This document shows positions 1 through 64,000 of a stretch of DNA of 64,000 bases, one piece after another (within the stretch, counting starts at the first letter, position 1; every line of letters starts with the position of its first letter). Source of the DNA: Mobula birostris (lineage: Eukaryota); assembly GCF_030028105.1 (NCBI RefSeq), contig NC_092384.1, positions 16,995,629-17,059,628 on the forward strand. The letters run 5' to 3'. The notes beneath the pieces are model-generated. The model did not search any database, was not told where the DNA came from, and saw only the letters and a list, made by a program, of their open reading frames with translations. A program made the position numbers and the translations under genes.

Positions 1-1700
1 CTTATCATATGATTAAATGTTTTATGTGGCACCTTATCGAACACGTTCTGGAAATCCAGGTAAGTAACTTCCATCTGTTCCCCTCTATCCACTGCACTCG
101 TTACATCCTTACAGAACTCAGAAGTTTGTCAAACAGTACCTGCCTTTGCTGAATCCCTGCTGCGTCTGCGTGAAGGACCACCTCTTTAGTGATAACTATT
201 TTATCGAGTTCCTCACCTCCATCGCATCATTATCATCTGTCTTCCCTTTCTTTATTTCTCACTTAGTGGTTCGCTTTGTGCTTGCTTTTTAAAGTTTTCC
301 CAATCTTCCAGTTTTCCACTATTCTTGGCGATTCTGTACGCACGAGCTTTCAGTTTCATACCTTCCTTTATTTCCTTTGTTATCCATGGCTGGCTCTCCT
401 CACCCTTACCGTCCTTGCTTTTAACTGGAATATACTTTTATTGAGCACCATAAAAAATCTCTTTTAAAGTTTTCTACTGTTCCTCAACAGTCTCACCATA
501 TAGCGTGTGTTCCCAGTCTAACCTATCCTCCCCTCCTTCATCCCTTTTGCGCCCTCCATTTGTAGAAGAAAATCAGTCATGCTGTGATCACTCTTTCCAA
601 GACGATCCCTAAATACAAGATGCGTAATTGTAAATGTCTCATTGCAGAGGGCCAGATCCAAGACTGTCTCGACCAACGTGAGGGCCTCTTCAAGACTGTC
701 TCGACCAACGTGATTCATTTAATCAATGTGCAAGTTAAAGTCCCCCAGGAGAACAGCTATGCGATTCTTACATGTCTCAGATATTTCTCTGTTTATTACC
801 TCTGCCACTGTAGTTGTTAGTTCCCTCGGGATCAATAAAGTATATCTATCTATCTATTAAACGGTGGCCGATAATCAACTCCCGTGAGTGATTTTTCCCT
901 CTTTGGTATTGCTAATCTCCACCTAGATGGAGTTAGGATTCTGCACGTTAGATCTTATATCGTCTCTCACTATTGTCCTGATCTCGTCCTCAATATAGAA
1001 CGCTTCCCTACACACCTTAATCTCCTCCCTATCCTTCCACATTACCTGATATCCTTGGATATTGAATTCCCAATCCTCTCCACCCTGCAGCCCCGTCTCT
1101 GTAACGACCGCAATATCATATGCCTTTATGCTGATCTGTGCCACAAGTTCATTCACCATGTTACGAATACTACTGGCCTTCAGATACACTCACTGTGCCT
1201 ATAAAATCTAATAATCGTTGTCTCTTACGTACTTGGCCTTTCTGCACAGCACGCTTGTTTTTCTCTTTATTTAAAAATTTGCTTTTCCGTTAACTTTATC
1301 CACACTTTTCTCCTTTACATTATCTATACTTCTTCAATCTGTTGAACCCACCCCCAGCTATTTCTTTTAAAGCCCTATCCATAACTCCTATGCGATTCGC
1401 CAGGATCCAGGTCCCAACACGGTTCAGGTGTATCGCATCTGAATGGAACAACTCCCTCCTTCCTCAATATTGGTGCCAGTTTCCCATGGATTCAATCCCA
1501 TTTTTCCCATACCTATCCTTGACCCACCCATTTAGCTGTCTAATCTTCTCAACCCTGTATCAGTTTGTACGTGGCTCAGGTAGTAATCAAGAGATTACCA
1601 TCTGATTGGTTCTGCTTTTTAATTTAGTCCCTGGCTGCTCAAATTCCCTCAGCAGAACCCCTTTCCTCTTTCTACCTATGTCGTTGATACCCACATTTCC
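1..1700 (-). mobile_element. CR1-type LINE fragment (ORF1 esterase C-terminus, ORF2 APE endonuclease and linker), degenerate
   Basis: Minus ORF 923-1189 (YLKASSIRNMVNELVAQ..YDIAVVTETGLQGGEDWEFNIQGY) matches the CR1 ORF2 APE N-terminus; neighbouring sequence resembles the CR1 ORF1 end and linker; many stops. Confidence 0.8.
715..858 (+). mobile_element. 3' tail of a Rex/Babar- or L2-type LINE inserted in the CR1
   Basis: Ends in TTCCCTCGGGATCAATAAAGTA followed by (TATC)n, the same GGATCAATAA core as the Rex tails at ~40070 and ~51280. Confidence 0.5.
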
Positions 1701-1701
1701 T

Positions 1702-1900
1702 TCAGGTGTAAGACTGTAAATAATGTAAAAACAGTACACTCGTTAACTTTTTCCCGTTCCGAAAAAGATTACTTTTCACATTTTCTTTCTCGTGTTTGTA
1801 CAGCTGTGCAGGCATATTCTCATTCCGGGTGGAGCTTGCTTTAAATGCTTCCGGTCGTACCTTGTTCGATAATCTAGCTGAAGTTGGCAGGAATTTTGAG
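1702..1900 (-). mobile_element. Possible L1 ORF1 C-terminal fragment
   Basis: Minus translation ARLSNKVRPEAFK..AQLYKHE..VKSNLF loosely resembles the C-terminus of fish L1 ORF1. Confidence 0.35.
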
Positions 1901-1919
1901 CGTTTCGTGAGATGCCACA

Positions 1920-2770
1920 CAGGTGTAAATCACTTTGCACTGAGCAGGACCGGGACCCCTCCTTGGAAACAGGACGTAGGGCCGGAACTCATACACAGAA
2001 CGCTGAGAAACAGATCTCCACTCAAGGTAGCGGCAAACTGCCGGACCTATCCAGGGGATGCCAGGGCACAAAGAGACGGTTCCCAACACAAGGCAGCAGC
2101 AAACGGTCGGACCTTCCTAGCGAAGGCGTGGACACAGAGACAGTTCAAAACAAGGATAGACAGTTCCTTATCTTGTTCCAGCGGATTAACTTGGCAGCGG
2201 TGCAGGCGAAGGTTGCAGGCGAGGGTTACAGGCGTGGCGAGGCAAGGCGAGGCAAGGCTTCAGACACTAGTTGCAGGGCAAGGCTACAGTAATTAGTTGC
2301 AGGGCAAGGTTTCAGACACAATGCGAATAATTTTTTTTAGTCAGAGGGTGCTTAATCTATAGATTTTGTTGCCACGGGCAGCAGTGGAGGTCAAGTCATT
2401 GGGTGTATTTAAGGCAGAGATTGATAGGTATCTGAGTAGCCAGGGCATCAAAGGTTATGGTGAGAAGGCGGGGCAGTGGGACAAAATGGGAGAATGGATC
2501 AGCTCATGATAAAATGGCGGAGAAGACTCAATGGGCCGAATGGCCGGCTTCCGCTCCTTTGTCTTATGGTCTTATGCAAGTCTCCAGGAGGACGGGGCCG
2601 AGAAGGGACTCAGACAGGGGGTTTGACGGGAACAATCCAGCAACTGAAGCTGAACCAAGGAGCTATTTATGTAGCCTGCCCAAAATGTCAATCAGCTGCC
2701 TCAATTAGAACACGCAACACAAAAAGGGAAACCAGAAAATTCGGACTTCACGGACCGGACCATAACATGG
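1920..2770 (-). mobile_element. LTR-type (Gypsy-like) LTR remnant interrupted by a CR1 3' fragment
   Basis: Ends in TTCACGGACCGGACCATAACA, matching the terminus of the solo LTR at 58503-59844; short GCAGGGCAAGG-type repeats; CR1 tail nested at ~2312-2578. Confidence 0.6.
2312..2578 (+). mobile_element. CR1 3' end fragment
   Basis: Nearly identical to the CR1 3' end at 8800-9108, including the (ATGGTCTT)n tail. Confidence 0.85.
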
Positions 2771-3049
2771 AGTCTCTAGACGACCCTGGGTTGAGCTAGA
2801 AGAAACGTCTAACCGTGGGGGATAGTCCCTCCTATCTGTCAGTTGAGGGCCCCCGCTGCAGTACCTATAAAAGTAAGTAAAAATATCTATGACCATTACA
2901 CAGAAGTGATTTCCCTGTGTATTCCTCCCATGTATATTCATTTAGGCAGGGAAAAAGGAGTGAATGAATGAATGAATTAATTTAAAATTCAATTAATATG
3001 AATTATTATAAAATCCACATTATAATACATATTTCTTGAGATAGGTATT

Positions 3050-4245
3050 TCACCCTCTATTTTTGCTTCCGTTTAGATTATCAACACTTTTAAAGTTAGG
3101 CAAATCTTATGGCTCTTCTGGAGGAGGTGAGACCTGTCTTCGGAGAATTCACAGTCTCTTCCTAATAACCCTCTCTCGTTCTCCTCCCATCCCCTGCTGT
3201 CTCGGTTTTCTTACTGTTTCCCAAGCTGATCGGGATAACTGCTCAGCCAGGCTTTCCCTCGGTCTGACCATGCTAATGGGCAGCCCTCTGTCCTTCATGT
3301 CTGTAGTCACCTCTTCCACTGTCTGGTACAGCTGTCTCCCTCCTTCGTAAAACATCCTCAGTTTAGCAGTGTGCGGGGTTTGGAATTTAATCTTTTCTTG
3401 CTTTAATATTCGTTTCGCTTCGGAATATTCTTTTCGTTTCTGTAGGACCGCCGGGGGTAATCTTGATCGAAGTACATTAACTTCCCGTTCCTAAACACCC
3501 TCTTCTTACCCCAGGCCCTTCATAGAATCTCCGCCATGCTCTTAAATCGAAGGAATCTATGTACTATTGAGCGCGGCGTACTTTCTCTGTCTTCGGGAGG
3601 CCTCGGGACGAGCGCACCATGCGCCCTCTGAATTTCAATCTCCATAGTCGGGGGAATCTCCAGCGCATCCCGCAGCAACTTTTCTACAAACTTCATCATC
3701 GACACCCTCTCCGCTCCTTCGGGAACATTATAAATCCTGATCTTTATTCGTCGGGATTTTCCCTCCTGGTCAAGCAATTTACTCTCCTGTTGATTTAATA
3801 TCTTTATCGTCTTACTTAGTATCTGTTCCACGATTTGCACGTGATCTTCCACCTTCTCAATTCTTGTCTCTGCCATCGCTATTTTCTGATTGACGTTGGC
3901 GAACACTGACTTTATATCACTTAGTTACTGTTTTATATCTTTTTGGACTTCCCTTATCTCTTCCAAAATCCTTACCATATTTGCCGCTTCGCCTGAACGA
4001 GGCGCAGCGGCAGCTTCGCCACCACGCGCATGTGCAGGACAGCCGCTCGTTGCACCGCTCTCTTCCGTAGGCTCCGCAGTGATGCTTTTTCAAATATCCA
4101 TTCTTTTTCCCCATTTTTGCCCCCCTTATCAATTCAAATATTTTCGGAAGGTTTTATATTTGATGGATGAATGGGGCATAATATGCGTTTTTCCAGAGGA
4201 GCTATTGATTTAAGGTGCAATTCTGGAAAATGACATCACCGGAAC
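3050..4245 (-). mobile_element. L1 (fish-type) 5' end and ORF1, frameshifted
   Basis: ORF 3520-3906 shows a coiled coil followed by LLDQEGKSRRIKIRIYNVPEGAE..EIEIQRAHGALVPRP..PRSIVHRFLRF, the L1 ORF1 RRM signature. Confidence 0.88.
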
Positions 4246-4249
4246 CCTC

Positions 4250-5555
4250 GATATTCCTTTTTCTTGACACATAAATACCAAAGATGAGACTACTGTGATT
4301 AGATCCCCATGAATCACTCTCTGTTCTCCAATAGTCCATTCTTCATTGCGTGTAAGAATGGAGCAGTAACTTGGACCGATTACTAAGCACTTAAAAATAA
4401 GTTTGGTGGTAAAAATTGCCTCGTTTGAGCAGGGTTGGGATTGTCGTTGCAGCTCTTAGGTGACAATGGAATTAGACTGCCGAAACAATTTTAGTTTTAA
4501 ATGCTTTAAAGATAAACCCTACATCTCTATATTTTCACCAGCATATAGTTGTTCAACGTTAACTGCAGCAGAAAAGCAGAGGAAAGTACAAGACATTTTG
4601 TTTTTTTTATAACTTTAAATTATTATTTTTTTATTTCAAATGCTTGAATACATGGCAATCTCAGAAAAAAAATCAAGACGTTTTTAAATGTCAAGCACAA
4701 CCCTGGTTAGGCCAAAGGATTGACTGTAAATCTAGGTTTCTAACTTGTGAGACAATTTTGTCCACCGGTCGAGATAATCCTTTATAATATCGCGTCTTTA
4801 AAAGTCTCTGCCTTCATTACAAACATTTTCAACAAGGTTCTTTCAGGATAAATGTTTCACCTGAATGTTCATTATTCTTTAACAGATCATAGGGAGCTGC
4901 ATTGGAGTTAGTTGACTGTAAAATTAAAGCTACCGCTGGATACCAGCGTGTGGAAGTCACAGGAAACACTAGGCAAACGAGGCAGCGTCGGCTGAGAGAA
5001 ATTGTGTGAACACTTCAGGTTGATAATTTTTCACTAGGTAATGAAGAGAAATGATTTGTACTTTGCACTTTTTATAGATGTTCCCGATGTTTTCTGCCTA
5101 ATTTCGGATTGCAAACATCTGCAATGCTGTTTTCCATTAATGACACTGCTTTCTAATTAATGATGTAACTTGATATGAGTCGAACACATAGCAGCATGAC
5201 CTTGCTTCCCCTTTCATTCAAAAGTTTCGTGGAAAACTTTAGATCAAGAGGCAACTCTCGACATTGTCATTTCATGTAATATTATCTGCCTGTTCCTTGT
5301 TCCCTTAACAGTGTTTTTAATATAACAACCGACCAGTACAGCACAGGAATAGGAGCTTCGGTGAAGCTGTTCGTCGCGAACACGACGTCAAATTGAACTA
5401 AATATCTACGAGCTGCGGTCCCTCATTTAATAAATCAGAAAAGAGAATGCTTCCCCCGAAATCGGTTTAATCTGCAAAGTAATTCAATGCTCTCAGAGAA
5501 TGAATCACATATATATATCAGCTATTTAGCTGTTTTTAACAATTTTTTCGTACTA
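4250..5555 (-). repeat. Inverted paralogous copy of the receptor gene's upstream flank
   Basis: The reverse complement aligns by eye to ~13870-14845 (e.g. GAAGAATGGACTA(T/A)TGGAGAACAGAGAGTG, CTAATCACAGTA..CTCATCTTTGGTATTTA) and to ~36040-37200. Confidence 0.85.
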
Positions 5556-7510
5556 TTAAAGGGACAAAGCATAAATTGACCTGTTACGTGGATGACATTT
5601 CAATCTGTCTGGGGCAACTAACATACTCTTTACCTAAATTGATGCAATCCTTTGAAAAATATGGCCAATTATCAGGATGCAAGATCAACGTAGATAAAAT
5701 CCGACTACCTTCATATAACTATAGCCCACCAAGAGAAACTGAAAGTCAACATCCTTCGGCATGGCAAACACATTCCGTCAAAAATTTTTGGGCATCATTA
5801 TGCCAAAAGATTTGGCAAAAGTATCAGAATGCAATTATCAGCCTATATATAAAAAATTAAGGAAGATATAAAACGATGGAACCTAATTCCTTTTCTTGGT
5901 CTCAGGTCACGGTTTGAATCTTTTAAAATGAATATACTACCCAGACTATTATATCTCTTTCAGACCCTGGCAATTAAGATTAACAAAAATCAATGCAATG
6001 AATGGAACAAGATGCTATGAATTATATATATGGCAAGGTACAGAGGCCTAGGGTTCGTCTCAAAACTTTGCAATTAGCCAAGGAAAAGGGGGAATGGGGC
6101 CTACCTTCTCTTAGAGATTATTATTTTGCAGCATGGTTGAGAGCCGTGATATGCTGGTGCAACCCATCATATGGTGCTCAATGGAAAAACATTCAGGAGA
6201 GGATACTTTCCATCCCCATACAGGCTACTTTGGCTGATAATAACCTACAAAGTTACATAAATAATATTGACAACCCGTGGGTGAAATAGATTCTTAAAAT
6301 ATGGAAAACTATTATAAAAGAATGTAAACGAGAGACATTGCAATTCTTAAATGGTGTGCATATGACTGGGGTTTTATACCGAATAAACTGGATGCTAGAT
6401 TTGGGGACTGGACAGCTAAAGGAATAACAGCGATTTTGCAATATAATGAAATAAGGAACACTGTTCAGTTTTGAAATGCTCATAGAGAAACACTTATTAG
6501 AAAAACAAGACTTTTCCCGGTATTTGCAAATGCGACAGTATGTTAATAGGAAGGGTAAAAATGTATCCAAGGCAAGTACGTGTCTGATAGAGCTATTTAG
6601 AAAAGGGTATAATTCAGACAACGGCAGTAGAATAATTTCAAGCGTTTATATGGGTTTGTCAAATCTTAAAACGCATTCGACTTCATACATTAAAACAAAA
6701 TGGGAGAAGGAAGGAGCGATAGTAATATGTGAGGGAAACTGGGCAATAATATGGAGGTATCAATGGAAGTATACCAGTTCACAGAAATGGAGGGAGTTCA
6801 GGTAGAAAAACTTGATAAGATATTTTATTACAACATCTCAGAAATCCCATTTTGATAGTAACCCCCCTGCATGCTGGAGAAATTGTGAAAATCAAAATGC
6901 AATCCATTATCATATTTTCTGGGAATGCCCCGTTATCAAAGACTATTGGAGTGGGATACATAATGCCCTACAAGTCATCTTTAAAAGTGAAATACCCTTA
7001 GATAGTAAGACCATTTCTTTTGGGTAGATACCTCAAGAACGGTTAAAAAGAGATAAATGTTTAATGAATGTGCTGCTGGTGGTCGGTAAAAAGACCCTTA
7101 CCAGGAAATGGTTATTTCAGGAGAATACAACTTTAAATGTACGGATGAAAATTACAATGGGCGTTTATAAAATGGAGAAGATAACAACATCTGTTAATCA
7201 TAAGTTGGAACAATGTTATTCATACTGGAAAAAGCGGTTTAACTACATAACACCTCATAGGCCTGATTTTATTCTCACAAGTCAATGAATATGTTGTAAA
7301 AAAAAAATCACTCCCTACTCTGTACATAGTTTTCTTCCTTCGATTGTTCTTTCTTTCCTCTCCTTTCTATAAGTGTATACCTCAGATAAATATTATGTGG
7401 AGATTTCTGACAATTATGATTATATGATATATATGTACAGTATCTGAAATACATCTTATGGAAATGTTTGTTTGATGATGAAATTCATTAAAAATAAATT
7501 ACAAAATAAA
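5555..7510 (+). mobile_element. L1 ORF2 3' half (RT C-terminus, C-terminal Zn-knuckle region) with 3'UTR and A-rich tail
   Basis: CYVDD (YADD-like) at ~5580, LQLAKEKGEWGLPSLRDYY, CWRNCENQNAIHYHIFWECP; A-rich end near 7500; multiple frameshifts. Confidence 0.9.
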
Positions 7511-7711
7511 GATTAACACTACCTAGGACAGAAGGGGTAAGAGGAATAAGATTCATAAAAAACTTTGTACAACATTTAGATAACACTTCTAAGGATATAC
7601 CTCCATCAATGAAAACAGGTTTCAGCGTTCCAGGCGAGCAGGTGCAATTCTGATATGAAGAACACACCAATAAACTGAATTTAAAGCACAAACCAGAAAA
7701 ATGAAGAAATT

Positions 7712-9108
7712 AGCTTGACATCGGTGGTTGGGATGTTGTTGGAGTCGATTGTGTAGGATGAGGTTACAGAATACCTGGAGGCATATGACAGAATAGGCAG
7801 AACTGAGCATAGATTCCCTAAAGGAAAATCCTGCCTGACAAACCTATTTCAATTTTTTGAGGAAATCATCAGTAGGCTAGACAAGGCAGATGCAGTGGAT
7901 GTTGTATATTTGGATTTTCAGAAGGCCTTTGACAAAGTGCCACACATGAGGCTGCTTAACAAGATAAGAGCCCATGGAATTACGGGAAAGTTACATACGT
8001 GGATAGAGCGTTGGCTGATTGGCAGGAAACAGAGAGTGGGAATAAAGGGATCCTATTCTGGTTGGCTACGGGTTACCAGTGGTGTTCCACAGGGGTCCAT
8101 GTTTGGGCCGCTTCTTTTTACATTGTCCATCAACGATTTGGGTTATGGAATAGATGGCTTTGTGGCTAAGTTTGCTGACGATACGAAGATAGGTGGAGGG
8201 GCCGGTAGTGCTGAGGAAACGGAGAGTCCACAGAGAGACTTGGATAGATTGGAAGAATAGGCAGAGAAGTGGCAAATGAAGTACAATGTTGGAAAGTGTA
8301 TGGTTATGCACTTTGGCAGAAAAAATAAACGGGCAGACTATTACTTAAATGGGGAAAGATTTCAAAGTTAGGAGATGCAACGGGACTTGGGAGTCCTGGT
8401 ACAGGATACCCTTAAAGCTAACCTCCAGGTTCAGTCAGTAGTGAAGAAGGCGAATGCAATGTTGGCATTCATTTCTAAAGGAATGGAGTATAGGAGCGGG
8501 GATGTGATGTTGAGGCTCTATAAGGCGCTGGTAAGTCCTCACTTGGAGTACTGTGGGCAGTTTTGGTCTCCTTATTTAAGAAAGGCTGTGCTAACGTTGG
8601 AGAGGGTACAAAGAAGATTCACTAGAATGATTCCGGGAATGAGAGGGTTAACATATGAGGAACGTTTGTCCGCTCTTGGACTGTATTGCTTGGAGTTTGG
8701 AAGAATGAGGGGAGACCTTATAGAAACATTTCGAATGTTAAAAGGCATGGACAGAGTGGATGTGGCAAAGTTATTTCCCATGATGGGGGAGTCTAGCACG
8801 AGAGGGCATGACTTAAGGATTGATGGGCGCCCATTCAGAACAGAAATGCGAAGAAATTTTTCTAGTCAGAGGGTGGTGAATCTACGGAATTTCTTGCCAC
8901 AGGCAGCAGTGGAGGCCAATTCATTGGGTGTATTTAAGGCAGAGATTGATAGGTATCTGAGCAGCCAGTGCATCAAAGGTTATGGTTAGAAGGCGGGGGA
9001 GTGGGACTAAATGGGAGAATGGATCAGCTCATGATAAAATGGTGGAGCACACTCGATGGGCCAAATGGCCGACTTCTGCTCCTTTGTCTTATGGTCTTAT
9101 GGTCTTAT
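7712..9108 (+). mobile_element. CR1 LINE, 5'-truncated (RT domain to 3' tail)
   Basis: ORF 7895-8260 (DVVYLDFQKAFDKVPH..SGVPQGS..FADDTK) and ORF 8375-8989; (ATGGTCTT)n tail. Confidence 0.95.
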
Positions 9109-9951
9109 TATCACTCTAGAAGAAAGAAAAACTTAACCAATGGAAGAATATGACTGTCCTTGGAGACATTCCCAGGATCTGGGCAGATCAGATGTCATCA
9201 AGGAAGCGTCGAACGCTTGGCTCAGATAGGCAGACCTCTTCAGAGAACAAAGTGGTTCCTCGTGACAATACATGACCAGGTGGTTAACACAAAAAGTACC
9301 AAAAATACAGAGTAAGAAAATCAAGAAAGGTAAGACTATTCATGTAGAAAATGCCAAGGGAAACCAGAAACAATCCAACATATTACAGGATCTTGCAGCA
9401 GTTGAAGTCAATCCGATTACTTACACGGGATAACCAAACGGAAAACATTCTTTACCAACATCTTGCTTTAAATTTCAAACTCAGAAGTGTAACCGTACTT
9501 ATGATAAATACAAGTCTGGTTCAGTTTTATAGTCAGAGTCGCACAACCTATATTACCACTAATTCATTATTACCGATGGGACAATTTATAATAACCTTCC
9601 ACATGTAAATATTACAGGATAAACAAACAAAAATAATTTACTTAATAGATATAGCCAGTCCAAACACACACAATGTACAGAAATCAATGACTAAAAATCA
9701 CCTGAAATTAAAAGAGAAAATGAAAAGACCATGGAACATGAACAGGGTATACCTTGTCCCAATAGTGATATCTACAACTGATATCATCCCAAAGTCCTTA
9801 CACAAAAGCATTAAACAATTAGGTGGACACAGCAGTATTTACAGAAATCTCCAGAAAGCCACAATACTAAACATCAGTCTGAAATTTGCTAGCAGTTGAG
9901 AAATAAGCTTGCTTGGCTATGCTCATACTTCAGGCTTTAGCAGCTCGAAAA

Positions 9952-10002
9952 AATAATAATAATAATATAATAATAATAACAATAATAATAATAATAATAA
10001 TA
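9952..10002 (+). repeat. (TAA)n microsatellite / Dong tail
   Basis: Direct reading of the AAT repeat run. Confidence 0.9.
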
Positions 10003-11524
10003 CTTTGCATGAGCTTTGCGATTGTAACTTTCAAGCATTGGGGCACCTGAATGAAGGTAGGTCCTGAGCCCTGGACGATAGGTCACGAGGACATGCCCCA
10101 TACGACACCACGTAGTTTTGGAGGAACGTAAGTTAATGCAAGATGAGTGAAAAAGTGTATAGTCAACAATGGATGCATTAGTATGAAGATGGTAATGTTA
10201 CAGAAATCTAGATGTGTGGACATGCTGTGTCTTAGCAAATAAAGTACTTTGATAATTCAGAAAAATTCGGGTCACTGTCACCAATGTGCGACGATTAGTC
10301 GACGTTCCTTGCTATTGTTCTGGGAAAGCAATCCGATGGAACAGTTTCAAGCAGAGTATTGCAGTCCGAGTAGATAGAGAAGAAATGGCTGCCTTTGTGC
10401 TTCCTTGTGCACTCCTGGGCGAGAGGAAATTACTGGGGGACTATATATGCGTGCCAATGTGGATGACTAAATCTAAGAGTTGGCCTACATCACTGAGTGA
10501 CTGGTTATGATTTGTGTATGCGACCCGCTTATCTGAAATCCACACTCTCACCGACCAACTCTTCCGTTTAGTGAAACAGTAAACGGATTTAATAATTGTC
10601 ATCAATCCTTCCACTTCTCTCTGTGCTTTTGTTCCACCAGATTCTATCCCCTTTTTCAGGCCCACCCGGGAGCTATAAGTATACCTCGGCTGATTGCCGT
10701 ATACCCCATGCACCCCATGCTCTAACCGCAATGATCCTTTCTTTTCCACAGTGAACAATGCCGAACCTTAACCATGGAATTCAGTGTTTTTCTTCTCTTT
10801 TGTACTCCTTTTGCTAACCTAACTCTTTTGTTTGTTTAACAGCTCACTCACGAGTCATATTATCTGAAGTGCTCAGAAACAGAGCTTGTTTAAAATGATT
10901 CTTTTTGCTGTGCTCCTTCAAGATATGGTAACGATTTTAAAACTGTATCTAAATAAACGCTCATGCCGCATGTTTAGAACCTATTCTGTGCGTGTGTGTG
11001 TGCAGTTGTGTTTTCCATTGTTCTGATTTGATGGAAGTGTAAATCCTTTGTCGAAAGAGGCACATATTCTGCATGTGAAACGCGATTTTACATCCTCAAG
11101 TGCGAACTTTTCTACATTTGCAATGACAAGATGCACCCAGTGCAGATGTATTTGCTAAACGAGACAGAACACACAGCAAAGTAACTGCACTCGCGGTTAT
11201 CTAGTTTCATCGTGGAAACTCCATGCGGTCAGAAGTTTCACCGCCTCCGGCGAGTAATTTGCAGATGATCACGTTATCATGTTTAACGCATAAATGAAAA
11301 GTAAGAAAGTTAATTTAAGTAAATTACGTCTAAGGCTATTTCTGAAAAGTATGTGTTTCTGTACTCACGATATGTCATTCAAAAAGAACAAACATTCATC
11401 AATCATTTTATATCAGTTAAAAACCTGTTTCAAATATTCAAATATTTTTCTGAGAACATGGGTTAATTGCAATGTGTGATCCTAGGCATGATAAAGTGTA
11501 TAAACAGACTATATTCTGCTGATT

Positions 11525-11640
11525 CGGAGAATCCAGAGATACAGTACACCAAATACTGAAGCAACTCAGCACTTTAGGCAGCATCTATGGAAATGAATAA
11601 ACAGTCGACGTTTCAGGACGAGACCGTTCTTCAGAACACG
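11525..11640 (+). mobile_element. Penelope-terminal-derived short repeat
   Basis: GCAGCATCTATGGAAATGAATAAACAGTCGACGTTTCAGG..GAGACC matches the Penelope terminal sequence seen at 47390-47450; other copies at ~13030-13190, 19290-19380, 33600-33690, 60840-60950 and 63900-64000. Confidence 0.7.
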
Positions 11641-14600
11641 AATAGACAAAATAAAGTCAATATCAGAAGAAAAAATCTCTTTTAATCCACCAAACAATTG
11701 TATCCTGAAAACTTCCAGTTGGAAAAATTGTCGATTACTTTTAGCTGAAGCAGTTGCCTCTCGAAATTTAGGTGATAGCACTTAAGGTTTAGATAAGATA
11801 TTGAGAAGGACAAATTGCCTTGTACGAATCTAAGCACAAATCCTAAAAAAATGCTGGGGAAGCATTGTTTTATATGTACAAAGTGTTTTCTGTCCTTTAC
11901 GTTCTCAGATTGCTGAATGGCGAATTAAGTATGATTTATCGTGTTGTCATATGCGTACTAACAAGAGCAGAGATCTGGAACGAAGACGAAAGTTTTGAAA
12001 TATTTCACTTTAAATACGGAAGAAACATTTGCAATCTCAGTTAAAAGAAAGGCTCTATTGAAATCGTGGACACTGACATTTTATCATGGTACATTTATTT
12101 AATATACCATTGTCAAAGCGTATCAGAAATGTTCTACAGCAGAGTCGATTAACAAAATGAGAATTGAAGATAATTTTTTGAGTTGTATGTTGAAACGGTT
12201 CGAGCATGAAGGCTGGAAAGATGCGATTCAGGGAAAAAAAATACTCATATTGTACTAATGGGCTAATTGGTGACAATTTGAAGTTTGTTCTAGGATCACG
12301 AAGTTTCATTATTATATTAATAAATGACAAATACAAAGAAACAAGGCAGCAAATAAGCTGGGTAGTATTTGGTGTGCGTGAGTTGAGTGTGGATGGAAGC
12401 AAACGCCCTAGATGTTGTAAATTTAGAGTCCACACCAACTCAGGAAGCAACTATGGAAAATGTTAGATTAAGATTTTTTCGAGTTTATTGCGTGGTGAAA
12501 GCTGTCCAGCCTACCTTTCTCTCCACAGAAGGTGCCAAACTAATCGGATATTTCCAAAACCTACTACACTTACTTTTCTTTCATGTTGTTCAATTTGTGT
12601 TAATTATGTGGTGAGTCGTAACCCAGCAGAACCCATTAGTAATCTTGGGAAGATATCAGAACAATATTATCTGTAGCAACTCTCCGTAATCGAGATTATG
12701 GAAATATTTTGGAAGTCCTACAGGATGAGGCCATGTACGTTATAAGAGTTTACCATTCCATTTTAGGACGATATCTAGGGGGTTGGGGTGTATAATTGAC
12801 CCGCACATATAAAACAAAGAAGTAACTTGAGAGACAATTTCTGCTCTTCACCAGATTGACAAAATGTTTCTTCTTGAAGTATTTAAATAATCTTTAAAAT
12901 TTCAAGTATGCAAATATGAATGATTTAAATAATAAAAAATAAAACCTTTAAAATTATCTCAAATTTTCAACAGTTACTGAAACGGAAAGGAGAAGGCCAG
13001 GGATGAATATTAGAAAGTTTAATTTCGCTGTTCTTCACTACCTAATATCCCGGCGCGGCTAGACAATGAGGTGCAGATGAACAGCCTCGGCCCCAGCCGT
13101 CGACAGTCTATTTCCTTCCCATGATGCTGCCTGGCGCGCTGAGCTCCGCCAACACTTATTATGTTGCTCGATGTTCCACCGTCGGAACTCCCTTGTTTCC
13201 ATTTTATTGCCAATTGAGTCGTCCTTGGAAAGTACTTTCCTGCTATTTACTTAATGTTTTGTGTTCAGCCAACCCCAATTAGTGTAGTTGTCAAACTATC
13301 TTGATTTTTGTGGGAATTCAAATGTTGTGCTTACTATTTCACAACGACAGATTTTTAAAAACATTTCAAAGATCAGCAAATTATTCATATTTTATTGCCA
13401 TATCAGCCTATATACAAGCATTTAAAGCAGGGTTAATAATCACAATACTTTGGTTCACAAATATAAACAATCGCTGTTCCAATACAGAAACTCACGAGGG
13501 CAGTTACTTATTTTCTATCTCCCTTCAATTTTTGACCATTTCCTTAGAGCTGACTTTTCAAATTCTTCGTCTTTTCGCAAATATCAAAAGAGGAAACTGT
13601 ATAGTTTTCTTATCATTATGAAGGAAAATGATTTTCAGTTCTTCGATACGGAGGCTTGAAGATAATGCATGCTTTATCAGTTGCCTGTATTTTTATTGAG
13701 AAGCATTGCTTCTTTTGAGATATGAGGGAGGAATAAATTGCCAACGGGAAATATCACCTTGGATACATACAGTATTCCGCAGGTTCACCAGAGTTCACAA
13801 GTGAACAGAAGAGAAGCAAGTAGGACAGAAATTATCTGGCAAGTAGCTGAAAAACATAGAGAGAAATAAGGAAAAAAAGAGATTAGCATAATGCGAAAAT
13901 GTCATGTCGCTTTGTATTCGGCTCATATCCAGTTAGATCATTAATTGGTAAGCAGGGTAATTAATGGATAAGAGGATTGCAGATGTTTGCAATCCAAAAT
14001 TAAGCGAAGACATCGGGAACCTTTTATGAAAAGGGGAAAATACAAATCATTTCTTTTCATGGCCTGGTGAAAAATTATCAACTTGAAGTGTTCACACTAT
14101 TTGTCTCAGGAGTTGTTGCCTGGCTTGCTGAATTTTTTCCTATGACTTCCACAGAATAGTATCAAACACTAGCTTTAATTTTGCAGTCAACTAACTTCAA
14201 TAAGCTCCCTATTATCTATTAAAGAAGAATCAACATTCAGTTGAAACATTTATCCTAAAAGAACCCTGTCGAAAGCATTTCGGAATATGTTTGTAATGAA
14301 AGCAGAGACATTTAAAGGTGCGACATTATCTGGTGGACAAAATTCTCTCACAATTTAGAAACCTAGATTTATAGTCAATCCTATGGACAAACCAGAGCTG
14401 TACTTGACATTGAAAAACATATTGGTCTTTCTGAGATTGTCATGTATTCAAGCACTTGAAATCGAAAAAACAATAAATTGAATACTTAAAAACAGAACAA
14501 AATGTCTTCTGTGCTTTTCCGCCCCAGTTAACGCTGAACAAATTTATGCTGGTGAAAACATAGAGATGTAGGATTTGTCTCTAAAGTATTTAAAACTGAA

Positions 14601-16692
14601 AATGTATCGGCAGTCTTATTCAATTGGCAGCTAAGAGCTACCACGACAACCCCAACCGTGCACAAACAAAGCCAATTTTTATCAGTCAATTTGTTTTAAG
14701 TGTTTAGTAATTGGTCCGAGTTACTGCTGTATTATTTCGCACCATGAAGAATGGACTAATGGAGAACAGAGAGTGGTTCACGGGGAACTAATCACAGTAC
14801 TCTCATCTTTGGTATTTAGGTGTCGAGAAAAAGGAATATTTGAAGATCAAGGCAAAAATCTCGACAGAAAACTTACCTTCTGGAAATAGTGGTTTCTGCC
14901 GCAGACACATTTTTGTATTCGGCATCACAAGTTACCTGTAACGTAAAACTAAGCTGTCCCTCGTTAGAATTGTCTCTTACGATTCATCAGATCCACAGTA
15001 GGATAAGGTTCACAACGTCCATATCCTCTCCCGAATAAACTCCTCAACAAACAGACCTGAATTACATGCCGCGGGATAGAGTAGACAAAATTTGTGTTAC
15101 CTATGAACAACTTTACGCCCCAAGCAGCTACATAATTTCAGATCTGAAAAGACAGGAGAGACAGTTTAATAATAGTGACAAATCTTCTTATGAAGAAAGC
15201 ATAGCATCCCCACCGCTGCGTGGAAATTCGGAAATGTAACTGCTCAAAATGGCGAGGTGTCTGACATGGTAATCAGAATCTTAACTCCGTTCGTAGGAAG
15301 CACATGGAAGCTCAGTATTGTTTCATTGCCAACCAAGATGCTTTTGACTATTTAGTGTTGTCATTTTATAAATCGATAACAATTTATGCCCTGCCGGCTT
15401 AGACACAAGGGTGCGTGCTAACCCTTTTTTTCTGTATCGGGTTAAAATGTTTGCTCGATTGACTATCCTGTTGTCTCCCGTTTACTTTGTGGAACTGTAG
15501 GAGATATTTGAAATAGCAGCATTTCCCCAATGGAACTGCTCGTGTTTATTAGATTTGAAATGGAGCCTCGGAACTGCAATCAATGATCCGAGGCTTCCTC
15601 GATGCGCCCTTTATAGATTTTATCGCAGTACTTTTTGAATCTCTGTTATCATTAAACTGAATAAATTGCTGTTTGAAGTCTAAGCTCTCTCCTTATGTGA
15701 TCAACATCCTATATGCGGAATCTATTTCTATCACAGACAGCATTTGCTGCTGCTTTTCACTGAGTTCTACGTGCGAACTGGTCACAGCAGCGAGTAGGAA
15801 ACCTGAGTACTATGCGGCCTACTTTGAGAAAACAGACTGAAATCGGTCAATGGAATTAATTTATGAATGTTTCACGTTATATGCTTTTGTTTCATGAAAC
15901 TTAAGCATTTAAATTACATGAAAATTGCTTGAAGTTCGACTCTCTCTTTATAAAGCTCCTTACTGGGAGCAATAAAATATTTCTTGATAATTTATATAAT
16001 CTTGTCAAACAGTATAAATATTTCATTATTAATTCGTTTTTGAATAAGCGACCATATGTCGTTTCTCTTTGTCATCAATGCTTAGAATCCAAAATCATAT
16101 ATTGTGTAGGAGATTTGTGCATTTCGACGTCCGGAGGAATGTACTTGCTGTTCAAACCAGGCTCGTTCATCATTTCCTTTTTGTTTTGCAATCCAGACAT
16201 TAAGCAGTAGTTCATTAATCGAACCGTTATAACCAAACCGTAAAGGAATTTATCAAGAGAAGCAAATTTTTCATTTATATAACACCGTCCCCACCCGTCA
16301 CAGCTTAAAGTCTTTTGGCCGCATGAGTGCAACTGCTTTACTAGAGAAACCAGCAGGGTGCTACTTGACCGAAGGTATATGATTGAAATGGAGCAAAACT
16401 GCAAAGGTAAATTGGAATGAAAAAATATTGTTATTATTTTTGTCCGCCTATTTTATTAGACATTTTTCAACTCTTAAGCGGATTTCCATCTTTAACATCA
16501 AAATGTGCAGAGTACAGATTTGAATTTATATCTCAATAAAGGTTTGGATAATTCCTGTATTCAGCAAGAGGGCAAGATTTCCAACATAATCACGAAAGCA
16601 CTAGGTAGGCCATGTAAAAATTAGAACTGTAAGGGTTCTTATTTTCGTCCCAGCCGAGACAGGGTTTAAATCTGAACTACATTATTCTGCCT

Positions 16693-16740
16693 TGCGGTGG
16701 CGTCACCTGCGTCATGTTTACCTAATTAATACATTTCCTC
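16693..16740 (+). promoter_or_regulatory. Putative proximal promoter motif cluster (RUNX, E-box, CRE half-sites, ETS)
   Basis: TGCGGT 16693-16698, CGTCA half-sites, CACCTG 16704-16709, TTTCCTC (GAGGAAA on minus) 16734-16740, all 80-125 nt upstream of the ATG. Short motifs occur by chance, so this is motif matching only. Confidence 0.3.
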
Positions 16741-16817
16741 ACGAAGTCCTTTTCCTTCAGCAAATTGTTTAAAATACCACTTGCATTGCAAGAATTGGTC
16801 CATTTGGTTTCTGTAAG

Positions 16818-16872
16818 ATGGCGGAGAAGTTTACGGTTTCGTACATGACACTTCTGGCTATTACTTGGCTAA
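16818..16872 (+). CDS. Exon 1: signal peptide MAEKFTVSYMTLLAITWL
   Basis: ATG in good context (AAGATGG), hydrophobic core, donor A|GTATGC in phase 1; continues I-VKVTA on exon 2. Confidence 0.75.
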
Positions 16873-19800
16873 GTATGCTGATTTATACACGCCGTTTCCG
16901 AATTGAATATTCCGTTTAATAATATTTAACCCTCGGTGCCTGCAGCATATTCGGTTACCGTTTTTCGTCTATTCGGCCGTTTCTCGCTCTTAGATGTTTA
17001 GTGACTTACGTCATCAGTTTTTGTTAATTCACTGTGTTTAACTGTTATTAATACTCTTGCTTACTTTTCCGGCAGTCGTCAAAGTAACTGCGAACGAAGT
17101 ATCTCAATTCCCGAGGGACTTGGATGTCCTGGGTGGTGCGAATGTTACTATGTTCTGCAAATTTCCACTAACACAAGGTACCGTTGACGTTCGTTGGTGG
17201 AGGCAAGGCGAGAAGGCATTTTTAGAAAGGGACAGCAGAAGACAATTTACTGTAGAAAGGGGAAGAGGAACGCTTGTACTTTGGAATGTCAAATTCAACG
17301 ACTCTGGACTGTATTACTGTGAAGTAAAGTTTCAGGAGCAATCTTTCGGGAGAAGCTGTAGCACCAAGCTCACTGTGTTCGGTAAGTGTGGTTGTTTGGA
17401 GATTTTCGGCTCTGTGCATTTTACATCAAACTTAGTGATAAGGATAAAACGGAATGTTTCTACTTGATAATACAAACGGCGAGAATACATTTGTTTCCCG
17501 CGTTAAAATATACCCCAGTCCAGGGATTCTAAATTCAGAACTACAAAGAACAGAAAAAATTTATGTAGCAACTATTAGGCGCATAATGGAGTTGATTCTG
17601 TTTATCGTATCGTACTTCCTCGGCTCTTCCTTACTGCTGTTTGTCCAGCCCGGTTCATCAGCTATCTCCTAGTTAAACCTGATGACTAAAGTCAGTGATA
17701 CCTTAGGACTTTACCCTCATTATCGCGAAGGTACTTTGAATACAACGAATGACTTTTCAAGCAAGGTTAGGATTGTTTTGCAAGCAAGGGGCTGAACTAA
17801 TATCAATATTAATATGAATGGCTGGCGTTGGATAACTCGATTCGTCTTTACTAAGGACGCAAAATATTAATACTTAAATAGAATAATCTCTATCAAAGAG
17901 TCTGTATGCAGCAGCACAATGCTCCAATCCGCATCAACAAGTAGAGAGGAATAATACCCAACTCCTAACGAGTTAATTCCAACATCAAGTAACAATTTGT
18001 CGCTTGCACTGCAAACTGTCATCCCAACTTTTTTCATGCAGGATTAGCAAAATCTAAACTTCTTTCACCATACAAAATGGGGAGTAATAGAGGCCTCTCG
18101 AGATCGAGGTGAATTTTGATAGGGTTAGATCGTAAAGGGTTGAGAGTCGAGCGCAAACCCACATTCAACATGTCCGCTGGCAGCTCATTCCACAATAGCA
18201 ATACCGTCTGAGTGAAAACGTTTCCGCTGATGTTCGCCTTTAATACTTCTCATTTTACTCTTAAGCTATGACTTCTAATTACATTCTCACCAATCTCAGT
18301 GGATGAAGCAGGCTTACATGCATCAGATCTACATCCCTCATAATTTTGTATACCTCTATCAAATGTTTGCTTGTTCTGTTACGAATCATGAGCAAAAATC
18401 CTAACCTGTTAAACCTTTGCTCGTCATCCATGTCCTCAAATTCATGCCACATCTTTGTAAGTTTTCTTTGTATTTATTCAATCGTATTTAAACTTTACTG
18501 AAGATAGGTAACCAGAATTGCGAACAATACTCCAGATTTGTTCTGAATAACGTCTAATACAACTTCAACATGGCATCCCAACTTCTACGCTCAATACTCT
18601 GATATATGAAGGCCGATATGACAAAGGTTATCGTTACGATACCATCCGCCTTTGACTTCACTTTCAATGAATTATCAATCTATATTCCAAGATAACTTTT
18701 TACCACACTTCCTAATGCGAGTCTCTTTCAGTTTGTATATCCGAGATTGGTTTGTCTTCCCAAAGTAGCAGCATACAATTACCTTCATTAAATTCTATCT
18801 GCGATTTTCAGTCCACCTGGTCTATAACCCGCTGCAAGCTTTGATAGGCATGCAGTCCAGCACTAGTCAAAGGCCTTCGCTCAAAGAACAACCATCTACT
18901 ACCATACTCTGGCTGCTCCCGCGAAGCCTACGTTAGACACAACTTACTCCATCATCCTGAATGCGAAGCGAACGTACTTGATTAGCCCACCACCCTCAGG
19001 CAGAACTTTTCTAAAGTAATTGCTAAAATCCATGTTGACTATATCCACTGTTATCCTTCATCAAGATCAATGGTAACCGGCTCGAAAAGCTCATTAAGAT
19101 TGGTTTTACACAGTCTACCTTGCAAAAAACATGTTGTGTAATCCCAATCAAGCCCAGTCTATTTATTTCTCCTATTGTTTAGAATATCTTTCAATACATT
19201 ACCCAGTTATCTGTAATACCAACTAGTCTATAATATCTCGGCTTATTCCGAGAGTCCATCTTGAACAACGGCACACTAGATACATAATTGGAGCAACACA
19301 CATAAAAATTGCTGGTGAACGCAGCAGGCCAGGCAGCATCGATAGGAAAAGGTACGGTCAGCGTTTCGGGCCGAGACCAATTGGAAAGCAAGTTCATGGG
19401 AAACTGAAAGATCTGAAGGTAGGTAATTCACCTGGATCAGATGATGAACATCCCAGGATTCTGGTAAATGTTGCTCATAGGATTGTGGATGTTTTAATAA
19501 GGTCTTTCAATAATTACTAAATTCTTGAGTGGTTTCGATAGACAAGAAAATTGTAAATGTCACTCCACTCTTCAAGAAGCCTGAAGGCGGAAAAGGGAAA
19601 CTGTAGGCCAGTCAGTCTGACCTCACTAGTTGACAAGATGTTGGAGTCCATCATTAAGGATCAGGACTTAGGTTAGCTGGAGACACATAATAAAACACGC
19701 ACTATTCAGCATAATTTCCTGAAAGGAAACTCTCGCCAGACAAATCTGATTGAATTATTTGAAGGAATAAAAAGTGGGATAGATAAAGATAGGCAGAATC

Positions 19801-22800
19801 GGTTGTTATGCACTTGGATTTTCAGAAGGCCTTTGACAAGGTACCACACACAATGCTGTTAAACAAGCTACGAGCCCAAAGTATTACAAGAAAGATAATA
19901 GGGTGGATAAAGCAGTGGCTGGTTGGTAAGTGACAAACAATGGGAATAAAGTGAGCATTTTCTGGTTGGCTGCCCGTGACTAACGGAGTTCCACAGGGGT
20001 CTGCGCTGTGACCGATTCGTTCAATGTTATCTGTCAATGATATGGATGGTGGAATTGATGGCTTTGTTGCAAAGTTTGCAGACGATATGAAGAGAGGTGG
20101 AGAGGCAGGCAGTTTTAGGAAATAGAGAGGCTACAGAAGGACTGAGACAGATTAGGAGGGCAGGCAAAGAAATGGCAGGTGGAATGCAGTATCGAGAAGT
20201 GTGTGAGCATGCAGTTTGGTGGAGGGTGTGAAAGTTTTGAATATGTTCTAACTGGAGAGAAAACACAAAAAAGAAACATTCAGGTGCAAAGGGATTTGGG
20301 AGTCCGTGTGCAGTATTCCATACAGGTTAATTTGCATTTTGGGTCTGTGGTCAGGAAGGCAAATCCAATGATCGCATTCATTGCAAAAGGACTAGAATAT
20401 AAGGGCCAGGATGTAATGTTCAGACTTCATAAAGCACTGGTGAGGCGTGAGGCGTCACGGCGTATTTTGCATCTTGGCCCCCGAAGAACAATGTTTCGCT
20501 TCAGAGTGTGTGTGTATGGTTGAGCAACAATAAACAGAACGTGAAATTGAAAGGATTTATTAAATACTGGTTAATACTGCGGGTAACTAATTTGATAGTT
20601 GAACGTCATGCTAGTTGGAGGGGAGATAAGGGAAGTTACCTGTACTGATATGGATTGAAAATACTCAATATAACTATGTTTTTACTCAAGCTCCTCCAAC
20701 TCCATTGGAAATTGTTCCTGTTGGAGGGTTTTCGTTTCCTCGAAAGCTCCTTTGTAAAACGGCTGCCTTCTACCCGGAGGAATTAGAAATCGTTTGGCAA
20801 AGAAATAACAAGCAAATTCGCACTGGAATAGAGAGTGTGAAAAACCGAAGCGTGGATGGATTGTTCGAAGCTTTTAGTTTATTGGAAATCACGCAGTCTA
20901 CTTGGGAAAAAGATGTTTACACCTGCCTGGTGTCGCATGGCTCCCTCACGGTGCCTGCCAGTTTCAGCTTCGTCCAGGACCAAGGTAAGATGGTGTTTTG
21001 ATGAAGTCATGATGTTGGATCTCGGCCTTAAACGTCGACATTTTAGATCTGCCTGATGGGCTGAGTTCCTCCATTTTATGTGTTATTCTGAATTCAGCAT
21101 GTTCAGAATCTTCTGTGCTCAATGTAAATGGAAGTCTTTACAAGTCATAGCTTGTGGGGTAAATGTGACCTTGTTAAGAACAGTAACTGAACAGCTACCC
21201 AAACACGGAAAGAATGGCTAATTTTGAAGTTTAGTAATTGACAGGGAATATTAAACGTGAACGGTGTTCAAAAGTTAAAGTGTTATTCCGGTCAGTGTTA
21301 ATCGTGTAGGACGAATAAGGAAATTGAATTCGTGCAATATTTGTAAGGTAGCAAACGTTTGAACATTTGCTAAAAATATGACAAAGCAAAACTTAAACTC
21401 TAAAAGACATAGTAATATAACAAAGGTGAGAATATGCATTTCGTATCTTACGATATATTTCCCGATCGTGTGTACTGAGATTTGAAACGAGCCTGTAAAA
21501 TATTTTGGATTGTTGATTGTCATGTGTGCATTTGTTTTTAGATGAAGAAATGCTTCACAGTTTCTTGTTTTTCCCCCTATTGATCCACAAGGTGCTGATA
21601 CTAAATTGATTCTCTCATATACACTGAAGGGAGCGGCAATTTTAGCACTGATAATGGTTTTGGTGACAGTCAACTTAAAGAGATCGCACGGTAAGAACGA
21701 TGATCGCTGAGAAACATCACCTCTATTCGTCCAAACAGATGCGTTAATGATATTTAACCGCAAAACAGTAAATGCCCTTTACAAAATGACTGGACATGGA
21801 TTGCGATTTTCGAAGTCAGACTCAGTGATAATGCCCAGTTACAATAGAAGGTAGATCTTAAAATTCAACTATTTCACCAGTCCACTCGAAGTATTACACA
21901 TCTCATTCACAAATGCTTTTCTATAATTTTGGAGTTCTTCAACTGTTTTAAATGCAATGGCAGATCTATACTTTGAAGCGTAAAGAACACTGACGAGCTC
22001 GTGCATGTCTCATTGATTTTAATTTCCATTTCAGCGACAGTATTTAAGTGTAGTACGGCCACTGATATACTATTATCACTTTACAGCTTCGTTAAAAGTT
22101 TATTGAGCATAGTGCCATGAGGTTGACGCGGAACACACACTGTATCAGGACAATTGATATCACCAAATGCTTTCTGAAATATCCGTACCTTGCGCAGTTC
22201 GTCTTACACAATGAATTCGATTCGTATCAAACGAATAAAGTCCAATTTTTACAATACAAATAATTTATTTTATTTTTCTTAAGGGATTAACAGAAGTTCC
22301 TTGAACAGATGTCAGAATGAGGAGCCGGTAGGTGAACTGGATCGTCTTCTTTCAGAGCCATGTATACGCATAGTAGAGATATTATAAATTTATTTTGTTC
22401 CACAACATTTTGGAATGCAGTAGGGAAGAATGAAACCATTCTCTCTGACCAGTTTTTAAATTTTGAAGTATATATCCAAGATGTATTTGAATATTCCTGT
22501 TGAATATGCTTCAAATCGTCTTTGAGGATTCAACACCAGTTCATAACCGGTTGCATTAAGGCGCTCGGCAATATTAACTAATGGACGTTAAGCAGTTACT
22601 CATACTTCGTGTGGCGAATAATTAAATACAAATCTAAGACTGGGATGTTTTAGATGTAAAATGTCGGTTTACGAGAATTGCGATGTAGTGCCAATCGGAA
22701 AATACAGTACACGCACGAATCATTTCGCAATATATGTTACATTTGATTTGAACGCACAGTAAGCAAGCTTAAAAATGCAATGAAATCTTGCTTTGGAACG

Positions 22801-24328
22801 TCATATGCAGTTTTTAACCCCGATTCCCAACAAAGATTCACACAGCCGTGCATAACCTGCAATGTAATCGAATATGCTTCCAATTAAACCTTGTACTATC
22901 TGGTGCACAATGATACCCAAACCAAACTCCACAAGACACCTTCTACTCCACGGGGCTACGCTGAACGATGATCATCCTCAATTTGGAAAGAAATGCCTGA
23001 AACATATAAATGTATTGTCATCTCCCATTTTGGATTCAAACCAGATATTAAAAACCTATAACGACATCTTTGGAGGCAGTAATAGTTGTCCCTTCAGATG
23101 GAACCTCCTTCCCCAGAAAGCAACGTAAATGTTAGCTGTTTCTCTTTGCTCTCGTGTTTCCTGTTTCACCGTAAGTTTTATTTGTCTGTTTTATTTCATA
23201 TTTCCAGCAGTTTAATGTTATTAAATTTGTCCCACCTGGATTCTCCTGATAGGATATATTAAATATTTATCGGTTGTATACCCATCTGTCTACAACTGGA
23301 AACGTCTTCTTGTGTTCCATTAATCGCCTTCCCAATTTTAGCACATATTTTTACTTTTACGTAACAATAGCTGCTGCAGCAACTTTTCACATCACCAAAA
23401 CAAGAATGTCATATATAATACTGGTTTTATTATAGCAGAATTCCGTAAGTACTTTCATCAGTGTTCGTAGTACTTCTTGGAATGAAGGACTGCTAATGCG
23501 AGGAATACCTAAGTTGAAGCTAGAACATTCAAGATAACATTTTCACTGTTGTTTTATTGCTCTGGTATGCTATGTCATTGTTTAAGCCAAAACAAATGCT
23601 ATTTTAACTATTTACTTTAACGGGCAAGTCCATCTGCTCTAATTATTTCGATCGTAGTTTAATTGATGCACTAGTAAAACCAATCAGCTCATCAGCGGGC
23701 AAGATGCTTCTCCCATATTTGCTGCCTTAGTTACGTAAGTACACCAGGTCTTGCCATTTGTTTCAAGGTTCATAACTTAAACAATGCGAGCTTTAAGGGT
23801 CACCGTTTCGAATTGCACCGAGGGGACGAAATCTGGTCATGCCAATGATTACAATTATTTGACGGGGTGCGTAAGGGAAACGGATCGGATAAAGCCCATG
23901 CAAAAAAAAACTTAGAGGATCGTAACTAGAGATATGACAAAAAAAATGAAACAAAAGAGATGGCCAGAACTGAGAAACGCCTCGATAGATAGGAAGGTTT
24001 TAACTGGTTGTTTGGAAATCTAATGTACACAGCGATTTCCCGCCTGAAATGGATTTGGTATCCCACTCCTGTAAGATATAGGGACAATATTTTTGTGCGC
24101 ACCCAAAATGTTACTCCAACCATTTAAAATAATTTTCTATGATTACATGTTCCGAATCGAACTTAGTTCATGGTCACTGACCTCTGTATTCGTTACCAGT
24201 ATTAACTGTGTTTTCTCTAGCAGGCTGAACAAGGAGCGGTTGAGCACGCCACTGCTTATAATTCACTAAATATGAGGGAGAGCACAGGAATTCGCAAAGA
24301 TCCACAACAAGAAGTGCGCATTATCTAA
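16818..24328 (+). CDS. SIRP-like / non-rearranging antigen-receptor-like Ig-superfamily receptor (leader-VJ-C1-TM-cytoplasmic), ~300 aa; join(16818..16872,17076..17381,20691..20984,21592..21690,22284..22327,24224..24328)
   Basis: Six consecutive GT-AG exons with compatible phases (1,1,1,1,0) give an uninterrupted ORF with signal peptide, V-set, C1-set, TM and tail. An exon-6-skipping form joining 22327 to 26625..26756 would be ~309 aa. Confidence 0.88.
17076..17381 (+). CDS. Exon 2: V-set Ig domain with germline-joined J-like strand
   Basis: Acceptor CTTACTTTTCCGGCAG; VSQFP..GANVTMFC, VRWWRQ, DSGLYYC, FGRSCSTKLTVF; donor G|GTAAGT. Confidence 0.95.
18060..19270 (-). mobile_element. Degenerate CR1 fragment in intron 2
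   Basis: The reverse complement resembles CR1 RT and C-terminal sequence; heavily mutated. Confidence 0.65.
19400..20455 (+). mobile_element. CR1 RT fragment in intron 2
   Basis: RPVSLTS, LDFQKAFDKVPH, GVPQGS and KFADD motifs with stops. Confidence 0.85.
20691..20984 (+). CDS. Exon 3: C1-set Ig domain
   Basis: APPTPLEIVP..KLLCKTAAFYPEELEIVWQRN..DGLFEAFSLLEI..YTCLVSHGSL: the FYP, DGxF and YxCxVxHxSL C1 motifs; acceptor ..TTTTTACTCAAG, donor G|GTAAGA; phase 1-1. Confidence 0.95.
21592..21690 (+). CDS. Exon 4: transmembrane exon GADTKLILSYTLKGAAILALIMVLVTVNLKRSH with intramembrane Lys
   Basis: 99 nt, phase 1-1; polypyrimidine acceptor ..TCCACAAG, donor G|GTAAGA; ~22-residue hydrophobic stretch followed by KR; Lys codon at 21627-21629. 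Confidence 0.88.
22284..22327 (+). CDS. Exon 5: cytoplasmic GINRSSLNRCQNEEP
   Basis: Acceptor TATTTTTCTTAAG, donor CCG|GTAGGT; 44 nt converts phase 1 to phase 0 as required by the downstream exons. Confidence 0.75.
22773..23072 (-). pseudogene. Possible decayed MHC class I-like alpha1/alpha2 sequence, antisense in intron 5
   Basis: One minus frame with 3 stops reads RYRFLISGLNP..LYVSGISFQIEDDHRSA*PRGVEGVLW..YSITLQVMHGCVNLCWESGLKTAYDVPKQDFIAF; TLQxMxGC and AYD..DFIAF resemble class I alpha2 motifs. Spacing is imperfect. Confidence 0.35.
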
Positions 24329-24334
24329 TCTCAG
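24224..24334 (+). CDS. Exon 6: cytoplasmic (Q)AEQGAVEHATAYNSLNMRESTGIRKDPQQEVRII* with in-frame TAA at 24326-24328
   Basis: NAGNAG acceptor TTTTCTCTAG|CAG (start 24221 or 24224), donor CAG|GTAACG; the last 14 codons align without gaps to paralogue 40179-40220, which has TAT at the stop position. Confidence 0.8.
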
Positions 24335-24379
24335 GTAACGCCGACAGATTAGCTTGAAGAACATATGAATTTGTTTTTG

Positions 24380-24622
24380 AGATATAGCACTGCAACAGAG
24401 CCATCCGGCGGAACTAGTTCGTCCCGCCCAATTACACCCATGTGACCAATTAGCATACTCAACAGTTCGTCTTTGGAATGTGAGAGGAAGTCAGAGCGCC
24501 CGAAGAAAATCGTACGGTCATGGGGCGACGAACAAACACACTATTTAGTCAGGGACGGAAATTCAACCTGGATCACTGCTGCTGTAATACGGTTACGCTA
24601 GCCTCTACGCCATCGTGCCACC
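24380..24622 (-). mobile_element. tRNA-derived SINE (V-SINE/HE1-like)
   Basis: The reverse complement starts GGTGGCACGATGGCGTAGAGG (A-box-like) ..CCAGGTTGAATTTCC (B-box-like), then a TAATTGGTCACATGGGTGTAATTGGGCGG core; a remnant is shared at ~40262-40340. Confidence 0.7.
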
Positions 24623-24629
24623 CAAAATA

Positions 24630-25345
24630 TATATAAGACCAACATATAATTGAACATTATTAGATTATGAGAACACTAAGTCCCTTTTTATTGTCATTTA
24701 GAAATGCATACATGCATTAAGAAATGATAAAATGTTTCTCTGGAGTGATATCACAGAAAACAAGACAGACCAAAGACTAACACTGACACAACGACATAAT
24801 TATAATATATAGTTACAGCAATGTAAAGCAATACCACAATTTGATAAAGAACAGACCATGGGCACAGTGAAATAAAGTCTCAAAGTCCGGAGTCGATCGA
24901 CTCCTGAGTCCCCGATAGCAGGCGGCAAAAGGGAGAAACTGCCTGCCATAAAACTCCAGACACCGTCAACTTGCCGATACCTTGGAAGCAGCCGACCCTA
25001 GCCGACACTGAGTCCGTCCGTTCGAAAACTCCGAGCTTCCGACCAGCCTTTCCGATACAGCCTCCCGAGCGCCATCCTCTGCCGAGCGGCTTCGGCCTCT
25101 CCCCGGCCGCTGAAACACGCAAAGCCGAGGATTTCCGGGCCTTCTGCTCCGGAGATATCCGGTTACCACACAGCACCAACGGCAGCGAAGCAGGCATTTC
25201 AGAAGCTTTCCAGGTGTTCCGCTGTTATCTCACGTCTGTCTCCATCAAATCAGAATTGCTCACGGTCCCCTACTTGACAGATAACAGTTTTTCATCACCG
25301 AAGTGGCCGCGGGCACTGACGTCACACCGCCATCTTCTCCCCCCT
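24630..25345 (-). mobile_element. Non-autonomous LINE-derived element (AAGATGGCGG 5' motif, CATAATCTAAT tail)
   Basis: Same family as 40340-41020 (shared CTTCTGAAATGCCTGCTTCGCTGC core); no coding capacity. Confidence 0.6.
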
Positions 25346-25449
25346 CCCGCGAGGCTCATTTTACGACACTGAGCAGACCTTTGGCACTTTACCAAAATGT
25401 AGACTGCACCAGAGCTCACCCTCTTTCACAGAAAATGAACCTGGTACCA

Positions 25450-25985
25450 TTTACAACTGAACGCTCTCGAAATATAATCACCTTTTACTTCAGTCCAGGT
25501 GGACTCCAACCTGAAGGCATGAACACTGATCTCTCGAACTTTTGAACTATTTCATCATCCCCCTTCTCTTTTTTCTCTATTCCTAATTCTGACTTCCTTT
25601 CACCTTTTCTCTCCTCTCCATCTGCCCATCACTTCCACTGGTGCACCTCTTCCTTCCATTTCATCCAGGGTCCACTGTCACCTCCTAAAAGATTCCTTCT
25701 TGCACCCTTTTCCTTTTCCACCTATCACCTCCCAGCTAACTACGTCATTCCATCCCCGATCATTCACACAGCTTCTTACTCACCCGGTTTCTCCTATCAC
25801 CTGCCATTTTGTACTCTTTCCACACCCTGTTATTCTAGCTTCTGACCACTTCTTTTGCTGTCCTGATAAAGCGCTTCGGACAGAAACGTCGACAGTTTAT
25901 ATGCCTTCATACATGCTACCTTACCTAATGAATTACATCGGCATTTTCTTGCATTTCTCAAGACTTTCAGCATCTACAGGAACCT
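25450..25985 (+). mobile_element. Penelope-like element 3' fragment
   Basis: CTCCAACCTGAAGGCATGAAC (end of GIY-YIG ORF), pyrimidine-rich tract and terminal GAAACGTCGAC motif; orthologous copy at ~41120-41635. Confidence 0.75.
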
Positions 25986-26624
25986 TCGAGATTATCTTTT
26001 TCCCATTGCTTTTACGAATTTGATTTCATATGTTATGTGCAAACAAGGAAACACTAAAAAGCATGAAACTAGATATAACCATCCTTTGCAACGCCTATTA
26101 CCAGCTCCATAATGGACATGAATAACTGATCCAACCGAACAGTGGTGTTATTCATGGAAATATCGAATAGTGACAAAACAGTAACCATACGGCATGGATC
26201 ATGACAGTGTCTGTGAGCATTTGGAGTTCTGCAGGAAACACCCGGAAGATCTCTTGACTGAAACGTTTGCGGCAATCAGACACATATAACACAAAAAGGC
26301 GCTTGCATTTTGAGGTATAAAATATTTTGTACTATACCCGTTTAAGGAGTTACCTACTCTCCCAAGTCGATTTTGTTAAAATTCATTTCAAGTAAGGAAA
26401 GAAACGCTTATATTTCTGTGGGACGACGCAGGTTCTTGGAGTTGAAATACCACATGAATCAAAAAGCAAAATTTTGAAAAAAAATGACATAAACATTGTG
26501 TAAAGCGGCAGACACCTAAAATTGATAACTTATGAGTGCATAACTAATTTATTTCATAATTTTTGATTCGATTTGTCAACTCGATGATTGTCGATTAACC
26601 ACTAATTTCAAATTATTTTCACAG

Positions 26625-26756
26625 ACTAAAAGAAATGGAGCTGACAATCTGGCTTACGCCGCTCTGCAGTTTCCCGATTCCAAGAACACCTCAGCAGCCC
26701 AACATCAAAACCAACATACATTGTATACAGATGTAAATGCATCAAGGAAACTGTGA
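26625..26756 (+). CDS. Exon 7 (terminal): TKRNGADNLAYAALQFPDSKNTSAAQHQNQHTLYTDVNASRKL* with ITIM (LAYAAL) and ITSM (TLYTDV)
   Basis: Acceptor ATTATTTTCACAG, phase 0, 44 codons to TGA; ITIM 26649-26666, ITSM 26718-26735. Translated only if exon 6 is skipped or its stop is absent. Confidence 0.85.
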   Translation, partial: TKRNGADNLAYAALQFPDSKNTSAAQHQNQHTLYTDVNASRKL

Positions 26757-26949
26757 AGATGAGAACCAACTGGCGTTCAGAGCTATAGGTTGTCAAGGAC
26801 TGCAGGCACCAGGCATTGCTTCGTTCCATTTCTTGCATTCAGACAAAAGCTTGTTAATCGATATCACATGCATAAGTTGACAAGATAAGCGATCATTTTA
26901 GTCACCGAAGTTCCTGTGATTTAATTGGGGCGATTATCACTGGAAAAAT

Positions 26950-26955
26950 AATAAA
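26950..26955 (+). promoter_or_regulatory. Candidate polyadenylation signal
   Basis: AATAAA ~195 nt after the terminal-exon stop. Confidence 0.4.
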
Positions 26956-29879
26956 AGTAAGAAATGTAAGAATAAGATTGAGAATAAGCCATTCTGCCTC
27001 TCTCTACTGCCCGGTCATTCAAGAGGATAAAGTTCAACCATAATCTCCATTGAACCGTCTCCGATCATTCCATGAAATAAGCCTACTTTGGCTTAAGTAC
27101 CCCCACCCCAGGATATTCCCTCCAAAGTCCTCAAAGGATGAAGGATGAAGAGAAATCAGAGATTCGTCACCACCGGCGAGAGAAACTTGATTTGCAGGGT
27201 AAAAATCGCTCATGGAACGGTCATTCTTGCTCACTTATGTCAACGTTCAACTGAGGGAAATATAGATTTGAAGATATGAAAAAACCGCAAAGTATTCTCG
27301 CGATAATACCTCTGTGCCTAAGTATTGATCAGTAAATGTCGTATGAAAAAAAATCAGTACTCTTCTGTTTCATATACATTCACAGCTTGTTGCTCAATAT
27401 TAGTTGTAAAATGCAACTGCACTATCACATGGTCGTAACCGGAATCTCAGGGCACCCAAAAGGCAATAGAAATGCATTGTAACCGGTGGACCTGTCGCAG
27501 CCCACACTGAAGTAGAGGAGCTACGTACATGGTCATATTAAAGGAGGTCAGGTTTAGACTAGTCATAACATTGGACCAAAAAACGTGGACGTTGGAAAGT
27601 AGATTTATATAGAAATCACGTGTCTCGATGTGTACTCTCGAAGAATATGGTGTTTTGCACAGAGCTCCTCACCGATTAATAACTGCCCAATTGCCCAACA
27701 GAGCAAAATAAACCTGAAATGTGCCCAGCATTTATTTGGCCAATAGTCAGCAAATTGACGTATTAATTTCGGTTCAGGTAGATGTATGTGTGACATAACA
27801 GGGTGAGCATCCTGTTATAATAATACCTTATTGTTGCTAATCACGTCAGCGTGGTTGGTGGATAAGGTGCGGAACGAAGGATGGCGGGGAGTAGGTACAG
27901 GGAACATCGACAGTGAAATAATTCCCCTGTCTGATAATGCAAACAACAATCTATTCCTGAAAGAGTTTCGGTATTCCAGATAAATTGGCAAAAAATAATA
28001 GAAACGTACGTGCTTGGAAATGAGAGTCGGCCGCTCAGACCTATTTTGCTGGATATGCTGGCTGAGATAGATTTCCCGATGAGAACCATTCATTCACTTC
28101 CTTCTCCTAGATCACTTCACATTTCAAATCTCGCCGATTTGTCCACTTTCAAATATTGTTTTGATATTTACTTTCAGGTAAAAATGCACAGTTATATCTT
28201 GTTCGTAGTTGAAATATCGTTGTACTCTTATCTTTCTTACTCATTTCTTCATTTACTCATTAAAAACACAAATAGCCGTTTGTCATTTCTCTGAAGGGCA
28301 AAGTCACAAGAATAGACCATTTTCACAAGCGTGCGAAATGCTGGTGATATGTTCTAATGTCCTTTTCCAGACTTATTCAGTTTCAGCTCAGATCAGCATC
28401 GTTTTAAACTTATATCATTATTTGCTCGCAGTGGAGAATGCCCTGTGCAAAAAAAAAGTAGTGCTGTCTAATACTGATGCAAAAGGACATGTGCACTATA
28501 TTTATTGCGAAAAAGATCAGTACAGTCTAATGAAGAAAGTAAATAAGCACAATATATAAACGATAATCGGTTCAGGGATTTTAAATATTTATAAACTTGA
28601 CAATTCCTCTGAATCATCCCAATCAAGTGCATTCGGTCACTGCGGTGGCCTGAGAGACTGCGCCATCTCTGATTGCTACGCTGTTACGACGTTAACTTCA
28701 TACTGCCCCTCCCCCAATTCTATCGCTTTGCGCTGTTACAATCTGTTTAGAAACACTCTTCTCACTCCTAGCAAACAATACAATAAATGATAAACTCTAT
28801 CTTATTCGCGAAACACCCGACGTGATTTTGAACCTTGGTTTCTCACTTTGGCTCATTTCAGAATTAGAAGGCGAAATCTCGGTTAAAAAAATGTTTCGGA
28901 GAATCACTGAGGGTGCATTATACGCAAAATGCGTTTATTAAACATCTTAAGTAAAGGTCGCTTTGCACTGCCGACTGAGCAGCATTAATCCCATGGTATT
29001 GTTTTCTTGGGTGATCACGATTTCCCCCATTAACTGTCCAATATATATCTTTTAATCAATCTTAATAAAACATCTTTGATCGACAGTTATTATATGTCTT
29101 TGCAGGAATCTGCAACGAGCAAATTGGATCAAATCTTTGTTGTTACGCTTCCAAACACTGCACTATTCCATCCCACTGCCACCAGATTCGGATATGGCCC
29201 AAGTGCGGAGCGAGAGACACTGAAGTGGGTCGAGAGTTCACAAAACTTTATTGCGAGCAGTGTTAAACGGAAAATAAAACAATAAACGCCAGGCCAAACA
29301 GGGCCGTTAACTAAAAAACTCAGCGGTAAGAGAGGCCTACAGTGCTGCTGAAAAGAACATTTAAGAATTGAACGAAGACCATGAGTCTTCAGAATCAGTT
29401 GAATCGAAAGTCCAATTTCTCTGGGAAGACCGAATGCAAACAGGCAGCCAAGCATTGCTGTGTTCTGTTCAATTCTCGACAAGCACTTGGACGACAAGTA
29501 TGGAGTTAAATACTATCACTATTACATAATAATTAGCTGAAACGTGCATATTCACAAGCGCAATTGTGTATCTACTGTGCTGCCGAATCCGTGGGTGTGA
29601 CACCCACGAGCTTGGTTCCTCCTATCACCGGTCGTTCACTTCTTTTTCACATTTATATATTGCGCATTTTCCCTCTACACACTAAACCCCGAGTCCTCAA
29701 TTCAAAACATTAAACACCCGCATTGCCCGGCCCACCAAATCCGTCGAGTAATTTCCTTTTATTTCAATTATTATTTGACATTTTCAAAGATACTTGTGAA
29801 TATTCCGAGGAACAATGAAGTTGAAATGTAATTCCATGCAAGCACGGTATATTTTACCCTAAAGCTTTATGATTATATA

Positions 29880-30790
29880 CAGTGCCATGCAAACGTTTAG
29901 GCACCCCTGAACTGATTTCCAAACGGCATAAAGTTAAAGATGACACATTTCTTTAATATTTTAAGGAAGATTACTTTTTTTTATTTCTATCGTTTACACT
30001 TTCAAAATAACAAAAAAAGGAAAAGGGCCCGAAGTAAAAGTTTGGACACCCAGCATGGTCAGTACTTAGTAACACCCCCTTGGACAAGTAACACACTTGT
30101 AAGTACTTCCTGTAGCCAGCAAACAGTCTTTCAATTCTTGTTTTGGGGATGTTCGCCCATTCTTCCTTGCAAACTGCACCTACCTCTGTGTGCTTCTTGA
30201 GCCGTCTTGCATGCACTGCTCTTTTGAGGTCTATCCACAGATGTTGGATGATGTTTAGGTCGGGAGACTGTGAGGGCAATGGCAAAACCTTCAGCTTGCG
30301 CCTCTTGAGGTAGTCCATTGTGGATTTTGACGTGTGTTTAGGATCAACATCCTGTTGTAGAAACCATCTTCTTTTCATCTTCATTTTTTCTTTTTTACAG
30401 ACAGTGTAATGTTTACTTCAAGAATTTGCAGGTATTTAATTTAATTCATTCTTCCATCTACTAGTGAAATGTTCCCCTTGGCACTGGCTGCAACACAAGC
30501 CCAAAGAATGATCGATCCACCCCCGTGCTTAACATTTGGAGAGGTGTTCTTTTCATGAAATTCTGCACCCTTTAATCTCCAAACATATTGCGGCCAAAAA
30601 GCTCTATTTTAACTTCATCAGTCCACAGAGCCTGTTTCCAAAATTAATCAGGCTTGTTTAGATGTTTGCAAACCTCTGATGCTGAATTTTGTGGTGAGGA
30701 CGCAGGAAAGATTTCTTACCACAGCCGCTGTCGCTGCATAGTAGAACAGTGCACCACCACTCCAGAGACTGCTAAATCTTCCTGAAGGTC
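29880..30790 (-). mobile_element. Tc1 DNA transposon, 3' part with one TIR
   Basis: TA|CAGTGCCATGCAAACGTTTAGGCACCCC TIR; ORF 29971-30384 has QQDVDPKH and SQSPDLNIIQHLW (degenerate DD34E domain). Confidence 0.92.
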
Positions 30791-30794
30791 CATG

Positions 30795-31110
30795 CTGAAT
30801 ATGACCCGTCTGCAACTACTCTTTGCCTTCCGTGAGCAAGCCAGTTCAGGATCCACAAAGCAATGTCCCCTTGGATCCCATGCCACCATACTTTCTCAAT
30901 TAGACTTGCACTAGGTACCTTATCAAACATCTTGCTAAATTGCATATACGCTACATCTACGACTCTACCTGCATCCCCAAAAAATTCAATCAGGCTGATA
31001 AGGCACCACCTGCCTTTGACAAAGCCATGCTGCCAATTGTTAATCATATTATGCCTCTTCAGATATTCATTTCCCGTACGTTAGTAAGGTCTTCCCTCTC
31101 CAATACTAGA
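30795..31110 (-). mobile_element. CR1 RT fragment
   Basis: Minus ORF 30772-31047: QHGFVKGRWCLISLIEFF..VDVAYMQFSKMFDKVP. Confidence 0.8.
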
Positions 31111-32823
31111 CTTACAATAGAAAGTATAACACCACTTTAAAACGAAACTGCGTCATGAGACGAATACGCATCATAACGGAGTAACTGACGAATTAAATAG
31201 CGAATCAACTGCGTAACTGCGGGGGTTCCCCGTTATAACCCCTGTTGAGAACATATCATCACCTGACCTCACACTGGCGGGAAAACTACATCACACCACC
31301 ATCACAAGACCGTTACATCATGGTCACATGATACTCAGTTACATCATAGTCATAAGACAGTCACAAGATACCCACAAGGTATGTAACAGTAATGTAATTA
31401 AGAAATGGCAGTTAACAGGAATGGCTGAGGTCAAGCTGAGGTCTGGAAGTCCAAGAAAACTTTCCGATAGAACTGCTCGTAGGTCATCATCGTAAGACTA
31501 TCTATTTACCCCTAGACTTGAAGAAGCTTGGTTTTCATATATTTCCACCCTTACTAATATATGTAATCATTGCTACCTATTTCATATATCTGCATTTAAA
31601 TTACTGTATTGTGTAGTTACTAATAAATGCCATTAGTTAATAGCAATACTGGACTCCAAATGTTTTCTATTTCTGCTGGTTCTTTAACCGGCACCGGGTA
31701 CGTGACAAAATTGGGGCCTGCGTCCGTGATACGAAAACATTGGTTGGGGGGCCTGTTTGATTTGATTGGGGAAAATTCGTTTTGATTTGGGTGTGTGGAA
31801 ATAGAGCAGAAATGGATGTCAGGAAGTTTAAGATCACCAGACCCGGTGACTTTGAAGAAAGCTGAAAAGGATGATGTGCGGGAAGTTGCTAACAAATTGA
31901 GAATTGAGGTAAAGAAGGGCATGACGAAGGTAGAAATTCAAAGGAAAATAGCTGAATGTTATGTCTCTATACAGAAATTTGATGAGGGGGAGTTAAAGAG
32001 GTTTCCTATAGGGAAAGAGGAGGTCCAGGTACAATTGGAACAGATGTAGTTCGAGAGATTTAAATTAGAGATTGAGGAAGCAAAGAAACAGACAGAAGAG
32101 GCAGACAAACAGAGAGCGTTTGAGAGGGAGAAACGGCAACGTGAAGATCAAGTGGTAAACCGTGGTGAGGGGTTTAGCGTTAGTGAGGAATTAAGTTAGT
32201 ACCTCCATTTGATGAAGCAGAAATTGATAGGTATTTCCTACATTTCGAGAAAGTGGCCAATAATCGGAATTGGCCGAGGGATCAGTGGGCTTTTCTACTA
32301 CAGAGTGTGATTAAGGGGAAGGCTCAGCAAGCATATACTGCCCTGTCTCTTGAAGACGCAGATGATTATGATGCAGTGAAAGACGATGTGCTTAATGTTC
32401 ATGAGCTAGCTCCAGAGGCGTACAGACAAATGTTTCGAGGTTTGAGGAAGCCTTGGAACCGAACGTGTGTGGAGTGTGCCGAATGAGAAACGTGTGCACT
32501 TTGATCGTTGGTGTGCTTCAAAAGAAGCGGATGAGGATATTGACAACTCGAAAGAGTTGATGTTGATTGAAGAGTTTAAGAACTGCGTCTTGGCTGAAAT
32601 AAGGATGCACTTAGATGAGTAAACGGCAGCGACACTATCAGAGTCTGCTTATGATTTCCACACTTACTTATATATATAATCATTGCTAACCTATTCGATA
32701 TATCTGCAATTATATTATTGTATTGCGTAGTTACTAATAAATACCATTAGTTAATAGCAATACTGGACTCCAAATTGTTTTCCATTTCTGCTGGTTCTTT
32801 AACCCGTCACGGGGTAGGTGACA
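31111..32823 (+). mobile_element. Internally deleted Gypsy LTR retrotransposon (LTR, tRNA-Pro-like PBS, partial gag, LTR); 5' half of the 5' LTR is inverted
   Basis: Direct repeats ~31540-31707 and ~32650-32823 both end ..GGGTA(C/G)GTGACA; PBS-like TTGGGGCCTGCGTCCGTGAT 31711-31730; gag motifs VPPFDE..YFLHFEKVA..WPRDQWAFLLQSVIKGKAQQAY..PEAYRQMFR. Confidence 0.85.
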
Positions 32824-34689
32824 CTATCGTAAGTAATAATTTGAAGTAATGATTTTCTTCATTGATTCAGCCTTTTAACTTAGAAGACCAAACTCATAAC
32901 AGGAATTCGCTGGAGATTTCTCAAAAGCAACTGAATAGTTACATTGTAAATCTGCCTAATACCGATATGAAGAAGAGAAAATCTACAGATGCTAGAAATT
33001 GAAGCAATGCAGACAAAATGATGTAGAAATTCAGCATACTGATATGAGCTGAAGACGAAAAAGAAAGTGTGGCTTGAAAATGTGATTGGATCAGCCATGA
33101 TCGATAGGGAGGTTCTTAGTCCCGTTAAGCTTCCCTGTTATTTGTGGATATGCAGAGGAACGAATGGGAAACAGAAAATGACGATCATAGCGATCTAGGA
33201 GAGAGTTGGTGAAAAAAGCAGTATTCTGGTAGTCTCTAAACTGCTTCGAGTAGTCGATATTGTGCACTGTACCATTCTCAGTTCGTGATCTTGGAGTATA
33301 CGTGCAAATAACATTCTAAATATTTATGAGTAGGCTGCGGACCCGGGAAGCATCTGGTGAAATGCTGGGGACACTAGTAATATCTCACAGGAACGAGAGT
33401 TGTTTGTTCATGTGTGTAAAAGGATTGGATTCCCCACTGGTGAAATAATCTGACTTCTTCAGTCTTTGCTGCTTCCATCTGTCACGTACAACCTCATGGA
33501 TCGCAGTAAATCTTGCCCCTTTAATTGCCTATCACTTCCTTACCAGGATCCACCGAGAACTCTCCAACTCTTACTCCACTGTTTCACGACCTTTTAATAC
33601 TGGCTTACTCTCCTCTTTCTTTTCATTCCTGAACGAGTCTAGACCAGAAAAGTCGACCTTTCACTTCGCTCCATAGATGCTGCTTGACCCAATTTAGGCA
33701 GACTCCGCTGTACTCCTTCCAAGAAAATGTTCAAAATAGTTCGCAAGTGTGGCTAAATCAATTCATTGCACCTTGCTGCAGCATGTCTTTCTGGTCATAC
33801 ACCAAGTTCTTTTCAATCGACGTTAGCATTTTGTGGCTTATATCTAGCTTCATATTCTACCTATATCTTCTGCAAACCACGAAATTACATACCGAGTTTG
33901 TTGTTGTAGGTGAAACCATATTCACACTTTCTCTCCTCAGTTCCGACGTACTCGTGCTCGTTACCGCCCCCTCCTGGTTCCATCCATTCACCGCACACAC
34001 ATTTCACACAAGGTCTTCCCCATCTACATCTGCCGCTAGTTTCATTTGCCTTTCACTTTATTCTAATGGCTCGCTTTCATTTATATGTTGGATTCCAGCA
34101 CTGATAGCCTTGGTGTACCTGTTTATCGCCCGCCAGAATCTGTATCTAGCATCACCACCCAACCATCGTTGCACCCGATGTGCCTCAGCAGATGAATGTT
34201 CTTCGAAAAGGAGTACTCATCTCGCGGATCATTTAAACCTCCGGAGATCAGGAGCTTTGTGGATTATGGTAGAGTAAGAAACAGATTAAAATTCCATATT
34301 CAATTAATATTAAGTGGCCTAACAATATAGATATGTAAATAGGATAACGGTTCAGCTTGCTGACAATTGAATGTGGCATGCTAGAAATATGTGCAAGGAG
34401 TTATGTTTCTGGAGACGCAAGTTGAAACCTCACATCCGTGAATCATGAATCCAAGTATTTAAATCAACATATTAAAAATTTAAATGAGTGTATTCGTGTG
34501 CACCTGAGTATTTTCCTTTTCTATTCCCACTGCCCATTTGAAACGCAACCAGTTTATATCATTATGTTCCATTCTGTTGAATTTTCATATCCTCTCAAAG
34601 CTGATATATGTTAACTTTCTGTCTGCAATTCGGAAATGCGAATGTTTGCATGCGAGCTTTTGCAACTTTTCTATAAAAAGATGTTTGGA

Positions 34690-35457
34690 ATAGAACATAG
34701 AATAGTACAGCACATTACAGGGCCTTCGGCCCACATTGTTGTGCCGACCCTCAAACCCTGCCTCCCATATAACGCCCCACCTTAAGTTCCTCCATATACC
34801 TGTCTAGTAGTCTCTTAAACTTCAGTAGTGTATCTGCCTCCACCACTGACTCAGGCAGTGCATTCCACGCACCAACCACTCTCTGAGTAAAAAAACCTTC
34901 CTCTAATATTAGAACATACATAAAACATAGAATAGTACAGCACATTACAGGGCCTTCGGCCCAGATTGTTGTGCCGACCCTCAAACCCTGCCTCCCATAT
35001 AAGCCCCCACCTTAGATTCCTCCATATACCTGTCTAGTAGTCTCTTAAACTTCACTAGTGTATCTGCCTCCACCACTGACTCAGGCAGTGCATTCCACGC
35101 ACCAACCACTCTCTGAGTAAAAAACCTTCCTCTAATATCCCCTTTGAACTTCCCACCTCTTACCTTAAAGGCATGTCATCTTGTATTCAGCAGTGGGTGC
35201 CCTGGGGAAGAGGCGCTGGCTATCCGCTCTATCTATTCCTCTTAATATCTTGTGCACCTCTATCATGTCTCTTCTCATCCTCCTTCTCTCCAAAGAGTAA
35301 AGCCCTAGCTCTCTTAATCTCTGATCATAATGCATACTCCCTAAACCAGGCAGCATCTTGGTAAACCTTCTCTGTACCCTTTCCAATGCTTCCACATCCT
35401 GCCTATAGTGAGGTGATCAGAACTGGACACTACTCCAAGTGTGGCCTAACCAGAGTT
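34690..35457 (-). mobile_element. CR1 3' fragment with tandemly duplicated ~220-bp 3' end
   Basis: 34690-34909 is repeated at ~34910-35138 with only a few mismatches; minus ORF LERVQRRFTKMLPG. Confidence 0.9.
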
Positions 35458-36529
35458 AGGCCTTTCTGCTTACTTAAATAAGGAACTACTTGTGAAAAAA
35501 AAATGAACGATGATTTCTGCTTATCCTGATAATTCAGTCCTCGGGATTTTGGTATCACTTTTAAATGTATTAGACTACATTTTCCAAAGTGATGGTAGTG
35601 TAAATCATGTCAAATTTCGCAGATTACATGAAACAGTATCCGTTTCGGGTCACTGAGTTATTTGATGACTTTAACGTGTTCCTAACGAAGACGAGTTGGA
35701 AAATACATCTGAGAATTTGTTGAATGTCCTGCCCCTTCGCTGAACCGGAATGATTTTTCTTTCATACGGACTCGCAGAAACACGTGATAAATTTTTACAA
35801 GGGTTTTAATTCGCAAAAAGAAAGTGCAGGAGCACCTGGAATTAGACGTACCTTACTCGCAGTAACTGAACAAAAATCCTTGTACATTACAGAAGGTGAA
35901 ATGAGTAGAAGATACTGCAGTGAAGAGGCTTTTGAATGGACACAAGAATGTGCAATGACTTGTGAGATACAGATCATACGCAGCTAGTAAACATTTACTT
36001 TGATTTGTCATCGTGTTCGTGACAGACAGCTTTGCCGAAGGTCCAAATCCTGTGCTGTACCCGTCCATCTTACATTGAAAGCGGTGTTAATGGGGTAAGG
36101 AGCAGGTAGAAAAATGGCATGATGAGACATGATGAGCTATCTTTTAACCAAAATATTTCCAGACGAATGAAAGGGGAAGGAAGTTCATGCCTTCATTTGT
36201 TCAGCTCATATCTAGTGAGGTCGTTCATGGAAAGAAGGGTAATAACGGAAAGTAGCACTGCCGATGTTTGTAAATCGAAATTAAGCAGAAATCTTTGGGA
36301 ATTCTATGCCCGTCAGGAACCTTCTCTGAACAGGCGAAAATTATCAACGAAGTGTTATCACGATTACTCTCTCAGCCAATGGTGCCTGGCGTTCTTGGAT
36401 ATTCCCGTCACTTCTGCCCAATAGTATAAACAATAGCTTTAATTTTGCAGTCAGGGTAACTCCAACACAGCTCCCTATTATTTTAACAAAATAATAATCA
36501 AAATTTCGTTGAAATATTTATGCTATCAC

Positions 36530-36935
36530 GAGAGGCTGGATAAAGTTGGGTTGTTTACTTTGGCGCTTCGGAGGCTGAGGGGAGATATGATAGAGATTTA
36601 CAAGATTATGAAAGGCATAGATTGAGTTGATCTGTTACCCAGAGTTGAAGTGTCTAATACCAGAGGACATACATTGACGGAGACATTGAATAGGTTCAAG
36701 GGGGTTGTTAGGGACAAGTCTTTTGCTTAGAGAGTTGAGGTTGCCTGGCATACCCTGCCTGGTATGGTGATAGCGGCAAGTACAATAGAGGCTTTTAATA
36801 GACATTTCGATAGGCATATGGATGTAACGAAGGACGTGGATCAGGTGGGTGTGATTAGTGATTGTGTGTTTTGATTTGCTTTTTAGCTGGTTTGGTGCAG
36901 CATTATGGGTCGAATGGCCTGTTGCTGTGCTGTTC
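36530..36935 (+). mobile_element. CR1 3' fragment specific to the paralogous copy
   Basis: ERLDKVGLFTL..RLRGDMIEIYKIMKG motif; interrupts homology with 14270. Confidence 0.8.
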
Positions 36936-37204
36936 TCTTATAGAAAGACATTGTTGAAAACATTTGGGAATAGATATCCAATGAAGGTCGAGATGTTGAA
37001 AGGCACGACGTTTCAATGGATTATCTCGTGGAATGGACAAAAGTGTCTCACAAATTACAAATCTGGATTCACAGTCAGCCCGTATGCCTAACCAGAGTTG
37101 TGCTTAACAGTTGGAAACATCTTGATTTTTCTGACATTATCAGAAATATTCAAGTATTTGAAAATTATAAACCGATAAATTAAATACCTATAAAATACAA
37201 ATTC

Positions 37205-37560
37205 ATCTGACGGACAGTAACCAAGGTAAACATGTAATTCAATCTTGTTTTGTTGGAATGGTCTTTACAATATTAAATGCAGTTTAACCCCGATCCGCAA
37301 CAAAGATCCACACAGCAGTGCATAGCCTGCAATGGAATCGAATATAATTGTAACCAAACCTTGTAGTACTGTATGTGGTGAACAATGATAACCACATGTT
37401 ATACGAAATTCCACAAGGTACCTTCTTGTCCACGATAGATATCATCTTGAATTTGGGAAGCAGAGCCTGAAACGGATAAAAGTATTGTCGACTCCCATTT
37501 GGATTCAAACCAGAAAATAATCTGTAGTCACTGACGGATTTTGGTAATAGAACCAGTTGA
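37205..37560 (-). pseudogene. Paralogous copy of the possible MHC class I-like relic
   Basis: Homologous to 22745-23100; reads ..RGQEGTLW..IQYYKVWLQLYSIPLQAMHCCVDLCCGSGLNCI*YCKD. Confidence 0.3.
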
Positions 37561-38249
37561 CATTCCATATTGAAGACCCTTCCGCAGATTGCAAAGTAAA
37601 CGTTAACTATTTCTCTTTAACTGGTGGTTCCTGATCTACTAAAAATTTGTGTGTTCTATGTCCCTGTTTTGTTTCATGTTTCCTGCACTGCAGTGTTATT
37701 ATTTTTTTTCCCTACCTGGATTCATTCTTCTGATAACATTTGTCTTCTTGTGTTTCATTAATCACTTTCCCCAGTTTAACGCATTTAGTTTTAATCTTAC
37801 CTAACGACCTTAGGTGCAAATGAAGCGACAGCAGCAACTAGACTAAGGTAGTCATACGTACATCACTGATTTCATTATAGTAGAATACCGCTGAAACTTC
37901 TACCAGTGCTCATAACACCTCCGAAAATGTAAGGCTACTTCTTCGAGTAATATCTAAGTTAAAGCTGAAGCGTTCATGATTAAATTTTTACTGTTATTTT
38001 ATTACTCTGGAATGCTATGCCATTATTTCAGCCAAACAAACGCCATTTTTACCATTTACTGTAACGACTACGTCCATGTTCTCTACCTACTTCGATCGTA
38101 ATTTAAGTGATTTTCCAGCAAAACCAATCAAATCAACGGAGACCCAGGATGCCGCTCCCGTGTTTCCGGTTGAGTTAAGCGAGACTTAGTATCGGGACTT
38201 GCCAGTTGCTCCAATATCCTTAACTTAAACAATGTGAGTGGTAAGGGCC

Positions 38250-39285
38250 ACAGGCTCAGTATGGACCGTAGGGACAAACTCTGGTCACGACAATGATTAT
38301 AATAACGGAGAACCTCATCCTATTCATAGGACTGTTATAAGCGGTGATTTGAAAATCACCGCAACTTTTCGCAACCTCCGCCACATTCAACAGGAACCCA
38401 CCACTAAGCGCATCTTTCCCTCTCCACCCTCTCTGCTTTCCACCGGGACCGTTCCCTCCGCGACTCCCTGGTCCACACGTCTCTCCCCATGGATTTACCA
38501 CCCGGCACTTATCCCTGGAAGCCTACGTGCTACACCTGTCCTTACACATCCCCTCTTGCCACAATTCAGGGCCCCAAACAGTCCTTCCAGGTGAGGCAAC
38601 ACTTCACTTGTAAGTCTGTTGTGGTCATCTATTGCACCGGGTGCTCCTGGTGCGGCCTCTCTACATTGGTGAAACCTGACGCAGACTGCGGGACCGCTTT
38701 GTCGAGCACCTCCGCTCCATCCGCCACAACAGGCAGTATCTCTCAGTTGCCACCCACTTCAACTCTGCTTTACATTGCCATTCGGTTATGTCCATACATG
38801 GCCTTCTCCACTGCCGTGATGAGGCTAAACTCAGACTGGAGGAGCAACACCTCATATACCGCTTGGGTAGTCTCCAGCCCCTTGGTATGAACATTGAATT
38901 CTCCAGCTTCCGGCAATTCCCACTCCCTTCTGTCCCCCATCCCAGTTTCACTCTGACCCCTCCCCCAGCTGCCTATCACCTCCCTCATGGTACCTTCTCC
39001 TTCTACTACCCATTGTGCTTTCCGTCATACCTTCGTTACCTTTCCTACCTATTTCCTCCCTGCTTCGCCTCCCCCACCCCTTTATCTTTCCCCTTACTGA
39101 TTTATCACCTGGCATCTAGCAGCCTTCTCCTTCCCACTTTCCACCCCCCCCACACCTACTTTAGAGGACCTCTGCCCCTTCTCTCTTCAGTCCTGATGAA
39201 GAGTTCCGTTGTGAAACATTGACTGATCCTTTCCACGGATGCTGCCCGACCTGCTGAGTTCATCCAGCGTGCTGTAACTGTTGCT
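38250..39285 (+). mobile_element. Penelope-like element (GIY-YIG endonuclease and terminal region)
   Basis: CYTCPYTS..QSFQVRQHFTC..VIYC..CSWCGL.YIGET..LRLEEQHLIYRLGSLQPLGMNIEF across frames. Confidence 0.9.
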
Positions 39286-39411
39286 GTGAAAATCTTAACA
39301 TTGCGACTTCCAGCCTGAAACCGTCGAGATCCCATCTCCGGTATAATGTATGGACATTTTCATTGTGCGCAGACAAAATGTTATTCCAACAATTTGTTTA
39401 TCCTTGTTGTC

Positions 39412-40105
39412 CTCTGACCCCTGTTTCCATCCAGGGGGTCAGTGTGGACATGGTGGAGGACTGCAAATACCTGGGAATACGAATTGACAATAAACTGGAC
39501 TGGTCAAAGAACACTGAGGCTGTGGTTCAGAGCCGTCTCTATTTCCTGAGGAAACTGAGGTCCTTTAACATCTGTCGGACGATGCTGAGGATGTTCTACG
39601 AGTCTGTGGTGGCCAGTGTTTTCACGTTTGCTGTTGTGTGCTGGGGCAGCAGGCTGAGGATAGCAGACACCAACAGAATCAACAAACTCATTCTTAAGGC
39701 TAGGGATGTTGTGGGGATGGAACTGGACTCTCTCACGGTGGTATATGAAAAGAGGATGCTGTCTAATTTGCATGCCATCTTGGTCAATGTCTCCCATCCG
39801 CTACATAATGTACTAGGTGGGCACAGTACATTCAGCCAGAGACTCATTCCACCGAGATGCAACACAGAGCGTCATAGGAAGTCATTCCTGCCTGTGGCCA
39901 TCAAACTTTACAACTCCTCCCTGGGAGGGTCAGACACCATGAGCCAATAGGCTGGTCCTGGACTTATTTCATAATTTACTGGCATAATTTACATATTACT
40001 ATTTAACTATTTATAGTTCTATTACTATTTATTATTTATGGTGCAACTGTAACGAAAACCAGTTTCCGCCGGGATCAATAACGTATGATTATGACTATGA
40101 CTATG
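39412..40105 (+). mobile_element. Rex1/Babar LINE 3' fragment
   Basis: ORF 39363-39950: KYLGIRIDNKLDWSKNT..QSRLYFLRKLRSFNIC..HPLH..TERHRKSFLPVAIKLYN; (ATGACT)n tail. Confidence 0.9.
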
Positions 40106-40162
40106 GTTTAGGTTTTACAACTCTAAGTTAGTTTATGATCACTGAGCTAACCTGAACTATAG

Positions 40163-40220
40163 GGAGAGCAAACCATTTCGCAAAGATCGACAACAGGTGG
40201 ACCGCGTTATCTATTCCCAG
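40163..40220 (+). pseudogene. Exon 6 remnant of the paralogue (..RKDRQQVDRVIYSQ|GT)
   Basis: Donor CAG|GTAAAG retained and Tyr codon TAT at 40212-40214; the acceptor and 5' part of the exon are deleted relative to 24181-24270. Confidence 0.75.
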
Positions 40221-40339
40221 GTAAAGCAGAGAGATTAGCGTGAATATGATACAGATTTTCATTAGAGATATACCACGGTAACTGACCTTTCCGGTGCAAC
40301 TAGTCCTTGCCGCGCAGTCACACCCATGTGACTAATTGA

Positions 40340-41020
40340 CCTCCTAACCTGAACGTCGCAGCAGCCTCTATGGTGGTGATGTCTGTTATTTATCAAGTAG
40401 GGTGCCGTGCACAATCTTGATTTGATAGAGAGGGACATGAGAGCACGGAGGAACATCTGGTGAGACTTCTGAAATGCCTGCTTCGCTGCTGCTGCTACTG
40501 TGTGGTCCGAAATCTTCGGAGTGGAGGGCCCCGAGTCCTCAGCTTTCCTTGTTGCTTGGTGACCGGCGTGGGGTCGAAGGGCTCGGCAGAAGTTTGTGCT
40601 CCGTGCTCAGTGCTCAGTGTCGAAGGGCTGGTCGGAGGCTTGAAGTTTTCGGACGGACTCTGAGTCCGCTGCGTTCGGGTGCTTCTAATGGTGCTGCATC
40701 GGCAAGTTTGCGGCGCCTGGAGGTTCATGGCAGTGAGAGTTTCTCCCTTCTACCGTCTGCGTGAGATGGTGAGGCTGTCGGGACTTTGAAACTTCTTTTT
40801 TTACCGTGCCCATGGTCTGATCTTTATCAAATTACGGTATTGCTTTGCACTGTTGTAACTATATGTTGTAATTATGTGGTTTTGTCAATTTTAGTCTTGG
40901 TTTGTCCTGTGTTTCTTGTGATATCATTCTGGAGGTACATTGTGTCATTTTTTAATTAATGCATTTCTACATGACAATAAACGAGGACTGAATGTCTTCA
41001 TAATCTAATGTAATCTAATA
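40340..41020 (+). mobile_element. Non-autonomous LINE-derived element (same family as 24630-25345)
   Basis: Shared core sequence; tail ..CATAATCTAATGTAATCTAAT. Confidence 0.6.
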
Positions 41021-41119
41021 CCATTGACACTGTAACAAAATATAAAGTGCGTCATATCTAATCTCCTTTCAGTGAAAAGTAACCAATCACCGCATACAAC
41101 TTCACATTCTGGCACAAGG

Positions 41120-41635
41120 ATAATATTCTCTTCTATCTGGGGACACTCCAACCTGAAGGCATAAACATCATTTTCTCCAGCTTTTGGGAATTTTCCCATC
41201 ATTCCGTTCTGTCATTTTCCTTTCTCAGTTCTGGTTCCCTTTCACCTTTTCTCTGCTCGTCATCTGTCCATCAGGCTGCTCCCACCTCCTGGCTCCACCT
41301 TCTACCATTTTGCAGGGTCTACTGTCTTCCCGTATCCGATTGCTTCATACACCGTTTACCTTTTCCACCTGTCACCACCCAGCTTCTCACTTCATTCCCA
41401 CCCCAATCATCCACATACCTTCGCATGCACCTGGTTTCACCTGTCACCTGCTACCTTCCCCGCACCCCGTCCATACCTTTCATATTCCGGATTCTGATCC
41501 CTCTTTTCCAGTCCCGATAAAGCATCTCTGCCAGAAACAATCGATAGTTTATTTACCTTCTTGCAAGCTGCCTTACATAATGAGTTCCTTCATTATTTTG
41601 TTTGCATTCTTCAGGATTTCCAGCATCGGCAGAAT
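41120..41635 (+). mobile_element. Penelope 3' fragment orthologous to 25450-25985
   Basis: CTCCAACCTGAAGGCATAAAC; same position and orientation relative to flanking unique DNA. Confidence 0.7.
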
Positions 41636-42279
41636 CTATAGAGATCGTTTTTTCCTTGCTTTTACAGATTTAATTTGGCAGGCAATCTTCACGTGAAGAA
41701 ACGCCAAAAGGCACGAAACCGGGAATGCCATTCTTCCCAACCCCCATTATCAGCTCCATAATAAAGACGAGTGTCTGGATAATAACCGAGGATAACTGAA
41801 CTAGCGGAAATATCGAATTGTGACAAAACTGTAATGTGAGAGCCTGACTGAATAAAATACCAACGTTCATTCTATCAATTATGCTCTGTCCACTGACGAC
41901 AATGTCCATGTATATTTAGAGCTGCGTTGGCAGGTGCAGCCGAGTAAACAGCAGTGAGCTGTACAGACGAAACGGGATGCGGCAATCAGACACCGATGAT
42001 ACAAAATACGATTTTATTATAAGTTAGCCAATTATTTTGTACCATAACTGCAACTTCAAGGATTTTTCTACTCTCTTAACCTGATATTGTTAAAGTTCTT
42101 TTTTAAGTAAGGAAAAAAAACGCTAATATATAAATCATAAAGGCATATCTTGAAACAATGTTGACATAAATTGTATACAAAGTGAAAGCAACCTGAAGTT
42201 CATTACTTATGGGTACATCTCTAAATTATGTTACAATCCTGTGATTCATTCAGTCACTAAATGCTCGATTATAGACAAT

Positions 42280-42540
42280 AATAGACAATAGACAATAGAT
42301 GCAGGAGTAGGCCATTCGGCCCTTCGAGCCAGCACCGCCATTCTCTGTGATCATGGCTGATCATCCACGATCAGTATCCAGTTCCTGCCTTATCCCCATA
42401 ACCTTTGATTCCGCTATCTTTAAGGGCTCTATCCATCTCTTTCTTGAAAGCATCCAGAGACTTGGCATCCACAGCCTTCTGGGGCAGAGCATTTCATATA
42501 TCCACCACTCTCTGGGTGAACAAGTTTTTTTTCTCAACTA
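42280..42540 (-). mobile_element. CR1 3' end inserted just upstream of the paralogue's terminal-exon acceptor
   Basis: (AGACAAT)n tail then GCAGGAGTAGGCCATTCGGCCCTTCGAGCC, a reverse CR1 3' end. Confidence 0.8.
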
Positions 42541-42575
42541 CTCAACTAACCACTGATTTTGCATTACTTTCACAG

Positions 42576-42707
42576 ACTAAAGGAAATGGAGCTGACAAAT
42601 TGACTTATGTCGCTCTGCAGATTCCCGATTCGAATTATACACAGGCATCCAAACGTCAAAGTATACGTACATTACACGCAGGTGTAAGTACATCAAAGAA
42701 GCTGTAA
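42576..42707 (+). pseudogene. Paralogous terminal exon TKGNGADKLTYVALQIPDSNYTQASKRQSIRTLHAGVSTSKKL* (ITIM kept, ITSM Tyr to His)
   Basis: Acceptor TTACTTTCACAG intact; 44 codons, gap-free alignment with 26625-26756 and stop at the same codon. Confidence 0.82.
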
Positions 42708-45700
42708 AGCTGAGAATCCAACTGCAATTCAGAGCTATAAATTATCAATGAGTGCAGGCCAGAGAATCACTACGTTTCGTTTCTTGCATCCAGCAAAGAA
42801 TGATCATCGATATCACATATACGAATTGGGAAGATAAATGGTCATTTTGGTCTTCGACATTTTTCCAATTCATTGAAGGCAATTGTCATAAAATGAAATC
42901 AAAGAAAGAAAATTAAGAAAAGAACAGCAATAAGACATTCCGGCCCTGTCTACTGCCCGGCCATTCAAGGTGATAATGTCTGATATGCTCAGTCGTAATC
43001 TCCTCTTCCGGTCCTTTGCACAGACCCGATCATTCCAAGAAAAAGAACTTACTTTGCCTTAAAGGTTTCCCAATAGTTTTGCCCCCACAGACCTTACAAG
43101 ATGAAAAATAAATCCAGAGATTCCAGGGGGAAAACCTGCCAATCAAAAAGCTATTCTTGCACACTAATGTCAACGTTCAACCGAGGGAATTATAGATCGG
43201 ACGATGTTCGAACATTCACAACGCGTTCTCGTGAGAACACTTCACTGCCTGAATTTTGATGAGTAAAAGACGTATGAAGACAATTTCAATGCGTTGTTTT
43301 ATTTAATTAAAATTGTTGCTTTTCATATTCTTTCACGGCTTGTTTGCTCATAATTAGCTGTAAAATAGAACTCCAGTATCACATGGCAGGAACAGAAATC
43401 TCAGCGCAGCCAATAGTAAAGGAAATCCGTCTCTAAATATGTACCTGTCCTTACCTGCATTGAAGCAGAGTAGAGCAGCACATGGTCACATTTAGTGAAA
43501 TGAGGTTTAGAATAATCTTAACATGTGGCAAGAATCATCGATGTTGGAAAGTAGATTTATAGGAAGTCGCGTGTGTAGTTGCGTAATCGCGAAGAATATG
43601 GTCTCAAAGACACAGTTCGTCATCCACTACAACTGCCAATGGCTCAACGGAGCAAACTTGATCTGAAATATGCCCAGTGTTTGCCTCAACAATAGTCAGC
43701 ATTTTCACACATTAACATCAGTTCAGCAAATTATCTGTGTGATAGAACAGAGTGAACTTCTGGTTGTAATACATTATTGTTGCTCTTCAAGTTGCCGTGG
43801 TTGTTGCATAAGGTGCGAAATTAAGGAAGGTGGTGAGGGGAGGTAAGTAATGGGATCACCGGCTGAGAAATAAATCCTCAGTTTGATAACAAAAACAGGC
43901 ACTTATTCCCTGAATCAATTTCAGCAATCTAGAGCAATTCCTCAAAAATAATAGAAAAGTAGTCATGAAAACAAGAGTGGTTCCCTCAAACCTCTTCTGC
44001 AGTACAAGATCGTCGCCGATCTGCTTGTATCATTAACTTGTTTCTTCGCCTAACCATGATCTTTTTTACCCACGTGCTTCTTGAAGATTTATCTATCAGA
44101 TGGATGGGTGGGATAGATTTTCCTTTGCAAATCATTCATTCAGTTCGTTCACCCAAATCACTTCCCATCTCAAATCTATCGAATTCTCCACTTTGAAATA
44201 TTGTTTTTAAACCTACTTTCAAATAAAGGTCCACCATGTCATATCTTAAACGTACTTGACAGGATTTGTGTACTCTGATATTCCATATTCATTTCTTCAC
44301 CTATCCATTAAAAACACAAACAACCGTTTGTCATTTCTCTGTTTGGCAAAGCCAGAATAGCTGAGCAATTCTGCAAGCAAGTATGAAGTGTTGGTCTTAT
44401 TTTCGATAATCTTATCCAAGACTTATTTATTTTCCGTTCACCTGAACGTCGTTTCAACCTTTTATCCTTATTTTCTCACACTACAGAATGTCCTTTGCCA
44501 AAAAAAATAGACAGAGCTTTCTATAAATGATGCAAAAGCACGTCTGCATTTTATTTATCTGAAATGAGAGCTCAGAATAGTCAATTAAAGAACGAAAATA
44601 AATCAGATAATGATTGAAACGATAACGCGTTCAATATTGCAAAACCTTCGTAAAGTACAGAGAGTTGCATAAACTTGTAAATTGCTGTAAGTCATCTCAA
44701 ACAAGTGCATTCTGTAACAGCGACGGCCTGGAGAGGGCGCCCTCTCTACCTGATACGCTGTTACAACAGTACTACTAAATTCTATCGTTTGGAGTTGCTG
44801 CAGGCTATTTAGAAACACCCCCACTACGAACAAACAATTTCTACTTCCAAATGTCTATTTGTTAAAATCGATACCCTATTTGCAGAACACGAAACGTGAT
44901 TTTGAACCCTGGTTCTCACTTTAGTTCATAGAGATCTGAAATTCTCCTTCCAGAATTTGAGGACTATATCTCGGTTAAAATGCTTCGGCGATTAATGGAC
45001 GATTTATTAAACGCGAATTGCGTTTCATTAACCATCTTAAATCAAGGTCAATTCGCACTGTCGACGGAGCAGCATTGATCCCATGGCATCGTTTTCTTGA
45101 ATGATAGCCATACCTTCCATTAACGGTCCAATATACATTCTTTAATCCATCTCGAACGTTATTATATGTTTTTGCAGGATTCCACAATGAGCAAATTGGA
45201 ACGAATTTTTCCCGCCACGCTTGCAAAAAGTCCGAAGTCCATCAGTCCATCCCACGACTTTGGTGACACACCTGACTCACCCGCCGCACAACTCCGTTTC
45301 ACATTTGTATATGGAGTATCATCCCTCTGCACTCTAAGTCCCAAGACTCGAACTCACAGCTTTCAACGTCCTATTAACTTCACACGCGCTGCTTCGCTCA
45401 ATGAATTCGTCAAGCTGTTTCTTTTTATTTCAATAATTATTTGATATGTTCAAGGATGCTGGTAACTAACCCCAGGAACAGCGAAGCAGATAAGTCAACC
45501 CATGGAAATACGACCTCTTACTCTAATGCGTTCCCACAAGTAGGAACTGTTACATGTCCTAAGAGGGTGTTGGGGAAAGCCGTCGGGTGGGGGCGTTCAT
45601 GATTATTGGCGGGGGGAGGGGTGGGTGGGTGTTAATTGGCACCCTAACTTGAGGCGCGAGAGCTCACCGACCGTTAGAGCAGACACTTCACGATGAGAGG

Positions 45701-47324
45701 GTGAGGCACTGGAACACACGAAAAACTATCGCTCTGCAGTTGTCGTCACAACGCTTCTGAAACCTAGCAATCTCATCCAACCTTACCAATCGAACGGATA
45801 TTATTTGGAATACATAGAATAGCAACTAGGGTGCCCAACATTTCCGCTTGACTCGCGATATGGAGGGAGTTCATACAATTTAATATTTGGTAAGCCAAGT
45901 ACACCCTCTCTTCTTTCTCTAGAGATATACGGAAAATAGATCGCGCAATGATATCGCGCTTGACTGGAACCAAACGGTGAATTGAAGTCAGTCAGTCAAC
46001 CTGCCAAACTGAGGGTTTATTTTACTCATGTTAGCATATTGTAGACACGTGTTGCACTATGGTGGCGCCGGTATGCATGTCATGTCTAAGAGGGCCGTTG
46101 GCAAGTTTGAAGGTGTTTTAGAGGGGCGTTGCCAAGCTTGAAAATGCTTTGGGGGGGGGGGTGGCGTTGGCTCAAATGGCTGGGAAACACTGTTCTAGAG
46201 TGGCATTAAACAGGTGCAGTAGAACTACATCCAGCTGTCTGAAAACCCAGAGGATACGTTCTGAAATGATTAAATTATGGTATTCTCACAGCTTTGATTG
46301 TGCTGTCCAGTTACAGTGGCAAAATCGTTGTGGGACAATATAGGAAAGGTACTGAGGTAGAACATTAAATGCCACACAGTTAGAAGTTCTATTTGCAAAC
46401 TGGCTGGCGAAATGCTCTCCAAGGCAAGCTGTCAACGTGAAACTAGAGTATGAAGTGAAGGGGAGATAACTTCATGAACAGTCAGGGTAACTGAGAGAAT
46501 GACAGGAATTGCTGTTCGCAATCTAAGAAATGCTTGGGATCTGCAGAATTGGATTGGAAGGAAATTAAAAAGGAGCTGACGAAAGAGTGGACCAGGAATT
46601 TATAGAAGGAATTGATTCACACAAAATTGTTGAATTATTGTGTCACTATGTTGAAATTGTTGAAAACATTAGCACAGAACCTGATTGATATTTATCCTGA
46701 CTCTTGTTCGCATCAAGCCAAAGTCAAATCCAAATTATGTGTTTTTAAATAGCATATTTGGCCCGTGTTATTTTAAAATTATAATGCTGAAACTTGCATG
46801 AATACTGTTAATTTCACGAAATTGCTCATTAAACGAGCATACCTTCGCTTTACTCAAAGCTATTTTTTTTGTTTACTTCATTTTTTTTTTTTCAGTTGTG
46901 CATTCCAACCAGGATCTCCATCGTGTTTTCATTTCAGACTTTCGTGAATGGGTGAAGAACTTGCCATTTATGCCATGTGCCACTAGCACAGCACAGATTT
47001 GTAATTCTGTAAGGCATGTGCATTTGTGCAATGCTAATCGTGCGTCTTTCATTGTGTTGTTCTTATTGAAAGCAGGACATCATGCAATTGTAGTGTTCTG
47101 GCAAAATCTGCTTTTGAAGGCCATATCTCGATGAGCGTACTCCTGCGGTTTCTGAAAACATTTGAATTTGAAATGAATTACGTGGCAGAAGCGCTAAATC
47201 GCAAACTGAGATAAAGAGGTATCAAACAGAATATCAAAGTGGCGCCCACTCTGCATCGCCAAGCCCTCTACTGGCAACTCTTTCTTAATTCACTCTATGC
47301 AAAAGCAAGATTCATAAGCATCGG

Positions 47325-49750
47325 AAACATGAGGAAATCTGCAGATGCTGGAATTTCAAGCAGCACACATAAAAGTTGCTGCTGAACGCAGCAGGCCAGG
47401 CAGCATCTCGAGGAAGAGACACAGTCGACGTTTCGGGCCGAGACCCTTCGTCAGGACTAACTGACAGAAGAGCTAGTAAGAGATTTGAAAGTGGGAGGCC
47501 GGGAGGGCAGGGAGCCGAAATGATAGGAGAAGACAGGAGGGGGAGGGATGGAGCCAAGAACTGGACAGGTGATAGGCTAAAAGGATATGAGAGGATCATG
47601 GAACAGGAGGCCTAGGGCGAAAGAAAAGGGGAGGGGGAAAATCAGAGGATGGGCAAGGGGTATAGTGAGGGGGACAGAGGGATAAAAAGGAGAGAGAGAA
47701 AATGAATCTATGTATATAAATAAATAACGGATGGGGTACGAGGGGGAGGTGGGGCATTAGCGGAAGTTTTGAAGTCAATGTTCATGCCATCAGTTTGGAG
47801 GCTACCCAGACGGAATATCAAGTGTTGTTCCTCCAACCTGAGTGTGGCTTCATCTATACAGTAGAGGAGGCCGTGGATAGACATGTCAGAATGGGAACGG
47901 GACGTGGAATTAAAATGTGTGGCCACTGGGAGATATTGCTTTCTCTGGCAGACAAGCGATCTTCCAGTCTGCGGCGGGTCACGCCAGTGTATAGAAGGCC
48001 ACATCGGGAGCACCGGACTGAGTATATCACCCCAGCCGACTCACAGGTGAAGTGTCGCCTCACCTGGAAGGATTGTCGGAGGCCCTGAATGGTAGTGAGG
48101 GAGGAAGTGTAAGCGCATGTGTACACTTGTTCGGAGGAATGCGGCGGAGACGGAGGAATTGCGAGAAGTGGAAGGCATTTTTGGAAGAGGCAGGGTGAGA
48201 AGAGCAATAGTCCTGATAGCTGTGAGAGTCAGTAAGCTTATAGTAGGCATCAGTAGATAAGCTGTCTCCAGAGACATAGATAGCAAGATCTAGAAAGGGG
48301 TGGGAGAGTCGGAAATGGACCAGGTAAACTTGAGGGCAGGCTGAAAGTTGGAGGCAAAGTTTATTAAATCAACGAGTTCAGCAGGCGTGCAGGAAGCAGC
48401 GCCAATGCAGTCGTCGATGTAGTGAAGGAAAAGTGGGGGACAGATACCAGAATAGGTTTGGAACATAGATTGTTCCACAAAGTCAACAAAATGGCAGGCA
48501 TAACTAGGACACATACGGATGTTCCGTCTAGCGGAAATAGTCCTTAATCTTAATAATTTCTTCTTTGCCTCCTCCCACTTCCTCTAAACTAAAGGTGTAG
48601 TCTTGGGCGCCCGCTTTCCATTCCAGGACGAAGGAGATATCCTCCTTTTTTGAAGAAATGGGCTTCTGCTCTCAAGCGCATCTCCCCTATTTCACGCACA
48701 TCTGCTCTCACTCCGTCCTCTCGCCACCCCACTCGGAATAGGGTTCCCCTTGTCCTCAGCTACCAATCCACCAGCCTCCGTGTCTAACATATAATTCTCT
48801 GTAACTTCTGCCACCCCCAACAGGATCCCACCACTAAACACATACTTCCTTCCCCCACCTCTGCTTTCCGCTGCGATCGCTCCCCACGCGACTCCCTTGT
48901 CCATTCGTACCCCCCATCCGTCCCCACCGATTACCCTCCTGGCACTTATCCACGTAAGCGGAGCACGTGCTACTCGTGCCCTTACACTTCCTCCCTCACT
49001 ACCATTCAGAGCCCCGGACAGTCCTTCCAGGTGAGGCGACACTTCACCCGTGAGTCGGCTGAGGTCATATACTGTGTCCAGTGCTCCCGATGTGGCCTTC
49101 TATCCATTGGCGAGACCCGCCGCAGACTGGGAGATCGTTTCGCTGAATAGCTACGCTCTGTCCGCCATAGAAAGCAGGATCTCCCAGTGGCCACACATTT
49201 TAATCCCACATTCAATTCCCATTCTGACATGTCTATCCACGGCCTCCTCTACTGTAAATATGAAGCCACACTCAGGTTGGAGGAACAACACCTGATATTC
49301 CGTCTGGGTAGCTTCCAACCTGATGGCATGAACATGGACTTCTCAAACTTCCGCTAATGGCCCACCTCCCCCTCGTACCCCATCCGTTACTTATTAATAT
49401 ACATACATTCTTTTTCTCTCTCTCCTTTTTATCGCTCTGTCCCCCTCACTATACCCCTTGCCCATCCTCTGGTTTTACCCCCTCCCCCTTTTCTTTCTCC
49501 CTAGGCCTCCTGTCCCATGATCCTCTCATATCCCTTTTGCCAATCAACCGTCCAGCTCTTGGCTCCATCCCCCCCCCTCCTGTCTTCTCCTATCATTTCG
49601 CGCCACCCCCGCCTCCCACTTTCAAATCTCTTACTAGCTCTTCTGTCAGTTAGTCCTGACGAAGGATCTCGGCTCGAAACGTCGACTGTACCTCTTCCTC
49701 GAGATGCTGCCTGGCCTGCTGCGTTCACCAGCAACTTTTATGTGTGTTGC
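47325..49750. mobile_element. Penelope inverted-repeat structure (minus arm with RT fragment ~47325-48525, plus arm ~48526-49750)
   Basis: The terminal ~750 bp of each arm are reverse complements with high identity by eye; RT motif LFLHYIDDCIGAASC in ORF 48290-48514; 12/14 direct repeat at 47311-47324 and 49751-49764. Confidence 0.88.
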
Positions 49751-49789
49751 TTCATAGGAATCGGGCTGCATTAAATGTATAGAATTTAC

Positions 49790-50570
49790 AGAATTATGCG
49801 AAATAAATATTGTATCTGTCAGACCGACTGACTCTGTGACTCGAAGGCAATATAAGAAGAAAACAACAAATAAGTGATCTCAGCATCTCATAAGCATTCA
49901 CTGTATTGTGGTCCAACCCTCAGGGAGATAGGTGTAGATACGGGAATCGATTTCACTTTCAAAGCTTCATGGCAACACACTGAGTAACTTAATTATAATA
50001 ACAGAGAATAGATTTTGTTCCTCGTTAGGCAATATTTAATTCTTCCGACGTGTTTGACTAAGAAGCTATCATTTTATTGCCTTATTCGATAGGGACACCC
50101 GGCGTGATAACTCTACGTTAATAAAGGGACAGTGTTATATTCATAATTCTGAATTCAAAATGCAGGTAATAGGGCAATGAGTGTCTAGTTGGCATGTTTT
50201 CATGTTGTTATGTTGTTAAAAGTTTCAGGATTTGTCGATATTGAAGTAGTTTGTTGCTCTTTGTGGATGCAACATGCAAATGTTGGTTTGAAACAACATA
50301 GTTTATTCATAGTGTACACTTTTCTGCAGGATATTGAGATGTTTCATTTTTTTAGAATCAATCATGAATATTACATCCGTGTTTGGACGAATACCTCATG
50401 CAAATGTCTATATAGAGAGGTTTTTCTAGAGTGAATAATACTCGGCTGTAGTGAACACAATTGAAGTATTTCTACAGCAAGATTCAACCGTGAAGACGTT
50501 CAAAGTTATTTGTGGGATTTGACTCAAAGACAATACCCAACATATTGATCGCACGAAGTTCCACAAGATG
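49790..50570 (+). repeat. Local duplicated non-TE block, copy 1 (copy 2 at ~56050-56770)
   Basis: Shared ACAACAAATAAGTGATCT.AGCAT.TC.TAAGCATTCACTG.ATTGTGGTCCAAC and AAAGCTTCATGGCAAC. Confidence 0.8.
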
Positions 50571-50739
50571 GCAAAACATGCAGAACGTTGTGGACACAGC
50601 TTAGTTCATTTGGAAATCAAACTCCCACCTGTACTCTGGAGACACTCGCCAACAATTCCTCTCTAAGCTACATCGGTGCGGCCGCACAATAATTGAAATG
50701 CTCCCCACACATAGCCTTAGTTAATTGGACGAACTAGAT

Positions 50740-53700
50740 AAAAGTACAGAATGTTGAAACGGACGGCCGTTGTCGGGAGTAGGCCAGTGGCAAGAGCAGA
50801 AGTTTCAGGCTTTGGCTGATTGAGGCTTCGGCGAAAGCGGGCTTTGGCGAGGTCAGTGGGTAGGTGGACTTCATTTTGGCTTTTCTTTGCAGTTTTTAAA
50901 GAATGGAAAGCATGTTGGTCGGGTTAGTATTTTGCTCCGGGAGTCAGATGTGGGAATCCCGGGAATCTTCCAGTCTTCCAGAAGGTCACATCTACAATGT
51001 CTCCCATCCACTATATAATCTACTGTTTGGGCACAAGAGTACATTCAGCCAGACACTCAATCCACCGAGATGCAACACAGAGCGTCACAGGAACTCATTC
51101 CTGCCTGTGTCCATCAACCTTTACAACTCCTCTCTTGGAGGGTCAGACACCCTGAGCCAATAGGCTGGCCCTGGACTTATTTCATGGCATAATTCACATA
51201 TTCCTATTTAATTATTTACGGTTTTATTACTATTTAATTATTTATGGTGCAACCGTAACGATAACCAATGTCCCCACGGATCAATAAAGTATGCCGATGA
51301 CTATGACTATAACTATGATTACGCCAGGTGCACCGAACTGCAGCTCCTGAAAGACTCTGTTAGGGATCTGAAGCTGCGGCTCGATGACCTACAGCTTATT
51401 AGGCAGAGTGAAGAGGAGATAGTGAGGAGCTACAGGGAGCTAGTCACCCCGAGGCTGCAAGAGTTACATAAGTGGGTGACGATCAGACAGCGAAGGGAAG
51501 AGGTCAGATAGTAGAGAGCACCCCTGTGGCCGTCCCCGTCAGCAATCGTTATCTCGCTTTGGAAGTGGTTGTGGAGGATTACTTGACAGAGTACGACCCC
51601 AGCGATCGGTTCTGCGGCACTGTGTTCGGTTCCGTGGTGCACAAGGGAAAGAGGAAGATGAGGAATGCAGTAATCAAAGGTGATTCTATAGCGAGGGGAT
51701 CAGCCAGGAGGTTCTGTCAGCCTGATAGAGATACCTGCATAGCGCGTTGTCTCCCAGGTGCCAGGGTACGGCCTGTCTTGGATCGTGTGCACAGTATTCT
51801 GAAGGGAGAGGGTGAACAGCCAGAAATCCTGGTGCACTTTGGTAATAATAACAAAGGTAGAAAAAGGGAGGAGGTCCTGAAGTGAAAGTTCAGAGAGATA
51901 GGAGGGAAGCTGAAAAGCAGCATCTCGAGGGTAGTAATCTCAGGATTGCTGCCTGTGCCACCTGCTAGCGAGTGCCAGAATAGCATGATCAGGCGTATTA
52001 ACGTGTGGCTGAGAGACTGATGTAGGGAGCAGGGCTTCATATTCCTGGATCATTGGGGCCTCTTCTGGCGGAGTTACGACCTGTACGAAAAGGACGGATT
52101 ACACCTGAACCCAATAGGGTCAACTATCCCAGCGGACACATTTAATAGAGCTGTCAGGGGGCGTTTAAACTAATTTAACAAGGGGTTGGGAACCGGAGTG
52201 ACAGGGTCGAGGAAGGGGAGAACAGAAATAAATCAAATATAGAGTGCAACAGAGATTACAGAAAGAACTGGAAGGAAATGAGGCTTAATGACAGCCACTA
52301 AATGATTTACAATGCAATACAGGCGTGGTGCAGTTAAACCAGAAAACAACAAATACTGAACTGAAAGTGTGATATTTTAATGCACGCAGCATAAAGAATT
52401 AAATGGACGATCTTGAAATTCAGCTACAGATTGGCAAATATGACGTTGTGTCCATCACTGACTTGGCTAAACGATAGCTGCCATTGGGAGCCTAACGTCC
52501 TAGGTAACACAGTGTATCGGAAAGATAGGTTAGTAAGGGGTGGTTTGGCTCTGTGTATAAGAATCATATTAAATCATTATAAAGAGGTGACATAGTATTG
52601 GAAGGTGTGGAGCCACTATGGGTTGAGTTAAGGTAAAGGTACCCTAAAAGCAGTTTTATACAGGCCCCCAAGGAGCAGCCAGGATGTGTATTTCAAATTA
52701 CAGCAGGAGATAGAAAAGGCGTGTCAGAAAGGCAATGTCATGATAATCGTTGGGGATTTTAACATGGAACTGTATTGGAAAAACCAGGTCAGTACTGGAC
52801 CTCAAGAGAGAGAATTTGTAGAATATTCAAGGAGAGCTTTTTAGAACAGCTTGTTTTTGAACCCACTAGGGCCCGGCTGTGCTGGATTGGGTGTTGTGCA
52901 ATGATCCGGAGGTGATCTGATAGTTCAATGTTAAAGAATTAATTAAGGGAATTCTTAGGGAACAGAGATCACAATATAATCGAGTTCACATTGAAATTTG
53001 AGAGGGAGAAATAAAAGTCAGTGTGTCAGTATTTTACTGGAATAAAGGAAAGTACAATGGCATGAGATAAAAACTGGTCGAAGCTGATTGGAAAGGAAAG
53101 AGAGCAGAGCAGCAATGGCCGGAGTTTCTGCAAAAAAATGAGAGAAGTGCAAGACAGATATATTCGAAATAAGAAGAAATTTTAAAAGGGAAGAAGGGCA
53201 CTACTATGGCTGTCAAGTGAAGCAACAGCCAAAGTAAAAGCAAAAGAGAGGGCAAACAAGGACACCAGAGCTAGTGGGAAGATAAAGGATTGGGAAGCTT
53301 TCAAAAACTTGAGGAAGGAAACTAAGAAGGTCATTCGGAAGGAAGACTTAAGTTATTAAAAGAAGCCAGTGATTCATACTAAGAAAATACCAAAACCTTT
53401 TTTTTAAGTGTATAAAGGGTAAACAAGAGTCGAGGGTAGCAATACAAAGTGAGGCTGAAAATATTGTAATGAGAGATGCACAGATGGCAGAGGAACTGAA
53501 TGCATATTTTGCATCTGTCTTCACAGAGGAATACGTCTGCAGAACACCGGACATTCAAGTGTGTCGAGGAAGTGAAGTTTATGTAGTGCAAATTACGACT
53601 GAGAGGGCTCTCAGTAATTTTAAGGGGCTGTGCGTGGATAAAATCTTCTGGACCTGATAGAATGTACCCTCAGGTTGTGAAGGAAGATGCTGTAGATATT

Positions 53701-55185
53701 GCAGAGGCATTAACACTGATGTTTGAAGAATCGATAGATTATGGCATTGTACCAGATGACTGGAAAATTGTAAACGTTACTGCGCTATTTCAAATGAGTG
53801 GGGGAGAGAAAAGGAAACCATAGACCTGTTAGCCTGACATCAGTGGTTGGGAAGCTGTTGGAATTGATTGTTAGTGATGAGATTAAGGCGTACATGCAGA
53901 CACATGACAAGATAGGTCAAAGCCAGCATGATTTCCTGAAAGGAAAATCCTGCCTGACAAGCCTACTGCAATTCTTTTAGGAAATTACAAGCAGCGTAGA
54001 TAAAGCAGATGCAGTAGACGTTGTCTAATTTGATTTTCAGAAGGCCTTTGACAAGGTGCCGCACATGGGGCTGCTTAGCAAGGTCAGAGCTCATGGAGTT
54101 ACAGGGAAGTTACTAGCATGGGTGGAGCATTGGCTGGTCGGCAGGAAACAGAGAGTGGGAAGAAAGGGATCCTATTCTGGCTGTCTGCCGGTTACCAGTG
54201 GAGTTCCACAGGAGTTGGTGTTGAGACAGCTGCTTTTTATGATGTAATTTGTGGCTAAATTTGCCGATGATGCAATGATAGGTGGAGGAGCGGGTCGTGT
54301 TCAGGTAACATAGAGCCTGTGGAGAGACTTAGATAGTTTAGGGGAATGGGCAAATGAAATACCATGTTGGAATGTGTGTGGTCATGCACTTTGGTGGAAG
54401 AATTATACAAGCAGTCTAGTATTTAGATGGTGAGATAATTCAGAATGAAGAGGTGCAAAGGGACATGGGAGTCCTTGTACAAGATACCCCAACGGTTAAC
54501 CTCCAGGTTGAGACGGTTGTGAAGAAGGCGAAAGCATTGTTGGCATTCATTTCTAGAAATACTGTATAGAATATAAGAGCAGGAATGTGATGTTGAGGCT
54601 CTACAAGGCACTCGTGAGATCAGATGGAATTTTCTGTGCAGTTTCGGGCTCCTTATTTTAGAAATGATATGCTGACATTGCAGATGGTGCAGAGAAGATT
54701 CATAAGAATGGTTCCAGGAATGAAAGGGTTACCGTATGAGTTATGTCTGGCAGTTCTTGGGCTGTATTCCCTGCAGTTCAGGGCGATCTCATAGAAACAT
54801 TCCGAATATTAAAAGGCCTGAACAGTTTAGATATGGCAATGTTATTTCTCATGCTAGGGGATTCTAGTACAAGAGGGCACGTCTTCAGAATTGAAGGACG
54901 TCCATTTGCAACTGAGATGCGGATAAATTACTTCAGTCAGAGGGTGGTATATCTGTGGAATTTGTTACCACGAGCGGCTGTGGAGCCCTACTGATCGGGT
55001 GGACTTAAGGCAGAGATAGGTAGTTTCTTGATTAACCAGGACATCAAAGGGTATGGGGAGAAGGCAGGGGAGTGGGGATGAATGGAAGAATTGCATCAGC
55101 CCATGATTGTAAGGCGGAGCAGACCGAATGGGCCGAATGGCCTACTTCTGCTCCTATATCTTATGGCTTTATGGTCTTACGGTCT
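50740..55185 (+). mobile_element. Near full-length, inactivated CR1 LINE (5'UTR, ORF1 with esterase, ORF2 APE-RT, 3' tail)
   Basis: ORF1 start LVFCSGSQMWESRESSSLPEGHI, CTELQLLKD, esterase GDSIARG..CLPGARV..VHFGNN; APE and RT motifs; ATGGTCTT tail; many stops and frameshifts. Confidence 0.92.
50996..51318 (+). mobile_element. Rex1/Babar 3' fragment nested in CR1 ORF1
   Basis: Highly similar to 39787-40100; splits GHI|CARC of CR1 ORF1. Confidence 0.88.
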
Positions 55186-55334
55186 CAGCAAGAAGTGGTG
55201 GAGCAGACCCTATCGGCAAAATGGACAGAATCTGCTCCTATAACTTATGGACTTCTGGTTTTACGGCTAATTTGCTTCATCTGCATCCTCGTTTTCCCAC
55301 CTACCTGTCACCCATTCTGCCCACTTGCTGATTG

Positions 55335-55830
55335 AGGATTGGCCTGAATGACGGGTGGCTGGGGTCGATTTCCCATCATTCATTGACTTCGTTCACCCAG
55401 GTCACTTTGCATCTCAAATCACTTCGACCTTTCCACTCATCCATACTGTTTCCATTTCTACATCCGAGTAAAAGTACCGAATGTCATATCTTATTATTAA
55501 TTGACAGGATCTTTGTACTCCCATCTTTCTTATTCATTTTTCATCCATTGATGAACAAAACACACAAACAGCCGATTGTCAGTTCCTTGAATCGCTAAGT
55601 CACAAGAGCAGACCCATTCAGCAAGCAAATGTGAAGTGCTATTGATATTTTCTAAAATGCTTTCCATAACGTATTCATTGGCAGCTCACTTAACTGTTGT
55701 TTCATCCCCGTAGCAATACTTGCTGGCATTGTAGAATACCCTGCATACAAAATGAATAGAGCTTTCTAAATATGATAGAAAAGCACAAGCGTGCACGACA
55801 TTGCCAAAACCTCTTCTGGCAATTGTTCCT
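55335..55830 (+). repeat. Third partial copy of the receptor 3' flank
   Basis: Aligns to ~28040-28520 and ~44095-44560 (ATCATTCATT..TTCGTTCACCCA..TCACT...CATCTCAAATC; AAACACAAA.A.CCG.TTGTCA). Confidence 0.75.
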
Positions 55831-56049
55831 TCATGAACTCTATGGAAAAACACATTTCAGAAGCGGTGAATACAATAAATGTATACATCAATATGTATGC
55901 CTATTGGAGCTCTCATTCGCGAATGAATATTACACATTTTAATAAATATCATGTTGAAATTTATGCTTACAATTTTTTAAACCGGTAATCCTATCAATGT
56001 CTTAGGAGTTACTTAATAGTTTCAAAAGGAGAAAAAATTTCGGGTCAAA

Positions 56050-56770
56050 GAATGATGTGAAATAAATATTATACTGTAATTGCGTAGCCAAATAACTAAT
56101 TTGACTCAATGTAAATATACGACCACAACAAATAAGTGATCTTAGCATTTCGTAAGCATTCACTGAATTGTGGTCCAACTCACATGGAAACAGGTATATA
56201 CAGGTATTGAATTCACTTGTTAAAGCTTCATGGCAACGCAGTGTGCAACTTACATATAATTACAGCGACTAAAGTTGCTACCACGAAAGGTAAGATTTAA
56301 CTGTTCCGACTGGCTGGACTGCGAAGGTAGGATTTGATTTTCCTGTAGGGTAGGGACGTCAGGCATGGTAACTCAACGAAGACACCGGGATCGTACTATA
56401 TTTACAAATCGGAATGCAGGTGGGAGAGCGTTGAGTCCCTAGTGGCCATCGCTGTACTTTGTACTTTGTGGATGGAACGTACAGATAGCAGATTGAATTA
56501 ACATTGTTTATTCACAGAGTATCCTTTCTGGATGATGATGACAGGCATCATTTTTTCCCAACCAAAGTAGTACATCCACCACTGGACGAACCTATGTCGA
56601 CGATTCTATATGGAGGCGTTTTCTCCAGAGAGGTATAATACTCGTCTGTAATGAAAACGTGAAGTTTTTGTACAGGAAGATGCAGCTTTACTATGATTCA
56701 AAGCTGTATTTTAAGTTTTGAATCAACGGTGATACCTAAAATGTTGACAGTGATAGGTTGCCAAAGACAG
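56050..56770 (+). repeat. Local duplicated non-TE block, copy 2
   Basis: Homologous to 49790-50570. Confidence 0.8.
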
Positions 56771-57489
56771 CAAAAATGAGGAAGGTTATGTACACAGCTC
56801 AATTCATCAGGAAACCAACCTCCCTTCTATGTAGTCTGCATGCACTTCCCATCACTGTCCCCTGTAATATGCGTGGGTGTGCCCCGCATGGTATCTGAAG
56901 CACTCCCGTAGATGTTGCTAATATAACTTTTAAATCTCTGTAAATATAATTATAAAATGCCATGTAATTAATTGTGTTGGTGTATATAATCCACATGTTT
57001 TCTAAATAATACACATACCACAACCATTACAGTGTAAAATTTTAGAGCTTCAACCTATTACATTGACAGTTTTTTCAAGTTGAAACGCTGTTAGAAATTG
57101 TAACAGTAAGTTCAGAATGGAACTCGGTAGATCATTCTTAATAAACCGCCAGTCCGTACATAATCCTTTCACACACCATGGCAAAATTTCCTACTTGGAG
57201 CAATTGGTGGTCCGTGCTGCTGTTAAAAATTAAGTAGTGGGAACGTTGTTTCCCTCGCCCAAAGAAAAGCAACCAGGCTAATCAAGGGCATATCCTCTTC
57301 AAAGACTGATGGAGGGTTGATTGTTTATACCTCTCTATATATCAGGGGTTTTCAACCTTTATACGCCATCGACCTCCAGCATTAACGGAGGTTGGGAACG
57401 CCTGTCAGAGATGGCGCTTGACGTGCTGAGTTCCTCCAGCATTTTGTGTTTGTTATTCTGGATTTCAGACTCGTGTGATTTGCTCTGCC

Positions 57490-58030
57490 ATTAGTACTGA
57501 CAGGATATACTGGAGGGATATTAGAAGCGTTGATGCACAAAGGGATTTTAGGGTGCACGTAACAACGACCCATCACGATCCAGATGAGAAGGCGTTTAGC
57601 CTCCCTGCCCTCTTGGCAGTATACTGACATGAGCTGGGACAACATGCTGTACCAATAGATAACGGCCAGGCAGGTCATGGAGTGTTGTGTGCTCTTCTGG
57701 TCACCACAGATAGCACGTAGTAGAGTTAGAACGATTGCAAAAGAGATTCTCTGGGACATTGCCTGGAATGGAAGGTTTTACTGGCACGGAGAGATTGGAT
57801 AGACTCTGGAGTACTGGTGACTGAGGGATAACCTTATGAATTTGAAAAAAAAAACAGTTGTTACGGACATTAATATAGAAAATACTCATAGCTCTTTTTT
57901 CAATACAGGTGATCTAAAGCTAGAAGACATAGTTGTGAACTGAGCGAGAAAATATTTAAAGGGGATCTGGGGACGGCATGGTTTTATAACGGAGAGAAAA
58001 CGGTAGGGATATAGAACAAGCTGTTAGAGG
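57490..58030 (+). mobile_element. Degenerate CR1 C-terminal fragment
   Basis: Resembles the VQRDLGV..LERLQKRF..GMEG..ERLDRL region. Confidence 0.6.
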
Positions 58031-58502
58031 GAGTGGTACCGTGATGGAGGCAGGTAAGAACGGCTACGTAAATATTTTCGTTCTGAATGGATGAAACGGG
58101 TGGAAGAGCCCTCTGCCATGGTGCACGCCAGGATTCAATGTTTTCTTTCAGCTAAAGACCTACAACAAACTACTCGTGCAGGATAACAGGAAATTACAAG
58201 TGGCAGAGAATAGAAATACACTAACGGTCCCGCTGATAATATTATGAAGAGCCTTTGTGGTTAAAATTTACATGTGTCTCAAAAACCGATTTGCGGACTG
58301 TTGTTTTTTTTTAAACGCTCGACGTTTAGGTTACAGCCAATGGATGTTTTTTTTTAATATAGAGTGACTTCCAGGCCTCTTCCTCGCAACCGAATGTTTC
58401 TACTGTTTTTCTGCGAAATCCGTGTTTCGATTCTAGAAAGAGAATTCTGGAAAGAGAATAATGAGATGTTTCATCGCAATGTTAATAAAACAGAGTTTTA
58501 AG

Positions 58503-59844
58503 TGTCACAAAGGTGGGCGTTGGAAACGGACCCAAATGCAAGACACAGACACTGAAGTACAAGGAACAGGGCATGACTATAGTACGAACGTGACAGGATA
58601 CAGACAAGGAGCACGGACAAGAACGCACACAAGGCTAGGTCATGGACTAGACAGGGAACCCGGACAAGGAACTAAGAACTAGGAGCCTGGGCTAGGGAAA
58701 GCGGGATCAGGACAAGAAACAATGGACTAGGAGACAAGGCTTATAATCCGAGCCAGAGACAGGACAAGGACCCAGAAGCTGGGTGTTGCTTCGGGCTCGA
58801 ACCCCAGAAACAGGCAAGGACATGACATGGCTTCAGGACAGGACGTGGCTGGGGTCTAGAGGCATGAGCTTGGAAACAGGCTAGGGACTTGTCTCTGGAG
58901 GCTTGAGGCTGGGGACTTGGCTCTTGAGACTTGAGGCTGGGGTCTTGCCTCTTGAGACTTGAGACTGGGGTCTTGCCTCTTGAGGCTTGAGGCTGGGGTC
59001 TTGCCTCTTGAGGCTGGAGGCTGGGAGCTGGGGTCTTGGAATTTGAAGGTTGATAACTCGGAGGCTGGAGCTCGGAGAGAGACTGCTAACTGTACATCAA
59101 CATCGAGCAGGAATTTATTCTTCGAAAAGCCGGGACTCATCTTTAGCATGGCAACAACATGGGGCAGGTCAGTACATAGCCATAGAGCCGGGACTTATAC
59201 TTAGACAAGCCGGGACTCAACTTCTTGTCCACAACAAAGTGGGACAGGACCATCCGTCGGGTAAAGGCAGTACGGCCTTACCCAACAGAGGCAAAGACAA
59301 GACAAGACAAGACAGGTCCCCCCAGAAGGGCAACGGCAGAACGGCCTGACTTACCCCACGGAGGCGAGGACAAGAAGAGACAATCACCGAAGAACGACAG
59401 ACAGTTCCATCTCTGCATCGTGGTTGCTCCGAGTCGCAGTTCGGCCAGCGACCTCAGCTGGGTACAGGAACAGCCGGATCCCTACCTGGCTCGGAGTGGC
59501 TGGCAGCCACTCAGCTGGCCCGGGAAATAGCCAAATCCATACAGCAAAGACAGCTCCGACTACTGACAGCCGGGCTCCATGAGCGGATGTTTCCCAGACG
59601 CGGTCTAAAGCTGGCAAGTGGCCGCCCTAGCCTTCCACTGGCAGGTTGCTCCCAGGGGATCTTGACAAGAGAAACCAGCAGCTCACACTCAACAGCAAGG
59701 CCACTTAAATTTCAAGCCCTAAGATGGGAATCAGGTGACTATGATTAACTCAACCAAACGAGGGACAGCTGGAAGACCCGCAGTCCAGAGTTCACGGACC
59801 GGACCGTGAACCGGAATGCGGACTACACGGACCGGACCATGACA
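58503..59844 (-). mobile_element. Solo LTR (1342 bp, TG..CA) with perfect 5-bp target-site duplication TTAAG
   Basis: Starts TGTCAC at 58503 and ends ATGACA at 59844; TTAAG at 58498-58502 and 59845-59849; internal ~28-bp tandem repeats at ~58895-59035. Orientation is inferred, not directly shown. Confidence 0.88.
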
Positions 59845-60229
59845 TTAAGTTTTAACCTTTAACTGTATCGAATGCTGACAGCCTTCCAAGCGTGAACCGT
59901 TACACCATGAGCGACTATTTGGAGAATGATTGCTGTTTATTTTCATTAAAGGCAGAAAATAATGAAATGTGGTCGGTTATAGACGTCAGATCGCACAGTG
60001 AAACAAAGAAGTGGCCGTTCTATGAATAAACGGCTATTATTTGTGCAATTTATTTCACAACTGAGCTGGATTCTAGACTGACATAGCTACGTAAATAACT
60101 TTGAAGTGTTGTCAAACTTGTACTAAGATGGATGAAGACATCAATTTGTTTCGAATCAAAAAAATGTAAATCTAAATGAAATGAAGACAACCTAAAAATT
60201 ATAGCTTCATCACATCCATTCAGGGCCAC

Positions 60230-60960
60230 CAACAGTGAGGCAAAACCTCACTGTTGCCAGAGCTACCGATGCGGCCTTCTCTACATGGGTGGGACTCGAC
60301 GTAAACTGGGGACAAGTTTTTCAAGCCCCTCCAGTTCATCCCAAAATGCGGAATTTGCTAGTGGCCAATTACTTTTATTCCTACCCATTCAAGTTCTGAC
60401 ATGTCGGTTCACGTCCTCTTCTACGCCTTCATGAGGTTACCCTCTGGGTGCGCGAGCAACACTTCCGGATTCAGTTTATGTAGCCTCCAACCTGACGACA
60501 TGAACATCGACTTCTCCTTCAGGTATTTTTCCCTCCCATGTCTCTCTTCTGTTCCCACCTCTGTGCTCTTATCTTCTCTGCTCTCCTGCCTATAACTTCC
60601 ACTTCTGTCCCACTTCCTTCCCTTTCTCCAGTAGTCTACTCTCTTCTCCTAATAGATTCCTTACTCTCCAGCTCTTTGCATTTTCAGCCTCTTCCCTCCC
60701 AGCTTCTTACTTCATCCCACCGCTCAACTGCACACGCTCCACTCCGCCTCCTCTAAGCACACTCAAACTTGCTTCACCTATCACCTTTTAATTTACCTTT
60801 CTTCTCACCGCCTTTTTATTCTGGAATCTTCCCTCCTCCTTTCCTGTCCTAATGTAGCGTCTCGGACCGAAACGTTGACCGTTGATTAATTTCCATAGAT
60901 GCTGCCTGATCCGCAAAGTTCACCTTGTGTGTGTTATCCTGGATTTCCAGTGTTTGCTGA
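60230..60960 (+). mobile_element. Penelope 3' fragment (degenerate GIY-YIG and terminal region)
   Basis: CGLLYMGGTRRKLG..LQPDDMNIDF; pyrimidine-rich tract; terminal GAAACGTTGAC. Confidence 0.75.
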
Positions 60961-61949
60961 ATCTTTTGTGTTACTGATATGAATGCTCTTTTATCAGTCA
61001 TTTGGCATTAGCAGAAAATGGAAACACTGGGAGCTAAAGATAATGTGCTGTGTCTGACGGAGAAGTTCTTCTATAGCTGCCGCTGAGAGAAGGGTAGAAG
61101 TAGCTGAAGACCCTTTGGTCTTGGACCCGCTCTTCTCACTATGTTATCAAAGACATGAATGAAGGAACACAAGACCATGGGGATGAATATCAGGTTAGAT
61201 AGCACAGTAATTTCTGGACAACAACAGCAAAATTATCACAGAAAAAAACGATGTACACAAAAATAGAGAAAACATGGAGATTAACATTAGATCATAGAGC
61301 GTCAGGGACAGCAAAGCAATTCTAAGATTTCTGATCGATCGCCCGATGTATGGTTGCAAAGTAAGGGATTGATTTTGTTTCCGAGTACCAAGCACCCTTC
61401 ACGTTATAGTGCAAGTGCAGTGGAATTTGCAATCCTTGCATTATGCCTGTAAGTACTTTTAAACTATGACAGCGTTCCTGATGGCTGCGGAAAGATTTTA
61501 TGTGAGAACGACATGCTCATGGTAATAGTCAGATATTGAACAATTCGTGGGGTTTTCCGAATAGTCCGACACGCCTCTTGAGAAAATTAATTCTAATAGC
61601 CTTCAGAGTTAAGTGGGACTATCAAATCCAAAACGTTTTTAAATATCAGATTTATTTGTTTTGGTAGAATTAAAAACTTCCCAAACTCTCCAAAAACGAA
61701 AATCGAAATTACAGATTACGTTTTTTTTTAACTCCAAAGAAATGTTCTTTCTTAGTTATCGGCACTTTGAAACAGATCAAACACCGGCATTTGAGGATTT
61801 AAATACAGTCTGGCCAATATCTGTAAGGTGTATTTTAAACTGATAACACACCTGTACTTTGTTTTACCCTAGACTGTGATTCTCATTATTCCCTTCTATT
61901 AACCAATACGAGAATATTGCTCTCACCTCCAAAAATCAGGTTGGTATTT

Positions 61950-62680
61950 TTTCACATTTTTTTTACTTCAATGCTTGGTCAATCTATTGTGCAATTCCTA
62001 CCCTGGTTTAACTAACCAAAGCACAACACTTCGCAAATGTCTGAGTTATATTCTATCTGCAATTGCTTGCCCTACTTTCGCAGTTTATTGTCGCAGTTAT
62101 CTTTCAGTCTAATATACCACCAATTTCGTTGCACTCCAAAATTTATTACCGAAGTTAAAAAATATTTTCATCTGAATATTTTGGAGATGACAAACAATAC
62201 TAGAACTGGAACCTACCTGTTCAGTACACCACTAGTTGCAGGCGGTCATTCTTGATATCAATTTTCTACTGTCACCGTCTGACTCCCTCTACCAAACCAA
62301 CGTTGTGTTCTTGTGCTCAGGTGGCTGGTTCACCCTGGCTCCAATGTCATCTAGTTTTCTATGGAGGCCTGCCATACGGGACCTTGCAAAAGTCAATAAG
62401 GGACAATTCCAGTTGCTGCACTCAGCAATTTTCTTCATCACCTCTTCAAAGCAACTCAATCAACTTTTTGTAAGAGATTCCAAATTATATATCCATTTTA
62501 CGGTCACTATTTCAAACTTTGTCTCTCCAAATTGTGATAGATTCTCTCTCTCCAATCCCCTGCAGTATCTTTTCACGCACCAATGTTGGGATCGCCAACT
62601 TGAACTCTCCTCTTGTCCTTGCAAATCTTCTTAAATAAATGCACATTTGTCACTCTCCAATGCTGCCGTAATACAGTCCT
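61950..62680 (-). mobile_element. Degenerate CR1 RT fragment
   Basis: The reverse complement resembles the DFxKAFDKVP and GVPQG regions. Confidence 0.55.
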
Positions 62681-63559
62681 AGTTAATGACGATACTGATA
62701 TCTTTGAAATAGGCCTTACAATTTCTCCTCACGCTTCTCACAATGTCAAAAGATACACTTGATTAGGTGCCGTCTGTTCATCACATGGACTGTATTTTTA
62801 CACCGCGAGCACCCCGTTCCCCCCACGTTTCCGTTTTTTTCATGTGCATCTGTTAGAAAATAATTTTTCCCCCCACCTTAATCCCTTACGATCCCTGATT
62901 TTTAACACAGTGATGGGAAATAATAATTTACAGCCGGGTCATTGCGATTTCTCGGTGCCTATTTCCCCATTTCCTCTTGCTTTATATTCAGAAGTTGTAT
63001 CATGCTAGCTGTGTGCTTTCATGATTTCATTCAGGTGCACTATAATAGAGCTTATATTTCTCTCGCGAATTGCTTGAACCCGTTTCCTATAGATGAGGCA
63101 GATGTCCTTTCTTCGAAACATTGTTTCAATGTTCTCGTGAACCGGAATTCTCTAATCCTGTTTGCCTTGCCATTCTCTCCACCAGTATCACTCATGCATA
63201 TTAGTGGCAGTTAATAGAGGGCATCGCCTTGAAATAAGAGAGCAAGAATAAATAAGGTTTTCGAAGCAGGTACATCACGCAGTGGTACAAGAGAGTGTTG
63301 ATTTAATCACAAGAGTTAAAGGGCATTCAAACATGCCCACTAAGAGGCAAAAAAGTGCGATGTAGTCCACGTCCGATCATAAAGAATTATGATCAATACA
63401 CACATCATTGGTCGAAAGGCATTTTCCAGTGCTGTACTTGAATTACTTAACGGTTAAGATTAAACAACGGGCTCTAGCTTATATCGTTTATAAGCAGTAA
63501 ATCGGGAAGGACTAGAATATAGGTAACGCCCCGTGCGAATTCGGAACGGCCCTAGGGCG

Positions 63560-64000
63560 ACATGTGGAAGTGGTAAAGGACTGAATGAGAAGGAATCTGA
63601 CAGGAGAGGATATTGGACCATTGGAGAAAATGAAGGAGAAGCAGCATCAAAGCGAGGTGAGGCGAAGAGAAGGGATAAAAAGGGACCCAGAATGGGAAAT
63701 AGAAAACGATGAAAAGTGTACGAGAGAAATTACTGAAAGTTGGAGAAATCATTGATCATATCAGCAGGTTGGAGGCAATAGAGAAGGAATATAAATCCAC
63801 CTATCAAATGCCATCTCTTTACCTCCCCCTCCCCCCACTAATCACCTGCCAGTTTATGCGCCTTTCCCTCCCCTATCTCCTTTTTGTGACTTCATTCCCC
63901 CTTTCTTTCCAGTCATGAAGAAGGATCTTACTCCGAAACATCGACTGTCTGTTTTTCACCATTGATGCTGCCTGACCCACTGAGCTCCGGTAGCACGTTG
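63560..64000. mobile_element. Penelope terminal fragments in opposite orientations
   Basis: A purine-rich minus-strand piece followed by a plus-strand terminal piece (CCGAAACATCGACTG..GATGCTGCCTGACC). Confidence 0.55.

Follow-up and report, generated by a model that had tools for sequence, protein, structure and literature searches.

The window, by which we mean the whole 64-kb stretch of Mobula birostris DNA analysed, contains a V-C1 membrane receptor gene (Table 1) that is real and is already in the NCBI annotation as a predicted gene: splicing of exons 1 to 6 reproduces XP_072135415.1 (300 aa, the NCBI prediction, hereafter P0154) residue for residue over a span of 7511 nt (16818-24328) that matches the annotated one. 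All introns have a GT donor and an AG acceptor (phases 1, 1, 1, 1, 0 and 0), so that six of six are canonical, and there are no frameshifts. The leader, V, C1, transmembrane (TM) and three cytoplasmic exons that the first-pass annotation had described from the sequence were all found in their places, and its single C1-set domain is confirmed by the presence of only one C1 exon between V and TM. A polyadenylation-type AATAAA lies at 26950, 194 nt past the stop codon of exon 7, and another is at 24871.

Table 1. Exons of the M. birostris V-C1 receptor gene and relics of paralogues in the window
Feature	Position	Strand	Content
Exon 1	16818..16872	+	Translation start and bulk of the signal peptide; leader is split, with phase-1 donor; splices as in P0154
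Exon 2	17076..17381	+	End of leader and compact V domain including G strand; Pfam V-set 1.1e-10, I-set 2.5e-8
Exon 3	20691..20984	+	One C1-set Ig domain; Pfam C1-set 2.4e-13
Exon 4	21592..21690	+	Stalk and transmembrane helix (residues 225-245)
Exon 5	22284..22327	+	Cytoplasmic exon of 44 nt, phase 1 to 0; required for the P0154 sequence
Exon 6	24224..24334	+	Cytoplasmic; TAYNSL with Tyr278 codon at 24257-24259; in-frame TAA at 24326-24328
Exon 7	26625..26756	+	Intact open frame of 43 codons 3' of the stop; ITIM LAYAAL and ITSM TLYTDV
Relic of a paralogous exon 6	40146..40226	+	TAT (Tyr) and donor kept; 5' half gone, in-frame TGA upstream
Relic of a paralogous exon 7	42576..42707	+	ITIM kept (LTYVAL), last Tyr changed to His; no upstream V, C1 or TM exons
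Relic of a C1 exon 3' end, P0186-type subfamily	1862..1948	-	In-frame stop

The gene is surrounded by dead paralogue relics (at 1.9, 40.1 and 42.6 kb). No second full paralogue turned up in a search of the + strand from 27 to 40 kb, which yielded orphan tail exons only, and the 64-kb window holds no conserved flanking genes, only transposon open reading frames.

Pfam bears out both Ig domain assignments of the first-pass annotation (E-values in Table 1). The V domain scores 42.2 bits as V-set (cut-off 26), with nearly equal scores for I-set, and is compact, with 53 residues between its cysteines compared with the 65-75 residues usual in Ig and TCR V domains. The AlphaFold2 (AF2) model of the ectodomain (mean pLDDT 86.4) has no strand at model residues 43-54, and thus no C'' strand. 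All canonical Ig residues that form the invariant columns of the family are retained. The J-like strand (FGRSCSTKLTVF, 17345-17380) is encoded inside the V exon, as had been proposed, but the G-x-G that the family keeps is absent from this copy: the J position reads S-C-S-T-K-L-T-V, without either glycine of G-x-G-T/S-x-L-x-V, glycines that are kept in 67 of 72 relatives and lost in five. The manta copy has also gained an unpaired cysteine (Cys113, codon 17357-17359) and lost one N-glycosylation sequon; these two changes and the loss of the J glycines could mean early decay.

Scanning for a heptamer-spacer-nonamer recombination signal sequence (RSS) gave none within the V exon or adjoining it, and the 14 weak RSS-like matches across the 64-kb window correspond to the background rate, so that the earlier statement that there is no usable RSS stands. 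A rearranging gene is refuted by the placement of V and G strand in one exon without an RSS. It is extremely improbable that the locus represents an Ig light chain or TCR gene of either kind, rearranging or germline-joined, as some database names imply. The ectodomain does align over its full length with Ig lambda chains of the PDB, and the top Foldseek matches in the PDB, a search swamped by Fab light chains, are of that type; the V(J)-C1 layout, the split leader and, in 67 of the 72 relatives, the J motif are likewise those of Ig light and TCR chains. However, identity to Ig and TCR chains is just 18-23%, whereas family members are 31-85% identical to one another as far back as chimaera; the V domain has 10-15 fewer residues between its cysteines than those of Ig and TCR; and the gene possesses its own TM segment and long cytoplasmic tail. 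Of the description "TCR-chain-like" the layout survives, and nothing beyond it.

The C1 domain (PF07654, 50.6 bits, cut-off 21) has the Y-x-C-x-V-x-H motif, and its best sequence matches in the PDB are UrIg2, in first or second place, and Ig constant domains, although such ranks are inflated by multi-domain Ig heavy chains and, like those of Foldseek in the PDB, do not separate families; the per-domain score to UrIg2 (25-27.5 bits) is no better than that to an Ig lambda constant domain (27 bits). Like the manta gene, UrIg and UrIg2 do not rearrange: one exon encodes both V and J, the leader is split and C1-type domains are present. The V(J)-C1 family differs in having one C1 domain, a TM segment and signalling motifs, whereas elasmobranch UrIg is a secreted protein of three C domains and UrIg2 has approximately nine (PMC12227049). 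B7-H6 (NCR3LG1), other B7 and butyrophilin proteins and tapasin-related protein have a V-C1-type ectodomain as well and rank first by E-value (6e-15 to 4e-14) when Swiss-Prot is searched with Foldseek, but are only 20-23% identical to the manta protein, and the B7-type and tapasin-related families are not known to have the G-x-G-T-x-L-x-V J motif or the ITIM/ITSM tail layout. The NCBI name of the manta gene derives from B7-H6-type proteins.

A profile search identified 89 matches at E <= 1e-6. Of these, 88 belong to rays, sharks or Callorhinchus, and the remaining one to a teleost. The Callorhinchus matches bear near-consecutive locus numbers (LOC103185940 to LOC103185951), which suggests that they also form a tandem cluster. 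The long-tail members have about three to five tail tyrosines, in motifs such as TEYAPL, IIYSQT, LTYAAL (ITIM) and TLYADV (ITSM), with 23 residues between the ITIM and ITSM tyrosines. The chondrichthyan VJ-C1 family with an inhibitory tail that the first-pass annotation envisaged is therefore borne out as a non-rearranging family whose long tails carry ITIM and ITSM, but this gene is a short-tailed member of it. Database names for the family are inconsistent (SIRP-alpha-like, B7-H6-like, Ig-lambda-like as in "immunoglobulin lambda-1 light chain-like", "T cell receptor beta chain-like"), and a literature search found no published description of it. The PRARP genes are V-C2 or V-only and would therefore constitute a different family. 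Both the family profile search and a search with C1 only returned nothing but family members and so supplied no named SIRP, B7-H6, tapasin, UrIg, IgL or TCR references; ten outgroup matches carry only names such as "Ig-like domain-containing protein".

The TM segment of the manta gene includes a lysine, Lys231 (AAG, 21627-21629), in the outer third of the helix, at position 7 of the best 21-residue hydrophobic window and with NLKRSH following; the paralogues have glycine at this position. In exon 6, the in-frame TAA stands where the tyrosine of IIYSQT would be, 6 nt before the donor. The annotated product accordingly ends ...QQEVRII, with a tail of 53 residues in which Y278 (TAYNSL) is the sole tyrosine, because TAA replaces the second. 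TAYNSL fits the ITSM-like pattern T-x-Y-x-x-L, or a YxN tyrosine, and is not an ITIM. Nonsense-mediated decay usually requires a stop codon more than 50-55 nt before the last junction and should not be triggered here, because the stop is only 6 nt from the last exon junction. The four-tyrosine tail described earlier is a reconstruction: the second tyrosine is backed, as an ancestral residue, by the TAT of the exon 6 relic and by IIYSQT of the paralogues, but the gene itself has an in-frame TAA. Inhibitory signalling by the gene's own tail, which had also been put forward, is not supported: the tail breaks off beyond its first tyrosine, the TM segment has a lysine and the J motif is eroded, on account of which the gene is better described as a short-tailed, charged-TM variant.

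The remaining two motifs, LAYAAL and TLYTDV, are in exon 7, downstream of the TAA, and their translation would need skipping of exon 6. Such an mRNA, joining exon 5 to exon 7, would make the gene an inhibitory receptor with a multi-tyrosine tail of its own (ITIM plus ITSM, a four-tyrosine tail being impossible), which we regard as unlikely for the gene overall. The frame of exon 7 is intact and 34 of its 43 residues are identical to the tail of P0002, with both motifs kept and 23 residues between their tyrosines; exon 6 measures 111 nt from the acceptor of the NCBI model (24224) or 114 nt from an alternative acceptor (24221), both in frame, and is flanked by phase-0 introns; an isoform skipped in exactly this way is annotated for the paralogue P0153; and the AATAAA follows exon 7. 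However, the only NCBI model of the manta gene includes exon 6 and stops at the TAA, a frame of 43 codons may stay open fortuitously or be maintained by conversion from neighbouring genes, and a TM lysine is unusual among purely inhibitory members.

Two stingray genes end at the same residue as P0154: P0168 of Hemitrygon akajei (XP_072926710.1, ...QQEVRII) and P0196 of Hypanus sabinus (...QQEQRII). All three have AYT-(L/V)-(K/D)-G, a TM-exit VNLKRS, which follows VT in Mobula and Hypanus and VK in Hemitrygon, and AVEHATAY, and both stingray genes have aspartate at the TM position of Lys231. In a tree of TM plus tail, P0154 and P0168 are grouped with support of 98/97 and the three short-tail genes are united with 91/96. 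In a tree of ectodomains, P0154 lies inside a clade of Mobula sequences only (97/97), and the ectodomains of the three short-tail genes group with different paralogues; forcing that of P0154 together with those of Hemitrygon and Hypanus costs 47.3 lnL units (p-AU 0.02). The same end point and the shared TM and tail residues argue for an old and probably functional truncation, and the occurrence of the module in two dasyatids would place it before the split of Myliobatidae and Dasyatidae, with retention since. The stingray genes were compared as proteins, and their stops could be independent mutations of the same tyrosine codon. What appears to be new here is a truncated TM/tail module with a charged TM residue that is common to a manta and two stingrays.

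This recurrence also bears on whether the manta gene is a pseudogene in early decay, its stop, TM lysine and damaged J strand being unselected lesions in a birth-and-death cluster. The stop is premature, the near-invariant J glycine is lost as in just five of 72 relatives, dead relics flank the gene, and the Mobula hypostoma annotation has no close counterpart (nothing above 90% identity to P0154, which forms a one-member cluster). Nevertheless, we consider decay quite unlikely: the truncation point and the TM/tail signature recur in two other ray genera, the frame, all six introns and every structural Ig residue are preserved, and the AF2 model folds confidently.

We therefore regard it as fairly probable that P0154 is an intact, annotated, short-tail, charged-TM copy in a tandem V(J)-C1-TM family, with an old truncation, exchanged ectodomains and partner-dependent signalling. 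The full-length members, whose tails have ITIM and ITSM, are presumably inhibitory via SHP-type phosphatases. A change of tyrosine to stop would have cut the tail after TAYNSL in a protein with a TM lysine, while gene conversion or exon exchange may keep the ectodomains like those of local paralogues, a pattern expected of paired receptors. The product may reach the surface and signal through a TM partner, which for the manta lysine would be an adaptor of the DAP12 or FcR-gamma type with an acidic TM residue and an ITAM, and might thereby oppose or modulate its inhibitory neighbours; skipping of exon 6 could add an isoform with ITIM and ITSM. A single shared acidic-TM adaptor cannot explain all three genes, because the residue is lysine in the manta and aspartate in the stingrays.

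The manta gene is probably a partner- or adaptor-dependent, perhaps activating, variant within an inhibitory family. It has two features of an activating partner, namely a charge within the TM helix and an ITIM-free tail derived from an inhibitory form. Counting against the activating reading is the tail itself: its 53 residues, which still include an ITSM-like/YxN tyrosine, make it longer than the tails of classical activating partners.

A close parallel is with SIRP, in which SIRP-alpha is inhibitory and SIRP-beta1 activates through DAP12. Both families lack rearrangement, place a C1-set domain after the V domain and have a paired design, in which some members bear ITIMs on long tails and others combine a short tail and a basic TM residue; the two-domain model superposes best overall on SIRP (TM-score 0.75-0.78, rmsd 3.2-3.8 A), and NCBI names many family members "SIRP-alpha-like". 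As applied to this gene, that label holds as a loose resemblance but not in detail, since there is one C1 domain after V instead of two and identity is 16-19% in the structural alignment. Unlike SIRP, moreover, the manta gene has a compact V domain without C'' strand, a single tail tyrosine where SIRP-alpha has four in ITIM pairs, and a short form that still comprises 53 tail residues and one tyrosine, and the V(J)-C1 family is essentially confined to cartilaginous fish at the depth of the profile search used. KIR, LILR, teleost NITR and skate MDIR also form tandem clusters that evolve by birth and death, with ectodomains homogenised between partners, and families of this type have derived activating forms from inhibitory ones via a premature stop and a charged TM residue; their ectodomains are C2/I-set or V-only, unlike V plus C1.

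Among living animals, rearranging antigen receptors go back as far as the cartilaginous fish, and germline-joined V(J)-C1 receptors found there are for that reason compared with the presumed pre-RAG ancestor. The manta gene alone adds little on that ancestry, and its family is already in public annotation under misleading names. Its value would be as a concrete case of conversion from an inhibitory to a short-tail form, by tyrosine-to-stop change plus a charged TM residue, that Myliobatidae and Dasyatidae, two families of Myliobatiformes, have apparently both retained despite exchange of the ectodomain. This suggests that shark and ray V-C1 receptors act as paired systems like SIRP, KIR or LILR, and it offers Lys231, the stop and the skipping of exon 6 as testable features.

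A bolder reading, which we consider very unlikely, is that the truncated, charged TM/tail module acts as a mobile "switch cassette" of long standing, transferred or converted in rays onto several ectodomain lineages, and that opposite TM charges let V-C1 chains pair with one another in the manner of TCR and CD3; if so, a TCR-like assembly principle would exist within a germline-encoded receptor family. TM charges of either sign are present elsewhere in the family, as arginine in P0158 and P0162 and as glutamate in P0012.

The manta gene comprises seven exons (16818-26756, +), with AG acceptors, GT donors and intron phases of 1,1,1,1,0,0. Exon 2 matches the V-set (1.1e-10) and I-set (2.5e-8) and exon 3 the C1-set (2.4e-13) of Pfam, and the ectodomain is confidently predicted to fold as V plus C1 (mean pLDDT 86.4). 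Translation of spliced exons 1-6 gives exactly the 300-residue Mobula birostris protein XP_072135415.1 of the public databases (NCBI name: 'natural cytotoxicity triggering receptor 3 ligand 1-like'), whose gene, 7511 nt long, spans exactly 16818-24328; thus, the exon joins of the first-pass annotation are the NCBI pipeline's own choice. The gene is intact and already predicted in databases. What had been observed is real, yet overstated. The gene is a variant in a known kind of system, that of paired, non-rearranging IgSF receptors.

Features of the receptor gene and its surroundings (window positions)
Feature	Position	Strand	Remark
Exon 1	16818-16872	+	bulk of signal peptide
Exon 2	17076-17381	+	leader end and Ig V-type domain, G strand in same exon
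Cys113 codon	17357-17359	+	G-strand bulge
Exon 3	20691-20984	+	C1-set domain
Exon 4	21592-21690	+	stalk and transmembrane (TM) segment
Lys231 codon (AAG)	21627-21629	+
Exon 5	22284-22327	+	cytoplasmic
Read-through past exon 5 donor	22328-22387	+	start of intron 5
Exon 6	24224-24334	+	cytoplasmic
In-frame TAA	24326-24328	+	ends annotated protein
Exon 7	26625-26756	+	cytoplasmic
Dead C1 3'-end fragment	1862-1948	-	in-frame stop
Orphan exon 6 copy	40146-40226	+	5' half gone, TGA upstream
Orphan exon 7 copy	42576-42707	+	last tyrosine changed to His
Repeat-borne peptide	38821-38904, 47762-47884 (-), 49229-49345, 60401-60520, 62320-62403
Reverse-transcriptase fragments / transposase relic	7895-8989, 19808-20523 (+), 29971-30384 (-)

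Predicted proteins sharing this V-C1-TM layout number about 90 in a full HMMER search (query, the C1 exon) and two database searches; they are from rays (Mobula, Hypanus, Hemitrygon, Pristis, Narcine, Amblyraja, Leucoraja), sharks (Heterodontus, Heptranchias, Scyliorhinus, Chiloscyllium, Hemiscyllium, Mustelus, Carcharodon) and the chimaera Callorhinchus. The LOC numbers in the names of the Callorhinchus matches are nearly consecutive and suggest that these genes are arranged in tandem. Teleosts gave a single weak match (3.7e-8); because the search needs shared 5-residue words, distant bony-vertebrate relatives may have been overlooked. NCBI names these proteins inconsistently (SIRP-alpha-like, SIRP-beta-1-like, NCR3LG1-like, tapasin-related-like, PD-L1-like, CD276 homolog, Ig lambda-like, TCR beta-like, MHC class II alpha-like), and a literature search found no paper describing the V-C1-TM family. 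Tails of long-tail members contain T-x-Y-x-x-L and (I/V)-x-Y-x-Q-T, followed by an ITIM (L-T-Y-A-A-L) and an ITSM-like T/A-x-Y-A-D/E-V, the last two tyrosines having 23 residues between them, a spacing typical of docking sites for tandem-SH2 phosphatases. At the level of this family, the original interpretation, a non-rearranging TCR-chain-like receptor with a four-tyrosine tail, is reasonable.

The manta gene itself is a short-tail, charged-TM variant. The TAA, six bases before the exon 6 donor, occupies the position of the tyrosine in I-I-Y-S-Q-T of paralogues, and a dead exon 6 copy 16 kb downstream has TAT in its place; the four-tyrosine tail reconstructed in the first-pass annotation (TAYNSL, (I/V)IYSQT, LAYAAL, TLYTDV) is therefore ancestral and not the product of the manta gene. 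The stop replaces the second tyrosine, LAYAAL and TLYTDV are encoded beyond it by exon 7, and Tyr278 of TAYNSL is the single tail tyrosine left.

The short tail is also found in predicted proteins of the stingrays Hemitrygon akajei (P0168, XP_072926710.1), which ends in ...QQEVRII as the manta protein does, and Hypanus sabinus (P0196), which ends in ...QQEQRII. All three genes have derived features absent from long-tail paralogues: A/S-Y-T-(L/V)-(K/D)-G in the TM segment, V-N-L-K-R-S at its exit and A-V-E-H-A-T-A-Y in the tail. Maximum likelihood trees of TM plus tail unite the manta and Hemitrygon genes (98/97) and place the Hypanus gene with them (91/96). The manta ectodomain falls inside a Mobula-only clade (97/97), and constraining it to group with those of Hemitrygon and Hypanus lowers the log-likelihood by 47.3 units (p-AU 0.02; the same constraint on C1 alone is not significant, p 0.07); the Hypanus ectodomain, judged by eye, is a member of a further subclade. 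These sequences are most simply read as a truncated, charged-TM module that predates the divergence of Myliobatidae and Dasyatidae and was retained, while the ectodomains would have been homogenised with, or swapped among, adjoining paralogues; paired activating/inhibitory receptor families characteristically behave in this way. Alternatively, Tyr-to-stop mutations may have occurred independently at the same codon in manta and stingrays, the latter compared by protein. The age of the truncation under the simplest reading, a single origin before the split, is the new result of this analysis.

Long-tail paralogues have Gly in place of Lys231, which is the seventh residue of the best hydrophobic window (21 residues) and sits within the TM segment's outer third. 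The manta protein may depend on a TM partner, the obvious candidate being an acidic-TM ITAM adaptor of the DAP12/FcR-gamma type, which would make the gene the activating counterpart of its ITIM/ITSM-bearing neighbours. A substantial caveat is that the equivalent residue is Asp in both stingray genes, and Asp is unable to pair with such adaptors. TM charges of both signs occur within the family (also Arg in P0158 and P0162, Glu in P0012), and therefore chain-chain pairing among its members may be an alternative. The inversion of sign between the manta product (P0154) and P0168 and P0196 occurs at one position inside an otherwise conserved module.

Isoform switching by skipping of exon 6 would be a second possibility. 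Exon 6 is in frame between phase-0 introns, an exon-6-skipped isoform is annotated for the paralogue P0153, and the 43-codon frame of exon 7 is intact, matches a long-tail paralogue at 34/43 residues and preserves both ITIM and ITSM. Stop codons very near the last junction escape nonsense-mediated decay, and mRNAs including exon 7 should do so because the TAA is only 6 nt from that junction. Read-through past the exon 5 donor adds 19 residues before a stop, and NCBI models P0012 (M. hypostoma) and P0155 (M. birostris) end in a homologous peptide of equal length; intron 5 retention may be a second route to short tails in the family, or these ends may reflect an annotation habit.

V domain and G strand are contiguous within one exon, and no recombination signal sequence (RSS; heptamer, 12/23 spacer, nonamer) turned up at the V exon when the window was scanned, the 14 weak matches across the whole 64 kb being background; the gene is non-rearranging, as first proposed. 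The family consensus of the J-like G strand, G-N-G-S/T-G-T-x-L-x-V, matches the G-x-G-T-x-L-x-V canonical in antigen-receptor J segments and is present in 67/72 relatives, but the manta gene (F-G-R-S-C-S-T-K-L-T-V-F) and its closest Mobula sisters have lost it, the manta strand with loss of an N-glycosylation sequon and gain of an unpaired Cys113. This extra extracellular cysteine replaces J-motif glycines of relatives, is also found in the closest Mobula paralogues (P0151, P0179, P0180), and could form an interchain disulfide. In the compact V domain the cysteines are 53 residues apart and the structure model shows no C'' strand, which weakens the analogy to an antigen-receptor V.

None of the known families stands out as nearest. 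By sequence, Ig lambda chains can be aligned over the full length of the ectodomain, and the C1 domain finds its best PDB matches in UrIg2 and Ig constant domains, rankings inflated by multi-domain chains, with per-domain scores all about 25-27 bits. By structure, the best E-values against Swiss-Prot models are to B7-H6, tapasin-related protein, CD276, Ig lambda, TCR beta, PD-L1 and SIRP-alpha, all at 16-23% identity. The proposed likeness to SIRP-alpha holds for superposition, which is best on SIRP-alpha and SIRP-beta-1 (TM 0.75-0.78), but not for the missing four-tyrosine tail or the single C1; the defining SIRP layout is V-C1-C1. UrIg and UrIg2 are ruled out by their three and about nine C domains, respectively (PMC12227049), and an Ig or TCR gene by the missing RSS and the gene's own TM segment and tail.

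The locus is a birth-and-death cluster. Most of the window is repeat-derived, and outside the gene it contains transposon ORFs and three dead pieces of family genes. The orphan copies of exons 6 and 7 are 76-77% identical to the manta gene's own exons and closest to the tail of P0152 (Hypanus sabinus, long-tail), and V, C1 and TM exons are missing ahead of them in the window. The C1 fragment represents another subfamily, most like P0186 and P0061, and faces away from the manta gene. Reverse-transcriptase fragments, one in intron 2 of the manta gene, accompany a Tc1/mariner-type transposase relic. A repeat-borne peptide (…EATLRLEEQHLI-RLGSLQP-GMNIDFS…, and GGWFTLAPMS…) is present several times in the window and also forms the N-termini of the family models P0061, P0068 and P0186, extensions that look like transposon sequence drawn into the gene models.

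Follow-up and report, generated by a model that had tools for sequence, protein, structure and literature searches.

A transmembrane lysine in a tail-truncated V-C1 receptor gene of Mobula birostris, a candidate activating member of a paired receptor set

Receptors that come in activating and inhibitory pairs, with a charged transmembrane (TM) residue, are textbook knowledge for mammals, and such pairs have also been demonstrated in bony fishes. SIRP-beta1 and SIRP-alpha have a V-type N-terminal domain followed by two C1-set Ig domains; the inhibitory sister carries several tail tyrosines, including ITIM-type motifs, and SIRP-beta1 has a TM lysine near the centre of the helix and a truncated tail. 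Activating KIRs (KIR2DS/3DS), built of C2/I-type Ig domains of the LRC, derive from inhibitory forms through a TM lysine at position 9 and a premature stop that removes the ITIMs. KIR2DL4, NKp44 and mouse CD33 combine a basic TM residue with a retained ITIM/ITSM-like tyrosine motif, and a TM lysine in mouse CD33 is mentioned in PMC6890642. In the CD300C/CD300A pair of primates, the charged TM residue of the short-tailed member is acidic (Glu191) in some species and basic (Lys) in others, and the ectodomain undergoes gene conversion (PMC12447643); the acidic form of CD300C is the one that has been studied, with FcR-gamma. A properly placed lysine in an otherwise poly-Leu or poly-Val TM segment suffices for DAP12 assembly in vitro (PMC1440944), and DAP12 prefers lysine, the KIR lysine and the DAP12 aspartate pair both lying at about position 9 (Feng et al., 2006, PMC1440944). 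A 2014 survey reported FcR-gamma and related receptor systems to be missing in cartilaginous fishes, and our literature search for ray TYROBP, HCST, FCER1G and CD247 yielded nothing usable beyond this negative for FcR-gamma. The same kind of search for hagfish APAR paired receptors, a possible precedent for acidic residues in the TM, brought up no description of them, and no paper on the V-C1 family of sharks and rays treated here was found.

The gene described here lies on the forward strand of a window of 64,000 nucleotides, the whole stretch of Mobula birostris DNA that was analysed, and all coordinates are positions within it. Exon 1 (16818..16872), which was read directly, provides the start codon and signal peptide, from M1 to L18 and the first base of codon 19. 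Exon 2 (17076..17381) encodes a compact V-set Ig domain with a J-like G strand (Pfam V-set, E=1.1e-10) and an extra cysteine, Cys113 (TGT, 17357-17359). Exon 3 (20691..20984) encodes a C1-set Ig domain (Pfam C1-set, E=2.4e-13) and is the single C1 exon between the V and TM exons. Exon 4 (21592..21690), bounded by an AG acceptor at 21590-91 and a GT donor at 21691-92 and in phase 1 at both ends, encodes a short stalk, a TM helix from L224 to L247 and the basic stop-transfer sequence KRSH, its product reading G-ADTK-LILSYTLKGAAILALIMVLVTV-NLKRSH. The membrane-proximal tail (GINRSSLNRCQNEEP) follows in exon 5 (22284..22327), and exon 6 (24224..24334) carries an ITSM-like TAYNSL motif (Tyr278) and a natural TAA stop (24326-24328), 6 nt ahead of the exon 6/7 junction. 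Joining exons 1 to 6 (16818-16872 through 24224-24334) gives a 300-residue product identical to the NCBI protein P0154 of M. birostris, named 'NCR3LG1-like', with the layout signal, V, C1, TM and tail. The tail is about 50 residues long, and because it keeps TxYxxL, P0154 is not signal-less on its own. The sequence-only reading had stated that the locus still encodes an ITIM+ITSM exon, and this was borne out: exon 7 (26625..26756) holds an intact frame with an ITIM (LAYAAL) and an ITSM (TLYTDV).

RNA support came from assembled contigs of three sequencing runs. One contig junction links 22327 to 24224, and another contig joins 24223-24331 to 26622-26800; the gene is transcribed and spliced, and the only joins found among the spliced contigs were exon 5-6 and exon 6-7. 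It follows from these two joins that the transcript observed retains exon 6 with its stop, and that its ITIM+ITSM exon belongs to the 3'UTR. The translated product ends …RII, ahead of the ITIM/ITSM exon, leaving a tail that lacks the ITIM and keeps the one ITSM-like motif. NCBI lists one product for the gene, ending at the same stop. Exon 4, the TM exon, lies outside the contig coverage, a gap that proves nothing about exon use; that the exon enters the mRNA is concluded from the NCBI model, from reading phase and from homology.

The membrane lysine of exon 4 is a genuine feature. It had been placed at about position 8 of a 22-residue helix; we found it, as Lys231 (AAG, 21627..21629), to be residue 8 of the 22-residue hydrophobic span. 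Prediction likewise puts it inside the membrane segment: in an AlphaFold2 model built on a 31-sequence family alignment, residues 219-251 form one continuous helix that includes Lys231, and on the Wimley-White octanol scale it falls within every best-scoring 19-, 21- and 23-residue window, as residue 6-8 of the window; windows with the lysine at an edge score worse, the best of them by about 3 kcal/mol. Lys231 substitutes the first glycine of the family's conserved Gly-Gly TM motif. Of the 22 ray members that could be aligned, 19 have Gly in this column, two have Asp and P0154 alone has Lys; the column after it is invariantly Gly, and lysine here is no chance feature of the family. The AAG codon is at least two base changes away from any Gly codon.

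P0154 belongs to a V-C1-TM family of cartilaginous fishes that has no name, many members of which are automatically labelled 'SIRP-alpha-like' by NCBI and others 'NCR3LG1-like' or 'TCR-beta-like'. It has the signal peptide, compact V-set and C1-set domains, TM exon with a ..GG.AIL.. motif and phase-1 exons of that family, whose homologues occur in rays, sharks and a chimaera (Scyliorhinus, Heterodontus, Heptranchias, Carcharodon, Chiloscyllium, Callorhinchus). Its V and C1 domains are each 57-88% identical to those of ray members, with lower values only to the distant P0169 and P0170. Many family members carry SIRP-alpha-like ITIM/ITSM tails. Relative to these, Lys231 appears to be derived, in a member whose tail is truncated, and the V domain of P0154 is 87% identical to that of the ITIM-bearing paralogue P0010.

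The resemblance to SIRP extends to the order of V-type and C1-set domains, to the inhibitory sisters with several tail tyrosines, and to the combination of a TM lysine near the helix centre with a truncated tail. The family differs from SIRP, however, in having one C1 domain instead of two, and P0154 in its tail of some 50 residues with TxYxxL; sequence and fold searches gave no preferential match that would indicate SIRP orthology. Fold searches scored B7, butyrophilin, TAPBPR, SIRP and Ig light chains about equally, and since they do not separate these five groups, the fold gives no basis for a family assignment. A sequence match to UrIg/UrIg2 (PDB 9dmx, PMC12227049) was rejected as family, that gene being a different one with a VJ domain and many C1 domains. 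As in KIR, an activating form appears to derive from inhibitory ones by a TM lysine and an early stop, with ectodomains kept similar by recombination or gene conversion, but the KIR lineage is unrelated and the manta cassette is old, common to manta and stingrays, with a charge that differs in sign between them. For this last property CD300C is the closest precedent, although CD300 has a single V domain and is a different family. With KIR2DL4, NKp44 and mouse CD33, P0154 shares a basic TM residue alongside a retained tyrosine motif (TAYNSL); in the manta transcript seen, however, a stop precedes the full ITIM+ITSM exon.

The TM and tail of P0154 have a history distinct from that of its V domain. 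P0154, P0167 (Hemitrygon akajei) and P0180 (Hypanus sabinus) share the stop after …RII and form one TM+tail clade (support 96/96); both stingray proteins have Asp in the Lys231 column, so that the basic residue itself is not conserved within the cassette. Their tails (EHATAY..S..MRE..) are 69-76% identical between manta and stingrays, and owing to this conservation the short-tail cassette is an ancient and constrained piece of the gene, not a product of decay. A search for further short-tail cassettes with residues 212-300 returned only P0154 and P0167, and the protein collection searched holds no counterpart from Mobula hypostoma. In the V tree, on the other hand, P0154 groups with Mobula members (support 95/92), its neighbours being P0010, P0151 and P0153, with an uncharged TM and an ITIM tail, and P0158 and P0162, with an Arg-containing TM and a short tail. 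This grouping implies that one ectodomain type is paired with three signalling cassettes. The disagreement between the V and TM+tail trees is the mosaic pattern of paired receptors.

Charged TM segments recur elsewhere in the family. Other Mobula members have Arg (P0158, P0162) or Glu (P0030), and four shark orders share a separate conserved Arg-containing TM cassette with short tails (P0060, P0133, P0138, P0172). Within the rays, under a stricter count, a charged TM core was present in 6/15 members that lack the ITIM exon and in 0/7 that have it (one-sided p=0.067; 22 sequences that are not independent), whereas a broad count over 38 family proteins with loose ITIM/ITSM patterns gave no link (p=1.0). 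The association between TM charge and ITIM absence may thus be called suggestive only.

These features suggest that P0154 is probably the activating counterpart of inhibitory sister genes. More specifically, we tentatively favour a reading in which P0154 belongs to a paired receptor set as its member with truncated tail and charged TM, and Lys231 may serve as an adaptor assembly site for an activating receptor. Measured from the mid-membrane point of the helix, Lys231 would lie about one and a half turns higher, in place of the conserved Gly on the small-residue face (A/C..GG..A). We infer that its charge is buried there, and most likely it would provide the polar contact through which the receptor assembles with a disulfide-linked signalling dimer bearing two acidic TM residues (DAP12/DAP10/zeta-type). 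Ligand bound by a V domain nearly identical to those of the ITIM-bearing sisters would then give an activating signal in place of an inhibitory one. Position 8 fits the depth rule for lysine and DAP12 (position 9), as a comparison of sequence positions alone. The activating potential ascribed to the gene by the sequence-only reading is in keeping with the lysine in the span, its DAP12-like depth, the truncated tail and a V domain close to that of P0010. It is weakened by the charge reversal within the cassette, since no single classical base-to-acid model can account for both manta and the Asp-bearing stingray members of the clade, and the reported absence of FcR-gamma from cartilaginous fishes likewise counts against it.

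A different explanation, which we regard as somewhat unlikely, is that P0154 is a decoy receptor with a tolerated, interfacial lysine and no adaptor. The TM register would be shifted towards the cytoplasm, with Tyr228 in the aromatic belt and Lys231 snorkelling to the outer head-groups; devoid of the ITIM/ITSM exon, the protein would compete with its inhibitory sisters for ligand or signal weakly through TAYNSL. In the short-tail clade the N-terminal part of the span is more polar, having gained S, Y and T, and two lysines on the cytoplasmic side are replaced (K244 by T, K246 by N), which gives a 24-residue span (224-247). A register shift with Lys231 snorkelling outward and needing no partner could result, and the window 229-247, in the lower register, still has a favourable score of -3.7 kcal/mol. 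Alternation of Asp and Lys would be easier to accept at a site near the interface, and a charge is missing from the TM in 9/15 of the ray members without the ITIM, so that short uncharged forms are common in the family. Nevertheless, the upper register, which includes Lys231, is better by about 3 kcal/mol, and Asp cannot snorkel as Lys does. The site is, moreover, an otherwise invariant Gly of a conserved pair, whose sole three departures are all ionisable and all belong to one old conserved cassette.

It is less probable that the ionisable residue serves hetero-oligomer formation with some other membrane protein of complementary charge, such as an Arg-, Glu- or Asp-bearing family member. CD300 heterocomplexes and TCR/CD3-like assemblies provide models for such partners, and the charge flip between manta and stingrays would then mark a swap of role or partner. 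Candidate charges do exist, as Arg and Glu in the Mobula members named above and Asp in the stingrays; Lys231 lies on a small-residue face typical of helix-helix packing, and Cys113 in the G strand of the V domain hints at covalent dimers. This cysteine is at what we take to be the position where CD79a and CD79b form their inter-chain disulfide. Against this, no manta member was found with an acidic residue at the depth of Lys231, the Arg and Glu of the other members being one turn higher, and co-variation across species is not demonstrable with the few sequences.

The further suggestion of a dual-function receptor like KIR2DL4 or NKp44, in which skipping of exon 6 joins the Lys-bearing TM to the ITIM+ITSM exon, seems to us improbable. 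Such a tail would need a hypothetical transcript that omits exon 6. Since exon 5 ends in phase 0, as does exon 6, skipping keeps the frame; for the paralogue P0153 an isoform without exon 6 is annotated, and exon 7 retains its 43-codon frame up to the family's usual stop position; yet the upstream stop is common to the stingrays. The contigs joining exons 5-6-7 are compatible with a minor exon-6-skipped isoform, but those joins and the single NCBI product place the stop before the ITIM+ITSM exon. In addition, the transcript requires exon 7 as its last exon in any case, and gene conversion from paralogues nearby could have preserved the open frame there. Finally, it is very improbable that the truncated cassette is an ancient ray signalling module whose TM residue switched sign (Asp in stingrays, Lys in mantas) with a change of partner and which, with the CD79-like, unpaired Cys113 of the V domain, forms covalent, TCR/BCR-like two-chain receptors held by a Lys-acid pair; if true, the oldest jawed vertebrates would have a look-alike of antigen-receptor assembly that involves no rearrangement.

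On the favoured reading of P0154 as an activating partner, a design well known from mammals would be present in a manta gene. Tail-truncated members of the family repeatedly have Lys, Arg, Asp or Glu in the TM segment, and this recurrence leads to the prediction that adaptors with acidic TM residues, or an equivalent partner, were already at work in the oldest living jawed vertebrates. The exchange of Asp and Lys between stingrays and manta parallels that of primate CD300C, and may offer a natural experiment on the evolution of partner choice.

We assembled the manta gene on the forward strand as a leader exon (16818-16872), a V exon (17076-17381; Pfam V-set, E=1.1e-10), a C1 exon (20691-20984; Pfam C1-set, E=2.4e-13), the TM exon (21592-21690; AG acceptor, GT donor, phase 1 at both ends), exon 5 (22284-22327) and exon 6 (24224-24334), with a TAA stop at 24326-24328. 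Translation of these six spliced exons matched every residue of P0154, a 300-aa NCBI protein of Mobula birostris with the automatic name 'natural cytotoxicity triggering receptor 3 ligand 1-like'. The reading frame of the TM exon opens with a stalk of a few residues (G-ADTK), continues as a hydrophobic segment of 22 residues (LILSYTLKGAAILALIMVLVTV) and closes with NLKRSH; the codon of the TM lysine, Lys231 (AAG), lies at 21627-21629 (+). The V domain has an additional cysteine, Cys113 (17357-17359, +), in its J-like G strand (…FGRSCSTKLTV…); the Mobula paralogues P0010 and P0151 have it too (…SSCGTSLTV…), and the stingray short-tail proteins do not. In CD79a and CD79b the cysteine of the inter-chain disulfide (…SCGTYLRV / …GCGTELRV) occupies the equivalent spot, so chains with Cys113 may form covalent dimers.

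The sequence-only reading had placed this lysine inside the transmembrane helix, and both approaches used here confirmed it. A single helix spanning the entire TM exon, residues 219-251, was predicted by AlphaFold2 from a 31-sequence family alignment. Hydrophobicity windows were scored on the Wimley-White octanol scale; the best 19-, 21- and 23-residue windows began at 224 or 225, with Lys231 at position 7 or 8 in each. The span is bordered by Lys223 on the outer side and Lys248-Arg249 on the inner side, which sets Lys231 4-5 residues above the midpoint. The lysine is thus predicted to be deep enough to be membrane-embedded, though shallow enough that it may snorkel.

The V exon was searched exhaustively; with giant multi-Ig proteins set aside, it matched proteins of 130-410 aa, once each and across the entire domain. 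Word-based searches with two full-length members gave 25 and 34 relatives among the matches listed, from rays (Mobula birostris, M. hypostoma, Hypanus sabinus, Hemitrygon akajei and Pristis), sharks (Scyliorhinus, Heterodontus, Heptranchias and Chiloscyllium) and a chimaera (Callorhinchus); three further genera, Carcharodon, Mustelus and Narcine, came from a cluster look-up. The automatic names of these proteins are mixed (SIRP-alpha-like, NCR3LG1-like, TCR-beta-like, lambda light chain-like, PD-L1-like and tapasin-related), indicating a V-C1-TM family without a name of its own, and a literature search found no published description of it. Comparison of P0154 and its family by sequence and fold, with solved and predicted structures, favoured no V-C1 family, as Ig light chains, B7-H6, CD276, TAPBPR, SIRP-alpha and butyrophilins scored alike. 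UrIg2 gave a sequence match but was rejected, its VJ and many C1 domains marking a different gene. Many members have a SIRP-alpha-like tail of three or four tyrosines, among them those of an ITIM (LTYAAL) and an ITSM (TLYADV), both encoded by the last coding exon.

Other pieces of the family lie in the window. A C1 exon fragment at 1844-1936 (-) (…VIYTCVASHETLKIPANFS*…) contains an in-frame stop, the remaining exon being unrecognisable, and probably derives from a pseudogene. Two isolated tail exons, copies of exon 6 (40146-40226, +; …RVIYSQ…) and exon 7 (42576-42704, +; …LTYVALQ…TLHAGV…, the ITSM Tyr changed to His), seem to be what is left of an adjacent paralogue; the stretch from 27 to 40 kb showed no detectable V, C1 or TM exon. 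Reverse-transcriptase-like open frames occur at 7757-8986 (+) and 3152-3924 (-).

Among the 22 ray members whose TM exon could be aligned, the Lys231 column holds Gly in 19, Asp in two and Lys in the manta gene only, and the column after it is an invariant Gly. The ray consensus (..ILACALGGSAIL..) presents a small-residue face, which is typical of helix packing. At least two substitutions are needed to turn any Gly codon into AAG. The Asp-bearing proteins, P0167 (Hemitrygon akajei) and P0180 (Hypanus sabinus), share with P0154 a Y-T ahead of the charged residue, VNLKRS past the helix and EHATAY in the tail. All three terminate at exactly the same residue (…RII*), where long-tailed relatives have …IIYSQ and read on, and a maximum-likelihood tree of the TM+tail part united them with 96/96 support. 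Tail identity of 69-76% between manta and stingrays points to an old TM+tail cassette under constraint.

The V-domain tree disagreed with the TM+tail tree and placed P0154 inside a Mobula-only clade (support 95/92). In this clade, P0010 and P0151 join a full ITIM-bearing tail to an uncharged TM, P0153 has an uncharged TM and an ITIM tail, and P0158 and P0162 carry a TM Arg (..LIFRSALGG..) and short tails without ITIM; the V domain of P0180 groups elsewhere, with family members P0166 and P0030 (100/100). These differing TM segments and tails, together with 87% identity between the V domains of P0154 and P0010, show one ectodomain type joined to three signalling cassettes. Such mixing typifies clusters of paired receptors that exon shuffling or gene conversion has shaped. 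A charged TM-core residue was present in 6 of 15 ray members without an ITIM exon vs 0 of 7 with one, which is no more than suggestive of a link, as the sequences are themselves related (one-sided Fisher p=0.067); a looser count across the whole family showed none. Sharks of four orders (Scyliorhinus, Carcharodon, Chiloscyllium and Heptranchias) have a second conserved TM cassette, in which Arg sits close to the outer end and (D/E)-H close to the inner end; its tails are short in every case (P0060, P0133, P0138, P0172). As an old adaptor-coupled form, this shark cassette is a better candidate than the manta Lys.

RNA from three runs of one study yielded parts of the locus as contigs covering exons 5-7. 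A contig in run X1 joined 22327 to 24224 (exon 5 to 6), and another spanned 24223-24331 and resumed at 26622-26800 (exon 6 to 7), the intron between them having GT..AG ends; the manta gene is therefore transcribed and spliced. The exon 6 acceptor is a tandem NAGNAG (24221-24226, +; …ctctagCAGgct…), whose second AG is used by both the RNA contig and the NCBI model of P0154; the first would add one Gln. The transcript with the 6-7 junction includes exon 6 and its stop, 6 nt upstream of the last junction, and given the usual 50-55-nt rule nonsense-mediated decay is not expected. The ITIM+ITSM exon ascribed to the locus is intact in frame (LAYAAL and TLYTDV), but is 3'UTR in the observed transcript. 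Skipping of exon 6 would hold the frame and give a computed 309-aa product with an ITIM+ITSM tail, and paralogue P0153 has an annotated isoform without exon 6; no exon 5-to-7 junction was seen among the contigs, which drop rare forms. Read-through of the exon 5 donor (22328-22384, +) encodes a short alternative tail (…EPVGELDRLLSEPCIRIVEIL*) resembling the annotated end of paralogue P0155, so some 'short-tail' database entries may be intron-retention forms. A repeat in intron 6 (24631-25426), probably an abundant transposable element, reached contig depths in the thousands in all three runs, vs ~9 for exons.

In mammalian receptors, one well-placed basic residue in an otherwise featureless TM helix suffices to assemble with DAP12 or DAP10; Lys is favoured by DAP12 and Arg by FcR-gamma, and the Asp pair lies near the centre in DAP12 (position 9) and in the upper third in FcR-gamma (position 6) (PMC1440944). 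With its Lys at position 8 and a tail truncated relative to its ITIM sisters, the manta receptor follows the DAP12 pattern, and on this basis we tentatively rank first the reading that Lys231 would couple P0154 to an adaptor. Against this, a 2014 survey reported that cartilaginous fishes lack FcR-gamma (PMC4016189), and the stingray copies of the same cassette carry Asp. The TM charge of CD300C, the short-tailed partner of CD300A, is likewise reversed among species, most primates having Glu191 and seven species Lys (PMC12447643). A sign flip at such a site thus has a precedent in the evolution of paired receptors and is by itself no argument for lost function. In the manta-stingray short-tail clade, two lysines on the inner side are also gone and the outer end has acquired polar residues, so the helix register could move and Lys231 could then reach the interface unaided by snorkelling; however, the best window with Lys231 at position 3 scored ~3 kcal/mol worse on the octanol scale. 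Taken as a whole, the interpretation in the sequence-only reading, adaptor coupling with activating or dual-function potential, is partly supported.

The manta gene is an unpublished-looking example of a well-known design, the paired receptor with a charged TM, from a little-studied vertebrate group. It is not a new principle; a further curiosity is that the charge switches between acid and base across ray lineages.

Follow-up and report, generated by a model that had tools for sequence, protein, structure and literature searches.

We interpret the TAA codon near the end of the sixth exon of a receptor gene of Mobula birostris (gene A) as the genuine, long-fixed stop of a short-tailed member of a receptor family whose proteins combine V domain, C1 domain and transmembrane (TM) helix. 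On this interpretation, to which we assign a probability of roughly 70%, gene A is the non-inhibitory paired partner derived from an inhibitory ancestor. The gene lies in the window, by which we mean the whole analysed stretch of 64,000 nucleotides. Exon modelling yields seven exons at 16818-26756 on the plus strand, with AG/GT at every junction and consistent phases. The product is arranged as leader, V-like domain, C1-set domain, TM helix with Lys231, and tail.

16818-16872, plus strand: exon 1, ATG and signal peptide, ending in phase 1; N-terminus identical to XP_072135415.1
17076-17381, plus strand: exon 2, V-like Ig domain with J-like G strand FGRSCSTKLTVF; Pfam V-set, I-set and Ig_3; AF2 pLDDT >90
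20691-20984, plus strand: exon 3, C1-set Ig domain; Pfam C1-set, E=2e-13
21592-21690, plus strand: exon 4, stalk and TM helix LILSYTLKGAAILALIMVLVTV; Lys231 is AAG at 21627-21629
22284-22327, plus strand: exon 5, juxtamembrane piece GINRSSLNRCQNEEP, ending in phase 0
24221-24334, plus strand: exon 6, coding for AEQGAVEHATAYNSLNMRESTGIRKDPQQEVRII and then TAA; NAGNAG acceptor (RefSeq: 24224), hence 111 or 114 nt
24326-24328, plus strand: TAA stop, in place of the ancestral tail Tyr codon, 6 nt 5' of the exon 6/7 junction
26625-26756, plus strand: exon 7, open 43-codon frame with ITIM LAYAAL and ITSM TLYTDV, then TGA

The RefSeq protein XP_072135415.1 (Mobula birostris, 300 aa), modelled from the assembly that also supplied the window, matches the product of gene A at 100% up to the TAA, and its recorded CDS span of 7511 bp corresponds to 16818-24328. 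The stop is the natural, already annotated end of gene A and in itself ordinary. Exon 7, lying 3' of it, belongs to the 3' UTR of the annotated mRNA and would be translated only upon skipping of exon 6.

The end of exon 6 reads ATT ATC TAA TCT CAG/GT at 24320-24336, with TAA as codon 301, in agreement with the preliminary description of this DNA. The paralogue mentioned there, which we locate further downstream (copy B), reads GTT ATC TAT TCC CAG/GT, with TAT at 40212-40214. A degenerate 17-mer spanning the exon-6 end has two matches in the window against 0.10 expected, the other being located at 40206-40222. The two copies align without gaps from ~24262/40150 through the donor and on for ~140 nt into the intron, and they are colinear over ~7 kb (22752-29868 vs 37210-45532) at 65-76% identity. 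The use of copy B as an intact paralogous comparator gene, in contrast, had to be abandoned. A tblastn search (word size 2, E up to 20) found no counterparts of the leader, V, C1, TM and exon-5 segments in the window, leaving copy B as the relic of a 3' gene end.

39258-40104, plus strand: repeat element with a 230-aa ORF (PF09004), abutting and truncating copy B exon 6 and replacing its 5' third
40149-40220, plus strand: copy B exon-6 homologue, of which the 3' two-thirds survive, with TAT at 40212-40214; preceded by an in-frame TGA; the first ~40 nt of exon 6 have no homologous sequence here
42576-42707, plus strand: copy B exon-7 homologue, ITIM LTYVAL retained, ITSM tyrosine gone (TLHAGV)

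As a relic, copy B cannot show the ancestral state at the stop codon. For the same reason, the exon-7 substitutions between the two copies (~19 non-synonymous to 7 synonymous), which look neutral, are uninformative. Two further features were seen in the window, namely a second occurrence of the repeat element at 51038-51310 and a C1 relic on the minus strand at 1859-1936.

The long-tail relatives of gene A can offer a view of the ancestral state. Those examined, from Mobula, Hypanus, Heterodontus, Heptranchias, Chiloscyllium and Callorhinchus, and thus covering rays, sharks and chimaera, display (I/V/T)(I/V)Y at the stop position. Since all of them carry the tyrosine, Tyr is the ancestral state, and the earlier proposal that TAA replaces a tail tyrosine codon gains a broader footing. 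At the column of Lys231, all long-tail relatives, the shark and chimaera outgroups included, harbor Gly. Taken together, Tyr at the stop and Gly at the Lys column in all long-tail relatives point to an ancestor of inhibitory type. Its tail would have had four tyrosines, corresponding to the motifs TxYxxL, IIYSQT, LTYAAL and TLYADV of the long-tail relatives: Y1 in TxYxxL, Y2 in (I/V)IYSQT, Y3 in LTYAAL (the ITIM) and Y4 in TLYADV (the ITSM).

A Tyr-to-stop change at Y2 would end translation 6 nt (TCTCAG) before the exon 6/7 junction, which is counted as the last junction since no coding exon follows exon 7 in the relatives. This distance is well below the ~50-55 nt of the escape rule for nonsense-mediated decay (NMD), as had been argued before, and the mRNA of gene A would be expected to escape NMD. 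Both the ITIM and the ITSM are encoded by exon 7, 3' of the TAA, and are removed by the stop. The predicted product is a type I membrane protein of 300-301 aa with a charged membrane helix and without Y2, ITIM and ITSM. The claim of a tail devoid of ITIMs stands for the exon-7 motifs but goes too far for the tail as a whole, as gene A retains the TxYxxL sequence T-A-Y-N-S-L around Y278. The short-tail proteins read HATAY[N/D]S at this place, and the tyrosine with its HATAY context is conserved in all three of those considered here and in most long-tail relatives. In the manta, this TxYxxL motif could, by its sequence, bind SH2 phosphatases.

The two other short-tail proteins are XP_059849400.1 from Hypanus sabinus (P0193) and XP_072926710.1 from Hemitrygon akajei (P0182). 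Both end with '...RII', at the same residue as gene A. The single Tyr-to-stop switch proposed in the preliminary description is upheld as regards the ancestral tyrosine; it is not a fresh event, however, given that the stingray proteins end at the same residue and that RefSeq models a natural stop. Because of these shared ends, the truncation is in all likelihood older than the divergence of the manta lineage from that of the stingrays. Judging from the protein ends, the stingray stop presumably occupies the same nucleotide position.

The relationship between the three short tails becomes clearer upon comparing the two halves of the proteins. Exon-6 identity to gene A amounts to 24/34 for P0193 and 29/34 for P0182, against 19-23/34 for long-tail relatives. 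A search with residues 216-300 alone returns the gene A protein, P0182 and P0193 and no others, and in the tree of TM, exon 5 and exon 6 these three proteins form one clade (96/97). In the ectodomain tree, gene A falls within a Mobula-only clade together with long-tail genes (100/97), whereas P0193 is placed elsewhere (100/99). The gene A ectodomain is 84-85% identical to those of the manta long-tail proteins P0195 and P0197, and 60% to that of P0193. The ectodomain topology is disfavoured for the TM, exon 5 and exon 6 region, with a marginal AU test p=0.046 over only 82 columns. Such a mosaic of a short-tail module and a long-tail-like ectodomain appears, at the sequence level, as the typical pattern of paired receptors. 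The TM-plus-short-tail module would in each species be joined to an ectodomain like that of the neighbouring long-tail, inhibitory-type genes. A non-inhibitory partner may have arisen from an inhibitory ancestor, after which the module could have spread or been homogenised by recombination.

The charged residue of the membrane helix is placed as previously described. Lys231 is part of the 19-residue window that scores best for hydrophobicity, and the hydropathy maximum includes it. At the same column, both stingray short-tail proteins, XP_059849400.1 and XP_072926710.1, carry Asp, and because of this a simple story of Lys plus a DAP12-type adaptor is not secured. Lys in the manta vs Asp in the stingrays is a poor fit to one shared adaptor. 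On our inference, a signalling adaptor would be recruited through the charged TM residue and the net output would be activating, which would make gene A a paired receptor with activating function.

The family itself, with V domain, C1 domain and TM helix, is a multigene family present in rays, sharks and chimaera; a representative search with the C1-set exon 3 gave 765 relatives. Its members bear automatic names, either 'tyrosine-protein phosphatase non-receptor type substrate 1-like' (SIRP-alpha-like) or 'NCR3 ligand 1-like'. In gene A, the V domain and J-like strand share one exon and are followed by the C1-set domain, and the AF2 model of the ectodomain contains two confident Ig domains. 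The J-like motif reads FGRSCSTKLTV in gene A vs FGNGSGTKLTV in relatives, with both glycines after FG replaced (G-x-G to S-C-S). Similarity of the ectodomain to known structures is of the generic V/C1 kind, with Ig light chains and B7-H6 ranked first by Foldseek. Among the best PDB sequence matches listed for the exons of the V and C1 domains, and likewise among the 50 top-ranked Foldseek matches, there was no SIRP chain. There is a single C1-set exon in gene A, rather than the SIRP pattern of V followed by two C1-set domains.

One objection, that a TAT or TAC was misread or misassembled as TAA, draws on the one-base distance between TAA and TAT and on the sequence being known from one assembly only. 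Two independent assemblies of other genera nevertheless hold proteins that end at the same residue and have the most similar exon 6, and we regard an error as hardly credible. It is also quite improbable that gene A is decaying toward a pseudogene, with the stop as its first disabling lesion. The cluster does show birth-and-death turnover (copy B, the C1 relic and other truncated relatives), the J-motif glycines of gene A are replaced, and in the tail tree gene A sits on a rather long terminal branch (0.16 vs a median of 0.10). However, exons 1-6 are all open and their splice sites intact, and the terminal branch in the ectodomain tree is 0.076 vs a median of 0.066. Of 49 highly conserved columns in the ectodomain, gene A departs from the family at 4 (family range 0-9), two of these conservatively (Y to F). 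Furthermore, the same stop position and a well-conserved exon 6 have been kept in two other genera.

A genuine short tail might still be used in two other ways. We consider it possible, though doubtful, that gene A has a dual output, which would be compatible with our preferred reading of the TAA as a genuine stop. Exon 6 would then be a stop-bearing cassette whose inclusion gives the short tail, while skipping from exon 5 to exon 7 gives the Lys helix a tail with both exon-7 motifs, ITIM LAYAAL and ITSM TLYTDV; a single gene would then supply a non-inhibitory and an inhibitory isoform. Both junctions flanking exon 6 are in phase 0, and with a length of 111 or 114 nt its skipping preserves the frame. 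The acceptor of exon 7 is still good, its frame is open and the two tyrosine motifs persist. For a paralogue in the manta, isoform X2 (P0167, XP_072135227.1) is annotated with NEEP joined straight to TKGNGADKL, and the stingray protein P0200 also is without exon 6. For gene A, in contrast, RefSeq lists one product, and the search for independent transcript-derived copies of the protein ended in a 90% cluster of one member from one assembly. Exon 7 of gene A has 7 private amino-acid changes, 3 of them at otherwise invariant sites and including two in the ADKLTYA core. In this, exon 7 is on a par with that of copy B, a pseudogene (7 and 4), and above functional members (1-5 and 0-2). The identity of exon 7 between gene A and copy B, 75%, is no higher than that of the flanking non-coding DNA (70-76%).

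The other use, a short form that is still regulatory or inhibitory, strikes us as unlikely. Here, Y278 (TAYNSL) would serve on its own for docking, either in the manner of an ITIM or ITSM or as a Grb2 site of the pYxN type, and the TM Lys would be incidental. The manta TxYxxL comes near both the ITIM and the ITSM consensus patterns, and the sharing of the tyrosine and its HATAY context beyond the manta would fit such a role. In SIRP-alpha-type tails, however, tyrosines are paired for tandem-SH2 phosphatases, and the partner needed for such pairing is exactly the lost one. The residues following Y278 vary between the short-tail proteins, with Asn in the manta and Asp in the stingrays at +1, and Leu in the manta and Hemitrygon but Arg in Hypanus at +3. 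All three short-tail proteins moreover carry a charged residue where long-tail members have Gly. As a speculative extension of the preferred reading, which we would not expect to hold in full, myliobatiform rays might possess an ancient portable cassette of short tail and charged helix within a SIRP-like V-C1 family. It would have been recombined onto varied ectodomains, its charge sign flipping with a change of partner, with a splice toggle to the kept ITIM/ITSM exon.

Knowledge of paired activating and inhibitory receptors is most advanced in mammals (KIR, Ly49, SIRP), where activating forms arise repeatedly from inhibitory ones via a charged TM residue and a tail-truncating stop. Gene A would have followed this two-lesion route within a family of cartilaginous fish known solely through automatic annotation; our literature search found no published description of this V-C1 family as paired receptors. 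Activating KIR emerged from inhibitory KIR through a TM Lys and a stop codon inside the ITIM (Abi-Rached & Parham 2005, PMC2213150). As in gene A, the KIR2DS/3DS lineage and Ly49 combine a charged TM residue with a stop in a tail tyrosine motif, followed by recombination onto other ectodomains (PMC2213150). The Ig architectures are unrelated, with V plus C1-set in gene A and D0-D2 in KIR. Activating KIR are described as short-lived (PMC2213150), whereas the short-tail module of gene A is shared by two ray lineages. Departing further from KIR, one tail tyrosine is kept and the sign of the TM charge differs between manta (Lys) and stingrays (Asp). The module common to both lineages and its helix charge differing in sign set the locus apart from the mammalian picture. 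For elasmobranchs, the locus offers a concrete entry into the signalling of innate receptors and their use of adaptors.

The likeness to the SIRP family extends to the RefSeq names of the relatives, the V domain with a J-like strand followed by C1-set, and the presence of long-tail and charged-TM short-tail members in one cluster. Long-tail members also have four tail tyrosines in two pairs, the likeness to SIRP-alpha being drawn from the RefSeq names and from general knowledge of that receptor. Within the SIRPs, SIRP-alpha is inhibitory, while SIRP-beta1 has a TM Lys and a very short tail. SIRPs have two C1 domains, however, and with one C1 domain in gene A and no SIRP-specific match in the PDB and Foldseek searches above, orthology to SIRP is not supported. 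KIR2DL4 and chicken CHIR-AB combine a charged TM residue with an ITIM and have dual function; the hypothetical exon-6-skipped chain of gene A, with its TM Lys and ITIM/ITSM tail, would be similar to them.

Non-rearranging VJ-C1 genes of lower vertebrates (UrIg/UrIg2; PRARP) resemble gene A, which appears to have a germline-joined V(J) exon and a C1-set domain in a cartilaginous fish, albeit with the altered J-like motif described above. UrIg2 is unlike gene A in being V-C1-C2-C3 and antibody-like, and the text of its description makes no mention of ITIM, SIRP or tyrosine (PMC12227049). Among PDB sequences, UrIg2 is the best match to the C1 exon of gene A.

The exon model of the manta receptor gene (copy A, 16818-26756), built by reading the sequence and then translating it, comprises seven exons on the + strand, with AG/GT at all junctions and agreeing phases.

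Exons of the manta gene
Exon 1, 16818-16872, + strand, signal peptide
Exon 2, 17076-17381, + strand, V-like domain, last strand J-like
Exon 3, 20691-20984, + strand, C1-set domain
Exon 4, 21592-21690, + strand, stalk plus helix LILSYTLKGAAILALIMVLVTV
Exon 5, 22284-22327, + strand, juxtamembrane piece
Exon 6, 24221 or 24224 to 24334, + strand, tail piece containing TAA
Exon 7, 26625-26756, + strand, ITIM plus ITSM

Pfam finds V-set/I-set and C1-set domains in the product, and AlphaFold2, supplied with a family alignment of 32 sequences, predicts two Ig domains (pLDDT mostly >90) followed by a disordered tail. A Foldseek search with this model ranks Ig light chains at the top, the best TM-score being that of B7-H6. 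In the J-like strand FGRSCSTKLTVF (17340-17381, product residues 109-120), neither glycine of the family FGNGSGTKLTVF is retained, and Cys113 stands unpaired. This cysteine, which may be an interchain disulfide site, also occurs in the clade of the related P0165, P0194 and P0195 (SSCGTSLTVF).

Codon 301 is TAA (24326-24328), with the exon 6 donor six bases further. Direct reading of 24320-24336 gives ATT ATC TAA TCT CAG|GT, and the only other match in the window to the degenerate 17-mer (two matches against 0.10 expected) is GTT ATC TAT TCC CAG|GT at 40206-40222, in a second similar stretch, copy B. The surroundings, 22752-29868 and 37210-45532, are colinear at 65-76% identity (blastn), and local alignment runs without gaps from ~24262/40150 across the donor site into the intron. 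The two stretches are homologous, and the contrast of TAA with TAT drawn in the preliminary description stands. Within intron 6, a 630-nt piece is inverted between the copies (24659-25287 versus 41009-40383, 75% identity) while its flanks are colinear, reflecting either a local inversion or a repeat inserted in opposite orientation.

That description had taken copy B for a paralogous gene, which is not borne out. Tblastn found no counterparts of the leader, V, C1, TM or exon 5 for copy B within the window, and where the initial third of exon 6 should lie there is a repeat element (39258-40104; PF09004 match) that recurs at 51038-51310. A TGA stands in frame just upstream of the surviving exon 6, and the ITSM has lost its tyrosine (TLHAGV). 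Because copy B is not a gene, it cannot polarise the change. The wider family can: every long-tail relative examined (Mobula, Hypanus, Heterodontus, Heptranchias, Chiloscyllium, Callorhinchus) has Tyr at the stop position, in the motif (I/V/T)(I/V)Y(S/A)Q, which makes Tyr the ancestral state and TAA the derived one.

Used as the query of a representative search, the C1 exon returned 765 relatives. The close ones are V-C1-TM proteins from rays, sharks and chimaera, with RefSeq labels including 'tyrosine-protein phosphatase non-receptor type substrate 1-like' and 'natural cytotoxicity triggering receptor 3 ligand 1-like'; a literature search found no papers treating this receptor family as paired receptors. 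One relative, XP_072135415.1 of Mobula birostris (P0168, 300 aa), matches the manta product at 300/300 residues when the 24224 acceptor is taken for exon 6, and its CDS, recorded as spanning 7511 bp, coincides exactly with 16818-24328. Public annotation thus already counts the TAA as a natural stop; as the RefSeq model was built on the same assembly, it is no independent check of the base call.

The end of the manta protein ('...RII') falls at the same residue in two proteins from stingrays: P0193 (XP_059849400.1, Hypanus sabinus, 304 aa) and the N-terminally partial P0182 (XP_072926710.1, Hemitrygon akajei). Their exon 6 identity to manta is 24/34 and 29/34, respectively, against 19-23/34 for long-tail relatives, and all three have further derived states in common: (S/A)YT ahead of the helix charge, together with VNLKRS and EHATAY. 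A query with residues 216-300 returns only these three. In a maximum-likelihood tree of the TM, exon 5 and exon 6 columns they form one clade (support 96/97), and an AU test disfavours a topology constrained to unite the manta gene with its relatives by ectodomain (p=0.046, 82 columns). Mobula belongs to the Myliobatidae, Hypanus and Hemitrygon to the Dasyatidae. With the stingray stops judged from protein ends, the simplest reading is that the truncation is older than the split of these two families.

The ectodomain displays a different affinity. Its tree places the manta gene within a Mobula-only clade (support 100/97) that holds the long-tail P0165, P0194, P0195, P0197 and P0201 together with the short-tail P0172 and P0176, which carry Arg in the helix, whereas P0193 falls in another group (100/99). 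Ectodomain identity is 84-85% to long-tail manta neighbours versus 60% to P0193. Similar ectodomains on opposite signalling modules are the defining look of paired receptors, and the manta mosaic agrees with the recombination phase described for KIR evolution (PMC2213150). The mechanism at the manta gene also matches the origin of short-tail KIR. Likeness to SIRP is confined to the tail layout and RefSeq names. There is no support for placing the manta gene in the SIRP family proper, as it has one C1 domain only and SIRP-specific similarity of the ectodomain was found neither among the best PDB sequence hits listed nor among the top 50 Foldseek hits.

Inside the most hydrophobic 19-residue window of the product lies Lys231 (AAG, 21627-21629), at a column occupied by Gly in long-tail relatives and by Asp in P0193 and P0182. 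A helix charge thus goes with tail truncation in manta and both stingrays, but its sign is not constant, being Lys in the former and Asp in the latter. Fc-epsilon-RI-alpha and CD16A have a TM Asp yet pair with FcR-gamma or CD3-zeta, and Asp is therefore compatible with adaptor coupling; given the difference in sign, however, a DAP12-type adaptor held by a Lys-Asp salt bridge cannot be taken as common to all three. Besides this Lys/Asp charge reversal, other members carry a charge a few residues earlier, namely Arg (P0172, P0176) or Glu/Arg (P0012, P0153).

The manta gene does not have the look of a pseudogene in decay. Its exons 1-6 have open frames, its terminal branch in the ectodomain tree is 0.076 against a family median of 0.066, and the product deviates at 4/49 highly conserved ectodomain columns (family range 0-9), namely two Tyr-to-Phe changes and two J-motif glycines. 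The short tail is not motif-free: Y278 persists within TAYNSL, and the stingray proteins conserve its HATAY context but not the residues at +1 and +3.

The frame of exon 7, TKRNGADNLAYAALQFPDSKNTSAAQHQNQHTLYTDVNASRKL, is still open and contains both motifs (ITIM LAYAAL, ITSM TLYTDV). With a length of 111 or 114 nt, exon 6 could be skipped without shifting the frame, and an annotated isoform of a manta paralogue (P0167) does skip it; an ITIM/ITSM isoform of the manta gene is therefore possible. Strong use of exon 7 is nevertheless argued against by its seven private substitutions, three at otherwise invariant sites and two of those in the ADKLTYA core. This load equals that of relic copy B (7 and 4) and lies above that of functional members (1-5 and 0-2). 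Moreover, exon 7 identity between the copies, 75%, is not above that of flanking DNA, and RefSeq gives a single product for the gene. For the short-tail product, established rules lead us to infer that the mRNA would escape NMD and that the protein would pair with an adaptor and give an activating signal. The observation itself is real and the core of the proposed reading largely right, but this is not a newly visible single-base event, the TAA being the annotated natural stop of an old short-tail lineage.

Tail truncation recurs in the family. Among proteins from Hypanus sabinus and Hemitrygon akajei, P0200 (Hypanus) joins exon 5 to exon 7 without exon 6 and stops at '...HTL', directly ahead of where the ITSM tyrosine would stand, while P0170, P0171 and P0173, ending in 'TTK', extend only two residues into exon 7; these truncations are independent. 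P0172 and P0176 combine the helix Arg with an unrelated short tail. Such recurrent truncation amounts to birth-and-death evolution within a paired family. In the RefSeq models P0012 and P0169 (Mobula), the exon 5 donor is read through into the intron (…EDPVGEV…, …AEPVRVV…), giving short tails via intron retention; these are genuine alternative 3' ends or else artefacts of the modelling. Intron 5 of the manta gene, read through likewise, would give VGELDRLLSEPCIRIVEIL and then a stop.

Outside the receptor exons the window is mostly repeat-derived. A LINE-like element is present in three copies (7710-9101, 19678-20444, 53763-55257), with an RVT_1 match (E=5e-17) in the ORF at 7757-8257. On the - strand, 1859-1936 holds the relic of a C1-set exon end (KVIYTCVASHETLKIPANFS*IIEQG) with a stop in frame, which reads most like P0061 (M. 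hypostoma) and P0068 (H. sabinus); as the remaining ORF appears unrelated or repeat-derived, this is probably what is left of a dead paralogue in the opposite orientation. A tandem array of AGGCTGGGGTCTTGCCTCTTGAGACTTG-like units with 14/28-nt periodicity at 58850-59073 has long ORFs on both strands, which are probably repeat artefacts.
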